A stretch of DNA of 64,000 bases from an uncultured virus (IMG/VR IMGVR_UViG_3300042368_000845) (lineage: Duplodnaviria > Heunggongvirae > Uroviricota > Caudoviricetes), in the IMG/VR virus record IMGVR_UViG_3300042368_000845; one strand, given 5' to 3'. Positions 1 to 64,000 of this stretch are shown here, one piece after another. The translations under genes were made by a program, and so were the position numbers. A model generated the notes under the pieces. It ran no database searches. It worked only from the letters and a program-made list of their open reading frames with translations, and was not told the origin of the DNA. Each line of letters begins with the position of its first letter. The stretch's first letter is position 1.

Positions 1-1
1 A

Positions 2-493
2 TTAAGAACACCACTTGTTTGGTTAGATGTAGATTCAATTGTACATAAACCTCTTGAAGTTTTTGATGAGTTTCACGATAAAGTTGATTTAGCTATGGCA
101 TTTCCTAAAGTTCCTACAAAGGAAGATACAACTATTGGTATGCCAAAAGCATCACCAATATACTTAAATCAAACACCAAAATCTTATGAATTTATATATG
201 CTTGGATTGAGGCAAGTGAAGAATTAGAACGACAAGCAAATATTGCATTTGATCATGAAGTTTTGTTAAAGATATTCATGAAAATGATAAACGAGAATAC
301 TGGTGTTCGTATGGCTTTTTTAGGAAATGCTTATTGTGTTTGGCCTGGTATACCGATTCAAGGTGGAGAACCAGTAATTACAATGGGATTAGCGGATGGA
401 GAATCAAAAGAACAGGTATTGAGAGATATGGGTTTTGATGAACACAATATTAAATTTCAAAGCCCAGGAAATAAGTTTTTGGTGAATCAATGA
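2..493 (+). CDS. Glycosyltransferase-like protein, 5'-truncated by window edge
   Basis: Frame is open from base 2 and reads LRTPLVWLDVDSIVHKPL (DxD motif) upstream of the listed ATG at 95; lies in a sugar cluster. Confidence 0.6.
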   Translation, partial: LRTPLVWLDVDSIVHKPLEVFDEFHDKVDLAMAFPKVPTKEDTTIGMPKASPIYLNQTPKSYEFIYAWIEASEELERQANIAFDHEVLLKIFMKMINENTGVRMAFLGNAYCVWPGIPIQGGEPVITMGLADGESKEQVLRDMGFDEHNIKFQSPGNKFLVNQ

Positions 494-1323
494 AACCTGT
501 AATATTGAATGCTGATTATATGATATCTTCTGAAGATATTCCAGATATCATGCATCCAACAGAAATATATTTTACAAGATTTGGTACTAATAAATTTCCA
601 AATGGAGAACCATCGTTTATTGGTGAAAATTCATATAAAATATTTTGTCATGTAAATGAACCAACAACTTCTAGATGGGTTGAACCTGTAGAAAATATTA
701 TAAAGCATCACAAAAAGTATGATAAAATTGTAACATCAAATCCAGAAGTTTTAGATAAATGTTCAAACGCAAAGTTCATGGTGTACGGAACAACATGGTT
801 AAATAAGTCAAAACATCATCCAGATTCATTTGGAAAATTTACTAATGATCTAGTAACTCTTCAGAAAGAATTAAGTCTTTCTATGGTATGTGGATCTTTA
901 TATGGAAAACCTGGATATAATCTAAGACATATTATATTTCAAAATCAAGATAAAATTTTAGTATCTAAAAAATTTTATAGTTCAACACGTTTTATGATAC
1001 CAAATGTTCCAACATTACCCAATGATGATAAAATACATCTATTTAATAGCATGTATTCAGTAGCAATTGAAAGCACACAAGAAGTAAATTATTTTTCTGA
1101 AAAAATAGTAGATTGTCTGATAACTAAAACAATCCCTATATATTGGGGATGTCCAAACATATCAGATTTTTTTGATACATCATATTGGTTAAATATTGAT
1201 GATCTTATAAATTTTAAATTTACTGATGATTATTACTATAGTAATTTAGAAAAAATAAATATTAATTTTGAAAAATCAAAACAATATTGTGATAACATTA
1301 TAGAAAGAATATTAAAATTATGA
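490..1323 (+). CDS. GT10 (fucosyltransferase)-like glycosyltransferase
   Basis: YSVAIES..NYFSEKIVDCL..KTIPIYWGCPNI motif typical of GT10-like proteins. Confidence 0.75.
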   Translation: MKPVILNADYMISSEDIPDIMHPTEIYFTRFGTNKFPNGEPSFIGENSYKIFCHVNEPTTSRWVEPVENIIKHHKKYDKIVTSNPEVLDKCSNAKFMVYGTTWLNKSKHHPDSFGKFTNDLVTLQKELSLSMVCGSLYGKPGYNLRHIIFQNQDKILVSKKFYSSTRFMIPNVPTLPNDDKIHLFNSMYSVAIESTQEVNYFSEKIVDCLITKTIPIYWGCPNISDFFDTSYWLNIDDLINFKFTDDYYYSNLEKININFEKSKQYCDNIIERILKL

Positions 1324-2018
1324 ATAAGCGAGTATTATTAGTAACTGGAATAGGGAAATTACAACTAGATGTTTATTCTGCTGGTGGTGATTTGCCTATT
1401 AAACAAATAGCAGAAATGACATTTCCTTCTAAACAAAGATATGCTTCTAAACATGGTTATGATTTATTAAAAATTGAAGATTTTGGTTCTGATAAAGAAA
1501 AAAATATAGATGAAAGTAATATGGGATTTATGAGAGCGGCTAGAACATCCGATATGTTAAACTATTATGATATAGTAGTGTGGATTGATGCCGATTCCAT
1601 AATAACAAATGATCAAATTAAAATAGAAAATTTTCCAATAGAAGAAGACATAACATTCTATGCATCATATGATTGGAATGGAAAATATAGTATAAGTGGC
1701 GGTAATTTTATGTTTGTTAAAAATAAAAATACTGAACATTTTCTTGAAGTATTTTATAGTCTTGTTGGAAAAGCTAAACATGAACAAGAAGCTATGAATT
1801 TTTTATATTTTAGAACACCTTATAAAAATATGATGAAAATTCTTGATCATGATTATTTAAATGCAGCTCCAACTAGAGAAATGTATGCTGAACAATGGGC
1901 CACTAGAGGAGATATACCTTATCCATGGAATGAAAAATCTTTTTTATGTCATTTAACTGGAGCCTCTAATAGACATAGAGAAAGAATATTAAAATCTTAC
2001 TTTAATAATTTTTTATAA
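1320..2018 (+). CDS. GT34/galactosyltransferase-like glycosyltransferase
   Basis: YASKHGYD, VVWIDADSII (DxD), HEQ, FLCHLTG motifs. Confidence 0.7.
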   Translation: MNKRVLLVTGIGKLQLDVYSAGGDLPIKQIAEMTFPSKQRYASKHGYDLLKIEDFGSDKEKNIDESNMGFMRAARTSDMLNYYDIVVWIDADSIITNDQIKIENFPIEEDITFYASYDWNGKYSISGGNFMFVKNKNTEHFLEVFYSLVGKAKHEQEAMNFLYFRTPYKNMMKILDHDYLNAAPTREMYAEQWATRGDIPYPWNEKSFLCHLTGASNRHRERILKSYFNNFL

Positions 2019-2113
2019 GAACATAAATATATGTTATCAATTATTACTTATATTTAAATAAAAATATTTTATATATTGACATCTGTTAATAAAATATGAT
2101 AGAGAATTTTAAA

Positions 2114-3067
2114 ATGAAAAAAATTGTATATGTTACAGGTTGTTTAGGCTTTATTGGTTCATATATAACTCGTTTATGTTTACAGCGAGGATGGTATGTA
2201 AAAGGTGTTGATAAAATAACATATGCTGCAAATAAAGATTTATTAAATGAATTTACAAAATATGAAAACTTTTCATTTGTACATTGTGATATAAATGATC
2301 TTAAATTTTTATATGACTGTGATTATGTAATTAATACAGCAGCAGAAACACATGTTGGAAATTCTATAGCAAATAGTGATGATTTTATTAAATCAAATAT
2401 AGACGGTGTACATAATTTATTAGAATTGATAAGAAATTATAGGCAAGAAACTGGAAAAATACCAACCTTGTTTCATTTTAGCACTGATGAAGTTTATGGA
2501 GATATTGAAGAAGGTGCTCACACAGAAACAGATTTACTTAAGCCATCCAATCCATATTCAGCGACTAAAGCAGCAGCAGATATGCTAATATTAGCCTGGG
2601 CTAGAACGTATGGAATCCCATATGTTATTGTTAGACCAACAAATAATTATGGAATAGGTCAATATGTTGAAAAATTAATTCCAAAATCATGTAAATATCT
2701 TGCTTTGGGGAGAAAAATACCACTTCATAACAATGGAACACCTATAAGAAATTGGTTACATGCTGAAGATACAGCAAGAGCAGTTTTAAATATTATTGAT
2801 AAAGATGTTAAAAATGAAATATACAATATTTGTGGTGGATTTGAACAAAGTAATTTTGAAACAGTAAATCAAATTTTGAAATGTCATAATATTCCAGAAG
2901 AAAAATTACAAAATTATATTGATTTGTCTTTCAATCGAACTGGACAGGATGTAAGATATGCATTGAATGATTCTAAACTAAGATCATTAGGTTGGAATCC
3001 AATTAAAATTTTTGAAAAAGAATTAAAAGATATAGTAAAACACTATCAGGAAAAATTTATATGGTAA
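2114..3067 (+). CDS. rmlB: dTDP-glucose 4,6-dehydratase (RmlB-like)
   Basis: VTGCLGFIGS, DKITYA, AAETHV, STDEVYG, PSNPYSATKA, NNYG motifs; start taken at MKKIVYV. Confidence 0.88.
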   Translation: MKKIVYVTGCLGFIGSYITRLCLQRGWYVKGVDKITYAANKDLLNEFTKYENFSFVHCDINDLKFLYDCDYVINTAAETHVGNSIANSDDFIKSNIDGVHNLLELIRNYRQETGKIPTLFHFSTDEVYGDIEEGAHTETDLLKPSNPYSATKAAADMLILAWARTYGIPYVIVRPTNNYGIGQYVEKLIPKSCKYLALGRKIPLHNNGTPIRNWLHAEDTARAVLNIIDKDVKNEIYNICGGFEQSNFETVNQILKCHNIPEEKLQNYIDLSFNRTGQDVRYALNDSKLRSLGWNPIKIFEKELKDIVKHYQEKFIW

Positions 3068-4134
3068 ATAATATATTTGAAAATTTATTTGTTCTTGAGT
3101 TAGCAAATAATCATTGGGGATCATTAAAACGAGGAAAGCAAATTGTAAAACAATTTGCTAAAGTTGTAAAAACAAATAAAGTTAAAGCAGCAATTAAATT
3201 ACAGTTTAGAGATGTAGATACATTTATTCATAAAGATTTTAAAACTGAAGGAAAAGGTGAAGAGTTAACTAATTTACCTAAAAGAAGTAGATATATTCAA
3301 AAAACATGTAAAACAAAATTAACATATGACGAATTTGAAGAACTCATTAATTATATTCGTAAACATGATTGTATTCCAATGGCAACTCCATTTGATGAGC
3401 AATCTGTAGATTGGTGTGTTTCTATGAATTTACCTATCATAAAAATAGCAAGTGCTGATATTAATGATTGGATATTAATTAAAAAAATAGCATCAACAAA
3501 AAAACCTGTAATTATTTCAACGGGTGGAGCAAATGATAAACAGATAGATGATGTTGTTAAGTATTTTACAAATAGAAATATTTTAATATCAGTTAATCAT
3601 TGTGTTTCAAAATATCCAAGCGAAGATAATGAATTAGAATTACATCAGATTGATTATTTAAAACTAAAATATCCAAATATAGTTATAGGATTATCTACTC
3701 ACGAATATCATGATTGGTATTCTTCTGTGTTGATATCATATGGTAAGGGCGTTAGAACATGGGAGAGACACATAGATATTCCATATCCAAAAGATCACCA
3801 ACAAACTGAAATATCTAGTTATTGTTCAACACCAGAACAAATTGATACTTGGTTTAAATCATACAATAAAGCAGTTGAAATGTGTGGTTCTTCATCATTA
3901 ATTAGAAGAATTATTGATGACAAGGAAAAAAAATATTTAGAATCTTTATATCGCGGATTGTATCTAAAAAGAGATATAAATAAAGGAGAAAGTGTGAGTT
4001 TAGATGATTTATATTCTGCTATTCCATATCAGAAAGAAATAAATCAATTAACCTCAAGAGATTTTATTGAAAATGATGCGATTGCTTTGAGAAATTTAAA
4101 AAAGGATTCTCCTTTAATCGTGGATGATATTTAA
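3061..4134 (+). CDS. N-acetylneuraminate synthase family (NeuB/SpsE-like) protein with C-terminal SAF-like region
   Basis: ELANNHWG, IKLQ, TPFD, KIAS, KPVIISTG, HCVSKYP, ERH motifs. Confidence 0.8.
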   Translation: MVNNIFENLFVLELANNHWGSLKRGKQIVKQFAKVVKTNKVKAAIKLQFRDVDTFIHKDFKTEGKGEELTNLPKRSRYIQKTCKTKLTYDEFEELINYIRKHDCIPMATPFDEQSVDWCVSMNLPIIKIASADINDWILIKKIASTKKPVIISTGGANDKQIDDVVKYFTNRNILISVNHCVSKYPSEDNELELHQIDYLKLKYPNIVIGLSTHEYHDWYSSVLISYGKGVRTWERHIDIPYPKDHQQTEISSYCSTPEQIDTWFKSYNKAVEMCGSSSLIRRIIDDKEKKYLESLYRGLYLKRDINKGESVSLDDLYSAIPYQKEINQLTSRDFIENDAIALRNLKKDSPLIVDDI

Positions 4135-4135
4135 T

Positions 4136-5872
4136 ATGAAAATTTCTGATTTAGTTTTTAAATTTATAAAAGATAAAGGAATAGACACAGTTTTTACTGT
4201 GTCTGGTGGTGGATGTATGCATTTAATTGATTCTTTGGGGAAAAATAAAGAATTAAAATATATCTGCAATCATCATGAACAAGCTTGTTCTATGGCAGCA
4301 GAAGCATATGCAAGAATAAAAAATATACCTGGTTGTGTTTTGGTCACTACTGGTCCTGGTGGAACAAATGCTCTTACAGGAGTTTTATGTGCTTTTCAGG
4401 ATTCTATTCCTATGATTGTAATTTCTGGACAAGTTCCATCTGATCAATTGTCAAATGGAACTGGTTGTAGGCAAATAGGACAGCAAGAATATAATATTGT
4501 TGATACAGTAAGACCTATGACGAAATATGCTGTTACTATAACAGATAAAAACAGTATATTGTACCATTTAGAAAAGGCATATCATTTAGCAGTTTCTGGG
4601 CGTCCTGGGCCTGTGTGGTTAGATATACCACTTGACATACAGAGCAGCGAAGTTAATATTTCTAAATTAAAAAAATTTATTTTACCAAAGCAAAAAAATA
4701 ATAAAATAATCAATTCGTTATATTTAAATAAACTTCAAAAATTACTGTTAAAAAGTAAAAGACCAGTTGTTGTTGTTGGTAATGGTGTTCGTGTGTCAAA
4801 TAATGTTGATAATTTACTAGAATTTTTAAATAAAACAGGTATTCCAGTCTTAACTGGACCCCATTCAGCGGTTGATGTTGTAAATTCTGATTATGAATAT
4901 TATGCTGGTAGGTTTGGAATTTTAGGACAACGCACATCAAATCAAATTATACAGGAGTCAGATTTAGTAATATCTCTTGGATCTAGATTAAATCCAAAAA
5001 TGATTGGATATGATCAATCAAAATTTGCTCCTGGGGCAACTAAATTTATAATCGATGTTGATAAAAACGAAATTAAAAAATTAAAATTTAAAAATAAAAT
5101 AGGTTGGTGTATTGATCTTCGTTTGTTTTTTAACATGATTAAAAATGTTAAAGTAAATGATATAAGTGAATGGCAAAATAATATTAAAAAATATAGAAAT
5201 AATGAAATATTAGTTTTAGAAAAACATAAGTTTTTAAAAGATTATGTTAGTAGCTATGTTTTTTCTAATAAATTAGAAAAATATTTATCAGAAGATTCAA
5301 TTATAGTAACTAGTGATGGAACAGCTCATGTAGTACCTTTAAAAACTATAACCTTAAAAGGCAAACAAAGACTTTTTAGTAATGAAGGAACTGCTCCAAT
5401 GGGTTATGGATTGCCAGCAGCAATTGGAGCACATTATGGAAGTAAAAAAGAGATAATATGCATAGAAGGAGATGGAAGTATTATGATGAATCTACAAGAA
5501 TTAGAAACAGTTTGTCATAATAAAGTACCAATAAAAATATTTATTCTAAATAATTGTGGTTACTTATCAATCAAATTAACTCAAAATTCATTTTTTAAAG
5601 GAAATTTAGTTGCTTCTGAAATTTCTTCTGGTGTTTCAATTCCTTCATTTGAAAAAATAGCTAATGCATTTGGTTTGAAGTATATTTCTATTAAAACAAA
5701 TGATATGTTAGATCCTAAATTAAATGAAGTATTTTCAAATAAAGAAAGTATTTTAATTGAAATATTCAGTGATCCTAATGAACAACACGAACCAAAAGTT
5801 ATTTCTAAAGGAATTGATAAAAATGGAAAAATTATTCCAGGCGAATTGACAGATATGAATGTGAAAACTTAA
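4136..5872 (+). CDS. Thiamine-pyrophosphate-dependent enzyme (acetolactate synthase-like/YerE-like)
   Basis: HHEQA, VTTGPGGTN, GRPGPVWLDIPLD, MGYGLPAAIG, EGDGS..NN TPP-binding motif. Confidence 0.85.
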   Translation: MKISDLVFKFIKDKGIDTVFTVSGGGCMHLIDSLGKNKELKYICNHHEQACSMAAEAYARIKNIPGCVLVTTGPGGTNALTGVLCAFQDSIPMIVISGQVPSDQLSNGTGCRQIGQQEYNIVDTVRPMTKYAVTITDKNSILYHLEKAYHLAVSGRPGPVWLDIPLDIQSSEVNISKLKKFILPKQKNNKIINSLYLNKLQKLLLKSKRPVVVVGNGVRVSNNVDNLLEFLNKTGIPVLTGPHSAVDVVNSDYEYYAGRFGILGQRTSNQIIQESDLVISLGSRLNPKMIGYDQSKFAPGATKFIIDVDKNEIKKLKFKNKIGWCIDLRLFFNMIKNVKVNDISEWQNNIKKYRNNEILVLEKHKFLKDYVSSYVFSNKLEKYLSEDSIIVTSDGTAHVVPLKTITLKGKQRLFSNEGTAPMGYGLPAAIGAHYGSKKEIICIEGDGSIMMNLQELETVCHNKVPIKIFILNNCGYLSIKLTQNSFFKGNLVASEISSGVSIPSFEKIANAFGLKYISIKTNDMLDPKLNEVFSNKESILIEIFSDPNEQHEPKVISKGIDKNGKIIPGELTDMNVKT

Positions 5873-5873
5873 T

Positions 5874-6632
5874 ATGAAACTTTTTAAAAATACAAATTAT
5901 AATCGTTCACTGTATGACAATACTAAATCATTAACAGAAATTGCAAATTTGTTTGAAACAGATAAAGGTAATGCTGATTCAAAATCTTTATCATGGAGTA
6001 AAGATTATCCAGAGCACTTTTCTATGTCATATACTATAACCTATGAAAAGTATATGAATAATTATAGAGAAGATCATGTTAAATTATTTGAAATAGGAAT
6101 TTGTGATAAAAGATTTCCATACGCTTCACAAAAAATGTGGTTAACATTTTTTAAAAATGTAGAATTATATGGGATGGATAATTTTTGGGGTAATTATTTA
6201 GAAGATAAAACTAAAGATATAAATTTTTTAAATGAATTGGGTGTAAATTTTATATATGCTGATCAAGGAAATTTTTGCGATTGGAATGAAATAAAAGAAC
6301 AATGCCCAAATAATTTTGATTTTTTTATTGAAGATGGTAGTCATTGGCCAAATCATATGGCAGTAAGTTTGTGGCAAGCAAAAGATTTAGTAAAACAAAA
6401 TGGATATTATTTTATGGAAGATATTCAAAATCCAAAAACTAGTCGTGGGATGTTTAAATATGATAACGCATTATTGTGTGAAGATTTAATCAATACACAA
6501 AAAACTGGAATTTTTAAAAGCCATTTTTTAAATAATCAACAGAATTTAGATATTAATAAATCTTTTGAATTAGTTGAATTAGTGTTGGATCCAAAATCAA
6601 TAAATTATTTAGCAATATTTAGAAAGATATAA
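5874..6632 (+). CDS. Class I SAM-dependent (sugar O-)methyltransferase
   Basis: TDKG, LFEIG, DQ, IEDGSH, YFMED motifs. Confidence 0.7.
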   Translation: MKLFKNTNYNRSLYDNTKSLTEIANLFETDKGNADSKSLSWSKDYPEHFSMSYTITYEKYMNNYREDHVKLFEIGICDKRFPYASQKMWLTFFKNVELYGMDNFWGNYLEDKTKDINFLNELGVNFIYADQGNFCDWNEIKEQCPNNFDFFIEDGSHWPNHMAVSLWQAKDLVKQNGYYFMEDIQNPKTSRGMFKYDNALLCEDLINTQKTGIFKSHFLNNQQNLDINKSFELVELVLDPKSINYLAIFRKI

Positions 6633-6633
6633 A

Positions 6634-7311
6634 ATGATAAAAATTAAAACATTAGATGAATTAGCAAATTTTTATAAAACCGATAAAGGTACTATGTTTG
6701 AAACTCCATGTAAACATGGTTATGCACCAATATATGATGAATTATTAACGCCATTAAGAGATAAAGATATTTCTTTATTGGAAGTTGGTGTTTGGTTAGA
6801 AACTTCATCCATTGGTGGTGAATCTTTAAATATGTGGAAAGAATATTTTAAAAATGCAAATATATATGCATTTGATATTAGAGATATGAAAAATCATCCA
6901 TTTTTTGTAAATAACACTAATGTGTATTTTTACAATGGAGATCAGGGCAACCGAGACGATTTTGTATCTATGCATAATGCATTTAATAATGTATTTTTTG
7001 ATTTTATTCTTGAGGATGGATCACATAATGCAAATCATCAAATGATTTCATTTGCTAGTTTATTTAAATATGTTAAACCTGGGGGCATTTATATCTTAGA
7101 AGATATAACATTACCTGGTGTTGCCAACTGTAATGGAATGAATAATAATCCAACATGGTATACTTTGAATGGTTTTATTGAAAATAAACAAATAATATCT
7201 AATTATTTAACAGATGAAGAAACCTCCTATCTTACTGATAACATAGACAAAATAATAATACATAACGATATTAAGAATCAATGGGCTACGGCTATAATTT
7301 ATAAAAAATGA
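6634..7311 (+). CDS. Class I SAM-dependent (sugar O-)methyltransferase, paralog of upstream gene
   Basis: TDKG..HGY, LLEVGV, GDQ, EDGSH, VKPGGIYILED. Confidence 0.78.
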   Translation: MIKIKTLDELANFYKTDKGTMFETPCKHGYAPIYDELLTPLRDKDISLLEVGVWLETSSIGGESLNMWKEYFKNANIYAFDIRDMKNHPFFVNNTNVYFYNGDQGNRDDFVSMHNAFNNVFFDFILEDGSHNANHQMISFASLFKYVKPGGIYILEDITLPGVANCNGMNNNPTWYTLNGFIENKQIISNYLTDEETSYLTDNIDKIIIHNDIKNQWATAIIYKK

Positions 7312-8078
7312 ATATTTTAATAACAGGCGGTAATGGATACATCGCAAAAAAATTAAAGCAAAATTTAAATTATAATATACTCGCAGTCACTCGTCACGAT
7401 TTTGACCTTGAAGATACTACAGCTGTTCATAAGTGGTTTCGTGATAAAACATTTGATGTAGTAATACATACAGCAATATCTGGTGGGAGCAGATTAAAAT
7501 CTGATGATTCTAGCATTATAGAATCAAATTTAAAAATGTATTACAATTTATATAATGAAAGACATCAGTTTGGTAAACTTATATCTTTTGGTTCAGGTGC
7601 AGAAATATTTGCATCAAATACACCATATGGTGAAAGTAAAAAAAGAATTGCAGAATCAATTCAAAATACTAATAATTTTTACAATATTCGCATATTTAAT
7701 GTATTTGATGAGAATGAATTAGAAACTCGATTTGTAAAAGCAAATATCATAAGACATATTCGCAATCAACCAATGATAATATTTAACGATAAAATCATGG
7801 ATTTTTACTACATGAAAGATTTATTATCTTTAGTGGAATATTATCTAGTAAATAGTGATTTGCCAAAAGAATCAAATTGTAGTTACGAGATTAAGTTTAC
7901 ATTAAAGCAAATAGCAAATTTTATAAATTCACTAGACAATCACAAAGTTCCTGTTATAATTCAAAGCCAAAAACATTTAGAATTTTATTGTGATTCTGCA
8001 CATGATCTAAATATAAATGAAATAGGACTAAAACAGGGTATAATTAATACTTATAATATTCTAAAAAATAGAGGTTAA
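7308..8078 (+). CDS. NAD-dependent epimerase/dehydratase/reductase
   Basis: ILITGGNGYIA Rossmann motif; GSGAE; YGESK (YxxxK). Confidence 0.8.
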   Translation: MNILITGGNGYIAKKLKQNLNYNILAVTRHDFDLEDTTAVHKWFRDKTFDVVIHTAISGGSRLKSDDSSIIESNLKMYYNLYNERHQFGKLISFGSGAEIFASNTPYGESKKRIAESIQNTNNFYNIRIFNVFDENELETRFVKANIIRHIRNQPMIIFNDKIMDFYYMKDLLSLVEYYLVNSDLPKESNCSYEIKFTLKQIANFINSLDNHKVPVIIQSQKHLEFYCDSAHDLNINEIGLKQGIINTYNILKNRG

Positions 8079-8079
8079 T

Positions 8080-9426
8080 ATGATTGATGTGAATTTATCT
8101 GGTGATGAAATTGATCGTAAAATAAAAGAACTTGTTCAATTAAAAAGAAAACAAACAAAAAAATGGATTCGAGGAAAAGATACAATTCAATATGCTGGCA
8201 ATTACTTTGATGATGAAGAATTTATTGCTGGTATAGATTGTTTTCTTGATGGTTGGTTGGTTCTTGGAGATCATGGTCTTCGTTTCGAAAGACAATTCAA
8301 AGAAAAACTTGGAAAACAACACGGTGCATTAGTAAATAGTGGATCAAGTGCTAATCTTTTAATGATTACTGCATTAAAATCTAAAAGACTTTATAATTTT
8401 GGTCCAGGGACAAAGATAATTACTCCTGCCGCTGGTTTTCCAACAACAATTAATCCAATTATCCAAAATGGTTTTCAACCAGTTTTTGTTGATATTGAAG
8501 TAGATACTTTAAATCTAAATTTAGATCAAGTTGAACAAGCAGCAAAAAATGGTGCTAAAGTTCTTGCATTTGCACATGTACTTGGTAATCCACCTAATAT
8601 GGATAAGTTAATGGAGATTGTTGATAAGTATAATCTTATTCTTCTTGAAGATTGTTGTGATGCTCTTGGTAGTAAATATGATGGTAAATTACTAGGATCT
8701 TTCGGTCAATTTGCATCATGTTCGTTTTATCCTGCACATCATATTACAATGGGAGAAGGAGGATTTGTTGCATCTAAAACTGATGAACAAGATACAGTAA
8801 TTAAAAGTCTTCGTGAATGGGGAAGAGGTTGTTATTGTTCTGGTAAGGGTGCTTCTTGTCTTCGAAATGGAATGTGTAAGAAGAGATTCAGTGAATGGTT
8901 GCCAAGTTTTCCTGGAGTAATATTTGATCACAAATATGTCTATGAAGAGATTGGTTATAATCTAAAACCAATTGAAATGCAAGCGGCAATAGGATTAGTT
9001 CAACTTAAGAAGTTAGATAAGATTATTGAACTTCGAAAGAAAAATTTTAATCGTCTATACCAAATTTTTTCAAAATATGATAAGATTTTTCATCTACCAA
9101 AAGCAACTGAAAAATCAGATCCTTCTTGGTTTGCTTTCCCATTAACAGTTAAAGATGGAGTATATCTTAAACGAAATGAATTTACTATGTATCTTGAAGA
9201 CAATAAGATACAGACTAGAAATTATTTTGGTGGAAATGTTCTTCTTCAACCAGCATATGAAGGAATTTATTCTGGTAATGCAAAGAAAGATTTTCCAGTC
9301 GCAACAAAAGTTACTACTGACACATTTTTTTTAGGGACTAGTCCAGTCATAACAGACGAACAACTAGATTATATTGAAGATGTAGTTACAACTTATTTTA
9401 ATAATTCTACAAATTATAGCGTATAA
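8080..9426 (+). CDS. rfbH: CDP-4-keto-6-deoxy-glucose 3-dehydratase (RfbH/DdhC, E1)
   Basis: NSGSSAN, EDCCDALG, FYPAHHITMGEGG (His at the aminotransferase Lys position), WGRGCYC Cys cluster, DHKYVY..IGYNLK. Confidence 0.88.
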   Translation: MIDVNLSGDEIDRKIKELVQLKRKQTKKWIRGKDTIQYAGNYFDDEEFIAGIDCFLDGWLVLGDHGLRFERQFKEKLGKQHGALVNSGSSANLLMITALKSKRLYNFGPGTKIITPAAGFPTTINPIIQNGFQPVFVDIEVDTLNLNLDQVEQAAKNGAKVLAFAHVLGNPPNMDKLMEIVDKYNLILLEDCCDALGSKYDGKLLGSFGQFASCSFYPAHHITMGEGGFVASKTDEQDTVIKSLREWGRGCYCSGKGASCLRNGMCKKRFSEWLPSFPGVIFDHKYVYEEIGYNLKPIEMQAAIGLVQLKKLDKIIELRKKNFNRLYQIFSKYDKIFHLPKATEKSDPSWFAFPLTVKDGVYLKRNEFTMYLEDNKIQTRNYFGGNVLLQPAYEGIYSGNAKKDFPVATKVTTDTFFLGTSPVITDEQLDYIEDVVTTYFNNSTNYSV

Positions 9427-9429
9427 ATA
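9422..9429 (+). promoter_or_regulatory. T4-type late promoter
   Basis: Exact TATAAATA just upstream of the 9448 gene. Confidence 0.7.
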
Positions 9430-9447
9430 AGATAAAGGATCTTAATT

Positions 9448-10656
9448 ATGCATCGACTTTCTTTGTCAATGATTGTAAAAAATGAATCACATGTGATTCT
9501 AGAGTGTCTTAATTCAGTATATAAACTTATAGATTATTGGGTAATAGTTGATACAGGATCAACAGATGGAACCCAAGATATTATCAAAAACTTCTTTCAA
9601 GAGAAAGGCATTCCTGGAGAATTACATGAAAAGGAATGGAAAGGTTTTGGTAAATCAAGAACAGAAGCATTAGATCTTTGTAAGGGTAAAGCAGAATATG
9701 CTTATATGATCGATGCAGATGATTATCTACATGGTGAATTCAAATTACCACCAGGAAATAAAGTTGATTCATATGCTCTTCGTCTAGGAAGAGAAGAATT
9801 TTCTTGGTGGAGAAATCAAATATTCAAAGTAGATGCTGAATGGGAATACGTTGGTGTTCTTCATGAATACGCTCGTTCTAGAGCAAAAGAACAACCAATC
9901 ATAGCAAAGCTTGAAGGTAATTATAGGGTAGTCGCTCGCACTGTTGGTGCAAGAAATGTTGGCATTACACCTGTTGAAAAATATACAAAAGATGCCGAGA
10001 CATTAGAGAAGGCTCTTATAGATGAACCAGATAATATTCGATATATGTTTTATCTGGGTCAATCATATTTTGATTCACAACAGTGGGAAAAAGCAATTGA
10101 TGCTTATATGAGAAGAGCCGAAAAGGGTGGATGGGGTGAAGAAGTATATTATTCTTTATATCGAATTGCAGTAGCCAAGGCCATGTTAAATCGTCCATGG
10201 GGTGAAATCATGGAATCATTTTTGCTTGCCTACAATTCAAGACCAATTCGAGCAGAGCCACTATATCATATTGCTCAAATCTATCGTACAAAGTTTAACA
10301 TGCCTGCAATCGCCTATATGTTCGCAAAGGCAGCATCAGATATTCCATTTCCAGAAGGAGATATCTTATTCGTACCTGATATGATGTACAATTATGCAAT
10401 ATTAGATGAATTGGCTGCTACAGCACATGCAGCAGGACAATTTCAATTAGGATATGATGTTTGCCGTAGACTATTACTTGAAAATAAGATTCCAAAATCA
10501 GAGATTCCACGAATTCAAGGTAATTTGGAACAATATGCACATATATTGGAACAGATGAAGAAACAACAGGCTGCTTTTCAACAACAGATGAAACAAATGG
10601 AGCCTGATCCAGAACCAGAAAAAAAGAAACAAATAAAATACAAAGAACGTAAATAA
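9448..10656 (+). CDS. GT2 glycosyltransferase with TPR repeats (protein glycosyltransferase-like)
   Basis: LSMIVKNE, DTGSTDGT, IDADD, GVLHE, followed by TPR-like helices (RYMFYLGQSYFD...). Confidence 0.85.
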   Translation: MHRLSLSMIVKNESHVILECLNSVYKLIDYWVIVDTGSTDGTQDIIKNFFQEKGIPGELHEKEWKGFGKSRTEALDLCKGKAEYAYMIDADDYLHGEFKLPPGNKVDSYALRLGREEFSWWRNQIFKVDAEWEYVGVLHEYARSRAKEQPIIAKLEGNYRVVARTVGARNVGITPVEKYTKDAETLEKALIDEPDNIRYMFYLGQSYFDSQQWEKAIDAYMRRAEKGGWGEEVYYSLYRIAVAKAMLNRPWGEIMESFLLAYNSRPIRAEPLYHIAQIYRTKFNMPAIAYMFAKAASDIPFPEGDILFVPDMMYNYAILDELAATAHAAGQFQLGYDVCRRLLLENKIPKSEIPRIQGNLEQYAHILEQMKKQQAAFQQQMKQMEPDPEPEKKKQIKYKERK

Positions 10657-10661
10657 AAGAT

Positions 10662-10686
10662 AAAAACCCGCAAGATGCGGGTTTTT
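10662..10686 (+). terminator. Intrinsic terminator
   Basis: AAAAACCCGCA-AGA-TGCGGGTTTTT hairpin with T run. Confidence 0.75.
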
Positions 10687-10693
10687 ATAAATA
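10686..10693 (+). promoter_or_regulatory. T4-type late promoter
   Basis: TATAAATA followed by AGGAG RBS and ATG 10711. Confidence 0.75.
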
Positions 10694-10710
10694 GCTGTAT
10701 AGGAGACTCC

Positions 10711-11037
10711 ATGCCAAAGAAATTCGGAATCGCAATCACAAATCCATCGGCAATGTATACTGTAGGACATATTGCAGCAACTGCGGACACCTACACTTCT
10801 GCAAATGCTCATGTTACTGGTACAAGTACTGGTGCTTTAAATGATGGTGTTTTAGTAAAGAATGTTGGTCCTCTTGATATAAAAGTTGCATTTAGCGGTG
10901 CGACTCATGGTTCAGATACAGGATTTATTCTTGGTCAAGCTGAACAGATTTTTGTCGAAACAGCAAGTTTATCATCAGTCATTGTTAAAAATAATACAGC
11001 ATCTGAAGGTATTACATTTAGCGTCTACGCAAACTAA
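10711..11037 (+). CDS. Small beta-rich virion-associated protein (paralog 1)
   Basis: AGGAG RBS; GVLVKN..TGF.L...EQIFVE motif shared with 11046 and 15236. Confidence 0.6.
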   Translation: MPKKFGIAITNPSAMYTVGHIAATADTYTSANAHVTGTSTGALNDGVLVKNVGPLDIKVAFSGATHGSDTGFILGQAEQIFVETASLSSVIVKNNTASEGITFSVYAN

Positions 11038-11045
11038 GGATTCAC

Positions 11046-11378
11046 ATGGGATTTAAAAACGATTTTTTAAATTATCCTGTAAAAGTATTTTTCTCAAATA
11101 CAATACGTAGTGGTGATGCAAATGATTTTGTTGTTATTACAACAGATGTATTAAATGTAAATACATCACTAGCAAATGTCGGTTTCCTAATAAAAAATAT
11201 AGGAACCGATTCTGATTGTTATTTTTTTGTCAAACACTCTAATAACAATCACGGTAGTAATACTGGATTTAGAGTCAATATTGGAGAAAGTATTTTTGTA
11301 GAGTGTAATAATATATCTGATGTTTATATAAAATCAAATACGGCTCAAGAAATTTCATATCAAGTAATTGGAAATTAA
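11046..11378 (+). CDS. Small beta-rich protein (paralog 2)
   Basis: GFLIKN..HGSNTGF....ESIFVE. Confidence 0.6.
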   Translation: MGFKNDFLNYPVKVFFSNTIRSGDANDFVVITTDVLNVNTSLANVGFLIKNIGTDSDCYFFVKHSNNNHGSNTGFRVNIGESIFVECNNISDVYIKSNTAQEISYQVIGN

Positions 11379-11387
11379 AGGAAAAAC

Positions 11388-14300
11388 ATGTCAAAAAATC
11401 CTGGAAGTATTTCAGAGCAAAAAAGTCCACAGACTTATATTCCATCTGCAAATCCATATAATTTAAGTAATGTTGGAGCACCAACACAATATAATAGTGC
11501 TACTGTACCAGTGACTTATAATGGTTTTAAATGGAGTTTTAGTTCTCCTGTGACATGGGGTAGATTTGTTTCTGGAGAACCATATATTATTCTTCCTGCC
11601 GCTGGTGTTATGGTAACTGGTGTATCTTATGAAAATACACCTGGTGTTTATGAAAATTGTCCAATTCTAAAAACTGGTTACACCAGTGAGGCTGGTCAAT
11701 TAAATAATGTTGGTATTACCATGTGGGTAAATGGTTCCATGAAGAATCCAGTTCCGTGGTATCATATTGAATTATTAAATTGGTCATTAGCAACAATTGG
11801 TACTACCATCCAAAAATGGTCATATGATGAAAGATATAGCAATAATATTAATTTAATTAAGGGATGGACAGTAATAAAGGATATAGATGAATCAAAATTC
11901 CCAATGAGTGAATTTTTACGATTCCCAGTTGGTTTGTCTGCTGGTGATGTTCTTGTTACCACAAAATCAAATTTCAATGCAAATTGGCAACAAAGCAATA
12001 GGCCACAGGGGGTGGCTAGATTTGTTGCTTTTACTGATCCATGGATGAGTCGTTTAGGTATAGAAAAATATGGAATTTTAACATCCATACCACAAGGTAA
12101 AGGTCCAACCTATGCTGATTGTTATAGACCACCTGTAATGTGGAATGGATCTTCATTCTCTGATAGACCAATATTCTATCGTAGAGATATGGTGAAGAAT
12201 ACAGAAGATTACTTGTTGAGTATCCCTGAGAAAAATGTTTATGGCGAAGATATAAATTTGAATAGCACAAGTATTCAACAAGAATTCAATAATTGGAATG
12301 ACAAGATCACCAATTATTGGAAATCTTCAGTTATGCCATATCATTCCCATCACCATCGTCAAGGTGCTGTTGGTGCTTATGATGTTTACAACTCAACACC
12401 AAATGAAACAAAATATGGTTATCACGGCTATAGCTGTAAAATTATCGATCAGACTGCACAATCAATATTTGTTCCTTGGGTATCAAGGACAAATAGACAA
12501 AAAGCCTTAGATAAATTTACACAATATGGTATAGATAGCTGGGGGATGATTAATGCTGGTGGTGCTGCTGCTGGTAACGGTGGTCATAATCAAGGTATAT
12601 TTGTTCCATCATTAGCATTTTTAGGTTGGGTGTATGATAGAAATGATATCAAACAATGGCACAATAATAAACAATTATTAGATAAGTTAAAATCAACACA
12701 AATTCACCAAACAACTGGTGCTTCTATACCTGGTATTTCTGGTGGAAGATGGGCTATAGGACAAATACAAGTTCCTTCCGACTTTTATGTAAAATCTCTT
12801 GTTTCCCAAGATTACAACCAAAGAGTCAAACTTTTTGGTTCAGCCGTTACAAATAAGCAAGGATTTACTCATGCTACACTAACTAATTCAGATATTGATC
12901 TATATCATGGTTTAACATATCCAAGTGTAGCATCAGGAGCAACTGGTGAGGGGTGGGGATATAAGCTGACAGGTATAACCTGTGCATTTGCATATAGTGT
13001 TCCATCATTAGAACTAACTGGTCAAATTGTTTCAGGTAATTTCGGTGTTATTGTTGCTCATAGAGACTTTGTTGGTAGACTTAATGGACTTGGACCAAAA
13101 TCAAATAAATCTGGTCCAGCAGAATTACCATTGAAGTTGAATTCAAATGGCTACTTGATGAAGAAAGGTTTTCATTCAGAAGATGATGTTACTGATTACT
13201 GGGGCTTTACATCACAAACATTAGTTGGTTCAAAGATAAAAATAACTTCTGGTCCTGGTGCTGGAAATACAGCATATGAAATTCTAGATGTAAAAAATAC
13301 TTTCGTAGATAGAGGAAGTCTTCAGGCTGGTGATGAAGAAACAGAACAAACAGTAACAAACACAAACCTACAAAAATTACAATATGCTTCATTTATATTG
13401 GATCGTGATTTCGATGATAATGTTGTTCCTACAAGTGAATCAACATTTAAGATTTATCCAGCTGAAAATAATTACTCAGGGTGGGGATTCTATGCAAATC
13501 CATGGTTACAAGGATACACATACAATATGAATCTTACAACCATATACAATCAACATAACTACAATGATATTGCAGATGAAAATATCATGAAGTTTGCAGC
13601 AATGTATAATTGGTTAGGTATCACTCACGAACAATATATGGTTGATTATATCAAGGATCTATATTGGAATACAGCCATTCCATCATATATAAGACGTAGA
13701 AAAATTTTAGGTGGACCATATCTAGGTTCATTATATGATTCTTCAAATATAGTTGGTGGCAACGTAATTGTTCAAATGTTAGGAATTACTGGCGCAACAT
13801 TCTTACCAAGATCAATAAATTTGAATGATTTGGCTGGAATCAACGACACAGTGCCTGCTTTAGATTTAAATGGAATTACACTTGAATTTATTCCTGAACC
13901 AATTACAAATTATACAGTAGTAAATGGAAGTGGAATAAGTTATTCTGGCTACGGTAAGATATTCAATACTCCACAGACACCGTTTAAGATTGATGCAATT
14001 ATCGATGATAAGATTTTCATTAATCCATCATTCTCATCATTGTACACTTTAATTAGCAGATTCAAGGCAAAGAATGGTCCTTTCTTGAGTGATGATTTGA
14101 TCACCGAAACACAAGAAACAGACAATCAATATAAAGACAGATATGCAATTTATAACTTTTTAAGTAAGAGAGATTTTACTAATGTCAACAATGTAGTAAG
14201 TAGTGCTGAATATTTAAGAAATATTCCATCACTGCAAACTTTAAATCAGACAAATACTAAATTAAATCTTACCTTTATTAGTAATCAATATGGAGTTGCT

Positions 14301-15224
14301 GGTGCAGCTGGCATATTACCAAATAATGGTGAAACTAATCTATTAACTACCTCCTATGGTATGAGAGCGATTACTAGAAATGGCAATTTGCTCATAATAG
14401 TGATGGATACAGAGACAGTGCGTGGAACTATAGATTTAAATGATATTTGGTACTGTGTTGCAAATCCAACAATTGCTGTTGGAGCCACTGCAATGGCAGA
14501 TGAATATATCATTTCAAATTGGAAGAAGGCAGAGAATGTATTTGGTTATTTTGCTGGCACTAATATTGGCTTCTACACAAATGATCTTCCTGCATCTGGA
14601 TCATTGATACCAAACTATAATCCAAGTGCAACCGATGATAAATTAATATTCTTCAAATATTTAACAAAATTAAATATTGCAGATACTCAAAATATGATTT
14701 CTGTTGTACCAGCTCCAACTGGTATTACACAATCACAATGGAGTAATATTAATTCAATAAATTATGCTGGTTGGACATTCTCAGATGCCTATAAGATTCA
14801 TAAGATAGATTCAATAATAACAAACAATACCCCAGGAAATGCTGGTTATTTTAGATACAACTTCATTAATTCAACAGCAAATGATTATAGAAGATATGCA
14901 TATAATACATTTAGATTGTGGTATAATAACTTTATTGACATGGAAACCATCCGTGGTATTCCAACATTCAGTATAAGACAAGAAGTTGATACTAATGTCT
15001 TTGAACAGATGGATATGTCGGTCGAGAAGTTAACATTGAATGAAACCATATTGAGTAATGAATTCTATAATCCAAAGGGTAGAAATATTTTAAATTCTGG
15101 TGTTATAGGTAGTGATTATGAACATAATGGATTCTATAACACATATATTCATGGACTTACATTCAATTTATTACTTCCACAGACTCCACATACATTGTTA
15201 TGGTGTTCAGGGGCTACAATTTAA
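11388..15224 (+). CDS. Large (1278 aa) probable virion-associated protein, function unknown
   Basis: Long ORF with RBS in late operon; N/T/G/Y-rich with recurring GAT/GIT/GLT motifs. Confidence 0.6.
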   Translation: MSKNPGSISEQKSPQTYIPSANPYNLSNVGAPTQYNSATVPVTYNGFKWSFSSPVTWGRFVSGEPYIILPAAGVMVTGVSYENTPGVYENCPILKTGYTSEAGQLNNVGITMWVNGSMKNPVPWYHIELLNWSLATIGTTIQKWSYDERYSNNINLIKGWTVIKDIDESKFPMSEFLRFPVGLSAGDVLVTTKSNFNANWQQSNRPQGVARFVAFTDPWMSRLGIEKYGILTSIPQGKGPTYADCYRPPVMWNGSSFSDRPIFYRRDMVKNTEDYLLSIPEKNVYGEDINLNSTSIQQEFNNWNDKITNYWKSSVMPYHSHHHRQGAVGAYDVYNSTPNETKYGYHGYSCKIIDQTAQSIFVPWVSRTNRQKALDKFTQYGIDSWGMINAGGAAAGNGGHNQGIFVPSLAFLGWVYDRNDIKQWHNNKQLLDKLKSTQIHQTTGASIPGISGGRWAIGQIQVPSDFYVKSLVSQDYNQRVKLFGSAVTNKQGFTHATLTNSDIDLYHGLTYPSVASGATGEGWGYKLTGITCAFAYSVPSLELTGQIVSGNFGVIVAHRDFVGRLNGLGPKSNKSGPAELPLKLNSNGYLMKKGFHSEDDVTDYWGFTSQTLVGSKIKITSGPGAGNTAYEILDVKNTFVDRGSLQAGDEETEQTVTNTNLQKLQYASFILDRDFDDNVVPTSESTFKIYPAENNYSGWGFYANPWLQGYTYNMNLTTIYNQHNYNDIADENIMKFAAMYNWLGITHEQYMVDYIKDLYWNTAIPSYIRRRKILGGPYLGSLYDSSNIVGGNVIVQMLGITGATFLPRSINLNDLAGINDTVPALDLNGITLEFIPEPITNYTVVNGSGISYSGYGKIFNTPQTPFKIDAIIDDKIFINPSFSSLYTLISRFKAKNGPFLSDDLITETQETDNQYKDRYAIYNFLSKRDFTNVNNVVSSAEYLRNIPSLQTLNQTNTKLNLTFISNQYGVAGAAGILPNNGETNLLTTSYGMRAITRNGNLLIIVMDTETVRGTIDLNDIWYCVANPTIAVGATAMADEYIISNWKKAENVFGYFAGTNIGFYTNDLPASGSLIPNYNPSATDDKLIFFKYLTKLNIADTQNMISVVPAPTGITQSQWSNINSINYAGWTFSDAYKIHKIDSIITNNTPGNAGYFRYNFINSTANDYRRYAYNTFRLWYNNFIDMETIRGIPTFSIRQEVDTNVFEQMDMSVEKLTLNETILSNEFYNPKGRNILNSGVIGSDYEHNGFYNTYIHGLTFNLLLPQTPHTLLWCSGATI

Positions 15225-15235
15225 CAGAGGATAAT

Positions 15236-15553
15236 ATGTCAAAAAATATAACACAAGTCATAAATCCACCGAAATTAATGATAACATTGTCTTTATCGAA
15301 TGATGATTTTCAATATTTGACAGATTTAGTTTCTGTTGATTTTAGTTCAATAAATAATGGTGTTTTCATCAAAAATAATTCAACTGTTTCTGGTCAAAAT
15401 GTTTCTGTAAAAATTGCCAATGTTACAAACGTAGCAAATACAATTGAATTAATTAATGATGATAATATTTTTATTGAACTTGATACTATATCGAATCTTC
15501 AATTAAAGGGTGATTCGACTACACCAAGATCAGTAAGTATTTTTGTTAATTAA
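15236..15553 (+). CDS. Small beta-rich protein (paralog 3)
   Basis: GAGG RBS; GVFIKN...IFIE motif. Confidence 0.55.
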   Translation: MSKNITQVINPPKLMITLSLSNDDFQYLTDLVSVDFSSINNGVFIKNNSTVSGQNVSVKIANVTNVANTIELINDDNIFIELDTISNLQLKGDSTTPRSVSIFVN

Positions 15554-15566
15554 TTAGCAAATTCAT

Positions 15567-15598
15567 GAAAACACGGAGAAGAAATTCTCCGTGTTTTC
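15567..15598 (+). terminator. Intrinsic terminator
   Basis: GAAAACACGGAGAA-GAAA-TTCTCCGTGTTTTC hairpin followed by T run. Confidence 0.75.
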
Positions 15599-15601
15599 TT
15601 T

Positions 15602-15609
15602 TATAAATA
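15602..15609 (+). promoter_or_regulatory. T4-type late promoter
   Basis: TATAAATA 6 nt upstream of ATG 15616. Confidence 0.75.
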
Positions 15610-15615
15610 TTCATA

Positions 15616-16782
15616 ATGCCTTTAAATTTTCCAGCAAATCCTATGACTGGTGCTACATTTTCATTTGAAAATGTGTCATGGACATATAATGGATATGCTT
15701 GGCAGAGATTAGTTGGTCCAACTGGAGCAATAGGTCCAATTGGTCCAACTGGATCTCAAGGTATTCAGGGTCCAACAGGTCCAACAGGATCTCAGGGTCC
15801 AACAGGTCCAACAGGATCTCAGGGTATTCAGGGGCCAACAGGTCCAACAGGATCTCAGGGTATTCAGGGTCCAACAGGATCTCAAGGTGTATCAGGTGCA
15901 ATAAGTTTTACTTCATCAACTACAGCACCCGCAGGAGCCACATACGGCGATATGTGGTTCAACACCACAAGCGGAAATATATTTGTTTATATTACAGACG
16001 GAACATCTTCCTATTGGGTTGAACCATTTGGTCCTCAAGGAGCAACAGGTGCTAATGGAACAAATGGAGTAAGTGGTGCTACTGGTGCTACAGGAGCAAC
16101 AGGTTTTCAAGGTAATACTGGTGCAACAGGTTCTCAAGGTGTTACAGGTGCCACTGGTCCCCAAGGTGCAACAGGTACCGCAGGTTCAGGTGTTGCTGGT
16201 AACAACGATGTCGGTGTGATGTATTTGAAAAATAATGCTGTCGAGACAGTAATTTCCGTAATCAACCAGCGTCAGGTTGTTTCGGGAACTATGCAAACGG
16301 GAGCCTTATACAATTTTATCAAAGATCCCTCGACTAACTCGTTAAAATATACAGGTAGTGGTGGAAGATTCCATGCTATAGCAACCTTCGACTTTTTTAG
16401 CGAAGTTAGCAACAACACATGTGGATTCTACATCGGAAAGAACACAGATCCTGCTAGTGGTCTGAGTGCGGATGCTGACAGAATCTCGGAATCAGAAATT
16501 TATGTTGACTGTTCATCATCGTCTAAACCAGTTGCGGGTGCTATTCAGACAATAGTTGATCTTGAGACGGATGATCGTATCTTCTTTATTGTGCAGAACA
16601 AAAGTGCCGCAAAGAATATTACTGTTGAGTTTATGAAGTTTATAGCAGTTCCCTTGACATCCGAACGCGGAGCAACGGGAGCAACAGGTGCAACTCCAAC
16701 AAATATTGTAAATTCCGTCAACGGTCAAACAGGTGCAGTTCAATATATCGTAGACTTCAAGAGAGGATGGTTCTTCCTATGA
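15616..16782 (+). CDS. Collagen-like fibre protein
   Basis: N-terminal MPLNFP..W.YNG.AW module; two Gly-X-Y tracts (GPT/GSQ/GAT); GDMWFNT..GNIFVY module. Confidence 0.8.
15715..15888 (+). repeat. Collagen-coding tandem repeat (GGTCCAACA / GGATCTCAG / GGTATTCAG units)
   Basis: Near-identical 9- and 27-nt units, also present at 19962-20350. Confidence 0.85.
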
Positions 16783-17663
16783 GAAGATGGCGATTAAACT
16801 CTGGTTACAATGGAACAACAGATCAACGCCGAACTCAGGCGGGAACCATTCCTATGTTGAAGCATTACATGGAGAGAGATGTGGGATTGTTTTTTAATAC
16901 TGTTGCTGTTGGGTGGACGCCTGCCAATCTTACTTCTATTGCTTGTTGGTTAGACGCAGCAGACATAAACACAATCACCCTTAATGAAACTACTGTTTCT
17001 CAATGGAACGACAAGAGTGGAAACGAAAGACACGCAACACAAGCGAATGCAGCAAATCAACCAACATATATTTCTAATGGAATGAACTCATTAGGACTCA
17101 TTGATTGGGATGGTTTAAACGATTCAATGACGATAAGTGGAGGAATAACACCATTACATTCAGAATTATCGGGAGACAATACTTATAGCATGGCATGGGC
17201 AGTAAAGCCAGATACAATCAGCGGTCAAGAAGTTTTGCTTTATGTGCCAGAAGGTAGTTGGAAATTCTTAGTTGAAATCAAAAGTGATGGAGGATTGTAT
17301 TGGGGAGATACTACATCCAACTACAGAACATATAATGGAGGATCATTCTTCGTAATTAATACTGGAACTTTCTTTACGCTAATCAAGACAGGATTGGGTG
17401 CTGGAACTGCCCATGTAGGAGGAACCCTCAACACTAGTTTTACAAATAATGGTGGTCTGGGTGATACTCCTTCATTAGGCGCAGCATTTATTTTGGGTCA
17501 ATATCCTGGTCTATTCTACAATGGTAAGATGGCAGAAATCATTATATCAAATTATTCTTGGGATACACCTGAAAGACAACGAGTCGAAGGATATCTTGCA
17601 CACAAATGGGGATTACAAGCAAATCTTCCCAATGATCACCCGTACAAATCCTCCGCACCATAA
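16779..17663 (+). CDS. LamG/ConA-like lectin-type virion protein (paralog A)
   Basis: [44 protein letters not shown] overlaps the upstream TGA (ATGA). Confidence 0.7.
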
Positions 17664-17679
17664 GCGTAAATACTAACAA

Positions 17680-18744
17680 ATGCCAATACAATTTCCACCA
17701 TCTCCATCAGTAAACCAAGAATACACCTACGAAGGAAAGGTGTGGGCATGGGATGGTTCTTCATGGGTTGGTGTGCGTCAAGAAACAGGAGTACAAAAAA
17801 GTAATATCTGGGCAAAGCAGAATCTTCTAATTCCTAAACGAGGATTCGGATTAAACTCTGGTTACAATGGAACAACAGATCAACGCCGTACAAAGGCAGG
17901 AACCATTCCTAGTCTGAAGCATTACATGGAGAGAGATTTAAATGAGTTTATTAATACTGTTGTTATTCCTGGTACTGAATGGACACCCGCAAACATTTCT
18001 ACTGTCTTTTGGTTAGATGCAGCAGACTCTAGTACAATCACTATTGCAACAGGTGTTGCAACATGGGCAGATAAAAGTGGAAATTCAGTAAACGCAACCC
18101 AAGCAACTACAACACTTCAACCATCATACTCTGCAACCGCTTTTCCTGGTTCGTTGCCAGGAGTTTTATTTGATGGTGTAGATGACATAATGGATATTTC
18201 TACTATAGCCATGAGAAACCAAACACACGGCGTGTATTGGGTTTTTTCAAGAAGTGGTGCAGGAAGTGGTGCTGATGGTTATAGAACAATTATTGGTGGA
18301 AGAGCATCTGCGGGAACTGGAACTGACCGAGGTGCATTGCACTATATAAAAATTGCTAATGATTTTGGTGCATCTTATCCTTTCTTCCAAGGACCTACAA
18401 CCGTCAGTTATGATCTGTCAGCAGGAATAGCATATTCAAATAGTACAGGAAATGTAATGTCATTTCAAAGCAATACCACGGGATGGGGCGTATGGAGAAA
18501 TGGAACTTTGGAAGGCACAACAAACAATATTGTAACACCCGATGCTACTAATATTGGATATTCTATTGGTGGGCAGTACAACACCTCAAGACGAATGCAT
18601 GGTGTAATGGGGGAATTAATTATGGTGGAAACCACAGATACCACTACAAGACAAAAAATCGAAGGATACCTTGCACACAAATGGGGACTGCAAGCAAATC
18701 TTCCAGTAGATCACCCGTACAAATCCTCCGCACCAACAGTATAA
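17680..18744 (+). CDS. LamG/ConA-like lectin-type virion protein (paralog B) fused to MPxxFP N-terminal module
   Basis: MPIQFP..W.WDG..W, then [23 protein letters not shown]. Confidence 0.7.
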   Translation: MPIQFPPSPSVNQEYTYEGKVWAWDGSSWVGVRQETGVQKSNIWAKQNLLIPKRGFGLNSGYNGTTDQRRTKAGTIPSLKHYMERDLNEFINTVVIPGTEWTPANISTVFWLDAADSSTITIATGVATWADKSGNSVNATQATTTLQPSYSATAFPGSLPGVLFDGVDDIMDISTIAMRNQTHGVYWVFSRSGAGSGADGYRTIIGGRASAGTGTDRGALHYIKIANDFGASYPFFQGPTTVSYDLSAGIAYSNSTGNVMSFQSNTTGWGVWRNGTLEGTTNNIVTPDATNIGYSIGGQYNTSRRMHGVMGELIMVETTDTTTRQKIEGYLAHKWGLQANLPVDHPYKSSAPTV

Positions 18745-18762
18745 ATATAAAGAGATAAATTC

Positions 18763-19083
18763 ATGCCCGACATATACCTCAACTACGCAACATCAATCGG
18801 AACCACTGGTGCAAGCACAATCTATGCTGGCATCACAGGTACTGCCATTATCAATGGCATCCATGTTGCAAACACAAGCACTAGCACAGCAAACTCTGTT
18901 TCCATTCAGTTGTTCAAGGGAGCAACAGGATACTACATTGTTCGTGCAGCAGCAGTTCCGATTCAGTCAACATATCAAGCACTAGACACACCTATTCCGT
19001 TAATAACAGGAGATACACTCAAGGCAACAGCAGGAGCAACTGCTGGTCTTGATATAATTGTATCAGTATTGGAGTCAACCTAA
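18763..19083 (+). CDS. Small virion-associated protein
   Basis: TATAAATA at 18740-18747; small beta-rich ORF. Confidence 0.55.
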   Translation: MPDIYLNYATSIGTTGASTIYAGITGTAIINGIHVANTSTSTANSVSIQLFKGATGYYIVRAAAVPIQSTYQALDTPIPLITGDTLKATAGATAGLDIIVSVLEST

Positions 19084-19391
19084 TGGCATTACAGCAGATA
19101 ATTCAACATGAGACAGGTTCATACTCGCAATATTGGCGAGTTGTTCGTACAAGTTTAAACTATGATATTTTACGAGGAGAAATAGTTCTCTATGGATATG
19201 TCTCACAACAAGCGCGTGAGTCTGGAAAGACCAAACTAGATTCTCGTACATTTTCAGTGACGACAGAAGATTTCAATACTTATTTTATTCCTTCTGCAAT
19301 CGATCCACAAGATATCAATCAAGTTAAAAATTCTTACTTGTATATTAAAGGTATCAGTGGTGGAGAATTTTCGACAGCAACAGATATTTAA
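19083..19391 (+). CDS. Hypothetical protein (fibre-associated)
   Basis: TAATG coupling to the upstream gene; typical small ORF in fibre region. Confidence 0.55.
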   Translation: MALQQIIQHETGSYSQYWRVVRTSLNYDILRGEIVLYGYVSQQARESGKTKLDSRTFSVTTEDFNTYFIPSAIDPQDINQVKNSYLYIKGISGGEFSTATDI

Positions 19392-19440
19392 AGGAAAATG
19401 CTATACCAGCATCAAGATATGACATATACACAGAACAAGG
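19338..19440 (+). repeat. Direct repeat copy 1 (about 100 bp; copy 2 at about 23317-23420)
   Basis: cttgtatattaaaggtat.agtggtggagaattttcgacagcaacagatatttaaaggaaaat...ccagcatcaagatatgacatatac.cagaacaagg occurs twice. Confidence 0.85.
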
Positions 19441-19645
19441 ATCTACTTTTAAACTGCATTTACACTACAAATATTCTGGTGGAACTGGATATACTGGTGG
19501 TATTTTTATTCGTGCTGATGCGACAACTATGAAAAATACACCATATGGAAAGCATTTTTATGATCTGGAATTGACAAATAGTCTTGGAGAGGTTCAAAGA
19601 CTCATTGAAGGTAGTTTTGAAATATCAAGAGAAATTACGAGATAA
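19403..19645 (+). pseudogene. Degenerate paralog of the 23383-23814 gene (start ATG->ATA, central in-frame deletion)
   Basis: Translates IPASRYDIYTEQGSTFKLHL..GGTGYTGG..GKHFYD.E.TN.LGEV.RLIEGSFE.SREITR*, matching both ends of 23383. Confidence 0.8.
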
Positions 19646-19664
19646 TTGACGGCGGACTTTATTG

Positions 19665-20708
19665 ATGTCGGATACATCTATAACCATAACACAACAAGGT
19701 CAAGCAAGAACTATTACAGCAATAGCACCTGGAGTAGCATTATCTGGACCACAAGGAATACAAGGTCCAACTGGTGAACAAGGTTCAAGAGGTGCTACTG
19801 GTCCAACTGGTGCTTCTAATTTATATGAATTATTAGATGTTTCTATTGATCCAGAAACAGATTATCTTGATGGTAGGATATTAATCTATAGAACATCTGA
19901 AAATAAATGGAAAGTAGAAGATAACACAAATTTCTTTCTTCCTGCAAATAATGGTGCTACTGGTCCAACAGGTCCAACAGGATCTCAAGGTATTCAGGGT
20001 CCAACAGGATCTCAGGGTATTCAGGGTCCAACAGGATCTCAGGGTATTCAGGGTCCAACAGGTCCAACAGGATCTCAGGGTATTCAGGGTCCAACAGGAT
20101 CTCAGGGTATTCAGGGTCCAACAGGTCCAACAGGATCTCAGGGTATTCAGGGTCCAACAGGATCTCAGGGTATTCATGGTCCACCAGGTCCAACAGGATC
20201 TCAGGGTCCAACAGGTCCAACAGGATCTCAGGGTATTCAGGGTGTCACAGGTGCTACGGGTGCTACAGGATCTCAAGGCATTCAAGGTGTCACGGGTGCT
20301 ACAGGATCTCAAGGCATTCAAGGTGTCACAGGTGCTACGGGTGCTACAGGTCCAACCGAAGACAACATAACTCTATTCATTGATGCAACTCCAGATGACA
20401 TCACAACAGGGAACAAAGGTTATAAGCAGATTGCATATAACTGCGAGGCAATTGAATGGTATGTAATTTCAGGACAAACTGGCAGTATTGAGTTTGATAT
20501 CAAGAAATCATCATTTGCTAACTACCCATCTACAACATCAATAGTCGGTTCAGATTATCCAGGATTCAGTGGAGCAATGAAGGACTCCAATACTGGAATC
20601 ACCGCATGGAGTGGTTTATCGGCAGGAGATATAATTGATTTTGTAATAAATAGTAATACGGGTGTGCAGAGTGTTGGATTGTTTATAAAGATCAGGAGAA
20701 CATCGTGA
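19665..20708 (+). CDS. Collagen-like fibre protein
   Basis: Long [12 protein letters not shown] Gly-X-Y tract; L.EL.DV..DGRIL.Y module; globular C-terminus. Confidence 0.8.
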
Positions 20709-23158
20709 AAGCAGCAGTAGATCACCATTTCGTAGGACAAACTGTTGGATTTACAGGAGGAATTCCTGCCGTTGGTATAACTGCGGGTGGTTATGATTCC
20801 ACCAAGACCATGCTTTCCTCGCTCATTCGCCAAGCCACGGGAGCAAACACAGAAGACAACTATATTTCTTCAAAGCCATCAGCCATTGTGAACATTCCTG
20901 AAGTGTTTTCTTCGGGTTCGCAGTTTATGCCATCTGTATATAAGTGGTCAGATAATATTTATTGGGTATTTACCGCATCAAATGCAACTGCTGCTGCCAC
21001 GAGAACTTTGGCTCTTACCGAGTTTAATTCTAACACTCAAACTTTGACATATAAAGGATTTATTACACTTTCGGGAACAACCGTTTCTGGAGTCAAGAAT
21101 GTCCGTTCTTTACGAGCAGTTGTCTATGAGCACACTACAGGAACAGTATCAACTAGCGGATCTTCCGCCACGATTGGTGGATCAGGCACGGGATTCACGG
21201 ACGAGAGGATTGCTGTTGGCGCAAGGATTGGATTTGGAACAACCGATCCCACGGCAGTCACCACATGGTATGAAATCACAGGAATAACAAACAACACAAC
21301 CCTAACGATCAATGCTCCCGTCACCCTGTCTGCTGGCACTTCATATGTTATTGAAGAGATACGAATTGTGGTTGCTTGCACACAGTCGGGTACTGGTGCT
21401 ATCGTTGTGAATAGCGGCGTTCATCTCATCAAGGGGTTGAACTACAGCACATTCTCTCAAGGCGGAACCACAATTACAGAAGCAACGACTGTTGATAACA
21501 TTCGTGCTTCATACCTGTTGACCGACGCAAGGATAAACTCTGCGCCAATCCAAACCTTCACAGTCACCATTGCTTCGCCAGGAGTCTTTACCTGCAATAG
21601 TCACGGACTGAGGAATGGAGATGTTGTTGTTTTGACAAGTACAGGTTCTTTGCCAACGGGACTTACGACATCACCGACGACTGCTGCAACGCTGTATTAT
21701 GTCATCAATGCAGAGGCGAATACATTCAACCTGTCAACCACTCTCAACGGAACTGCGATCAATACCTCTGGTTCTCAGAGCGGAACTCATACCATACACT
21801 CTCATGCAAAGAATGTGTCGGCAACTCTTGCTCTTGACAATGAGGTTAGCAAGACAGACCACAGCATCTACTTGGTGTCAACATATACAACCGCTTGTTC
21901 AATAACCAAGTACAACCTCAGAGCGGCATTGACTGTTGGTGCGATGGGTTCGTTCATTACCGCAGGAACGAGTCCAAGTGCCTATGTGCTATCCACAACG
22001 ACACAAGCGGTCACGGGAACACCATCACAGGTAAATTCTGGAAGAATATTTACAGTAAATCATGGTTCCGCATCTGGAATAAAAAGTCTTTACTTTACAA
22101 CAAACACAAGAATTTACCGTTGTCCATATGCCAATCTTACCAGTGGATCTATAACCTGGTTGGAAGACGCAATGCTTGAAGTCCCACCAGGCGGTAGTGT
22201 CACATATACCGCTACAACAACCATGTCACAGGTTGAATATTCGACATTACTCGACCGATTGTTCGTGACAACCACAAGTGGACGATTTGGAACCTATGTG
22301 ACCCCGTATGTCACGGATGGATCGCAGTTTGAAAAGTTGGTCGGTGCTAACTTGAACAGATTGAAGTTGACCACAACCGCTTCGGGCGCAATCGATGGTC
22401 TGTTCCCTCAAGCAACAATGACCATATGGACTGAAGATGGATGGATGTTCGCCATACCCGCAACCACGACATCGGGATCGAATTGGCTGTATGTATTCCC
22501 GTTCGGTGCAGATGCGTACTACGAGTCAACGACCCGTCAGGGGGTCATCACTCCAAAACTTGCAACTCCAAACGCAACTAAACTTCTCCATGCGTATGTT
22601 GACCATCAAGAATACGCTGGCGACTATGGGTTGGGATTCCCCGTTGAGTCCTACAAGATGTGGTATCGCACAAGTGGCATAGACGATAATAGTGGTGCAT
22701 GGACAGAAACTGCTATAGGAGCGGATTTGGAAGCCGCTGCTGTATCTGATTACATTCAATTCAAGATTGCGTTTGACATCATGGGCGAACTCTGCGTTCC
22801 CACTCGCATATACTCTATTGCTTGTTTGTATGAGGACTCCAATCAGGATTCACATTATCAGCCGTCTCTGTCAAAATCTTCTACGGCAAGCAAGATATTC
22901 GCATGGAAACAGGTTGCTGCATGGGGATCAAATATCCCAAATATGAGAATTCGTTTGTATGATGCAAGCAACAACAATGAACTACTGAATGATACTGTCA
23001 CTCTGTCCTCCTACGGTACATGGCAGTATTCGACAGATGGAACTAATTGGAGTTCTTGGAATGCGGCACAGGATACAGTAGGCAATTATATTCGCTACAC
23101 AGCAACTAGTTTTGGATATAGTGGAGTAACCGTTCGCGCACTTCTTACACAGGCATAA
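20705..23158 (+). CDS. Large tail/fibre-associated protein (817 aa)
   Basis: Thr/Ser/Gly-rich; [17 protein letters not shown]...G.LPTGL...YYV module common in tail proteins; visibly more GC-rich than flanks. Confidence 0.65.
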
Positions 23159-23159
23159 T

Positions 23160-23300
23160 ATGGATGATATAATTTTCTATAGCGCATACTTTTTTCTTGA
23201 TATGCCAATACAAGAGATTGGAACTGTATCTAAGTTAGAACCAGACGGGTCTTGGTTTGAGTTGAGATTGGCTTTGCCTGAACGAATCAGCATTGCATGA
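23160..23300 (+). CDS. Small hypothetical protein (46 aa)
   Basis: ATG directly after the previous stop; MDDIIFYS...ERISIA*; not in ORF track. Confidence 0.4.
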   Translation: MDDIIFYSAYFFLDMPIQEIGTVSKLEPDGSWFELRLALPERISIA

Positions 23301-23382
23301 TGTTTGATACTTAAAGCTTGTATATTAAAGGTATAAGTGGTGGAGAATTTTCGACAGCAACAGATATTTAAAGGAAAATATT

Positions 23383-23814
23383 ATGCCAGCATCAAGATAT
23401 GACATATACGCAGAACAAGGAACAACATTTAAACTTCATCTTGATTACAAATATCAAGGTGGAACTGGTATTGATTTAGCAAATTTTACTGGTGAATTGC
23501 AAGTAAGACGATCATCAAAAGATTCTAATGTTATTTTATTTTTAAGTAATAGGGGAGTCACTGGTGGTGGAAATACAGGTGAATTCATCGCAGGAACAAA
23601 TGGTATTGCTGGTATAGGTGGTATAAGTTTTAATACTTCTATAAGTGGATCTACTGGTTATACTGGTGGTATCTTATTGCGGGTAGATGCAAATACAATG
23701 AAATTTGTTCCAAATGGAAAACATTTTTATGATTTTGAAATTACAAATACTTTGGGAGAAGTGTCAAGATTAATTGAAGGTAGTTTTGAGGTATCTAGAG
23801 AAATAACGAGATAA
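23383..23814 (+). CDS. Virion structural protein (baseplate/fibre attachment, BppU-like N-domain type)
   Basis: YDI..EQG.TF..L.Y, IDL..FTG.LQVR, FYD.EI....V.RLIEG.F.V..E.TR pattern. Confidence 0.6.
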   Translation: MPASRYDIYAEQGTTFKLHLDYKYQGGTGIDLANFTGELQVRRSSKDSNVILFLSNRGVTGGGNTGEFIAGTNGIAGIGGISFNTSISGSTGYTGGILLRVDANTMKFVPNGKHFYDFEITNTLGEVSRLIEGSFEVSREITR

Positions 23815-24878
23815 TGTCAAATATAGGTAATATCGCCACACTAACAATTACCTCATTTCAAAGTGTTGGTGAGTTATCTATTACCTCATTTCCAGTATCA
23901 AAAAATTTAGTAGTAAATAATAATTCATCCTCAACTATAAATGTTAGTCCAAATATTGTAACTAAATTATTAGTTGAAAAAACATCTACACCTACTATTT
24001 TATATCCATCTTATCCTGGTGTTGCTTTATCTGGTCCTCAAGGTATTCAAGGTATTCAGGGTCCAACTGGACCAACTGGACCTACTGGTAGTATAGGTCC
24101 AACTGGACCCACTGGATTGGATGGTATTTCTGGTTACGGATATACTGGTGCTGAAGTAATAAATGGATTTCTTTATATTTCACAAGTAAATCCTGTAGGA
24201 ATTATAGGTTCTCCATATTCTATTGGATATGTTCGCGGAATCACTGGTCCTACTGGACCAACTGGATCAATAGAAGTTTATGTCAGAACTTTAGAGGGTC
24301 TTTCAGGTAATATAGACTTGTATCCTGGAAGGGCAATGTCGATTGGTGCATGTGGTCCAAATTATATTATTTTCAGTGTAAATAAAGCACAGACTGATAA
24401 ATCATATAGTGATTCTTCTGCTGGTGTTGCTGTATTTGATTCTGATGATTTTAGAATTGCTGGAGATGGAATTGTAAGATTAAATAAAACAACACTTAAA
24501 TCACAATCTGGTAACTTTTCGTCTGCAAGTGATTTTTCTGTTACTTTTCGTGGTGGTACAGGTCAGGCAATATCTACACAAATAAATGGCAACGATTTAT
24601 ATTTTAATATTGCAAAGGCAAGCACTGGTGTTTGTGGTGTTGCTTATTACGATTCTTCAGATTTCAATGTAGCAACTGATGGTAAAGTCACACTAAATGG
24701 TGCTGTCAGGTCTTTAAATGGATGTACTGGATTATTGGGTATTTGTGGAACTTCTGGGGAAATAGAAGTAACAAAAAGTTGTCCAAATATTATAATAGGT
24801 CTTCCAGATTCAGTAAATATAAATAATTTAAATATTTCGGGGTCAATAACTGGTCTTATCGACGGCGGTTTATATTAA
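23814..24878 (+). CDS. Collagen-containing fibre protein
   Basis: [13 protein letters not shown] shared with 19665; GVA.FDS.DF repeats; C-terminal IDGG.Y. Confidence 0.7.
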   Translation: MSNIGNIATLTITSFQSVGELSITSFPVSKNLVVNNNSSSTINVSPNIVTKLLVEKTSTPTILYPSYPGVALSGPQGIQGIQGPTGPTGPTGSIGPTGPTGLDGISGYGYTGAEVINGFLYISQVNPVGIIGSPYSIGYVRGITGPTGPTGSIEVYVRTLEGLSGNIDLYPGRAMSIGACGPNYIIFSVNKAQTDKSYSDSSAGVAVFDSDDFRIAGDGIVRLNKTTLKSQSGNFSSASDFSVTFRGGTGQAISTQINGNDLYFNIAKASTGVCGVAYYDSSDFNVATDGKVTLNGAVRSLNGCTGLLGICGTSGEIEVTKSCPNIIIGLPDSVNINNLNISGSITGLIDGGLY

Positions 24879-24905
24879 TATAAATAGAAATAAGGATAAT
24901 TAATC

Positions 24906-26564
24906 ATGTCTACCATTAAGATTAAGAGAACAACGGGATCTAGCGCACCAACTGGACTTACATTTGGTGAACCAGCATATGTACAGGGATTAAAATCTCT
25001 TTATATGGGTCAAACAGCAGGAGATCCTGCAATTCGAATTGGTGCTGAGGTAGACACAAATACTTCTCTTGGTTCGAGTGATAATAAATTACCAACACAG
25101 AATGCCGTTAAGACATATGTTGATAATGCTGTTGCTGGTGCTGGTACAAATACATTTAATCAGATCGCAGTATCTGGTCAAGATGGATTGACTGCTGATG
25201 CCGCAAGTGATGTTTTAACATTCGCTGCTGGTACTGGTATAGCATTAACGACTACAGCAGCATCAGATATAGTAACATTTACCAACGTAGGTGTTCAATC
25301 TCTTGCTGGAACCTCGAATCAAATTACAGTTTCTGGATCTACTGGTGCTGTGACATTATCACTTCCATCAACGGTCACTGTTCCTGGAGCATTGAACGTA
25401 ACAACCAATCTAACGGTTACTGGTAATTTAACAGTAAACGGAACTACCACGACTGTAAATAGTGACGTAATTACGGTTGATGATCCTGTTATTATCTTGG
25501 GTACATCTGGTGGCGTTCCAATCGCCGCATCTGATGGTGGTAAAGATCGTGGTATTGCATTCAATTATTTTGATACCGCTGGAAGAACTGGTTTCTTTGG
25601 TTATGATGCGAGTGCAAATGAATTTGTATTCATGAATCGCGCCACAGTAACTAATGATGTTGCTGCTGGTTTATCATTCGGTAATGTTCGCGTTGGTTCT
25701 TCATTAATATTGCAACCAAATGCTGGTTCAACCAATACTATAACTGCACCAGAAAGTGCTGGTAATAGAATATATACATTAAGTGCAGACTACGGTGGTG
25801 AATTGGTTGCATCTGGAACTTATCCAACAAACACTGGATATATTCTCAAATCAAATTACTCTTTAGGTACTCCTACAGCACCAACATGGATAGATCCATC
25901 GGCAGCAGGATTTACTGCATATGCTTCAACTAGACTTGCTACTGCAAGAACTATAGGTATTACTGGAGACATTGATGGCACTGCTACATCATTCGATGGT
26001 ACAGCAAATATTAATATATCAGCACAGATTGCTGCTGGTTCTATTGTTAACGCAGATATCAATGCATCTGCTGCCATAGTAGATACTAAACTTGCAACGA
26101 TTTCAACCGCAGATAAAGTTTCTATCTCAGCACTTAATATTGATGGTGGTACTGATATCGGTGCAGCACTTGCTGACGCTGATCTTATCATTGTCGATGA
26201 TGGTGGTGCTGGTACAAATAGAAAATCAGCAGTAACTAGAATTTATGAATATGTGTTCGGTAAAGTTTCTGGTGATATCACAATCAACTCAACAGGTGTG
26301 GCAGCAATCGGTTCTGGTGTAATCGTTAATGCTGATATCAATGCTTCAGCAGCAATTGCTGATACAAAACTCGATACAATTTCTACAGCAAATAAGGTAT
26401 CGCTTACTGCTCTAGATATAGATGGCGGCACAGAAACCACAACTATCGTTGGGTCAGACCTTCTCATAGTTGATGATGGAGCAAACGGAACAAATAGAAA
26501 AGTAACTGTAAATAATTTGTTTGGAGCAAATAGCACAGCAACAGTTGACGGTGGTTCTTACTAA
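24906..26564 (+). CDS. Tail fibre-like protein
   Basis: TATAAATA at 24879-24886; IKIKR...APT.L..GEPA N-terminus; VTGNLTVNGTTTTVNS...DDP..KDRGI; duplicated INASAAI.DTKL.TISTA.KVS repeat. Confidence 0.75.
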   Translation: MSTIKIKRTTGSSAPTGLTFGEPAYVQGLKSLYMGQTAGDPAIRIGAEVDTNTSLGSSDNKLPTQNAVKTYVDNAVAGAGTNTFNQIAVSGQDGLTADAASDVLTFAAGTGIALTTTAASDIVTFTNVGVQSLAGTSNQITVSGSTGAVTLSLPSTVTVPGALNVTTNLTVTGNLTVNGTTTTVNSDVITVDDPVIILGTSGGVPIAASDGGKDRGIAFNYFDTAGRTGFFGYDASANEFVFMNRATVTNDVAAGLSFGNVRVGSSLILQPNAGSTNTITAPESAGNRIYTLSADYGGELVASGTYPTNTGYILKSNYSLGTPTAPTWIDPSAAGFTAYASTRLATARTIGITGDIDGTATSFDGTANINISAQIAAGSIVNADINASAAIVDTKLATISTADKVSISALNIDGGTDIGAALADADLIIVDDGGAGTNRKSAVTRIYEYVFGKVSGDITINSTGVAAIGSGVIVNADINASAAIADTKLDTISTANKVSLTALDIDGGTETTTIVGSDLLIVDDGANGTNRKVTVNNLFGANSTATVDGGSY

Positions 26565-26581
26565 TTACATGGAGTTAATTT

Positions 26582-27088
26582 ATGGAAAATGTGAATTATA
26601 ATGAAAAGGTGTTGTTGCCATTTCTTGAAAAGAAATGTAAAGATCTATTGAATTTAAATTTTGTATTAGAAGCAAAACTTCTAGTAGAACAAAACAAAGT
26701 CAAAGATTTTGAAAGTCATATTCAGAACGAGAATGATCAAGTTCAACGACTTTTAAATGATTTGCAACATGCAAATACAACAATAAATCAGATTCAATCT
26801 GAAAGAAATAGAATTGAGTCTGAGAGAAATGAATTACTTTCAAATGATTTGCAACATGCAAATACAACAATAAATCAGATTCAAAATGAAAGAAATAAAT
26901 TTGAGTCTGAGAGAAATGAATTACTGAATAAGTGTATACGAGAAGAGTCGTTGAAGAACAATGCCATATCAGAATACAACTCATTGAATGCTAAATACAA
27001 TGAGTTGTTGGAAAAAATAAAACTACTCGAAGAAGAGTCAAAGAAGAAGTCTGTTAAGAAAGTTACTCATACAGCAGCAATGATTTGA
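26582..27088 (+). CDS. Coiled-coil protein with 29-aa tandem duplication
   Basis: Heptad-rich; NDLQHANTTINQIQ.ERN..ESERNELL twice (87-bp period). Confidence 0.65.
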   Translation: MENVNYNEKVLLPFLEKKCKDLLNLNFVLEAKLLVEQNKVKDFESHIQNENDQVQRLLNDLQHANTTINQIQSERNRIESERNELLSNDLQHANTTINQIQNERNKFESERNELLNKCIREESLKNNAISEYNSLNAKYNELLEKIKLLEEESKKKSVKKVTHTAAMI

Positions 27089-27089
27089 T

Positions 27090-28556
27090 ATGGCAAAAGT
27101 AATCACCAAAAATTCATTCACACCTGGTTCTGCTCCATCTGGTTTATCTGCTGGAGAGATCGCAGTCAATGTTGCCGACAAGAAAATATTTGTTGGTAAT
27201 GCTGTTGGTGGTGTTGTAACTTTGCATGATCAAAATGCAGTTGTTACTTCGGTAAATGGTGCTACTGGTGCTGTTACAAATATTAATGCAGCAACTTCTA
27301 CGATAACAAATACAAACAGTTCATCAACATTCTATCCTGCATTTGTTGGTGGAACAGGTAATACTGGATTTTTCATAGATGCTGTTTCTACACCATTAAG
27401 TTATGTTCCATCTTCTGGAACCGTTAGTGCAAGAGCATTTGATGCTACTTTTACAACAAATCAAGTTAAATTAGATGCTGCATTGGGTTCTATATTCAAT
27501 ACAGATGGAACGAATACAAATACAGTTGTAGCGTATGGTTTTGAATATAGTGGTGCTTCTCCATATTTAATTTCTTCGGGATATCAAAGAATATTTTTAG
27601 TCACACAAGGATTACAAATATCTGATGGTGATTATGATCAGATCTATGGTCCGTCAACTTGGGGTTATACATTCCCTGCTTCAAATGGAACTAGCGGACA
27701 GGCAATGCTCACAAATGGAAGTGGGCAACTTTATTGGGGTACAGTTTCAAGTAGTTCTTCATCTGGTGTATCGTCATTCAATGGACTAACAGGTGCAGTT
27801 GTCGGTGTCTCATCAGTAAATGGACTAACAGGTGCAGTTACGAATGTTGCCAGAACAAATGAAGGAAATACATTCAGCGTTCTTCAAGTTATGAATGCTG
27901 GTATAACATCCGCTAGTCTTTATGTGACAAGCGGAACAACACTTGGTACTTTATCTGCTACATCAACAAGCAATACTGTGGACATCATTGCCTCTACCGA
28001 TGGTGCGGGTCTGCGAATTGCACAGGCAACATCTGGTGCTTCAAGCAGAACTGGTGCTATAAGACTTGGAAGAGCGTCAACATCAACATTCAATACTTAC
28101 CTTGAAAATGTTGCTGGTGTATTCACGATATACAATGGAGTTGGAAATACTGGTACAAATCTATTTAATATTGATACCACCGATGCTCAATTTAATGTTC
28201 CTATTGCTGGAGCAACTTTTAGTGCTGCTGTTGTTTCTGACGGTGGATATAGAATCACTTCAAATGCAATCAATGCCCTGACAGGAACGACATATTCTTT
28301 ATTAACTACTGATAATGGTAAAATCATTACATGGAGCAATGCTGGTGGAGTTACCCTCACCGTTCCATCAGGTTTGCCTGTAGGATTCAATACTACTGTG
28401 ATTCAGATAGGTGCTGGTGCAGTTGGAATCACTGGATCGGGAACAACACTTAATAGTTTTGAAGGTAAACGTAGGACTGCTGGTCAACACGCTGCGGTAA
28501 GTATTATATCTTACAGTAGCAATGTGTTCAATATTGCAGGAGGGTTGACCGCATGA
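27090..28556 (+). CDS. Tail fibre-like protein
   Basis: P.GL.AGEIAVN.AD.KIFVG, V.SVNG.TGAV repeats, C-terminal Y.L..TDNGK.I...GF...VIQ.GAG module. Confidence 0.75.
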   Translation: MAKVITKNSFTPGSAPSGLSAGEIAVNVADKKIFVGNAVGGVVTLHDQNAVVTSVNGATGAVTNINAATSTITNTNSSSTFYPAFVGGTGNTGFFIDAVSTPLSYVPSSGTVSARAFDATFTTNQVKLDAALGSIFNTDGTNTNTVVAYGFEYSGASPYLISSGYQRIFLVTQGLQISDGDYDQIYGPSTWGYTFPASNGTSGQAMLTNGSGQLYWGTVSSSSSSGVSSFNGLTGAVVGVSSVNGLTGAVTNVARTNEGNTFSVLQVMNAGITSASLYVTSGTTLGTLSATSTSNTVDIIASTDGAGLRIAQATSGASSRTGAIRLGRASTSTFNTYLENVAGVFTIYNGVGNTGTNLFNIDTTDAQFNVPIAGATFSAAVVSDGGYRITSNAINALTGTTYSLLTTDNGKIITWSNAGGVTLTVPSGLPVGFNTTVIQIGAGAVGITGSGTTLNSFEGKRRTAGQHAAVSIISYSSNVFNIAGGLTA

Positions 28557-29023
28557 TTATTCCTAGTTCAACCCACGGTGTCATTGCTTCTAGTAGACCA
28601 AGAGTGGTCGCTGCTGGTGGTGGGGGTGATGTCACTCCAAACGCTGTGAATTGGGCAGATCTTTCTTATGACAATGATAGCGGTTTATATGGTTATTCAG
28701 AAAAACAAATAACAGGCATAAACGAAACTATAACTTTAAAAGTGGAACTCAATAACAGCTTTGGGTTTACAATATATTATTTTGTTTCGAGTAGTGCTGG
28801 TGCGAAAGTTTCAGGCGATGCGACATCGGCAACAAGTCCATCTGGTTTTGGTATGAACTCGATTGCAAACAATGGAACATTTACAGTCACAAATAATCAG
28901 TATGTAACATTTGGTGCAACGATATCTTGTTTTATAAGCAATCCTGTAGTAACAGTAAAAAACCAATCTGACAGCAATGCAACACTTGACACATTTTTGC
29001 TTACATACGGAGGAGAATGTTAA
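28553..29023 (+). CDS. Fibre-associated protein
   Basis: ATGA overlap with fibre gene; HGVIASS N-terminus, DVTPNAVNW module. Confidence 0.55.
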   Translation: MIIPSSTHGVIASSRPRVVAAGGGGDVTPNAVNWADLSYDNDSGLYGYSEKQITGINETITLKVELNNSFGFTIYYFVSSSAGAKVSGDATSATSPSGFGMNSIANNGTFTVTNNQYVTFGATISCFISNPVVTVKNQSDSNATLDTFLLTYGGEC

Positions 29024-29029
29024 TAACAT

Positions 29030-29095
29030 ATGCCACTCAATTTTCCAAACTCACCTTCACTAGATCAAATATACACCGTTGGTTCAAACTCATGA
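29030..29095 (+). pseudogene. Relic N-terminus of an MPLNFP-type fibre gene
   Basis: MPLNFPNSPSLDQIYTVGSNS*; TGA falls where paralogs 15616 and 17680 have Trp. Confidence 0.65.
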
Positions 29096-29196
29096 CAATA
29101 GTAATGCAACCAAAAGGAATTGATATAATTCATGAGGCATACATGTATTTTAAAGGATATGCACAAGAATTCTATGATGCACAGGATGTTTAATAT

Positions 29197-29224
29197 TTGA
29201 CAAGTTAATTATTTGTGATATAAT
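29197..29224 (+). promoter_or_regulatory. Sigma70-like early promoter
   Basis: TTGACA-16 nt-TATAAT with TG extended -10. Confidence 0.75.
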
Positions 29225-29230
29225 TTTATT

Positions 29231-29761
29231 ATGAACACTCTAAAAGTCTACAAAAAATATCCAGATGTAAAAAATATTGAATTTGCTACAAAAAATTCAG
29301 CATGTTTTGATATCTGTGCATACATTCCATATCAACAATCTGTAAAAGCATTTACAACGACAAACGATGATGTAGAAAAACTAGCAGTTCAGGAAGTAGG
29401 ATCTGAATGTTTTATTGAACTTCCTCCTCAATGGAGAGCATTGATTCCTACAGGTCTTGTGCTCGATATTCCAAATTTTCACTGCGTTAAAATTTATGCA
29501 AGGTCTGGTCTTTCTACTAAAAAGGGATTGAATCTTATCAATTCTACTGGTATAATTGACCCTGATTATGTTCAAGAACTTTTTATTCCTATCTTTAATA
29601 ACTCTCAGCAGAAGTTGAGAATTTCAAATGGAGATAGGATTGCACAAGGTAAACTTGAACTCTTGACACTACATGGCATAGAATACATAAATGAACGACC
29701 AGAACGAAAAAGTGATCGTGATGGTGGATTTGGATCTACTGGAGTAAATTATGCGAAGTGA
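29231..29761 (+). CDS. dut: dUTPase (trimeric)
   Basis: SACFDI, IPTGL, ARSGL, GIIDPDY, GDRIAQG, RDGGFGSTG. Confidence 0.92.
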   Translation: MNTLKVYKKYPDVKNIEFATKNSACFDICAYIPYQQSVKAFTTTNDDVEKLAVQEVGSECFIELPPQWRALIPTGLVLDIPNFHCVKIYARSGLSTKKGLNLINSTGIIDPDYVQELFIPIFNNSQQKLRISNGDRIAQGKLELLTLHGIEYINERPERKSDRDGGFGSTGVNYAK

Positions 29762-30158
29762 AGAACTATTTAAAATCCATGAACAAATATGCAATGAAGC
29801 ATTAGAACTCATGAAAAAGAAAAACCATGACTATGCTGGTAAATCTGGAAATGATCCATTTGCCAACTTTACTAGAGCAGAAGCCATGGGAATCACAACG
29901 ACTGAAAAGGGAATGCTTGTCCGAATGCTCGACAAGATGAGTCGTTTATCTTCTTTTATGGATGCAAAAGAATTCAAAGTTGAAAATGAAAAATTAGAAG
30001 ATACGATTAAGGATATGATAAATTACTCTATTCTTTTATATGCATACATGCAAGATAAGAATGAGTCACCACCATATACTGACATTGATTATATTGATAT
30101 AGAGTGGAATAATAAGGGTGGAATTGTTCCTGATTCAGAAGATCCGAAGGTAGTATGA
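29751..30158 (+). CDS. Nucleotide-modification-associated (DUF1599/Nmad1-like) protein
   Basis: KKNHDYA..PFANF, LVRM.DK.SRL, EDT..D.INY. Confidence 0.7.
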   Translation: MRSEELFKIHEQICNEALELMKKKNHDYAGKSGNDPFANFTRAEAMGITTTEKGMLVRMLDKMSRLSSFMDAKEFKVENEKLEDTIKDMINYSILLYAYMQDKNESPPYTDIDYIDIEWNNKGGIVPDSEDPKVV

Positions 30159-31639
30159 GCTTTTATACAAATGTTTATTATACAGGATCTTCGATTCTGT
30201 TACGTCAAATCACAGATAAAAAAACAGAAAAGGCGAGAGTAAACTTCTCGCCATCTCTATTTTTGATTTCATCAAAAAATAGTAATTTTAAGACTGTAGA
30301 CGGAAGATATGCAGATGAAATTACTTTTACAAATGTTCATGAAATGAACGATTTTAAGAAAACATATGAAAATGTTGATAATTTTGAAATTCATGGAGAT
30401 ATTGACGCAAAGTATCAATATATTTCAAAGGAATTTGGAACTGAGTGTGATTATAATTTCAATGATATCGGTGTGATGTATATCGATATGGAAACGACAT
30501 GTGAAAATGGATTTCCATCTATTGAAAATCCAGAAGAAAAAATTATAGCAATCACGTGTAGTTTTAAGGGAAAGACATATGTTTATTGTCTTGGTGATTT
30601 TACTAGAGATGATGCAAATATTATCATCAATGAATATCACGATGAACAACAACTGTTGAGAGAATTTATTCATTTCATGCAAGATAAGCAACCAGAAATC
30701 ATAACTGGATGGAATGTTAGATTTTTCGATATTCCATATCTTGTAAATAGATGCAAAAAAATTCTTGATGAAAAAGAAGTCAAGAATCTTTCTCCATGGG
30801 GAATAATTAAAGATAGCATAGTCAACAGTCGTGGCGAAGATAAGGTCGTCTATGATATTGTTGGAATTTCTATTCTGGATTACTATGAACTTTATCGAAC
30901 ATTCACTTATGTAAATCAAGAATCATATAAACTTGATCATATTGCTTATGTTGAATTGGGTGAACGAAAGATTTCATATTCTGAATATGAAAATATGAGT
31001 GACTTTTATAAGAAGAATTTTCAGAAGTTTATTGAGTATAATATCAAAGACGTTGAACTTGTTGAACGTCTTGAAGAAAAGCTTCGTCTTATTGAACTAG
31101 CTGTTGCATTGGCATATTCTGCTGGTGTAAATTATAATGATGTATTTTCTCAAGTCAGAACATGGGATGTTATCATTTATAATTATCTCAAGAAGAACGG
31201 CATCATTATTCCACCAAAAAAGAATAATGTAAAAGATGAACAATATGCAGGAGCATATGTAAAAGAGCCATTGGTAGGAATGCACGATTGGGTAGTCTCA
31301 TATGACGTTAATTCCCTATATCCTTCTCTAATAATTCATTTTAATATTTCTCCAGAAACTTTACAAAACAAGAATTTCAAAGGAAAAATTAATATTCAAG
31401 ATATCTTGAATAAGAACAAAAATTCAGAAACATTCAAATGCTTTGATGAGGCAAAGAAAGTAAATTGTTCTATTGCGGCAAATGGAACACTTTATACAAA
31501 TAAAAAACGTGGGTTTCTTCCAGAACTCATGGATAAGATGTATAAAGAACGCAAACAATTCAAAGATAAGATGATTGAAGCCAAGAAAGATCTAGAAGCA
31601 ATTAATAACGAATTGAAGAAAAGGGGCTTGCAAGTCTAA
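30155..31639 (+). CDS. Family B DNA polymerase, N-terminal subunit (gp43A: exonuclease, palm motif A, first finger helix)
   Basis: DMET (ExoI), GWNVRFFDIPY (ExoII), YNIKD (ExoIII), YAGAYVKEP, DVNSLYPS (motif A); stops before motif B. Confidence 0.92.
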   Translation: MSFYTNVYYTGSSILLRQITDKKTEKARVNFSPSLFLISSKNSNFKTVDGRYADEITFTNVHEMNDFKKTYENVDNFEIHGDIDAKYQYISKEFGTECDYNFNDIGVMYIDMETTCENGFPSIENPEEKIIAITCSFKGKTYVYCLGDFTRDDANIIINEYHDEQQLLREFIHFMQDKQPEIITGWNVRFFDIPYLVNRCKKILDEKEVKNLSPWGIIKDSIVNSRGEDKVVYDIVGISILDYYELYRTFTYVNQESYKLDHIAYVELGERKISYSEYENMSDFYKKNFQKFIEYNIKDVELVERLEEKLRLIELAVALAYSAGVNYNDVFSQVRTWDVIIYNYLKKNGIIIPPKKNNVKDEQYAGAYVKEPLVGMHDWVVSYDVNSLYPSLIIHFNISPETLQNKNFKGKINIQDILNKNKNSETFKCFDEAKKVNCSIAANGTLYTNKKRGFLPELMDKMYKERKQFKDKMIEAKKDLEAINNELKKRGLQV

Positions 31640-31655
31640 ATAATCAGGATATAAT
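31628..31655 (+). promoter_or_regulatory. Sigma70-like promoter at start of intervening island
   Basis: TTGCAA-16 nt-TATAAT overlapping the last codons of gp43A. Confidence 0.55.
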
Positions 31656-31661
31656 ACTCAC

Positions 31662-32198
31662 ATGAACGTGATTGATTACTATAAGAATTGGGAAGTAAAC
31701 GCGATCATTGGTGATCTTGATACAAAGCGAAAGAACTTTACTGTACTTTGCAGCAATGTTGAGAATGATTTTAATATTGCAACAGCGATTCGTAATTCAA
31801 ATGCATTTTTGGCAAATGAGGTATGGATCTATGGAAAGAAGCAATATGATCGTCGTGGTACTGTAGGTACTCATAACTATACTCACTTCAAGCATGTTAA
31901 GACTATTTGTGATGTAATTGAAGAAGTTAAGGCTCTTGAGAAGCGAGTAGGAAGTGTTAGGATTATTGGTATCGATAATGTTCAGAATGCCATGCCAATC
32001 AATCATTATGCATGGCCAAAGCATGAACACATTCTCATGATTTTTGGCCAGGAAAAGGATGGAATTCCAAAACTTCTGCTTGACATGTGTGACGATATCC
32101 TGTATATTAAGCAGTATGGAAGTGTGAGAAGTTTGAATGTAGGAACAGCAAGTGGTATTGCAATGTATTCTTATTGTGAATACCTTGAGCGAGATTGA
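31662..32198 (+). CDS. TrmH/SpoU-family RNA 2'-O-methyltransferase
   Basis: NIATAIRN, FGQEKDGI, YI.QYGSVRSLNVGTASGI SPOUT motifs. Confidence 0.88.
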   Translation: MNVIDYYKNWEVNAIIGDLDTKRKNFTVLCSNVENDFNIATAIRNSNAFLANEVWIYGKKQYDRRGTVGTHNYTHFKHVKTICDVIEEVKALEKRVGSVRIIGIDNVQNAMPINHYAWPKHEHILMIFGQEKDGIPKLLLDMCDDILYIKQYGSVRSLNVGTASGIAMYSYCEYLERD

Positions 32199-32206
32199 GA
32201 TAATTG

Positions 32207-32290
32207 GGGATTGTGGCGGAATTGGTATACGCAACAGACTTAAAATCTGTCGGTCAATAGACCTTGTGGGTTCGAGTCCCACTAATCCCA
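32207..32290 (+). tRNA. tRNA-Leu (anticodon TAA)
   Basis: Acceptor GGGATTG/TAATCCC+A; anticodon arm ACAGA-CTTAAAA-TCTGT; long variable arm; GTGGG-TTCGAGT-CCCAC; CCA not encoded. Confidence 0.92.
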
Positions 32291-32304
32291 TTAGAAAGTG
32301 AAAA

Positions 32305-33057
32305 ATGAAGCAAACACTTTTTATATCAGACCTTCACATAGCATCTAACAAATGTAAAGCAAAACTCTTATCTGAATTTATTAAAAAGGATGAGAGTTCT
32401 TGTCTTTATTTGGTGGGTGATATCATTGATATTTGGCGTTTCAATCAGGCATTCAAGATGGATATTGAAACTCAGACCCATCATGTAGATTGTATTCGTC
32501 GCTTACTCAAGAAATCAAAACACGGAGAAGTCCATTATATTTGGGGAAACCACGATGAGTTTATGCATCGTTTTTCTGAGTCAAAATCTTTCGGTGGAGT
32601 TCATCTGCACGAAAGATGTGACTATACAGCATCTGATGGAAGAAGATACCTAGTTCTTCACGGTCATCAGTTTGACTTGGTATGTAAATACAAAATCGGA
32701 ACATTCTTATCTAAGATCGGTGATTTTGGATATGAATGGTTAATTGACATCAATGAATGGTATAACTGGGTACGTAAAAAGATGGGTCTTCAATATTCTT
32801 CACTTTCCAAGTATGTGAAGGTGAAGTTTAAGAAGGCAACAATGTTCATTGGAAACTTTGAAAAGCATCTTTCAGAATACGCAGAGAAGCATGGATATGA
32901 TGGAGTAATTTGCGGTCATATTCACGAACCAGCCGATAAGATGATCGGTAAGATTCATTATCTCAACTGCGGTTGTTGGACTGATGAAGCAAATCTCAAC
33001 TATCTGATTGACAAAGGTGATGGAAGTGGTATAATTCTATGCAGACACGAAAAATGA
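32305..33057 (+). CDS. Metallophosphoesterase, UDP-2,3-diacylglucosamine hydrolase (LpxH-like) family
   Basis: SDLH, GDIID, GNHD, HGH, CGHIH, NCG.W motifs. Confidence 0.85.
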   Translation: MKQTLFISDLHIASNKCKAKLLSEFIKKDESSCLYLVGDIIDIWRFNQAFKMDIETQTHHVDCIRRLLKKSKHGEVHYIWGNHDEFMHRFSESKSFGGVHLHERCDYTASDGRRYLVLHGHQFDLVCKYKIGTFLSKIGDFGYEWLIDINEWYNWVRKKMGLQYSSLSKYVKVKFKKATMFIGNFEKHLSEYAEKHGYDGVICGHIHEPADKMIGKIHYLNCGCWTDEANLNYLIDKGDGSGIILCRHEK

Positions 33058-33191
33058 AATACTTTTTTGAAGACTATGTTCTTTATCCTCTAGTATACAT
33101 TGGATTGTGTATTGGAGCATTAGCAGCAAGTTTATGTTTTTTACTGTGGGATACTTTAGTTTTTGTATTTAGTCTTGGAAAAAAGAAATGA
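33054..33191 (+). CDS. Small membrane peptide (45 aa)
   Basis: ATGA overlaps at both ends; hydrophobic; TTGACA-16-TATAAT at 33008-33035 upstream. Confidence 0.45.
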   Translation: MKYFFEDYVLYPLVYIGLCIGALAASLCFLLWDTLVFVFSLGKKK

Positions 33192-33367
33192 AAAAAGAAG
33201 AACTCATTGAAAACATTGAAATCCTCGCAGATAAATGTGAGGAGTTGATTAAGGAACGTGATCAAGCAAGACGACTTGTTTGTAAATATACAAAGAAAAC
33301 TTATCACACGCTCAAGGAAACCGCAGAACTACGAGGATGGGACTGCTACAAGGAGAACACACAATGA
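33188..33367 (+). CDS. Small hypothetical protein (59 aa, ERDQARR...RGWDCYKE)
   Basis: ATGA-coupled on both sides; below ORF-track cutoff. Confidence 0.55.
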   Translation: MKKEELIENIEILADKCEELIKERDQARRLVCKYTKKTYHTLKETAELRGWDCYKENTQ

Positions 33368-33990
33368 AGACACTAATCGCAACAGCATTTATCGCAACGG
33401 CAGCACACGGAACTGGGACTCTCTGCACCTTTGAGAATCTTCCTGCTCCAACAACTCCTAGTATGAGTTCCGCTACCACGGGATTCTATTGGGATTACCT
33501 CTCCTCATACGAGGGATTCCACTTCACAAGTTCATCTTCCCAAGGCAACTTCCAATGGGCATACTACGATCTCGTTGGTGGTGGGGGATACGCAGGATAC
33601 GATGAGGGAATCATCGGGGATCGTGCTTTGTTCACCCCGTGGGGTTCTGAGCAGAACAAGAACTACCGCATTCGTCGTGATGATCTTTGGATTCTCAACA
33701 GCATTGAAGTCACATCGGTTTGGAATTCGACCGCAGTAGTTATAGAGGGATACCGATACGGGGAGGGTGTGTTTACCTATACTACACAACTCACAGCAGC
33801 ACAGCGGGTAAAACTAAACATCTCCTCTGGATATCCTGGTCCGCTTAACAACATCACAGAGATCAAAATCTACACCAACACATTTAGTTCCCATCTCGCT
33901 ATCGATAATCTCAACTACACGGTGGTTCCTGCACCATCGGCACTTGCCCTGCTTGCGATTGCTGGTGCGGTTGGAAGGCGGCGACGATGA
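33364..33990 (+). CDS. PEP-CTERM-like surface-sorted protein
   Basis: AAGGAG RBS; signal peptide MKTLIATAFIATAAHG; C-terminal VPAPSALALLAIAGAVGRRRR. Confidence 0.85.
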   Translation: MKTLIATAFIATAAHGTGTLCTFENLPAPTTPSMSSATTGFYWDYLSSYEGFHFTSSSSQGNFQWAYYDLVGGGGYAGYDEGIIGDRALFTPWGSEQNKNYRIRRDDLWILNSIEVTSVWNSTAVVIEGYRYGEGVFTYTTQLTAAQRVKLNISSGYPGPLNNITEIKIYTNTFSSHLAIDNLNYTVVPAPSALALLAIAGAVGRRRR

Positions 33991-34160
33991 AAGATATTGC
34001 CTATGAACTTCGCGTTCTGACCAAAAGGCAAGATCTTCCACCCGATGTAATTCGTACAATTTCAGAGGCATATGCTGAGATTGTGGAACTTCGTAGTCAA
34101 GTAAGCAAATACGCTCTGGAAGCGATCACTCGCTTCGATGAAGAGAATGGACTATTATAA
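33987..34160 (+). CDS. Small hypothetical protein (57 aa)
   Basis: ATGA-coupled ORF MKDIAYELR...EENGLL*. Confidence 0.5.
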   Translation: MKDIAYELRVLTKRQDLPPDVIRTISEAYAEIVELRSQVSKYALEAITRFDEENGLL

Positions 34161-34181
34161 ATAATCATAGATGTTTAATCT

Positions 34182-34427
34182 ATGAAAAAAGATCTAAAGC
34201 AAGCAAAAAAGAATTGCGAATATATTGCAAAGATCAAAACAGAACGAGGCTGTTCTAAATGTGGTTATAATTTACACCCAGCCGCGTTAGAATTCCATCA
34301 TCTACAAGACAAAAAGCATAATATCTCCCGTATAGCACGTTCAGGAGTACCAGCAAATATTCTTGAAGAAGAAATTAAAAAATGCGTGGTTGTCTGTGCT
34401 AATTGTCATAGAATAGAACATTCATGA
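34182..34427 (+). CDS. Small HNH endonuclease
   Basis: CSKCG..ALEFHH..C.VVCANCHR.EH; TATAAATA at 34156-34163. Confidence 0.8.
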   Translation: MKKDLKQAKKNCEYIAKIKTERGCSKCGYNLHPAALEFHHLQDKKHNISRIARSGVPANILEEEIKKCVVVCANCHRIEHS

Positions 34428-34435
34428 GGTATCAT

Positions 34436-34708
34436 ATGGCAGACATTACAGATTACGAAAATACAAATCCTGAAAATATAAATGAGGCTTTTGAAAATCT
34501 TTCTGGTGATGTAAATTATATGCTGCATAAAATGAAAGAATTCAATAAAGAAGTTGTTGAATTGCTTGGTGACATGAAAGAATTAAAAGATTTTGTAGAT
34601 GTTGACATGAAGAATATTGATAAGTATAATATTGCTCGTAAGGCTTACATTGATCTTTATTATAAGTTTGATGATCTTCGTAACTATTACGACAATAGTA
34701 GAAATTAA
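34436..34708 (+). CDS. Hypothetical acidic helical protein
   Basis: GAGGT RBS before ATG (MADITD). Confidence 0.5.
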   Translation: MADITDYENTNPENINEAFENLSGDVNYMLHKMKEFNKEVVELLGDMKELKDFVDVDMKNIDKYNIARKAYIDLYYKFDDLRNYYDNSRN

Positions 34709-34709
34709 G

Positions 34710-34791
34710 GGATGATTACCCAAGCAGCAACGGGGGGAGACTGTAAATCTCCTGTCTTTAGACTTCGTAGGTGCAAGTCCTTCATCATCCA
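34710..34791 (+). tRNA. tRNA-Tyr (anticodon GTA)
   Basis: Acceptor GGATGAT/ATCATCC+A; GGAGA-CTGTAAA-TCTCC; long variable arm; atypical T loop TGCAAGT. Confidence 0.85.
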
Positions 34792-34806
34792 CTGATATTA
34801 GAATCG

Positions 34807-34870
34807 TACTCTATGATATAATGGGATTATCTCCGATTGGAGTATGTGGGTTCGAATCCCACTAGAGTAT
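34807..34870 (+). ncRNA. tRNA-like RNA lacking a normal anticodon loop
   Basis: TACTCTA/TAGAGTA acceptor; GATA-TAATGGGAT-TATC D arm; short (C)TCC-GATT-GGA(G) hairpin; GTGGG-TTCGAAT-CCCAC T arm. Confidence 0.7.
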
Positions 34871-34874
34871 TTAA

Positions 34875-35087
34875 ATGAAGAGAACTAAATCAACTACATT
34901 GAAGATCGGTGATCAGGTTTATCTCAATGATGAAGATGATTCTGGTCTATACGAGATCACACGAATAAATATTGAGCATGATGATTGCTGGTTGTTTGGT
35001 AGAGATATCGGTGAAGATAAACGTGATATCGAACAACAATTACCATTATCGTGGGTAGAAAGAATGTATAAAGATCAAAATCCATGA
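34875..35087 (+). CDS. Hypothetical protein (SH3-like small barrel possible)
   Basis: LKIGDQVY start; ORF in operon. Confidence 0.5.
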   Translation: MKRTKSTTLKIGDQVYLNDEDDSGLYEITRINIEHDDCWLFGRDIGEDKRDIEQQLPLSWVERMYKDQNP

Positions 35088-35263
35088 AAGATTCAAGAAT
35101 TCATTCGGCGGGAAAAGGCGATTCACGAAGACCAGTAGATTATAAAAAATGGTCAGAGAACTGGGATCGTATATTTGGGAAAAAGAAAAAGAAAAAGGTA
35201 AAGAAAAATGATGAGACTAAACACTCTATTGATTGGGATTCCGTAACAAATGGAGCCGATTGA
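35084..35263 (+). CDS. Small basic protein (GKGD.RRP..W.ENWDRIF type)
   Basis: ATGA-coupled 59-aa ORF not in track. Confidence 0.55.
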   Translation: MKDSRIHSAGKGDSRRPVDYKKWSENWDRIFGKKKKKKVKKNDETKHSIDWDSVTNGAD

Positions 35264-35675
35264 TTTTGATGATGCCAAGAATAGAGTTTTTGACAAATAT
35301 GGAAAATGTATGGAACTATTAGCACAACAAGAGCGTCTTGAGAAGCAATATAAGAATATTAAAATTCCATATCTTGAATTAAATGGAATTGGTTGGATTC
35401 CTATTATTGAAACTCTTCTACATGAAGCAGACGTATGGAATGAGAAGTGCAATATTGAAGATAAAATCGTGATTGACCAGATCAAAGAAAAATATGGATC
35501 ACTCAGATTCTATTTTCATGGTGGCAGTACAATGTTTCGTGGAATGGTAAGATTTGCGGAACAGATCAGTAAAAATACTTGTGAAGCTTGTGGATGTGTC
35601 AGTAAAAATCAATTTGATTGTACACGATGTAATATTAATTCTGTGAATGGTTGGGGTAAGGGAAAAGATGAATAA
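35250..35675 (+). CDS. Conserved phage hypothetical protein (QIKEKYG.LRFY...TCE.CG)
   Basis: GW..II, QIKEKYGSLRFY and C-terminal CxxC..CxxC. Confidence 0.65.
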   Translation: MEPIDFDDAKNRVFDKYGKCMELLAQQERLEKQYKNIKIPYLELNGIGWIPIIETLLHEADVWNEKCNIEDKIVIDQIKEKYGSLRFYFHGGSTMFRGMVRFAEQISKNTCEACGCVSKNQFDCTRCNINSVNGWGKGKDE

Positions 35676-35726
35676 ATAAGAATGTTAATTTTGATCTAAT
35701 GACGACCTACCAGCAATGGTGGGTGG

Positions 35727-36137
35727 TTAGTATATTTGTGATCTGATTATATTATTTCTTTCATTTGCTTTTCTTATAATAGGATGGTTGGGATCTACTC
35801 TTCCTGTAAGATGATTTAAATGATTATCAATTATTTTTGTAGACATATCATGTAATGATCTTTTTAATTCCTCATCTGAAGAATTTATAGATGCATCGTG
35901 AAGAAGATATGCTGCTTTAGCTAAATGTGTATCAGTATTACGAAGTTTATTTTTATGTGTATCCCAAAATAACATACTAGATTCTGATTCTGGATCACCA
36001 TCACCATGGGGTCCAATTGCCATAGAATTCAACCTTATACCATGAGATTTAATCATATTATGAATATTTTCTACTTCATTTTCTTCATATAATGATCTGT
36101 ATATTTGTTTTTTCAAACGATTTTTAAATGATTCCAT
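35727..36137 (-). CDS. Hypothetical protein, possible capsid-internal protein
   Basis: N-terminus MESFK...LYEE; hairpin ACCTACCA-GCAA-TGGTGGGT downstream. Confidence 0.55.
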   Translation of the reverse strand: MESFKNRLKKQIYRSLYEENEVENIHNMIKSHGIRLNSMAIGPHGDGDPESESSMLFWDTHKNKLRNTDTHLAKAAYLLHDASINSSDEELKRSLHDMSTKIIDNHLNHLTGRVDPNHPIIRKANERNNIIRSQIY

Positions 36138-36162
36138 ATTATTATATATTATAAATATTAGT

Positions 36163-37182
36163 ATGAATTGGATTCACTCTGTATCAAAATCGTATTTAAC
36201 AGAAGTCTTAAATATTAAGAAACCCAAAGTTTTATTTATTGGTAAGACCAGTATGATAAACGATATCTGGAAAATTAAACCAAACGATTTAGCACAATTG
36301 AAACAACTTTCTGATATTGATGTCATAACATTAGATTCAATGACAGAGGAGAAATTGGCAGAGAAGTGTGAAGGATATGATTATTTGATGTTAAATATGG
36401 ATTTTCTTCCATTTCCCGATCCAAATAAGATGGATAAATTGACAGAGAAGTTCTACAACCATCCTGGTATCAAAAATCTCAAAGGTATCAATGTTGATAT
36501 GACCGATGGTGATTTTTTTAGTCCACACTTAGCAAGACAAAAAGGAATATTTCTCCAGACTAGTCCAAATGCGGTGACACGAAGTGTTGCTGAATCTGCT
36601 TTGTGTGAAATTATGCTTCATGCCAAGCAAAGACATAATTCTTATGCGAATGATGAAAATTGCAATAAAACCCTGAATCTGCATGGAAAGATCGCAGGGA
36701 TCATAGGCCAGGGTCATATAGGTTCGGCACTTGGAGAGATGTTGTCTGGAATAGGAATGAAAGTATTGTTCAATGATATAAAATCATCTCAGTCAGAGAA
36801 TACTTCACTTGAAAAAATATTCAGTCAGGCTGATGTCATTAGCATTCATATTCCTGCTCTTTTACCAAGAACCACCAATAACAATATAGGATTTATTGAT
36901 TCTAAATTATTAAACCTATGTAAAGGTACAATATTAGTCAATCTTGCAACTGATATTATTGTGGATTCTGATTCAATAATATCGGCACTAAATACTGGAA
37001 AGATCGTTGGTTATTCGGTAGAACCTGGAAGAAAAGTTACAGAAAAACTAAGAAAATACAAGCAAGTTCATATTTCTCCATGCTCCTTTGATTCTGATGA
37101 GTCTAGAGCAAATGTAAAGAGAATATGGATTCAAAATATGATAACAGCAATTCAAGGATATCCACAAAACATATGGAACTGA
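36163..37182 (+). CDS. D-isomer-specific 2-hydroxyacid dehydrogenase family protein
   Basis: PNAVTRSVAE, L.GK.AGIIGQGHIG, ADVISIHIP, ILVNLA; TATAAATA at 36150-36157. Confidence 0.8.
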   Translation: MNWIHSVSKSYLTEVLNIKKPKVLFIGKTSMINDIWKIKPNDLAQLKQLSDIDVITLDSMTEEKLAEKCEGYDYLMLNMDFLPFPDPNKMDKLTEKFYNHPGIKNLKGINVDMTDGDFFSPHLARQKGIFLQTSPNAVTRSVAESALCEIMLHAKQRHNSYANDENCNKTLNLHGKIAGIIGQGHIGSALGEMLSGIGMKVLFNDIKSSQSENTSLEKIFSQADVISIHIPALLPRTTNNNIGFIDSKLLNLCKGTILVNLATDIIVDSDSIISALNTGKIVGYSVEPGRKVTEKLRKYKQVHISPCSFDSDESRANVKRIWIQNMITAIQGYPQNIWN

Positions 37183-37270
37183 TAATATTCACATTATTCT
37201 TTTTACCACTTGCTCTTAGTTTCTGGGTTGGAACTTTAGTTGGACGAATACTTGAATTAAAGAAAAAGAT

Positions 37271-37762
37271 ATGAAAACATTTAAGCAATTTATCAAAGAG
37301 CAAGAAGAACTGGAAGAAAATAAACTTGCAAAAACAATGCTAGGATTAGCAATAATCGGTGGGCTTCAAGCAGGAGCCATGAGACACGATCCTGTGCCAA
37401 ATAGTTCACAAACATCAAAGACCGTTGAAAAATCTGGTGACGAAACAAGAACATCGGAACTGATAAGAACTGGTGCGATGAAAGCAGGAGAAAATGCAAG
37501 ACACATACACCGCGGATTCTTCGATACAAAGGACAGAGAAGTGGTCGATACTCTTGTGCGTGATGTTCCCAGCACATCTAAGTTTAAAGTAACAAAAACA
37601 GGACCAGATGGGACAGCAGTTGCTTCTAGAACAATGATCGGAAATAGAACAGTCAATAGAACTGGAAGTATTGACAATACGAATTTAAAGATTCCAACCG
37701 ATGATGTGACTGTTTCTGGCAAAAAGGATAGTTTCAAAAACATCGTTTGGAAAAAGAAATAA
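37271..37762 (+). CDS. Probable capsid-internal protein with hydrophobic segment
   Basis: MKTFKQFIKEQEELEE leader resembling the T4 internal-protein targeting sequence. Confidence 0.55.
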   Translation: MKTFKQFIKEQEELEENKLAKTMLGLAIIGGLQAGAMRHDPVPNSSQTSKTVEKSGDETRTSELIRTGAMKAGENARHIHRGFFDTKDREVVDTLVRDVPSTSKFKVTKTGPDGTAVASRTMIGNRTVNRTGSIDNTNLKIPTDDVTVSGKKDSFKNIVWKKK

Positions 37763-37936
37763 ATGAAATCACCCGATAGGTCTTGGGATTTAGATGAATT
37801 CATAGGTCTTGTGGTCTTAGGGGGACCAACCGCAGTATATTGTTATTGGATTGGTCATGCAATATTTCAAATTATAAATATATTAGTAAACCTTATATAA
37901 GATGTGTTAAGTATAACTGAATATAAGGAACCATAA

Positions 37937-38278
37937 ATGCAGGGACAAAGCAATAATACTGATAATTTTTTAGGAATTGGTATAGATCTTGGTCTTATGA
38001 TGGCAGGATTTTTTGGTGCGTTAATTTTAGCATTAACAGCAAAAAATCAGACTCCTGGAAGGGCAATAACTTCTATATTTGCTGGAGCATTATGCGCCAA
38101 CTATTTGACACCAATTGCTCTTCATTTCATGCCAGAATCCATACAGAATAATGGTAAATACGGTGCTGCATTTATAATGGGATTTATTGGGTTGAAAACA
38201 TTAGAATTAGTCTATGATTTTGTATCCAAGAAATTAAAGACAAAAAATGGTAAGATAAATATTGACATTAGTATGTAA
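37937..38278 (+). CDS. Holin-like membrane protein
   Basis: Three hydrophobic helices, basic C-terminus; TATAAATA at 37873-37880. Confidence 0.55.
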   Translation: MQGQSNNTDNFLGIGIDLGLMMAGFFGALILALTAKNQTPGRAITSIFAGALCANYLTPIALHFMPESIQNNGKYGAAFIMGFIGLKTLELVYDFVSKKLKTKNGKINIDISM

Positions 38279-38313
38279 TAATACTAAAATTTAAATTATA
38301 AGGAATATTTAAT

Positions 38314-39357
38314 ATGAGTAAAGTGGCACTGATTACTGGAATTTGTGGACAGGATGGATCATATCTAAGTCAATTATTGATATCCAAGGGATATGAGGTT
38401 CATGGTATTATTCGAAGATCTTCTTCTTTTAATACTGGAAGAATCGATCATCTTATAAATGATCCAGAAATTTATAATAAAAAATTATTTTTACATTTTG
38501 GTGATTTGACAGACTTCAATAGTCTTCAAAAAATTATAACAAAATATTCTCCAGATGAAATTTATAATCTTGGTGCTCAAAGCCATGTTAAAGTTTCATT
38601 CGATATGCCAGTATTTACTGGAGAGACAACTGGAATCGGAACATTAAATCTTTTAGAAGCCATACGAACATTTGAAGAACAAACTGGTAAAAAGATTCGA
38701 TATTATCAGGCCAGCAGTTCGGAGATGTATGGTAAGGTTCAAGAAGTTCCTCAAAAAGAAACAACACCGTTTTATCCTCGTTCACCGTATGGATGTGCAA
38801 AAGCTTATGCACATTATCTCACTGTGAATTATCGTGAAAGTTATGATCTACATGCTTCATGTGGAATTTTGTTTAACCACGAAAGTCCGCGTAGAGGAGA
38901 AACATTCGTAACAAGAAAAATCACAAGAGCAGTTGGTAGAATTTATCAAGGATTACAAAAGAAACTATATCTTGGTAATTTAGATGCATATCGTGATTGG
39001 GGATTTGCTGGAGATTATGTTGAAGCCATGTGGCTGATGCTACAGCAAGATAAACCAGATGATTATGTTGTTGCAACTGGTAAGATGATTACCGTAAGAG
39101 AATTCTGTCAAAAAGCTTTTGCAAGATATAGTATGAATTATTTGGATTATGTTGAAGTTGATGAAAAATATTATCGTCCAGCAGAAGTAGATCAATTATT
39201 GGGAGATTCAACTAAAGCTAAAAGTAAATTAGCTTGGACACCAAAGGTTAATATCAATGAATTGATTGACATGATGACAGATCATGATTTTGAACTTGCC
39301 AGAAAAGAACGAATCATAGAAATATATGATAAAAAATTAAATCCAACTGGCCCATGA
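38314..39357 (+). CDS. gmd: GDP-mannose 4,6-dehydratase
   Basis: [68 protein letters not shown]-17-TAAAAT promoter at 38262-38290. Confidence 0.95.
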
Positions 39358-39371
39358 TTTTAATAAAATAA

Positions 39372-39399
39372 TTGACACCACAATTAATTCTGATATAAT
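39372..39399 (+). promoter_or_regulatory. Sigma70-like early promoter for gp43B-UvsX-helicase operon
   Basis: TTGACA-16 nt-TATAAT with TG extended -10; same layout as 29197. Confidence 0.75.
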
Positions 39400-39405
39400 G
39401 CAGAC

Positions 39406-39633
39406 ATGAAATATGGTCTGCATTTTACCAATACCTCGAAAGAAGAAGATTGGCTCAGGGAATCAGATAAGTCTATATGTATTTGGAATAGTGCTGATGA
39501 AGCAGATGATTGGCGTAAGAAACATACAGTAAATCCTAAGATTTATGATGTTAAAAAAGTAACGCCAAAAATAATTAAAGAAGATCAAGAAAAATATGGA
39601 AGTAACAATGAACGATCTTTCAAAATTGAGTGA
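39406..39633 (+). CDS. Hypothetical protein
   Basis: First ORF after the promoter; overlaps gp43B start. Confidence 0.55.
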   Translation: MKYGLHFTNTSKEEDWLRESDKSICIWNSADEADDWRKKHTVNPKIYDVKKVTPKIIKEDQEKYGSNNERSFKIE

Positions 39634-40723
39634 TAATGAATTGTTATCATTGAAGCATAAAACAGAATTAGATATTTCAAAGTATCATAATTTTCAGTTA
39701 GTCCGTAAAATTCAATTGAATTCAGCTTACGGTGCTATTGGTAATGCGTATTTTAGATTCTATAATACTGATTTGGCCGAGGCAATCACATTGTCAGGCC
39801 AATTGTCTATTCAATGGATTGGAAATAGATTAAATGAATTAATTAATAAAGTAACTAATTCAGATAATAAGGATTTTATCATTGCATCAGACACAGATTC
39901 AATTTATCTTAAAATTGATGATGTCGTAAATCAATATGCATCTAATAAATCAATTATAGAAAAAATTGATTATATTGATTCATCATCTAAAAATATCATT
40001 TTGCCATATATTGAAAAGCAGTTCGACAGTCTAGCAAATATGATGAATGCATTTGAAAATAGAATTGTTATGGCAAGAGAAGTTATTGCAGACAAGGGTG
40101 TATGGACTGCAAAAAAGAGATATATGTTAAATGTCTGGGATTCAGAAGGCGTTCGTTATAGTCAACCTAAACAAAAAATCATGGGAATTGAAACTTCACG
40201 ATCATCTACTCCAGAGGTTGTTCGTAAAGAATTAAAGAATGCCATCAGCATTATTCTCAACAAAGATGAAAATGAATTGATTGACTTTGTTGCAAAATTC
40301 AAATCTAAATTCATGAAAATGAGTGTAGAGGAAATTTCTTTTCCACGTAGTGTAAATGGACTTGATAAGTATAGAGATTCTTCTCAAATTTATAAATTGA
40401 AGACTCCTATTCAGGTAAAGGCTGCTTTGTTGTATAATCATTACATCAAGGAAATGAAATTGAGTATGAAATATACTAAAATTTCAGAAGGTGAAAAGAT
40501 TAAATTTGTATATCTTAAAAAGCCCAATCCATTGGCAGGAACACAGGGAGAAGATTGTGTAATTGGATTCCCGAATAAAATGCCAAAAGAGTTTGATCTT
40601 GACAAATTTATTGATCGTGAAAAACAATTTGAAAAAGCATTTCTTGATCCACTGATAAAGATTCTAGATATCATTGGATGGAAGGCAGAAAAAACAAACA
40701 CTCTAGAATCACTTTTTATATGA
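39596..40723 (+). CDS. Family B DNA polymerase, C-terminal subunit (gp43B: second finger helix, palm motifs B/C, thumb, clamp-binding tail)
   Basis: KIQLNSAYG (motif B), SDTDSIY (motif C), AKKRY, KIMGIE..RSSTP, C-terminal TLESLF; alternative start 39608. Confidence 0.92.
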   Translation: MEVTMNDLSKLSDNELLSLKHKTELDISKYHNFQLVRKIQLNSAYGAIGNAYFRFYNTDLAEAITLSGQLSIQWIGNRLNELINKVTNSDNKDFIIASDTDSIYLKIDDVVNQYASNKSIIEKIDYIDSSSKNIILPYIEKQFDSLANMMNAFENRIVMAREVIADKGVWTAKKRYMLNVWDSEGVRYSQPKQKIMGIETSRSSTPEVVRKELKNAISIILNKDENELIDFVAKFKSKFMKMSVEEISFPRSVNGLDKYRDSSQIYKLKTPIQVKAALLYNHYIKEMKLSMKYTKISEGEKIKFVYLKKPNPLAGTQGEDCVIGFPNKMPKEFDLDKFIDREKQFEKAFLDPLIKILDIIGWKAEKTNTLESLFI

Positions 40724-40731
40724 GGTAAAAC

Positions 40732-41760
40732 ATGTCTGATTTTTTAAGCAAAATGATTAAATCTTCTGGTAATAAATTCGCATCTATCGTTGATGATGGT
40801 CTTGATGGAAGCGATGTTACTGGTTTCACTGATACTGGTAGTATGATGCTAAATGCACTTCTGTCAGGATCACTTTATGGTGGTATGGCAAACAACAAAA
40901 TCGTAGCATTGGCAGGAGAAGCCGCCACTGGTAAAACTTATTTTACCATCGGTATTCTTTCAAAGTTCCTTCAAGATAATCCTGAAGGCGTTGTAGTATA
41001 CTTTGATACAGAACAAGCAGTGACATCTGATATGTTCAAGAGTCGTGGTGTTGATCCTAAACGTGTTGCTGTATTTCCTGTAGCAACAATCGAAGAATTT
41101 AGATTCCAATCAATTAAAATCGTAGATGATTATTTGAATGAAGAAGAATCTAATAGGAAGCCTATGATGATTGTTCTTGATTCTCTTGGTATGTTGTCAA
41201 CCTCTAAAGAAATCAATGATACAACAGAAGGTAAAGAAGTTCGTGATATGACACGTGCTCAAGTTATCAAGTCTACTTTCCGAGTCTTGACTCTAAAACT
41301 TGGAAAGGCAAAGATTCCAATGATTATGACTAATCATACGTACTCCATCGTGGGTGCTTATGTTCCTACCTCTGAAATGGGTGGTGGTACAGGTCTTAAG
41401 TATGCTGCATCAACAATTGTATATTTGAGTAAGAAGAAGGATAAGGATAGTGAAGGTGATATTGTTGGTAATATCATTAATTGTAAGTTGTATAAATCAC
41501 GCTTCACTAAAGAAAATAAAACTGTTTCGGTTAAACTGAATTACGAAACTGGTCTTGATCGTTATTATGGATTAGTTGACCTTGCTCTTGAATCTGGTGT
41601 CTTTACAAAGACAAGTACTCGTATTACACTACCAGATGGAAGCACTGCATTTGAAAAGAACATCTACGAAAATCCAGAAAAGTATTTCACAAAAGAAGTT
41701 CTAGAAAAATTGGAAAAAGCAGCAAGTAAAGAATTTAAATATGGCTCAAGTGAACTTTGA
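40732..41760 (+). CDS. uvsX: UvsX RecA-like recombinase
   Basis: [42 protein letters not shown]. Confidence 0.9.
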
Positions 41761-43138
41761 AAAAATCATCTTACATAATCTAATTAAAAATGAAGTATAT
41801 TCACGAAAGATTACTCCATTTTTATCTAAAGATTATTTTCACAATCGTATAGATAAAATTCTATTTGGAATCATTACAGAATTCATTCTGCAATATAATA
41901 ATTTGCCATCAAAGGATGCTTTGTTGGTTATTGTAGATAAGAATAAGTCATTGAATGAAGATGATCATGATAAGATTCTTGAATTGATATATGAAATTGA
42001 TCAAACAAGAGAAGAGTCTGATTTAACATGGTTGTATGAAGAGACAGAAAACTTCTGTAAAGAGAAGGCAGTCTATAATGCGATCATGGAATCTATCCAT
42101 ATCATCGATGGGAAAAAGGAAACACCTAAAACGGCTATCCCAGATATTCTCTCGAAAGCACTGGCAGTATCTTTTGATTCTCATATTGGTCATGATTATT
42201 ATGAGGATTATGGAAAGCGATTTGATTTTTATCACACAGAAGAAAAACGAATTGCATTTGATCTAGAATATTTTAATATGATCACACGGGGTGGTATGCC
42301 TTCAAAAACACTATCTGTCGTCATGGCAGGAACTGGTGTGGGTAAATCATTGTTCTTGTGTCACCATGCTGCTAATTGTCTGAAGAATCATCAAAATGTG
42401 TTGTATATCACATGTGAAATGTCAGAAGAAAAGATTGCAGAACGAATTGACGCAAATATTCTTGATATTACTATGGACGAATTAAAAACCCTACCATTAC
42501 AACTTTATGAGAAGAAAATTCAGAATGCTTGTTCTGGGTTTAAGGGTAAATTAATTATTAAAGAATATCCAACAGCAACCGCAAGTGCAAATCATTTTAG
42601 ATTTCTATTGGATGAACTTTGGTTAAAGAAAAAATTTAAACCAGATGTTATATTTATTGATTACTTAAATATTTGTGCGTCATCACGAATCAAGGGTGGT
42701 TCTAATGTAAATTCTTATACTTATGTAAAAGCAATTGCTGAAGAATTACGTGGTATTGCAGTTGAGTATAATGTACCGTTATTTACGGCTACACAGACAA
42801 ATCGTGATGGTTATTCTAACAGTGATCCTGATCTTACAAATACTTCTGAATCTTTTGGTCTTCCAGCAACAGCAGATTTTATGTTTGCTTTAATTAGCAC
42901 AGAAGAACTAGAAGAAATGAATCAAGTAATGGTAAAACAATTAAAGAACCGTTATAATGATACTTATCAGAATCGTAAATTTATCATTGGAATCAATCGA
43001 CCAAAGATGAAATTGTTTGATGTTGAAAAATCAACAGCTGTTGTAATGAAGAAAAAAGAAACTCCTGATACTTTCTTTATAGAAAAACCAAAAAAGCCAT
43101 CATTGAATAAAACAAATGTTTCTGAATGGAATTTCTGA
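41741..43138 (+). CDS. gp41 replicative DNA helicase
   Basis: [50 protein letters not shown]; no intein seen. Confidence 0.92.
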
Positions 43139-44136
43139 TGTCAATATTTGTTGATAAAAAATATATTAATTTAATATCTGGTCACTTTGAAAAATTTAAA
43201 TGGAAAAGTGATAAGTTAGCAAATTGTAGATGTAAATTTTGTGGTGATTCAACCACAAACAAAAATAAGGCACGTGGTTATTTTTATGTAAAAAATAATA
43301 GTTTTTTCTACAAGTGTCATAATTGTAATATTGGTTATAGTCTTTATAGCATAATCAATGAAGTCTCACCTTCATTGAGTAAAGAATATAACGCAGAAAA
43401 CTTTCTTGAAAGAAATAATTTTAAGAAAGATACTGTTCGTGTAGAAATTCCAGCCCCCATTGAGATTAAACATCATTTAAATATTATTCCAATCACAGAA
43501 CTGGAAGAATCCCATAAGGCAAGGAAATTTATTCAGGACAGAAAGATTCCAGTAGAACATTGGAAAAATATCGGATTTGCAAAGAATTTTGCAAAAATTG
43601 CAGAAGAATTCGATTCGTCATATAAAAATAGATTTGCTGATGAAGAAAGAATCATAATTCTTATTCGTAGTCAGATGGGTATCTGTGGAATACAAGGACG
43701 TTCATTTTCGAATAACCGAATGAAGTATATAACCTTAAAGAAAGAAAATAGATCATGTTTTTACAACTACGATATGGTTGATAAATCAAAAAAATTTTAT
43801 GTTCTTGAAGGTCCAATTGATTCTATGTTTATTGATAATTCTATAGCAACACTTGGAATGAGCGGATTTAAGACATTGAATGAAAAGATAGACGATACAA
43901 ATGCGGTGTATGTTGTAGATAATCAGCCTTATAACAAAGAGGTTGTTGATACAATTGAATATTTAATTGAAAATGGCAAAAAGGTTTGCATATTTCCAGA
44001 AAATATCAAGGAAAAAGATATTAATGATATGGTTCTTGCAAATTTGAAACCAAACGATATAATAGACGAACATACTTATAGTGGATTGGAAGCTAGATTA
44101 GTATTTAATAACTGGAAAAAATATGCAAAACGATGA
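43138..44136 (+). CDS. gp61 DNA primase
   Basis: RCKFCGDS..KARG, YKCHNC zinc finger; QGR; VLEGPIDSMF; KDINDM. Confidence 0.9.
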   Translation: MSIFVDKKYINLISGHFEKFKWKSDKLANCRCKFCGDSTTNKNKARGYFYVKNNSFFYKCHNCNIGYSLYSIINEVSPSLSKEYNAENFLERNNFKKDTVRVEIPAPIEIKHHLNIIPITELEESHKARKFIQDRKIPVEHWKNIGFAKNFAKIAEEFDSSYKNRFADEERIIILIRSQMGICGIQGRSFSNNRMKYITLKKENRSCFYNYDMVDKSKKFYVLEGPIDSMFIDNSIATLGMSGFKTLNEKIDDTNAVYVVDNQPYNKEVVDTIEYLIENGKKVCIFPENIKEKDINDMVLANLKPNDIIDEHTYSGLEARLVFNNWKKYAKR

Positions 44137-44320
44137 TAATAATGAAGATGAAAAGATGATGGAAGCGTTTATGTCATTCACATCTCTCTTTTCAAAATAT
44201 GTAAAGGAAAACGATATTGATCTTTTCAAAAGGGCTGTTGATTATGCAAAGACCTATACTGAAGAAGATGTAAGTGGTATTGTTTTCAACTATGTTGATG
44301 AGGAGCCAAATGAACAATAA
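44123..44320 (+). CDS. Small acidic hypothetical protein
   Basis: ORF bridging primase and thyX. Confidence 0.5.
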   Translation: MQNDDNNEDEKMMEAFMSFTSLFSKYVKENDIDLFKRAVDYAKTYTEEDVSGIVFNYVDEEPNEQ

Positions 44321-45008
44321 GATTGATGTTTTAGATTATGGGCATGTTGAGTTGATTTCCCATATGGGAGATGATCTTACTGTTGTAAATTCAGCACGTG
44401 TTTCTTTCAACAAGGAAAGTGAATGGGATCACCCAGATAGTCATGTCCCTTGCAATATCCTGTCAGAAAAGGACAAGAAACTTATCAATTATCTGGCAAA
44501 ACATCAACATTGGACTCCATTTGCACATCCACAGATTACGCTTCGAATCAAGGCTCCTATTTTTGTTCGTGCTCAACTAGGAAAACACCAAGTTGGTCTT
44601 GTAATGAATGAGGTTTCCCGTAGATATGTTACGGATGAACCACAATTCTATATTCCATTATGGAGAAATGCACCAACCAATGGTGCAAAACAGGGTAGTT
44701 CTGGTGTCATGAAATACCCAGGAGATCTTACCCAGAAATTTGAAAATTTCTGTGATGATGCCTTGGATCTATACAAGGAACTTTTACACGCAGGAGTAGC
44801 CCCAGAACAGGCCCGTGCAGCCCTTCCACAGTCCATGTACACCGAATGGTGGTGGACAGGCTCCCTATCGGCCTACAGCCGCGTATACGCCCAAAGAATT
44901 GATTCCCATGCTCAATGGGAGGTACAGCAGTATGCTAAGGCCATGGGAGAACTAATTGGGCCACTATTTCCAGTGTCATGGAAAACATTAACAGAAACAA
45001 CTAAATAA
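44310..45008 (+). CDS. thyX: FAD-dependent thymidylate synthase
   Basis: VVNSARVSF, HWTPF, APIFVRAQL.KH, NEVSRRY, EQARA.LP, HAQWE. Confidence 0.92.
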   Translation: MNNKIDVLDYGHVELISHMGDDLTVVNSARVSFNKESEWDHPDSHVPCNILSEKDKKLINYLAKHQHWTPFAHPQITLRIKAPIFVRAQLGKHQVGLVMNEVSRRYVTDEPQFYIPLWRNAPTNGAKQGSSGVMKYPGDLTQKFENFCDDALDLYKELLHAGVAPEQARAALPQSMYTEWWWTGSLSAYSRVYAQRIDSHAQWEVQQYAKAMGELIGPLFPVSWKTLTETTK

Positions 45009-45028
45009 GAAGCATTTAAGGAGCATGA

Positions 45029-46954
45029 ATGAATAATTTACCAAGTCAGTATCAGGAATTTATTTACAAGTCACGTTATTCTCGCTGGATAGAATCAGAA
45101 AATAGACGAGAAGAGTGGCCAGAGACAGTAAAGCGTTATTTTGATTTTTTTGAGTCACATCTTAAGGAAAATCAAAGTTATATCTTATCAGCAGAACTTC
45201 GTTCTGAACTCGAATCAGCGGTTCTAAATTTAGAGGTAATGCCATCCATGCGGGCTTTAATGACCGCAGGAGAGGCTTTGAAACGAGATAACGTAGCAGG
45301 ATATAATTGCTCTTATGTGGCCGTAAATAATATTCGTGCCTTTGATGAAATTCTATACGTCCTCATGTGTGGTACTGGCGTTGGATTTAGTGTGGAGAGA
45401 CAATATGTTGAGAAACTTCCTACAATCGCTGAACACTTTACTAATTCAGATACCACTATTATCGTTCAGGACAGCAAAGTTGGTTGGGCTAAAGCATATC
45501 GGGAACTCGTATCCCTACTTATTGGAGGTCAAATTCCAAAATGGGATGTGTCTAAAGTACGTCCTGCTGGTGCAAGACTCAAAACATTTGGTGGTCGAGC
45601 TTCGGGGCCAAGACCCCTCGTTGATCTCTTTCAATTCACCGTTGATACTTTTAAGAGAGCGGCAGGAAGAAAGCTTACTTCCATCGAATGTCACGATATT
45701 GTTTGCAAGATCGCAGAGATTGTCGTTGTCGGAGGCGTTAGACGCTCTGCGCTTATTTCTTTGTCCAATCTCACGGACGAACGAATGCGAGATGCTAAAA
45801 GCGGTGCTTGGTGGGAACAAAACCCTCAACGAGCCTTGGCAAATAATTCAGTTGCCTATAAAGAGAAGCCAGAAATTGGAATTTTCATGGAAGAATGGAT
45901 CTCTCTCTATAAGTCCAAAAGTGGTGAAAGAGGCATCTTCAATAGAGAAGCGGCAAAGAAAACTGTTGCAAAACTAGGTGATCGTCGTGATTCTTCCTAT
46001 GACTTCGGAACGAATCCATGTTCAGAAATTATTCTTCGTGATCGTGAATTCTGTAATCTTACAGAAGTTGTAATTCGTGCGGATGATACACAAGATAGTG
46101 TTGCTCGCAAGATACGAATTGCAAGTATTCTTGGTACTTGGCAAGCATCACTTACCCACTTCCCGTATCTCTCTTCTACATGGAAGAAGAATTGTGAAGA
46201 AGAAGCACTCCTTGGTGTTTCTCTTACAGGTATTTTAGATAATCCATTAATGGGTAGTAAGGATCACCGTCTATTATCTGGAGTTCTAGAAGATCTTAAG
46301 AAAGTAGCAATTGATGCAAACAAGGAATGGTCTGATAAACTTGGTATAAATCCTGCTGCTGCAATTACTTGTGTAAAGCCTTCGGGAACAGTTAGTCAAT
46401 TGACCGATGCTGCGTCTGGTATTCATGCTCGTCACAGCGAATATTACATTCGTACAGTTCGTGCGGATCGTAAGGATCCATTGTGTCAGATGATGATTGA
46501 TCTTGGATTCCCCGCAGAACCATGCGTAATGAAACCAGATCATACAATGGTATTCTCATTCCCAATGAAGGCAGTTGGTTCAATTACTCGTAATGATTTG
46601 ACTGCAATTGAACATCTTGAATTGTGGTTGACATATCAACGTCATTGGTGTGAACATAAACCATCCATTACCATAACTGTTCGTGAACATGAATGGATGG
46701 AGGTTGGTGCTTGGGTATATAAGCACTTCGATGAGATTAGCGGTATTTCTTTCTTACCACACTCCGATCACTCATATCGTCAAGCACCATATCAGGAATG
46801 CACTGAGATCGCATATACTACATTATCTGTGGAAATGCCTAAGAATGTAGATTGGTCGCTTCTCAAGAATTATGAAAAAGAAGATAAGACTGTAGGTACA
46901 CAGACATATGCGTGTAGTGGTGATAAATGTGAACTTGTTGATCTTACTACATAA
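45029..46954 (+). CDS. nrdJ: Class II (B12-dependent) ribonucleotide reductase
   Basis: YNC, GTGVGFS, GGVRRSA, TNPCSEI, TCVKPSGT, C-terminal AC.G..C. Confidence 0.9.
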   Translation: MNNLPSQYQEFIYKSRYSRWIESENRREEWPETVKRYFDFFESHLKENQSYILSAELRSELESAVLNLEVMPSMRALMTAGEALKRDNVAGYNCSYVAVNNIRAFDEILYVLMCGTGVGFSVERQYVEKLPTIAEHFTNSDTTIIVQDSKVGWAKAYRELVSLLIGGQIPKWDVSKVRPAGARLKTFGGRASGPRPLVDLFQFTVDTFKRAAGRKLTSIECHDIVCKIAEIVVVGGVRRSALISLSNLTDERMRDAKSGAWWEQNPQRALANNSVAYKEKPEIGIFMEEWISLYKSKSGERGIFNREAAKKTVAKLGDRRDSSYDFGTNPCSEIILRDREFCNLTEVVIRADDTQDSVARKIRIASILGTWQASLTHFPYLSSTWKKNCEEEALLGVSLTGILDNPLMGSKDHRLLSGVLEDLKKVAIDANKEWSDKLGINPAAAITCVKPSGTVSQLTDAASGIHARHSEYYIRTVRADRKDPLCQMMIDLGFPAEPCVMKPDHTMVFSFPMKAVGSITRNDLTAIEHLELWLTYQRHWCEHKPSITITVREHEWMEVGAWVYKHFDEISGISFLPHSDHSYRQAPYQECTEIAYTTLSVEMPKNVDWSLLKNYEKEDKTVGTQTYACSGDKCELVDLTT

Positions 46955-46988
46955 CAATAACCCCACTTGAGATAGCATCTCAGGTCCG

Positions 46989-47019
46989 ACAACCCCCTAC
47001 TAGTGGGGGTTGTTTCTTT
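46989..47019 (+). terminator. Intrinsic terminator
   Basis: ACAACCCCC-TACTAGT-GGGGGTTGT followed by TTCTTT. Confidence 0.75.
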
Positions 47020-47055
47020 ATAAATATTTTAACAAATTATCAAAAGGAAAATCTC

Positions 47056-48099
47056 ATGGCACTACTAAAATACTACAACTCAAAAATACATGATCTTTAT
47101 CTTTATGATCGTTTAGCAACCACAACTCAGTCATCTATTCCTGTTGGATATAATCCAGATTGCCAATCATATGGAATTGCTGATTTTTCTGGTTGTTGTG
47201 CCAGAAATCGACATTTTTGTACTTTAATTGGAATTACATATGGTGTTCAATTTGATCGTGAAAATGTTAATTTTTGGAATTGTTGTGCATACAGAGGAGT
47301 TCTTATCTCTCCAAAACATATGATTATTTGTGAACATTTCCGTGGACCAAGACCAGATCCAAATGATAATACATCTGGAATTGTTCTTCTTGGTAAATCT
47401 GGTATTCGTCATACTGTTAAAGTTGTTGCTGTAACTTTAAGTATAGGTTCCGACCAAACACTACTTGAGTTTGATCAACCAGTTCCAGAAGGAGAATTTT
47501 ATATTTACAATAAGATCGCTGATCCTGCTTATGTTCCTAATGGAACACATATATGGGTTCAAGATTCTAATGGAAAAATTTATAAAAGAATTTTCAAAAA
47601 GGCAATATTTGTTGATGGAAAATTAACAGCGTGGCAAAGTGATCCATGTATTGATGGTATAAATGATGGTCCTCATACAAGTGGAGATCCTGCAATATTC
47701 GTCGGTGATTCTGGTTCTCCCGCATTTGTTGTTAATTCAGAAGGAGAAACACTTCTATTAGGTTTAATGTATGGTGGACCTAATTTCCCACAAAAGACAA
47801 TTGATAATATTAATGCAAAACTAAATCCACACGGATATAGTGTCAGTTTAGAAAAAATGACAGCACTTCCACAGGATTTAAATCAAGATGGAAAAATAGA
47901 CAGTGTAGATTTGAGTATCTTTATGTCTAATTGGGAAGTAAATGGTGAAATCGCTGATTTTAACAAAGATGGAAAAGTTGATGCTGAAGATATGTCAGAA
48001 CTTCTTTCTAAGTGGGGTAGTTATGATTTATCTTCTAGTGCAGTTCATTATACTACTACGGTTACTCCAATAGATCCAAATAATACTAAAAGAATCTGA
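47056..48099 (+). CDS. Trypsin-like serine protease with C-terminal dockerin/EF-hand-like pair
   Basis: GVLISPKH...EH, GDSGSP; DLNQDGKIDSVDL..W and ADFNKDGKVDAEDM..LL..WG; TATAAATA at 47019-47026. Confidence 0.75.
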   Translation: MALLKYYNSKIHDLYLYDRLATTTQSSIPVGYNPDCQSYGIADFSGCCARNRHFCTLIGITYGVQFDRENVNFWNCCAYRGVLISPKHMIICEHFRGPRPDPNDNTSGIVLLGKSGIRHTVKVVAVTLSIGSDQTLLEFDQPVPEGEFYIYNKIADPAYVPNGTHIWVQDSNGKIYKRIFKKAIFVDGKLTAWQSDPCIDGINDGPHTSGDPAIFVGDSGSPAFVVNSEGETLLLGLMYGGPNFPQKTIDNINAKLNPHGYSVSLEKMTALPQDLNQDGKIDSVDLSIFMSNWEVNGEIADFNKDGKVDAEDMSELLSKWGSYDLSSSAVHYTTTVTPIDPNNTKRI

Positions 48100-48147
48100 G
48101 ATCTTATAAAATAGTTTTTTGCTATAAATACTATAAAGGAGGTTCCT

Positions 48148-48273
48148 ATGGAACTTTTAATGTCAAGCACTTTAGGTACTGTTTTTTATACTGTTGTCGT
48201 CTTTGTAGCAGGAGCACTCATCGGTGGTCCACTTTGGAAATGGATTGATTCCAAACTACCTTGGAATAAGTAA
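48148..48273 (+). CDS. Small late membrane peptide (41 aa)
   Basis: TATAAATA 48123-48130, AAGGAGG RBS, one TM helix, own terminator. Confidence 0.7.
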   Translation: MELLMSSTLGTVFYTVVVFVAGALIGGPLWKWIDSKLPWNK

Positions 48274-48277
48274 AAAA

Positions 48278-48304
48278 GAAACCCCCCAGAAATGGGGGGT
48301 TTTC
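48278..48304. terminator. Bidirectional intrinsic terminator
   Basis: AAACCCCCCA-GAAA-TGGGGGGTTT between convergent genes. Confidence 0.75.
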
Positions 48305-48318
48305 ATTTATCTTGATCT

Positions 48319-49032
48319 TTAACCTCTTTTGCGTCTTGGTCCTGTGTAAGCGTCTGGTCCACGCAATTTAAGAATAGCATCTATTTGTGTGGCCACTTGT
48401 GGTGGTTGATTTGGTATTCTTACTTCTCCACGTGATCCACCCAAAGCTGATTTTAAATCTCCAGCTAATGTTTTATCGGTTGGATTTGATCCAAAAGGAA
48501 CTCCTCTTACTACTGATGATACCTTAGTTCCTGTTATTTTTGTTGTAGGAACATTTAGAAATAATTCTCCAGTTTCTGGATTTGTATTAATATTCATTCC
48601 TCTAGATCTTGCTAATAATGCAGCTTTTTCTCGATCTGAAGATTTTCCTAAAATGTTAAAAAGCTTTTTGTGGTGTCTAGCCAACATAGCTCTACCTTCT
48701 TTAGTGTCTGGATAGTCTGCTCCTATCATTTCAGATAATATTGATTTATAATGATTTTTTAAATCTTGAGCAGTATAATTACTTTCACCCATTATTATAT
48801 TATCTGCTCTATTCATTCCAGTTATCCACCTAGTCAATCTTGCAATATTTCTTCGAGCTAGTTCTCTTGCATTATTTCTTCTGTTAGGATCATCAGTTTT
48901 TTCGCTACTATCTAGAATTCCTCTAGTTTTACGATTTAAATCTTTAGCTTGTGACATCCGTTTGTCAATATATCTATTTAATATTCCTCGTCCTCTTGGG
49001 GTGTCTCCGATTTCATTTATTTGCTCTTTCAT
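48319..49032 (-). CDS. Basic hypothetical protein, probable capsid-internal
   Basis: Late promoter upstream; MKEQINE leader; internal ILSE followed by a related module. Confidence 0.55.
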   Translation of the reverse strand: MKEQINEIGDTPRGRGILNRYIDKRMSQAKDLNRKTRGILDSSEKTDDPNRRNNARELARRNIARLTRWITGMNRADNIIMGESNYTAQDLKNHYKSILSEMIGADYPDTKEGRAMLARHHKKLFNILGKSSDREKAALLARSRGMNINTNPETGELFLNVPTTKITGTKVSSVVRGVPFGSNPTDKTLAGDLKSALGGSRGEVRIPNQPPQVATQIDAILKLRGPDAYTGPRRKRG

Positions 49033-49046
49033 ATATTTCTCCAGAC

Positions 49047-49060
49047 ATATTTATAAATAT
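49047..49060. promoter_or_regulatory. Palindromic bidirectional late promoter
   Basis: ATATTTATAAATAT contains TATAAATA on both strands between divergent genes. Confidence 0.7.
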
Positions 49061-49064
49061 TGAT

Positions 49065-49619
49065 ATGTTAATAGCAGGAATTGATTATTCTTTAAATGGT
49101 CCAGCAATCTGTGTATTCGAAGGAAAAGAATATTTTACATTTGAAAAATGTCAATTTTATTTTTTAACCGATGTAAAAAAGAATGCTACTATATTTTTAA
49201 AAAATATTCATGGTAAACTATTTGACGATTATGAAGAAGAGTGTGAAAGATATGACACAATATCAGATTGGGTGATGAATAAAATAATAGGCTGTGAACA
49301 GGTAGCATTAGAGGATTATGCATTTAATGCTCAAGGAAGAGTATTTCATATAGCAGAAAATACTGGAATATTAAAATATAAATGTTATCAGAATTCTATA
49401 CCACTTGAGGTTGTTTCACCTTCGCATGTGAAGAAAATAGCCACGGGTAAAGGCAATGCTGATAAACTTCAAATGTATCAGGCTTTTTTGAAAGAAACTT
49501 CTGTCCCATTGAAAGATATAATATCCCCAAATAAAAAAGATATCGGAAATCCAGTTTCCGATATCATTGATTCTTATTATATTTGTAAAAATCTTTTTTT
49601 ACAGCTTAAGATTTCTTAG
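49065..49619 (+). CDS. RuvC-like Holliday junction resolvase
   Basis: MLIAGIDYSL, ALEDYAF, AENTG.LK, KK.ATGKGNADK, DIIDSYY. Confidence 0.8.
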   Translation: MLIAGIDYSLNGPAICVFEGKEYFTFEKCQFYFLTDVKKNATIFLKNIHGKLFDDYEEECERYDTISDWVMNKIIGCEQVALEDYAFNAQGRVFHIAENTGILKYKCYQNSIPLEVVSPSHVKKIATGKGNADKLQMYQAFLKETSVPLKDIISPNKKDIGNPVSDIIDSYYICKNLFLQLKIS

Positions 49620-50133
49620 TCTTTTTTTCATCTACAAAACCATCACCATTTTTATCTTCACCTTTGCCTTGAAGGTAATACCACGCTAATCCAAAGACAA
49701 GTGTTAAGTAAAATAATAAAGCATACCAATTCACTCTGCTCATCTTTACTTCTGTGCCTACAGGTAATTTAACTTCGGTCTGTGCTTCAATATTAATCTT
49801 TGTTGTATCAACAGTTTGAATACTAGTATTTTCTGGTAGAATTACAGTAGTATTTTTAGGAATAATAACTTCTTGTGGTTTTTCAATAATTGGTTCTTCA
49901 GATGGTTCTGGTTTTATTATAACCACAGTATCATGCTCTAGAGTTACTTCGGTCTTTTTCTCTGAATCTGTTTTAATATGAGATCCTTTTGGAAGATCAG
50001 CAGTAGTATCTTTTGCTATAACTGTGTCAGTTGTTTTATTAAGAACATCTGGAGTCGTTTCCACACCATTTGTTTTACATACAGACTTACAAGATGCTAA
50101 TACACATAGTATTAAAATTAATAGTTTTTTCAT
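49606..50133 (-). CDS. Lipoprotein with C-terminal TM helix (candidate unimolecular spanin)
   Basis: MKK-hydrophobic-VLASC lipobox; V.LP..T beta repeats; TM WYALLFYLTLVFGLAWYYL. Confidence 0.55.
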   Translation of the reverse strand: MKKLLILILCVLASCKSVCKTNGVETTPDVLNKTTDTVIAKDTTADLPKGSHIKTDSEKKTEVTLEHDTVVIIKPEPSEEPIIEKPQEVIIPKNTTVILPENTSIQTVDTTKINIEAQTEVKLPVGTEVKMSRVNWYALLFYLTLVFGLAWYYLQGKGEDKNGDGFVDEKKTKKS

Positions 50134-50564
50134 GATTTATTTCCTGCTGTAGCACTACCAAAATAGAACCCAACAATCGCTAATAAAATCTGGCGATTCT
50201 CTTGGGTAAACAAATATCCATTCACCGTTTGAAAAATAGTTTCTGATGTTTGTGGAATCAAACCAAATAAAATTTCTGGATGTGTTTGATTGATTTCAAC
50301 AACTGTTGGTATTCCAAAGAATGGAAGAACGAATGGTGCTGCTATTGTACCAAACAAAACTGCCAAGACAATGATTTGTCGTACTGCTTTACCAGCATCA
50401 ATCGGTACTCTTTTAGCAGCGGTTTCTCTTGTCTTTTCGTTAAAGTTATTAATATCTAATAGTCTTTTAAAGTTTTCTTGTTCTGATTGGCGTTTTTCTG
50501 CCATATAGCGAAACAAGAATCCAGTAGCAGATCCACCGATAAGTGTTAGAAGTTCTATTGGCAT
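50130..50564 (-). CDS. Membrane protein (holin-like)
   Basis: Hydrophobic segments; ..AIVGFYFGS C-terminal motif seen in phage holin-like proteins. Confidence 0.55.
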   Translation of the reverse strand: MPIELLTLIGGSATGFLFRYMAEKRQSEQENFKRLLDINNFNEKTRETAAKRVPIDAGKAVRQIIVLAVLFGTIAAPFVLPFFGIPTVVEINQTHPEILFGLIPQTSETIFQTVNGYLFTQENRQILLAIVGFYFGSATAGNKS

Positions 50565-50755
50565 TTCTTTTTGACTCCCTGTAAGACAATATAATTTTGA
50601 GGAATATCTTCTGGATTCATTTCTGCTCTTTTGACGGCTGCTTCAAATTCTCTTTTAGTCAAAAGCAATTCATATTGAAAACCATCAGAACTGACATGTG
50701 TACAAAAGACATATTCAAGTGCTTCATTACCTTTTTTTATTTTATTTTTTTTCAT
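50555..50755 (-). CDS. Hypothetical protein
   Basis: LLLT.REFE.A..RA..NPED ORF in operon. Confidence 0.5.
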   Translation of the reverse strand: MKKNKIKKGNEALEYVFCTHVSSDGFQYELLLTKREFEAAVKRAEMNPEDIPQNYIVLQGVKKKCQ

Positions 50756-50791
50756 ATTAGACCTATGAAAGTGTAAAATACAATATAAATC

Positions 50792-51271
50792 TTAATTAAC
50801 ACGTTTTCTCCTCAATATTTTTTGTGCTCTGGTATATTTTTTCTGTGCTGATTTGCTCAGAAAAGTATCTGGTAAATCATTAACATTTTCTGGATTTGGT
50901 GATACTCCAGATATTCCACCACCACCAACAGACAATTCTTCATTTAAATAATTCATTATATTTTCAAAAACAATATCTTTATCACCACCAAGTTTTTCAA
51001 CATCCTCAGAAAATAAGGAAATAGCCGTGGTTAAATTTTTAAGTTTTGCTTTTGTATTTGGATTTGGAATCTGAGCAAGAAGTTTTTTGATGTTTAATAT
51101 CAATTGATCATATGGATTTATTTTAGTGTCAATTAATATTTCACCGCTTTCATCTATAATACCATCCATGAATAATTTTGTTTTATTGTATGGTGTGGTA
51201 ATATCTTTAATAAATTTAAAAAGAGTAAATGAATTTATTAGTTGATTTATATTTGTTGATTCATTTAACAT
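50792..51271 (-). CDS. Conserved T4-like hypothetical protein
   Basis: FKFIK.IT.PY......GIIDE.G..L pattern; YLNEE then G-rich tail. Confidence 0.6.
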   Translation of the reverse strand: MLNESTNINQLINSFTLFKFIKDITTPYNKTKLFMDGIIDESGEILIDTKINPYDQLILNIKKLLAQIPNPNTKAKLKNLTTAISLFSEDVEKLGGDKDIVFENIMNYLNEELSVGGGGISGVSPNPENVNDLPDTFLSKSAQKKYTRAQKILRRKRVN

Positions 51272-51641
51272 CTTTTAATATCTCTAATATATTTTTATCA
51301 ATTGGTATAGTTTCTATATTTACTTCTGGAATATATGATGGAAGATAGTTTAAATGATATAAAAAAGATTTTAAATATGAATGAAGATTAGATGGTATTT
51401 TAAAAAATAGTATTCTTGATATATTGTAAGCACCAAACATATTTTGAAGAGTTATGATATGATTTAATAATAATCTTTCTTTTAATATTTGATCTTTTTT
51501 ATATTTTAATAACAATCTTTTAATATATTTGATTCTATTTAAATCTTCTTTAAATTCATGAAAACCCACACAACTCGGGTTTTCATATGCCTTCATTGTA
51601 AACATTATAAAAGTATCTGATGTTAACTTTTCACCAAACAT
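51261..51641 (-). CDS. Conserved T4-like hypothetical protein
   Basis: Y.NP.C....EF.EDL.RIKYIKRLL.KY....LKERL.LNHII.L.N.FG. Confidence 0.7.
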   Translation of the reverse strand: MFGEKLTSDTFIMFTMKAYENPSCVGFHEFKEDLNRIKYIKRLLLKYKKDQILKERLLLNHIITLQNMFGAYNISRILFFKIPSNLHSYLKSFLYHLNYLPSYIPEVNIETIPIDKNILEILKDVK

Positions 51642-51646
51642 TCAAA

Positions 51647-52480
51647 TTATTCGCCACTCAGTGTTTTCATTCCTTTAAACTTCTTCATCAGATGATTAGA
51701 AACACGCTTGATGAGTGCGTCATCTACCTTATTCTTATTTATTTTACCCATACCAGCCAATTTACGAACAGCTGATTTTGCTGCAAAGGTTAATCTTGTT
51801 GTTGCTTCCTCATGAGTAAGTTTTTTCTTACCCTTCATTACAACCAAACTTCTGAATACTGGCTCTATGACCTTTGTCTTGATTTTTGGATTTTTCATGA
51901 TCATGTTCATCACGGAAAGACCCATGTCCTTTGATTCCATAAGCATTTCACCAGATTCATCATATTGTTCTTCAACTTGTGGTGTTGGAGTGTTATTTTC
52001 TGCCTGATCAATTAAACCAGACTTAGTGATCTGTATATCTGTGAAGTACATCTTTCCAGTTGGTGTACCTGTCAAAGTAAAGGAAAGATTTAGAGGAACA
52101 TATTCTTTACCTTTGTCAAATCCATTCTTCAATAAATCATGGGTAGGTGTAGTTCCGAAGATTTCTCCATAACGATTGAGTTGAAAGGAATGACTTCCTG
52201 TTGATAATTTAGTTTTGGAATTAAAATCAAAATCAAGTCCAGCATGGTTAAGTTTAGATCTAAGTAGATTTATTGCGGCTTCTGGTTCAATATAAGAACC
52301 TCCGAGATAAGCATTGACGAATGCCTGCATTCTCTTTAGTTGGTCTGGATCGTCACGGAAAAGGCCAAAATCACTATGTGCTGATCTTGGTGTCTGAGTA
52401 AGATATTTATCGAATCCAGAACCGTCAACGGTTTGTTCATTTTCAACTAATCTTGATAATAGTTTTTTGAAAAGACTCAT
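51647..52480 (-). CDS. Hypothetical protein, possible capsid-internal
   Basis: MSLFKKLLSRLVE leader; internal LME before a basic module. Confidence 0.55.
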   Translation of the reverse strand: MSLFKKLLSRLVENEQTVDGSGFDKYLTQTPRSAHSDFGLFRDDPDQLKRMQAFVNAYLGGSYIEPEAAINLLRSKLNHAGLDFDFNSKTKLSTGSHSFQLNRYGEIFGTTPTHDLLKNGFDKGKEYVPLNLSFTLTGTPTGKMYFTDIQITKSGLIDQAENNTPTPQVEEQYDESGEMLMESKDMGLSVMNMIMKNPKIKTKVIEPVFRSLVVMKGKKKLTHEEATTRLTFAAKSAVRKLAGMGKINKNKVDDALIKRVSNHLMKKFKGMKTLSGE

Positions 52481-53397
52481 TATGCTCTCCCTTTAGATTT
52501 TCTTGATTTTGTTATTTTTTTTGCAGCAGCTTCTGCTTTTCTAGCTTTCTTTTTTGCTTCATCTCTGCCTCTATCTAAGGATCTGATCAATTTCTTTTGA
52601 TCCTTGAGTTTTTGTTCTGCTGTTTTTTCTTTTTTCTTTGGTGCAGCTTTTGCTTTCTTTGACTTCTTGGTTCTGCGCTTTTCACCTGGCTGTGCAGCAC
52701 CCTTCTTACCACCACGCATCATCATGGTTATAAATGTGGCATATCGATAGCGAGCATTTTCATCAGTATCATTGCCCTTGGTTGCTCTTATTTTTGCTTT
52801 TACTTTTCTGCTGCGAGCAATTCTATCTCTTTTAATAATCTCAGCCTTTGTCATAGTGCCACGATTATCTGGATTTACGATTTCTTCAGAGACTATTCCA
52901 GAATTCAATAATGCTTTCTCAACAATACCTTTTTTTGGTAATTTTCGTTTTGAATTATTTTTTCTCAATGATTTAATCTGTTGATAAATATAACCTCTAA
53001 CAAGACTAGCATCTCGGTTTCTTTGTTTAATCTCTTTTGGTGTTAAAACCTTAGGATCTACAGGTGGTTTATTTACGATTTCTTCAGAGACTATTCCAGA
53101 ATTATTTGATTCTGTCCGATATTTTTTCCGAAAAATTAATTGCCTATCACGAATAATCTTATGTGCATTTTTAGGTAGAACTCCTCTAGCAATTAATTGG
53201 TTTACATAATTCCTTTTTGCTGGTGAATTTCCTCTACCAAATAATCTATTAACGTGTATAAGCATTTCCCTATGTTTATCATCTGCATATTCGATTTCTT
53301 CAGAGACTATTCCAGAATTCAATAGTGCTTGCTCAACACGCTCATAGACATTAGCGTTTTCTCTTGCTTTTGATTTTAGTTCTTTTTTTGATTTCAT
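52480..53397 (-). CDS. Highly basic modular protein with three SGIVSEEI junctions
   Basis: 27-bp repeat at 52879-52905, 53077-53103, 53293-53319; K/R-rich. Confidence 0.65.
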   Translation of the reverse strand: MKSKKELKSKARENANVYERVEQALLNSGIVSEEIEYADDKHREMLIHVNRLFGRGNSPAKRNYVNQLIARGVLPKNAHKIIRDRQLIFRKKYRTESNNSGIVSEEIVNKPPVDPKVLTPKEIKQRNRDASLVRGYIYQQIKSLRKNNSKRKLPKKGIVEKALLNSGIVSEEIVNPDNRGTMTKAEIIKRDRIARSRKVKAKIRATKGNDTDENARYRYATFITMMMRGGKKGAAQPGEKRRTKKSKKAKAAPKKKEKTAEQKLKDQKKLIRSLDRGRDEAKKKARKAEAAAKKITKSRKSKGRA

Positions 53398-53416
53398 TGT
53401 TTTCCTCTATATTTAT

Positions 53417-54076
53417 TTAATATTTACATTGTCTTCCAGCAGGGCATGATGCCTTCGATCCTTTTGGGCCAGCCCATAGTTTTTTACATGCCCAATACTG
53501 AGCAGATAATTTTGATTTCTTTTCATCACATTTATGTCTGGCTCTAAATGATTTTCTAGCAGCAGACGAGTAATTGTGACCATAACCTTTAGCACCAAAA
53601 TGTACGATTTGTTCCTTGCCACCTTCACATGCCTTTACCATCATCTTTTTTCCAGGACTTGTGGATGGAACAGGTTTATTACATTTCATTGAATCTTTTG
53701 ATTCATTTACTGATTTCCATTTTCCACCCTTACTATTATAAATTCCAACCAATCTTCCCATTTTTAATGCGCCATGTTTTTGATGTGCATTTTGTGCTTT
53801 TATTCTTGCCCATAGAGATGGATTGGTTGGGACGTTTTCTTCACTTAAATGAGAACTTACACGTTCTCTGCTTTTTTGTTTTCTGCGTATGGCTTTTATT
53901 TTTTGAGATTTAGTCATTTGTCCCCAGGTTTCTGGTGTCTTTCTAGATATTTTTCTTGATGGTCTACACTTTGGATATTTACCTCTTTTATAAGATTCAC
54001 CAGATCCACATTCTTTACCATATTGGTCTTTCCATTTTTCTTTAAACCATCTACGAAGATCTTCTTTAATGTCCAT
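53417..54076 (-). CDS. Three-module basic protein (DUF5872-like and DUF6321-like)
   Basis: EDLRRWFKEKW..YPKCRP; PTNPSLW; VHFGAKG..RKSFRARH.C...SA.YWAC. Confidence 0.65.
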   Translation of the reverse strand: MDIKEDLRRWFKEKWKDQYGKECGSGESYKRGKYPKCRPSRKISRKTPETWGQMTKSQKIKAIRRKQKSRERVSSHLSEENVPTNPSLWARIKAQNAHQKHGALKMGRLVGIYNSKGGKWKSVNESKDSMKCNKPVPSTSPGKKMMVKACEGGKEQIVHFGAKGYGHNYSSAARKSFRARHKCDEKKSKLSAQYWACKKLWAGPKGSKASCPAGRQCKY

Positions 54077-56615
54077 TATCAGCTCTATTCTCAGATTTAT
54101 CTCTGACTCTCAAGTTTTTAACAGAATTATTTTGTGGGTTTCCATCTTTATGATCCACGTCCTTGCCATCACCTTTACGAACTCTTCCCATCTTCATTAA
54201 TTTTCTTCTGGCAAGAACACGCTTGACTCTATTTGCTCTTTGTTTTGCTTTTGAATGATAATTATCATATTCTCTTCTGTAGTTTCTTGCTTTTTTCTCT
54301 GCTATGAATGTTTTTGCATATACCAATGATTCCATTGGATTTTCATTCGCTTTTGTATCATCAGAATCAAAGAACGGAATATTCATGATATGAATATTTC
54401 TTTGTTTACCGTTTATATAAACAGTTGTTACTTTTGCACCATCTCTCTCATCTGAAACATCATGAAGATTTATTGGACTTGCCTCAATAGTATCTACATT
54501 GGTTCTAAATATGTTCAATATTAATTGGTATCTTTCCAATGGTTTATTTACAGTCTTATTTAACTTATATAATTCACTTAAATAATTTTTGAGGTAAATA
54601 TTTTCAAATTGATCTTGTGAAGATGCTTGTTCTTCTTTTACCTTTATTTCAATTTCTGGTTGTGGTGTTGGCTCAGGTTGTTCAAATAGTTTTGACAGAA
54701 TTGAATATTTAAATCTGTTTTCTTTTAATTTTACTTTAATACTATCTCTACCACAGAATCGAAGGCTATCTAAAGATTCTGGAACTGGTATTCCCTGTGA
54801 CATTATATTTTTAGACGCATTATCAAATGCAACTTGTTCACTTATGGTTCCACAGTGATCTAATTTAAAGTTAATATCAAATTTAAATAGATTTGAATCT
54901 ATAATTTGATCGATATAAGCTTCAGATATTGCATTTAATTTTACATCAAAAGTTTCTGGATCAATAGTCATCATATGAGTCGCTGATGCTATTGAATTAT
55001 CAAATTTTAAAGATCCAGTTAGCAACTCATGTAAGAATAGTTTCTTTGCAATTCTTGTACTGAATATTTCTCTCAATTTAAAATTTGTTTCTGATTTAAT
55101 TTCATGAATCTTCAAAAGATTTTGTTCTATTTGATTTCGAATATCAGTTTGCGTTGTAGTTGCTGCAACTTGTGGAACTGTATTACCTTCATACATTTTT
55201 AATTTATTTGTCAAAAGATTACCATAATCATTTAACTTCTTCACAATATCTTCAAGACATTTCTTATCAGAATCTGATATTGAAATTTCATTTCCAAATA
55301 TATTTCTTTCGCTACCCAACAACAATGAGTTTATTTTTTGCACAACTGTAGAGAATATAGCCTTAGAATTATTATTTGTTTTTCCAGCGATTAGTGTTGT
55401 ATTTCCATATTTAATATTAAATTTGATAAACTGTTCTTCTGGTGCAAGACCAGATGCCATACATGCTGATCCATCCTTTGAACCTTTTGTGCATATATGA
55501 GAAAATACTACATCTGATATTGCATTATCTTTAGGAAGTGCAAAATTTTTCCATGTCTCTGAAGTAGGATAAGCCTGTGGTTGTAATATCTGAATATCAT
55601 ATTCAGTTATATTTCTACCTGTCATTTTCATGAACGAATCCATGAAATTTGCGGCAACCTTATCACCAAATTCTTTCATGTTATCAGAAAATGCATATTG
55701 ATTTGCCTGATCATTAGAAATGGAATTATTTTTGACAGCATTCTTTGGATCAATACCCTTCATTGCATTCAATGCAACAAATGGAACCCACTTGGCCATA
55801 GAGTGATCAATTTGTGTAGTGTCTTGTATTGGTGCAGATGGCATACCAATATCTTGACGAACTTCACCAGCCGAAGAAACTTTCTTGTCAGCCTTTTGAG
55901 TTGTTTCTTCTTTTTCTTCTTTTGGTTTTGTGACTTTATCACCCAAAATTCTTTGAGATGTTAAAGTATTTTTGAAGTTTTCATCTTTTGAAATTCTCAT
56001 TGCGACTTCATAACTCATATCAGATGAAGGAATAACAACGGTATGCTTATCTGATTCAAATGAATTCTTATCAACAATAAGAAGTTTTCCCTTTTCATCA
56101 CGGACAACCATAGCAAGTCTTGCTGGGTCCATTTGACGAACTTCTTGCTCTTTTGCCCTCTGCTTTTGTTTTCTTCTTCTTGCCTCTATACGCATCTCTG
56201 CTGGTGATTTTTCTTCACGAAGATTTAATTTTTTCAATCTTTCTGATTCACCTTTAACTACTTTTGGCATTATTTGCTTAACAACATTATTGATGAATTT
56301 TTTTCTTTTATTCACTGTGCTGTCGATTCTCATTCTTTGTGAGTATGATAAATCTTTCCAATTACCCTTATAGAGCTTCTTTTTTAGTTCTGTTCGAACA
56401 ATTCTTCTGGCTCTATTTTTGAGTTGAGTACTTGATCTACGTCTTTTTGCTCTCATTTTTCGTAGAAATGCTCTACGTTTTGATGTTCTACGTGCGGCAA
56501 TAGCCAACTTCATTCTGGTGCGAACGGAAGCGGCTTCATTTAAATTTTGAGAAAATTCTTCAAAATCTCCAGAACTTAACCAATCTTCAGGTAAAATATT
56601 CAAGTTTTCATTCAT
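54066..56615 (-). CDS. Large protein: prohead-core (gp68-like) basic N-domain and C-terminal HNH domain
   Basis: Arg/Lys helical N-domain; C-terminal RNY.REY..GDGKDVDHKDGNP.NN...NLRV....NR; late promoter at 56624-56631 (minus). Confidence 0.65.
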   Translation of the reverse strand: MNENLNILPEDWLSSGDFEEFSQNLNEAASVRTRMKLAIAARRTSKRRAFLRKMRAKRRRSSTQLKNRARRIVRTELKKKLYKGNWKDLSYSQRMRIDSTVNKRKKFINNVVKQIMPKVVKGESERLKKLNLREEKSPAEMRIEARRRKQKQRAKEQEVRQMDPARLAMVVRDEKGKLLIVDKNSFESDKHTVVIPSSDMSYEVAMRISKDENFKNTLTSQRILGDKVTKPKEEKEETTQKADKKVSSAGEVRQDIGMPSAPIQDTTQIDHSMAKWVPFVALNAMKGIDPKNAVKNNSISNDQANQYAFSDNMKEFGDKVAANFMDSFMKMTGRNITEYDIQILQPQAYPTSETWKNFALPKDNAISDVVFSHICTKGSKDGSACMASGLAPEEQFIKFNIKYGNTTLIAGKTNNNSKAIFSTVVQKINSLLLGSERNIFGNEISISDSDKKCLEDIVKKLNDYGNLLTNKLKMYEGNTVPQVAATTTQTDIRNQIEQNLLKIHEIKSETNFKLREIFSTRIAKKLFLHELLTGSLKFDNSIASATHMMTIDPETFDVKLNAISEAYIDQIIDSNLFKFDINFKLDHCGTISEQVAFDNASKNIMSQGIPVPESLDSLRFCGRDSIKVKLKENRFKYSILSKLFEQPEPTPQPEIEIKVKEEQASSQDQFENIYLKNYLSELYKLNKTVNKPLERYQLILNIFRTNVDTIEASPINLHDVSDERDGAKVTTVYINGKQRNIHIMNIPFFDSDDTKANENPMESLVYAKTFIAEKKARNYRREYDNYHSKAKQRANRVKRVLARRKLMKMGRVRKGDGKDVDHKDGNPQNNSVKNLRVRDKSENRADNGH

Positions 56616-56636
56616 AGCTTAAATATTTATAATATT

Positions 56637-56661
56637 AAAAAACCCTCCGAAGAGGGTTTTT
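56637..56661 (-). terminator. Intrinsic terminator
   Basis: AAAAAACCCTC-CGAA-GAGGGTTTTT. Confidence 0.7.
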
Positions 56662-56665
56662 GGAA

Positions 56666-57016
56666 TCACTTCCAGGGTATTTCGGCTACAAATTTAAAGC
56701 CATGGTGTGATTTTCTTTTACCCGCTATACACTCATACATAGCAGCTCTTTTTAGTTTATTTTTCTTACAAAATTCATACATGTTATCGACTGTGTATAA
56801 GACACCATTTTTATCCTCTATGATGAATTTACGTCTTCTTTCAAGACGAGTTATTTCTTTCCATCTAAAACAATTATATTTTTCTTTTACAAATTCTCCA
56901 CCAAATTGTTGAATAAATCTTTCACGAAATAATCTTGATTTAGAATTGTCATTACAATAAACCCATGTTGGAGAATATTTACGATTTATATCTTCTTTTT
57001 TAAATGGAATCATCAA
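56666..57016 (-). CDS. NUMOD1-like DNA-binding protein
   Basis: EFCK..KL....MY....GKRKSHHGF motif. Confidence 0.55.
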   Translation of the reverse strand: MMIPFKKEDINRKYSPTWVYCNDNSKSRLFRERFIQQFGGEFVKEKYNCFRWKEITRLERRRKFIIEDKNGVLYTVDNMYEFCKKNKLKRAAMYECIAGKRKSHHGFKFVAEIPWK

Positions 57017-57671
57017 AATTATCCTTATAATATTTCTTTACACAGTCTGCCAATCTTTTCAAATATTTAGATGCCTTCTCTTCAAAGATTTGCAGTTCAC
57101 CCGTTTCTGTTGCAATTAAAATAACTATATCTTTAATCTTTTTATTTGTGCGTTCTTCCCATAATAAGGAATATGCAGTTGCTTGCATAAAATAATTATC
57201 AATATCATCCTTATATTTTGGTTTAGTAGAACCCTTAAAATCTATGATACATGTCTTACCATTATATTTTGCTATACAGTCAACTCTACCAGCCAATCCT
57301 GTTCGTTCTCCCCACAACATTGTCTCTAAAGCATAGACTTCTTCTATCTTATCGATCTCTGGTTTTAATTGTTCAAATAATTTTAATTCTGTTTCTGAAA
57401 TTTCAGATAAATCTAATTGTTCATTAAGTAGATATTTTTCTGCTAAAGAATGTATTGTGTTTCCTCTAGCACAGACTCTATTTGATTCTTGAATATTATT
57501 TTTTCTCCAAGAAGCAAAGAAGGCACGCTTTTCCCATCCAGTTACTGTTGTAACAGATGGAAGCATACCTTCTGGAGTAGAATAGAATCGTCTTCCATCC
57601 TCTTCTACTTTGCTTATCTCTTCAGTTGGATTATATAAAAAGTTATGTTTAAAATTACCACAAATAATCAT
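57000..57671 (-). CDS. PD-(D/E)XK exonuclease
   Basis: PSVTTV, RGN.IH, AGRVDCIA, IIDFK, YFMQ..AY. Confidence 0.85.
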   Translation of the reverse strand: MIICGNFKHNFLYNPTEEISKVEEDGRRFYSTPEGMLPSVTTVTGWEKRAFFASWRKNNIQESNRVCARGNTIHSLAEKYLLNEQLDLSEISETELKLFEQLKPEIDKIEEVYALETMLWGERTGLAGRVDCIAKYNGKTCIIDFKGSTKPKYKDDIDNYFMQATAYSLLWEERTNKKIKDIVILIATETGELQIFEEKASKYLKRLADCVKKYYKDNFDDSI

Positions 57672-58258
57672 TATTCACCAGATATTTCACTTCTCATTTT
57701 ATTTATCTCAGTTTTATGAGGTTCTTTATTCAGTAATGATAAAACTCTTTTACGAATGAGTTTTACATTCTCGGTTAATTCTTCTTTATTTGATGAAAAT
57801 GGATCATATGAGGCGGCTATAGGCATTCTTTGAAATCCACCAACCATTGATCTCAAAGGACTTACTTGTGGGGATGCAAATGGTACACCAGCACTTCTTG
57901 TTCTTGCTGACTGAACTGTGTTTGTTGCATAACCCATTGCTGCCATTTGTGTTGGAGTTAGCGAACCACTAAAACTAGCTAGAGGTGATGCTTGTGTTGA
58001 TGCTGCTGCTTTTGGAGTCTGCAATGTATTTAATCTTATTTTTTTAACGTCGTCTTGTGTTGGCTTTGATTCAATAGATGAACTGCCAGTATCGGATGTT
58101 GTATCTGGATATGTTAATTCATTTTCTTCATCTTCATCTTCATCATTTTTTTCTTTTTGAGAAGTATTTTTCTTTTCATTTAATGAAGATTTAGATTGTT
58201 TTATATTCTCTTGAAGTGATATGAAATTAATAAATTCTGATAGATCTTCGTTTTCCAT
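57671..58258 (-). CDS. Low-complexity hypothetical protein
   Basis: TAATG-coupled; EFINFISLQE leader; LTE site near C-terminus. Confidence 0.55.
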   Translation of the reverse strand: MENEDLSEFINFISLQENIKQSKSSLNEKKNTSQKEKNDEDEDEENELTYPDTTSDTGSSSIESKPTQDDVKKIRLNTLQTPKAAASTQASPLASFSGSLTPTQMAAMGYATNTVQSARTRSAGVPFASPQVSPLRSMVGGFQRMPIAASYDPFSSNKEELTENVKLIRKRVLSLLNKEPHKTEINKMRSEISGE

Positions 58259-58815
58259 TACGTTCCCCTAAATTTTGCTCGAAAGCCTCCAAGCATTGCT
58301 TGAAGCGATGATGGTGTAGCAATAGAACCAGCTAAAGTAACTGGTGGTCTATTGGTTGGATTTATAGATCTAACTGCCTCTGGTGTTGTTCCCATAGAAC
58401 TTGCAGATTGTGGTCTAATAGTTTCAACATCGGACACTCCAGGATCTACTGGTAGTGCTTCATCTTGCGTTTGATTATTCGCCCCAGATCCATTCATGGC
58501 TCGACCAGCCACTGCTTGTGCTACACCACCTACTGTGGCCCTTCCAATTGGTGTACGTCCAAATGTTCTTGATCTAGTAAGAATATTTCCTACTTTTGCT
58601 TTAACTGCTGTTTGAGCCGTTCCCATAGCGGCACGAGATGAAGCAGCACTTCTACCAGCAGCACTTGCTGCTGATGATGCAGTCCTAGAAAGAACTCCTC
58701 CTCCTGCTCTTACTACACTTGGTACTAACCGTGCAGCAGCAGCAAGTAAAGGAGCAATGAACTCATCTAATTGTTCTTGTTCTGCGAGATATGTTTTGAA
58801 TGATTTTAATTCCAT
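58258..58815 (-). CDS. Ala/Gly/Arg-rich probable capsid-internal protein
   Basis: LKSFKTYLAEQEQLDE leader followed by FIAPLLAAAAR. Confidence 0.6.
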   Translation of the reverse strand: MELKSFKTYLAEQEQLDEFIAPLLAAAARLVPSVVRAGGGVLSRTASSAASAAGRSAASSRAAMGTAQTAVKAKVGNILTRSRTFGRTPIGRATVGGVAQAVAGRAMNGSGANNQTQDEALPVDPGVSDVETIRPQSASSMGTTPEAVRSINPTNRPPVTLAGSIATPSSLQAMLGGFRAKFRGT

Positions 58816-59102
58816 TTTTTACCCGATCTATTTGATGCGATATCAAGATTTTTATGAAATCGCTTTGGCATACCTTTTTTCATTCTATTCATAAGTTGAT
58901 TCCATTGACCGCCTGTTTTTTTATTAGGTGTCATGTTAATATCAGAAGCAACGCCTTGAACAAATCCAGTATAATTTCTTACAATTTTATGTTCTGTGCA
59001 TTTTTCACATGCTTCAGATAGTGGTTTCTCTCTGTCGTCAATAGAACAAAAACGATCAAATTCATGATTACAATTTTGACAGATATATCCGTAATTAGGC
59101 AT
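58806..59102 (-). CDS. FmdB-family zinc-ribbon protein
   Basis: MPNY.Y.C..C.HEF.........P...C..C. Confidence 0.75.
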   Translation of the reverse strand: MPNYGYICQNCNHEFDRFCSIDDREKPLSEACEKCTEHKIVRNYTGFVQGVASDINMTPNKKTGGQWNQLMNRMKKGMPKRFHKNLDIASNRSGKKWN

Positions 59103-59200
59103 CTTTTTTCTTTCCAAATGTTCTTTTCACATTTACAACTCTTCTTGGTTGAAATTTAGAAGTTGGTTTTGGTGTTTCTTTTTTAGTTTCTTTTTTCATT

Positions 59201-60010
59201 TTATTTTCCGTAATAAAAATTATGTATAGTATCTACATACCATTTTTTTGGTTCTTCTTTTGACCCTATCCCAACATTCCAGTGTTTAGTGAATCTATAC
59301 AAATCATCTTTTGATAATGGTTTATGAATATCAATACCTAATTCATCACCTTTTGCTTTAATAACCTTAAGTATTAATTCTGTGTGTTTATCAGCATGTT
59401 CTTCACCACCAAGATCACCCATTCCATTAAACCCATATGTTGGATGTTTTTTACCGTGGGTCAAAAGTTTTTTTCCTTGTTGAAGAAATTTAGTAACAAA
59501 TTCACTTTTTTCAATTTTACCTTGATTAACAAATCCTTCCACAGTTGATCTTGTTAATTGTGCTGGACCATAAGCAGATGAATTAGTAGATACTCTGTTT
59601 CTAACATGAATTTTAGGATCATACGCATATGGATCTTTTCCGACTACTCCACGATGTTCAGCAGATACAATCGCACCATAAAGTCTTTTCGCATGTTCAG
59701 AACCATAATCAAATTCTTTTGCCTTTTCATTTGTGGTCTGTGGAGCTTTTTGAGTAACTTTTTGTTGTGTATTTGTTGTCTGCTGAGTATTTACAGGTTT
59801 TTGTTGTTGAACTGTAGATGTTGTAGGTTGTGTTGGAACACTAGGTTGAACAATTGGCTCCTGTGGTGCAAATCTACCAATACCAAGAGCCTTTGCACCA
59901 GCTGCCATACCACTTACAAGACTACCACCTACGATCACACCAGTAGCAAGACCTTTTGCAAGTGACTTAAGATCAACCTCTGCGATATATTTCTTATCTT
60001 CAACAATCAT
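59201..60010 (-). CDS. Protein with hydrophobic N-terminus, Q/T/P linker and lysozyme/SLT-like C-domain
   Basis: YIAE site; AIVSAE (candidate catalytic Glu) ... SSAYGPAQLT ... HWN.G. Confidence 0.55.
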   Translation of the reverse strand: MIVEDKKYIAEVDLKSLAKGLATGVIVGGSLVSGMAAGAKALGIGRFAPQEPIVQPSVPTQPTTSTVQQQKPVNTQQTTNTQQKVTQKAPQTTNEKAKEFDYGSEHAKRLYGAIVSAEHRGVVGKDPYAYDPKIHVRNRVSTNSSAYGPAQLTRSTVEGFVNQGKIEKSEFVTKFLQQGKKLLTHGKKHPTYGFNGMGDLGGEEHADKHTELILKVIKAKGDELGIDIHKPLSKDDLYRFTKHWNVGIGSKEEPKKWYVDTIHNFYYGK

Positions 60011-60244
60011 TCAGATTTCTTTCTTTATATTTTCTACACTTATGTGATGTGCATTTTTGAATAAGTGGATCACCAGATTTATTTAATCCAGATCTTAAAT
60101 ATTTGTTAACAGTCAACTTCTTTTCTCTTTTAAGACAGCGAAATAATTTATCCTCAAAGTGATTCATGATAACCTCCAGATAAAACATCATCAGGATCTT
60201 CTGGTATTTCGTATGGACCTTGCAGACCATCGATGTTCATGTAA

Positions 60245-60484
60245 TTATTTATTTGGCTTTGTATTTACATTACGATCTAAGGTGGTATATCCTAATTTTT
60301 TTGCTGCTTGTTCAGGATGATCACCACGATCCATCATTTTATCATGCTGATCTTGTATATGTTGAGGTGCAGTAGATATATGAGGTCTATCAGTTTCCTC
60401 AGTTATTTTTTTGATGGGATTTACATTTCTCTTTCCCTTCAATTGTCTCAACTTATCGATAATCTGTTTAGCTTTTATTCTCAT
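60245..60484 (-). CDS. Small basic hypothetical protein
   Basis: ORF divergent from 60510 across an AT-rich late-promoter-like spacer; ITEE site. Confidence 0.45.
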   Translation of the reverse strand: MRIKAKQIIDKLRQLKGKRNVNPIKKITEETDRPHISTAPQHIQDQHDKMMDRGDHPEQAAKKLGYTTLDRNVNTKPNK

Positions 60485-60509
60485 ATTTCTATTTATTATA
60501 AATATTTTT

Positions 60510-60653
60510 ATGAAATTTAAGAAATTATTATCTAAAATTCACGAACAGAGTGGATCTGGAAATGCAGTAAATATTTTGCGTCATGTAGAAACATTACGAA
60601 ATAGAATAAAAAGACCTTCACCTAATACTAAACCATATTCAGCTAAAACGTAA
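60510..60653 (+). CDS. Small late protein (MKFKKLLSKIHE leader)
   Basis: TATAAATA at 60497-60504; ends at a terminator. Confidence 0.55.
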   Translation: MKFKKLLSKIHEQSGSGNAVNILRHVETLRNRIKRPSPNTKPYSAKT

Positions 60654-60682
60654 TAAGAGGGCGATTACTCGCCCTCTTATTA
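60651..60682. terminator. Bidirectional terminator
   Basis: TAATAAGAGGGCG-ATTACT-CGCCCTCTTATTA perfect stem between convergent stops. Confidence 0.75.
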
Positions 60683-61072
60683 AGCCACTTCTTCTGGCTT
60701 TCGATTCCTAAGTTGATAATCTAGCCAGTAGTCCTTCCAATCCTTTCGAGATGTCCTCTTGTAAGGATATTTAATATCGTTAATTTCAAGGAAAGAATCA
60801 TCTACATCATGAAGATGGCAGTAATGTGATGGTCGCACATCACGTGGATCGTTATACATTCGTGTCTTTGCATCACCATGTTGTGATGTTTTAATCAACT
60901 TTAAAGTTCCAGGAAGAGTATTAATATTAAAATAATACTTGATAATATCAGAATCTGAAAGATTCTGCCACCAAGATACAAACTGTTCTTCAGTCATACC
61001 TGGCTTCCAATTATATGTGCGATATCCATATTCTTCGTTAAGAAAGATTTGTAGTTCGTTATTCATAATCAA
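60680..61072 (-). CDS. Hypothetical protein
   Basis: EEYGYR..W motif; ORF in minus-strand run. Confidence 0.55.
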   Translation of the reverse strand: MIMNNELQIFLNEEYGYRTYNWKPGMTEEQFVSWWQNLSDSDIIKYYFNINTLPGTLKLIKTSQHGDAKTRMYNDPRDVRPSHYCHLHDVDDSFLEINDIKYPYKRTSRKDWKDYWLDYQLRNRKPEEVA

Positions 61073-61271
61073 ATGTTGTAATAATTTTTTTTAAAAAGTC
61101 AATTTCTTCATCAGAAAACATTGTATTGTCATGTGTCTTCAATAAGTTTTCTGCTATAATAAATGCCCTGCTATAAATTTCATTAGACTGAGATGATTTT
61201 CCCTGATCTGCCAATTCGTATGATTTTTGAATTAAATCATGTACGGTATTGATTCGATCAGATATCATCAT
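61059..61271 (-). CDS. Small hypothetical protein
   Basis: Overlap-coupled ORF. Confidence 0.45.
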   Translation of the reverse strand: MMISDRINTVHDLIQKSYELADQGKSSQSNEIYSRAFIIAENLLKTHDNTMFSDEEIDFLKKIITTFDYE

Positions 61272-61283
61272 TATTGGTATCCA

Positions 61284-61538
61284 TCAATAGAAGTGTTGGA
61301 TGAAACGGGTCTTACTGTTTTGGTAAACAAAGATGTCCTCAATTTCATCGTCTTCACTGGGGAGATCTTCGAATTCTTCGTCAAAGTCGTATTCAGTTTC
61401 TTCATCCACCCGTGGTTTAGGGTTTTTGTTTGGATCTTCATCAGTAATTCCTTGAGTAATAATAAAAATTGATTCTGAGTCTGACATTTTTACTCCGTAG
61501 TCATATTTATGAAATTTTTGTTTTATGATACTCATCAT
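61284..61538 (-). CDS. Small acidic hypothetical protein
   Basis: D/E-rich ORF; true start may be internal (MSDSES). Confidence 0.45.
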   Translation of the reverse strand: MMSIIKQKFHKYDYGVKMSDSESIFIITQGITDEDPNKNPKPRVDEETEYDFDEEFEDLPSEDDEIEDIFVYQNSKTRFIQHFY

Positions 61539-61794
61539 AAATTTTTTGATTGATTCCCCTCAACATGCACATTTCTTTAAATGTTGAATTCTTTCTTTCG
61601 ATTTTTGTATCAATACTTGTTAGTTGGTTATAGTAATGATCTGTGATTTGATATGAGAATGTTCCATCTGTATCTACAAATACATCTAGAACATTATCCT
61701 TTAACATTAGTTCAATTTCTCTTTCCATCTCAACGATGTTATAAATTGTTTGAACATAATACGCTACGTTTGTAAAGTTAGGTGTATTTTCCAT
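61507..61794 (-). CDS. Hypothetical protein
   Basis: ORF in minus-strand run. Confidence 0.5.
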   Translation of the reverse strand: MENTPNFTNVAYYVQTIYNIVEMEREIELMLKDNVLDVFVDTDGTFSYQITDHYYNQLTSIDTKIERKNSTFKEMCMLRGINQKIYDEYHKTKIS

Positions 61795-61827
61795 AGGTCA
61801 CAACCTTGTCACATGAATTCAAACCTG

Positions 61828-62448
61828 TCACACATTCCATACAAAACTGTCACAAATTTTTTGAAGCCCCGTCACATGTATGTCAGTGATCATCTTATCA
61901 TTTTTCTTTGCTGCGTAATGTTTCCAATTTGCTCTTGCATATGACGCTGGTAAAAACTTCATTCTCAAAATTTTTGATTGGATAAGCTTTTGTGGTAGTG
62001 TAGTATAGTCTTCATCATAAAAACGGTCAACAAAAATTTCTAAAATTTGATCAGTATTGTTAAATGAAAAATATTGCACAGCAATTCTTCGATCAAAATT
62101 AATTTGTTTTGAGATTACAACATTATCTTTGTATTTTCTCAAGATAGGAATTTTAAATTCAGTATAATCAGATGACATGTAGAAAGGATTGTCCTGTCTC
62201 ACAACATATCTAAGACCGTCATATAATTTCAGTCTGTTGATTTCGCTTTTTACATTTTCTGATAATATATTGTACTTCACATACCATCTCTGTTCTATTG
62301 AGTCAAAAAGACTCCCAAAACCCTTTACAAAAGTCCTATAATTTATTGATAATTTGTTACGAAATGGTATATGCAAATAAACATCATCAATGTCATTATA
62401 ACTCATTTCGGGAGTCACACGATTAAGTGGTAATAACTCATTTGCCAT
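61828..62448 (-). CDS. Hypothetical protein
   Basis: GAGGA RBS; YL.IPF......VK..G..FD....WY element. Confidence 0.55.
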   Translation of the reverse strand: MANELLPLNRVTPEMSYNDIDDVYLHIPFRNKLSINYRTFVKGFGSLFDSIEQRWYVKYNILSENVKSEINRLKLYDGLRYVVRQDNPFYMSSDYTEFKIPILRKYKDNVVISKQINFDRRIAVQYFSFNNTDQILEIFVDRFYDEDYTTLPQKLIQSKILRMKFLPASYARANWKHYAAKKNDKMITDIHVTGLQKICDSFVWNV

Positions 62449-62526
62449 ACTATCAACTTCCTCACGTCCTATAACTAACTATCAACAAATACTATCAACT
62501 TTGGCAAAAAAAAGAGGACACTCGCA

Positions 62527-62757
62527 TCAAACGATGCGAATGCCTCCGTTGCGACCGCGAGTGAAAGTAATCCGTGATCCGAAATGATCGACAAGAATCT
62601 TTCGCATTTCGTTGGTCGTGACACCAAACTGTTTTGAGAGTGAAAGAACCGTAACCTTTTCACCCGAATTGAAACGATTTTCTGCATCAACGCAAATCGA
62701 CTTGTACTGATCTGTGTTGAGATTGCCACTAACGACTGTGTTGTTGTTCATGCTCAT
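62527..62757 (-). CDS. Small winged-HTH-like DNA-binding protein
   Basis: LSKQFGVT..EMRK.L.......F.RGRNGGI; TTGACA-17-TACAAT promoter on minus strand at 62758-62786. Confidence 0.6.
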   Translation of the reverse strand: MSMNNNTVVSGNLNTDQYKSICVDAENRFNSGEKVTVLSLSKQFGVTTNEMRKILVDHFGSRITFTRGRNGGIRIV

Positions 62758-62787
62758 ATTGTACTTCCTTTCTCTCTTGCTGTCAAT

Positions 62788-62816
62788 GGGGAGGGTAAGA
62801 CCACCTTACCCTCCCC
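62788..62816 (-). terminator. GC-rich hairpin downstream of CobS-like gene
   Basis: GGGGAGGGTAAG-ACCAC-CTTACCCTCCCC. Confidence 0.55.
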
Positions 62817-62825
62817 GACGTTTAC

Positions 62826-64000
62826 TCAGAACGGTGGTTCATTTGGATCGACTGCGGTAGCGGGTGCTGTGTTCTTGTTCACAGGAGGATTGACAGTCTC
62901 ATCAATCTTCGTGTAGAGGGAATAGAACCCGTCCTGCGTGTCACGATCGAATCGTGCGAGTGCCATCTGCACAGACTTTGGCTTGTCCTTGAACACGGAG
63001 TATGCCTTGACGATGTTCAGCAGACGACGAGTAGACACGATCTCATCAACCGCACCCTCATTGAATGACTTGCGGATCATCTCTGCCCAAGTCACAAGGT
63101 TGTCAGCGAACTGGTGATCGTCAATTCCATACTTGGAGAGTGCCTTGACGATGATCTTCTTCTCAGTACTCTTCGGTGCGTAGGACTGTTCGTAGGTGTA
63201 ATCGAAACGATCAAGGAATGCCTCGTTCATCACGTTCGTGCCGATGAATCGACCATCGTCAGAACCCTTGCCCTTGGTGTTTGCCGTTGCCACCACACAG
63301 AAGCCCTTGGCAGGAGTCACCCAAACATTCTGCTTCTTGACATACACACCCTTTCCCTCAAGGACGCTTTGGAGGCACATGATCTTCTCCGTGCCAAGGT
63401 CAACCTCGTCAAGCAAAAGAACCGCACCACGCTTCATGGCCTCGACAACAGGGCCATCCTGCCACACGGTGCTTCCATTCACAAGACGCATACCACCGAT
63501 CAGATCATCCTCATCGGTCGTTCCGATGATGTTGACGCGGTAGCACTCTCGCTTCAACTTCGCACAAATCTGTTCGATCATGGTTGTCTTGCCGTTGCCC
63601 GACATACCAGTAAGGTAGATCGTGAAGAAATCCTTGGACGAGAGAAGACGGTGAATGTCCTCGTAGTGACCCCATGCGACATACTCAGGGTTTACGTCGG
63701 GGACGAGGGAGGTGCGATCACCCATCGTCATGCCAAGGACTGCTGATGCCATATTGAGCGTTGTCGTGGAAGTTTCAATCATTGTGTTTTCCTTTGTTTC
63801 AATCATTGTATCAGAAATCTCAGGGATGTGGTAGACACCGTGAGAGATTTTTCGATCTTTTTCAAGACACCACGATGGTGGATTTGAGAGGCCAATCATG
63901 TTCGCCGCACGAATAAGTTCTGCACGGCTGACAGAGGTGGTCTTGATGCCGTTGGTGCGAAGGCTGTCGATAAATTTTTGTTGTTCCGTGGTGAGGTTCA
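62826..64000 (-). CDS. CobS/MoxR-like AAA+ ATPase (5' end may lie at or beyond window edge)
   Basis: GMSGNGKT, TDEDDLIGG, GPVVEAM.RGA.LLLDE.D, ATANTKG.G, NEAFLDRF, STRRL. Confidence 0.85.
   Translation of the reverse strand, partial: NLTTEQQKFIDSLRTNGIKTTSVSRAELIRAANMIGLSNPPSWCLEKDRKISHGVYHIPEISDTMIETKENTMIETSTTTLNMASAVLGMTMGDRTSLVPDVNPEYVAWGHYEDIHRLLSSKDFFTIYLTGMSGNGKTTMIEQICAKLKRECYRVNIIGTTDEDDLIGGMRLVNGSTVWQDGPVVEAMKRGAVLLLDEVDLGTEKIMCLQSVLEGKGVYVKKQNVWVTPAKGFCVVATANTKGKGSDDGRFIGTNVMNEAFLDRFDYTYEQSYAPKSTEKKIIVKALSKYGIDDHQFADNLVTWAEMIRKSFNEGAVDEIVSTRRLLNIVKAYSVFKDKPKSVQMALARFDRDTQDGFYSLYTKIDETVNPPVNKNTAPATAVDPNEPPF

Follow-up and report, generated by a model that had tools for sequence, protein, structure and literature searches.

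How a replicative DNA polymerase comes to be encoded by two genes about 8 kb apart is the question raised by the window, the whole 64,000-nt stretch of DNA analyzed here (uncultured Caudoviricetes virus from a lake, IMG/VR record IMGVR_UViG_3300042368_000845). The first-pass annotation had proposed, from the sequence alone, that gp43 is split at the fingertip into two genes, and this was confirmed, as both open reading frames are present, intact and conserved:

30155..31639, + strand: gp43A, 494 aa, with the N domain, 3′-5′ exonuclease, motif A and the first finger helix
39596..40723, + strand: gp43B, 375 aa, with the returning finger helix, motifs B and C, the thumb and the clamp-binding tail

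When the halves were aligned to RB69/T4 gp43, gp43A corresponded to RB69 gp43 residues 3–506 and gp43B to T4 gp43 residues 524–897, which places the break at the fingertip, between the two finger helices. The catalytic motifs, which we take to be Exo I–III, motif A (DVNSLYPS), motif B (KIQLNSAYG) and motif C (SDTDS), are all intact, as had been claimed, and the C-terminal LESLF is present. The gp43B reading frame is uninterrupted within the window, and its second ATG (39608) may serve as an alternative start. Rfam searches of the window found no intron and Pfam searches of both halves found no intein, in line with the earlier reading; a group I/II intron or a split intein at the break was rejected, with no ribozyme core or intein domains detected.

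Mis-assembly, or decay of the two halves, is hardly credible as an explanation and is largely refuted. Two further contig records (L002/L051 and L005/L054), from a sample that may be the window's own or another, cross from gp43A to gp43B without gaps at 99.8–99.98% identity, and the 7,956-nt distance between the genes is also seen in other contigs. No credible joint fusing gp43A to gp43B was found in four sequencing runs; one X19 joint (30229–34201) was dismissed, one of its sides being only 20 nt long. Both halves are under purifying selection (gp43A against L004, dN 0.29 with saturated dS; gp43B against L058, dN 0.075 and dS 1.20), and a cultured cyanophage, ACG-2014f, is split in the same way. 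The 76-kb IMG/VR record contains only two PF00136 matches, which argues against an intact copy elsewhere, although this record is about 45% complete and a second polymerase gene could lie in the remainder.

It is well supported that gp43A and gp43B would constitute a working two-subunit polymerase. Modelling of the complex predicts that the two proteins come together as a single heterodimeric polymerase (score 0.82, against 0.00 for the best control); of 157 solved complexes, 116 reach the mark that it passes, as do 2 of 215 mismatched pairs, and the pass may stem from resemblance to solved intact gp43. The suggested reassembly through an antiparallel coiled coil holds in part: a coiled coil lies in the predicted interface, but forms only one portion of it, and the best-defined predicted contacts run from the motif-A strand of gp43A to the palm of gp43B.

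The break was said to host about 20 genes and RNAs, and about 19 ORFs and two tRNAs were indeed found in it:

31640..39595, strand not applicable: variable island of 7,956 nt, gene content varying between strains

The island encodes a SpoU methylase, tRNA-Leu, a metallophosphoesterase, tRNA-Tyr, a 2-hydroxyacid dehydrogenase, a holin-like protein, a GDP-mannose dehydratase and small ORFs, together with weak matches to HNH and to a PEP-CTERM-like protein, the latter far under its cut-off. Its size does exceed the 2 bp to 3 kb given for bicistronic gp43 phages in the available source text, but the 8-kb gap is not the record, since one relative (G001) reaches about 16.5 kb. Across 34 loci, motif B lay 0.3–16.7 kb beyond the gp43A stop; in three relatives gp43B was not found in the records, a result that carries no weight because their gp43A sits near a contig end. 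What surprises at this locus is not the large gap, which is a variable island.

Each half had also been placed downstream of its own TTGACA/TATAAT promoter:

29197..29224, + strand: perfect sigma70-type promoter site (consensus match only), before the dUTPase gene, a DUF1599-like gene and gp43A
39372..39399, + strand: perfect promoter site (consensus match only), before ORF 39406–39633 and gp43B

Both sites exist and lie upstream of the halves, but there are four perfect sites in all (29197, 33008, 34602 and 39372; 0.19 expected by shuffling), of which 33008 and 34602 fall within the gap, and neither of the two proposed promoters immediately precedes its gp43 gene. The 29197 site is 958 nt from gp43A with two genes between, and the 39372 site, retained in L058 and L059, stands before a 75-aa ORF (39406–39633) that overlaps gp43B. 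These consensus matches suggest that the halves may be transcribed separately. A scan for terminators did no better than chance (6 vs 4.7), so that a long read-through transcript may exist as well.

While the two-subunit reading of the first-pass annotation stood, the window alone could not reveal the cassette carried by close strains. Strains with 99–100% identical gp43A have a 916-nt cassette in place of window positions 39649–39739, comprising a SegE GIY-YIG nuclease gene (PF19835 in Pfam), a new gp43B start, and a motif-B insert that consists of a Gly codon, a stop and a second Gly codon. The cassette is absent from the window, which represents the empty allele:

31592..31639, + strand: C-terminal extension helix of gp43A, common to split relatives and in the predicted interface
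39608..39667, + strand: helix extending the N terminus of gp43B, a homologue of the start that the cassette supplies in relatives
39649..39739, + strand: empty allele, 91 nt swapped for the cassette in relatives (joint 39648–39740 in DNA run X3)
39740..39742, + strand: codon for Gly49 of gp43B, at which ribosomes on cassette alleles are predicted to land

Both alleles coexist in DNA run X2 (about 55x vs 8x, the cassette allele being the minor one) and in DNA run X3. In six sister pairs with and without the cassette (seven comparisons), downstream DNA identity was 93.5–99.4%, whereas over the 106-nt head of the cassette it was merely 64–72%; L131 and L096 share 99% of their heads, with bodies only 65% alike. 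The relatives thus carry a free-standing nuclease at the split that is mobile between strains, and in L131 the N-terminal extension region overlaps the nuclease ORF by 25 nt. Partial forms were also found, with the insert but no nuclease (L073, L077, L083 and L090) or the stem described below but no insert (L296 and L254). Altered motif-B residues occur in 15/15 nuclease-bearing alleles that are free of the insert, against 3/80 of those without nuclease. The nuclease-seeded set of 79 loci includes 5 that do not adjoin gp43 and 3 that end before motif B; among gp43B-seeded loci, the insert appeared in just 1 of 81. The top 25 nuclease matches, all below 40% identity, included no cultured phage with the cassette. 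Among the forms shown, the extension helices are found solely in split polymerases, and the C-terminal helix of gp43A, absent from the fused relatives shown, is probably cassette-derived. The split in the window would then be a nuclease-free footprint of the cassette.

The insert was analyzed in 56 distinct alleles from 127 loci, the distinct alleles including close kin. An in-frame stop lies directly next to the take-off codon, on its 3′ side, in all 56 (TAG 39, TGA 8 and TAA 6; n = 53), and also in 20/20 alleles that were found via the nuclease rather than the stop pattern. The landing codon follows 4–11 nt beyond the take-off codon, in all three frames, and is immediately preceded by a stop in 14/56. 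[quoted passage not shown] This matching is partly built in, because the landing codon is the resident gene's own codon, identical between sisters with and without the cassette in 5/6 pairs.

A long-range stem of at least 13 of 18 pairs was detected in 55/56 insert alleles, compared with 3/96 others, and its 3′ arm ends at the take-off codon, which is the 5′ edge of the insert. In 33 alleles, 77 double-change cells support covariation in the stem, a count reached by 0/500 shuffles (which related sequences can beat even without structure) and by none of the slid controls (7–27); the stem z is –5.5 in L131 and –1.6 in the window. A purine motif (GGAG) is present in 56/56 insert alleles vs 9/96 others, and the Glu codons at this motif are GAG in 55/73 cases, compared with 435/1243 downstream. 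Frames downstream of the insert span 315–340 codons in 45/46 complete cases, with dN far under dS between insert alleles. The stop-pattern searches also matched non-polymerase sequences, which were dropped (12/42 in metagenomes and 5/6 in genomes), and the one genuine genome match, L301, a 2.5-kb contig in a Melainabacteria bin, was set aside as host evidence. At 4–11 nt, the insert of the relatives is too short to be a ribozyme. RNA evidence is nearly blank: the three metatranscriptome runs, with 5–10% of words, gave no RNA contig joining gp43A to gp43B. The sole RNA-library contig crossing the insert (X19, L131 929–1145) is gapless and keeps it, but reaches just 4 nt beyond the landing codon, has a depth of 4, and could derive from DNA.

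These sequence features suggest that cassette alleles use a programmed ribosomal stop-hop. We put the probability at roughly 0.7 that the window carries a fingertip-broken gp43 acting as a predicted heterodimer, with its split the likely nuclease-free footprint of a mobile GIY-YIG cassette and the motif-B stop insert of close strains likely hopped by ribosomes. Empty alleles like that of the window would be cut by the nuclease close to their motif-B codons, and repair would copy the cassette in; entry into a fused gene would split gp43 and supply the two extension helices, which would pack together, and the insert would shield the cassette from its own nuclease. The translating ribosome would pause while its P site holds the take-off codon and its A site the stop; behind it the ~18-bp stem would zip up, pushing it 4–11 nt forward and bringing the GGAG motif near the anti-Shine–Dalgarno, and the peptidyl-tRNA would re-pair at the matching landing codon. 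Later the nuclease, then the insert and then the stem would be lost, after which the halves would gain their own promoters and genes would fill the intervening space, as in the window. We also lean slightly towards a broader reading, in which a widespread cassette of this kind has time and again split gp43 at the fingertip in T4-like phages of fresh and marine waters, and a natural 4–11 nt stop-hop yields gp43B, the stem zipping behind the ribosome and positioning a distant Shine–Dalgarno motif. Efficient bypassing would then have a second architecture, housed in an essential enzyme of replication.

Instead of being hopped, the 4–11 nt insert might leave the mRNA through a micro-splice that a protein catalyses and the stem guides. 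A covarying stem that stops at the 5′ edge of the insert would fit such a process, to which non-wobble and mismatched codon pairs would be irrelevant. It is nevertheless improbable, because every insert starts with an in-frame stop, whichever of the three kinds it is, for which splicing would have no use, and the Shine–Dalgarno-like motif is under selection; the X19 contig retains the insert as well, with the reservations on depth and DNA origin given above. We consider it very improbable that insert alleles give no joined gp43B, being either dead or served by re-initiation or read-through that makes separate pieces of a three-part enzyme. It is true that the stop interrupts an essential motif and that in run X2 the cassette allele is the rarer of the two, yet the frames beyond the insert are unbroken and show purifying selection. 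Re-initiation was rejected, as no conserved start codon follows the stop and a stop abuts the landing codon in 14/56, and read-through could not rescue the 39 alleles with out-of-frame offsets.

The split could predate the nuclease and have arisen independently (e.g. by an untranslated insertion as in phage 44RR), with the cassette invading split genes only and carrying a copy of the gp43B start. For Aeromonas phage 25, the available text of PMC2988022 leaves exactly this open; in every near-identical sister pair both members are split, and the L003 cassette entered a gene already split, leaving a 37-codon stub behind. The closest fused versus split pair shares only 83% amino-acid identity; no near-identical pair of this kind was found, which makes de novo splitting probable rather than observed. 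We still find an older split doubtful, since split and intact fingertips are intermixed in a 41-row tree whose well-supported branches force at least six changes; the split members of two supported sister pairs (L189/L010 and L179/L036) hold the nuclease between abutting halves; and the same extension helices recur across clades. Re-fusion could be an alternative cause of the interleaving.

Whether nuclease insertion causes gene 43 splits is a question raised in the available text of PMC2988022, and the insert variants bear on it. A fingertip-split gp43 is already a known kind. As far as the available text of PMC3061061 and PMC2988022 goes, bicistronic gp43 (Petrov 2006, 2010) occurs in Aeromonas phages 25, 31, 44RR and 65 and in Acinetobacter phage 133, with the same fingertip break and both halves intact; in Aeromonas phage 25, a GIY-YIG-type gene, seg43(25), is associated with the split, and the halves co-purify and are active. 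Unlike for the cassette relatives, that text makes no mention of a motif-B stop insert or hop. Synechococcus phage ACG-2014f (NC_047713.1) has two annotated gp43 genes with the same extension helices, but its gap is about 0.5 kb with two small ORFs, and it has no nuclease or insert. The split gene alone is ordinary, apart from extending known gp43 gap sizes from 3 kb to 8–16 kb; the cassette matters more than the split.

T4 gene 39/mobA/gene 60, as described in the available text of bioRxiv 10.1101/2022.08.31.505936, likewise has a free-standing nuclease that separates the two parts of an essential enzyme; both parts carry terminal extensions, an N-terminal one overlaps the nuclease ORF, and there is a divergent homologous region. 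A take-off codon, a stop and a matched landing codon are shared too (Gly46 in L131, as in gene 60), as is a one-codon take-off shift in some clades; gene 60 homologs also include end states that lack nuclease and bypass and whose halves lie apart, of which the Campylobacter clade resembles the window. The two systems differ in nuclease (GIY-YIG in the gp43 cassette, HNH MobA in T4), target (DNA polymerase motif B vs topoisomerase), and matched-codon spacing (1–8 nt vs about 50). The signals differ as well, a ~100-nt long-range stem and upstream GGAG in gp43 contrasting with a take-off hairpin and in-gap mini-SD in gene 60, and the gp43 cassette has more non-wobble codon pairs, whereas those of gene 60 homologs are always readable by one tRNA.

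Within the literature covered, no report of a hop in gp43 was found. In that literature, as far as its available text goes, efficient programmed bypassing in phages is bench-shown solely for T4 gene 60, and short natural counterparts have long been presumed. The available text of a 2016 review (PMC5009743) lists a Streptomyces phage terminase as a candidate bypass, states that no natural in-frame stop-hops were known, and describes synthetic stop-hops in which matched codons around a stop turn 9 nt into one residue. The 56 natural variants of the roughly 150-nt signal are usable directly in a reporter. Their +6 Leu-stop-Leu and Gly-stop-Gly gp43 alleles have the same form as the synthetic stop-hops of PMC5009743, but unlike these, to judge from that text, the gp43 inserts lie in an essential gene and come with a conserved stimulator.

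A replicative DNA polymerase, gp43, split in two at the tip of the fingers had been described in the first-pass annotation, and this was confirmed by alignment of both halves to known gp43 proteins:

30155-31639: gp43A, N-terminal half, 494 aa, aligning to RB69 gp43 residues 3-506
39596-40723: gp43B, C-terminal half, 375 aa, aligning to T4 gp43 524-897; alternative start at the second ATG, 39608

Motif inspection found the full set of exonuclease and polymerase motifs across the two halves, intact as claimed. Mis-assembly and decay were also considered. Two other contig records cover the stretch from gp43A to gp43B without gaps, purifying selection acts on each half, and no further PF00136 match was found in the 76,280-nt virus record (estimated completeness 45%), of which the window makes up the first 64 kb. 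Each half had been placed behind its own promoter; four perfect sigma70-type sites do exist in the window (0.19 expected), two of them within the gap between the halves, but neither of the sites named directly precedes a polymerase half. In contig record G000, eight promoter-like TTGACA..TA(C/G/A)AAT sites lie among small ORFs at 62786-75649, which is probably an early region.

Five T4-like phages are reported to have gp43 split at the fingertip, the gap ranging from 2 bp to 3 kb (available text of PMC3061061). The halves of phage 25 gp43 co-purify and are active, and the origin of that split is called uncertain (accessible portion of PMC2988022), while the annotation of the cultured cyanophage ACG-2014f lists two gp43 genes. 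The split in the window belongs to this known kind and is by itself ordinary. Its gap of 7,956 nt, holding about 19 ORFs and two tRNAs, exceeds the reported range, as had been proposed, but is not the largest: motif B lies 8.08 kb beyond the gp43A end, which ranks second among 34 split loci with both halves (0.3-16.7 kb, under a 10-kb flank limit that conceals larger gaps), and the gap of contig record G001 reaches ~16.5 kb with 10 tRNAs inside (locus L228, G001:C1 15000-34999). Of 25 loci (three pairs of which are the same contig), 23 have a SpoU gene within the gap; in the window it is a SpoU-family RNA methylase gene at 31662-32198 adjoining tRNA-Leu. The remaining gap content varies even from strain to strain. 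A tRNA-like element at 34807-34869, with an acceptor-type stem, a T-arm and a shortened anticodon arm, was missed by both ARAGORN and Rfam and hardly varies among 11 loci of this phage population. The region at 33364-33990, which looks more GC-rich, encodes a protein that looks secreted and ends in a PEP-CTERM-like tail (weak match to NF038120), a possible host clue, and the gene also occurs in the gaps of some relatives. Outside the gap, 490-10656 holds a cluster of ORFs that, on visual inspection of their translations, look like sugar-nucleotide, methyltransferase and glycosyltransferase genes.

The halves had been proposed to form a heterodimer through an antiparallel coiled coil. When gp43A 341-494 was modelled with gp43B 5-234, the complex scored 0.82 (best control, 0.00). 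Of 157 solved complexes, 116 come up to that mark, as do 2 of 215 mismatched pairs. The runs shared 90% or more of their contacts, and partner pLDDT was 79 or higher. Resemblance to intact gp43 may explain this pass. The predicted interface takes in the two extension helices, with helical periodicity, but the best-defined predicted contacts join the motif-A strand of gp43A to the gp43B palm, so the fingertip coil would be just one part of the junction.

In three close strains (loci L001, L003 and L131), with gp43A 99.6-100% identical to that of the window where present and the gp43B body 99.4% identical, 916 nt stand in place of window 39649-39739. This cassette carries a 237-aa GIY-YIG nuclease gene (PF19835; phrog_314), overlapped by 25 nt by a new gp43B start, whose frame stops at Gly46 with TAG; a second Gly codon, in the downstream frame, follows 5 nt on. 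The lake DNA runs X2 and X3 each contain both the cassette and the empty allele, and one contig from X2 reads through the insert with zero differences. Six sister pairs differ by cassette presence, and near-identical cassette heads were found on gp43B bodies 65-77% alike. Other interruptions were seen among the relatives: loci L010 and L044-L049 have gp43 broken by ~0.7-0.9 kb right after motif A while the fingertip is unbroken, an interruption that may be an intron or another place of splitting, and the cassette-bearing phages of L218, L219, L213, L208 and L210 have extra 0.8-1.2 kb insertions within gp43A or gp43B.

We predict that the cassette carries a short ribosomal hop over the insert. 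All loci fetched gave 56 distinct insert alleles (127 loci) and 96 insert-free alleles (137 loci), where distinct means a difference within ~170 nt and kin are therefore counted. With a stop-requiring pattern, polymerase matches were 36/36 in viral contigs, 30/42 in metagenomes and 1/6 in genomes; a nuclease-seeded search blind to the stop took the best 79 of 422 loci, and the insert was rare in gp43B-seeded loci (1/81). All 56 insert alleles have an in-frame stop right after the take-off codon, including 20/20 found without the stop pattern. Offsets of 4, 5, 6, 7, 8, 9, 10 and 11 nt occur in 2, 22, 9, 1, 6, 8, 5 and 3 alleles, respectively. In 52 of the 56 alleles, the landing codon repeats the first two bases of the take-off codon (Gly 42, Leu 8, Ala 2), the take-off being shifted one codon upstream in the Leu alleles. 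Two observations count against a hop: a non-wobble third-base difference in 17 of these 52 pairs, and a first-base mismatch in 4/56 alleles (L187, L191, L199 and L203; offsets 4 and 8). Excision of the insert at the RNA level, with no hop, is possible, and a single RNA-library contig retaining the insert argues weakly against it.

The RNA around the predicted hop is itself predicted to be structured. Cassette-head codons 13-19 pair with motif-B codons in an 18-pair stem that ends at the take-off codon and is recovered unaided by RNAalifold; at least 13 pairs are present in 55/56 insert alleles versus 3/96 insert-free ones. Covariation over 33 alleles gave 77 double-change cells (shuffle mean 29, 0/500 shuffles; slid controls 7-27), counts that kinship inflates, while the contrast between insert and insert-free sisters is independent of them. 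A GGAG-type motif stands immediately 5' of the stem in 56/56 versus 9/96 alleles, and GAG makes up 55/73 Glu codons at this motif versus 435/1243 downstream. Frames after the insert run for 315-340 codons in 45/46 complete cases, with dN far under dS. Under the proposed mechanism, peptidyl-tRNA would stall on the take-off codon while the stop codon occupies the A site. Closing of the stem behind the ribosome would push it forward and carry the GGAG motif close to the anti-Shine-Dalgarno, and the tRNA would pair again 4-11 nt downstream. The nuclease in the cassette position of locus L084 (~1611-2387) is a different, Vsr/HNH-like one, while insert and stem are the same, which points to a possible exchange of nucleases. 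Motif-B residues are altered in 15/15 nuclease-bearing insert-free alleles versus 3/80 nuclease-free ones. From these sequence patterns we infer that the nuclease would cut at motif B, and that substitution and insert may be two routes to immunity.

The window locus is the empty allele and probably the footprint of such a mobile cassette. The split forms compared share two extension helices which the fused forms lack, and split and intact fingertips are intermixed in the tree, forcing at least six changes (41 rows chosen from 146 sequences). Stages of loss are represented by loci with the insert but no nuclease (L073, L077, L083, L090) and with the stem but no insert (L296, L254); the window would be the last stage, once more a target for the cassette. 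Among the pairs of a fused and a split form found, none exceeded 83% identity, so the cassette's invasion of already split genes, as observed in L003, may account for part or all of the pattern.

No report of a hop in gp43 was found in the literature searched, which covered few subscription papers, and natural in-frame stop-hops are given as none known in the available text of PMC5009743. For gene 60, pairing of the exiting mRNA is the proposed driver (bioRxiv 2024.12.09.627546, accessible part). The MobA element (bioRxiv 2022.08.31.505936, available part, in whose text the word "polymerase" is absent) has a layout parallel to that of the gp43 cassette, but the two differ in the family of the nuclease, the target, the length of the gap and the arrangement of the stimulator. 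The gp43 cassette would therefore work like the MobA cassette without being a member of its class.
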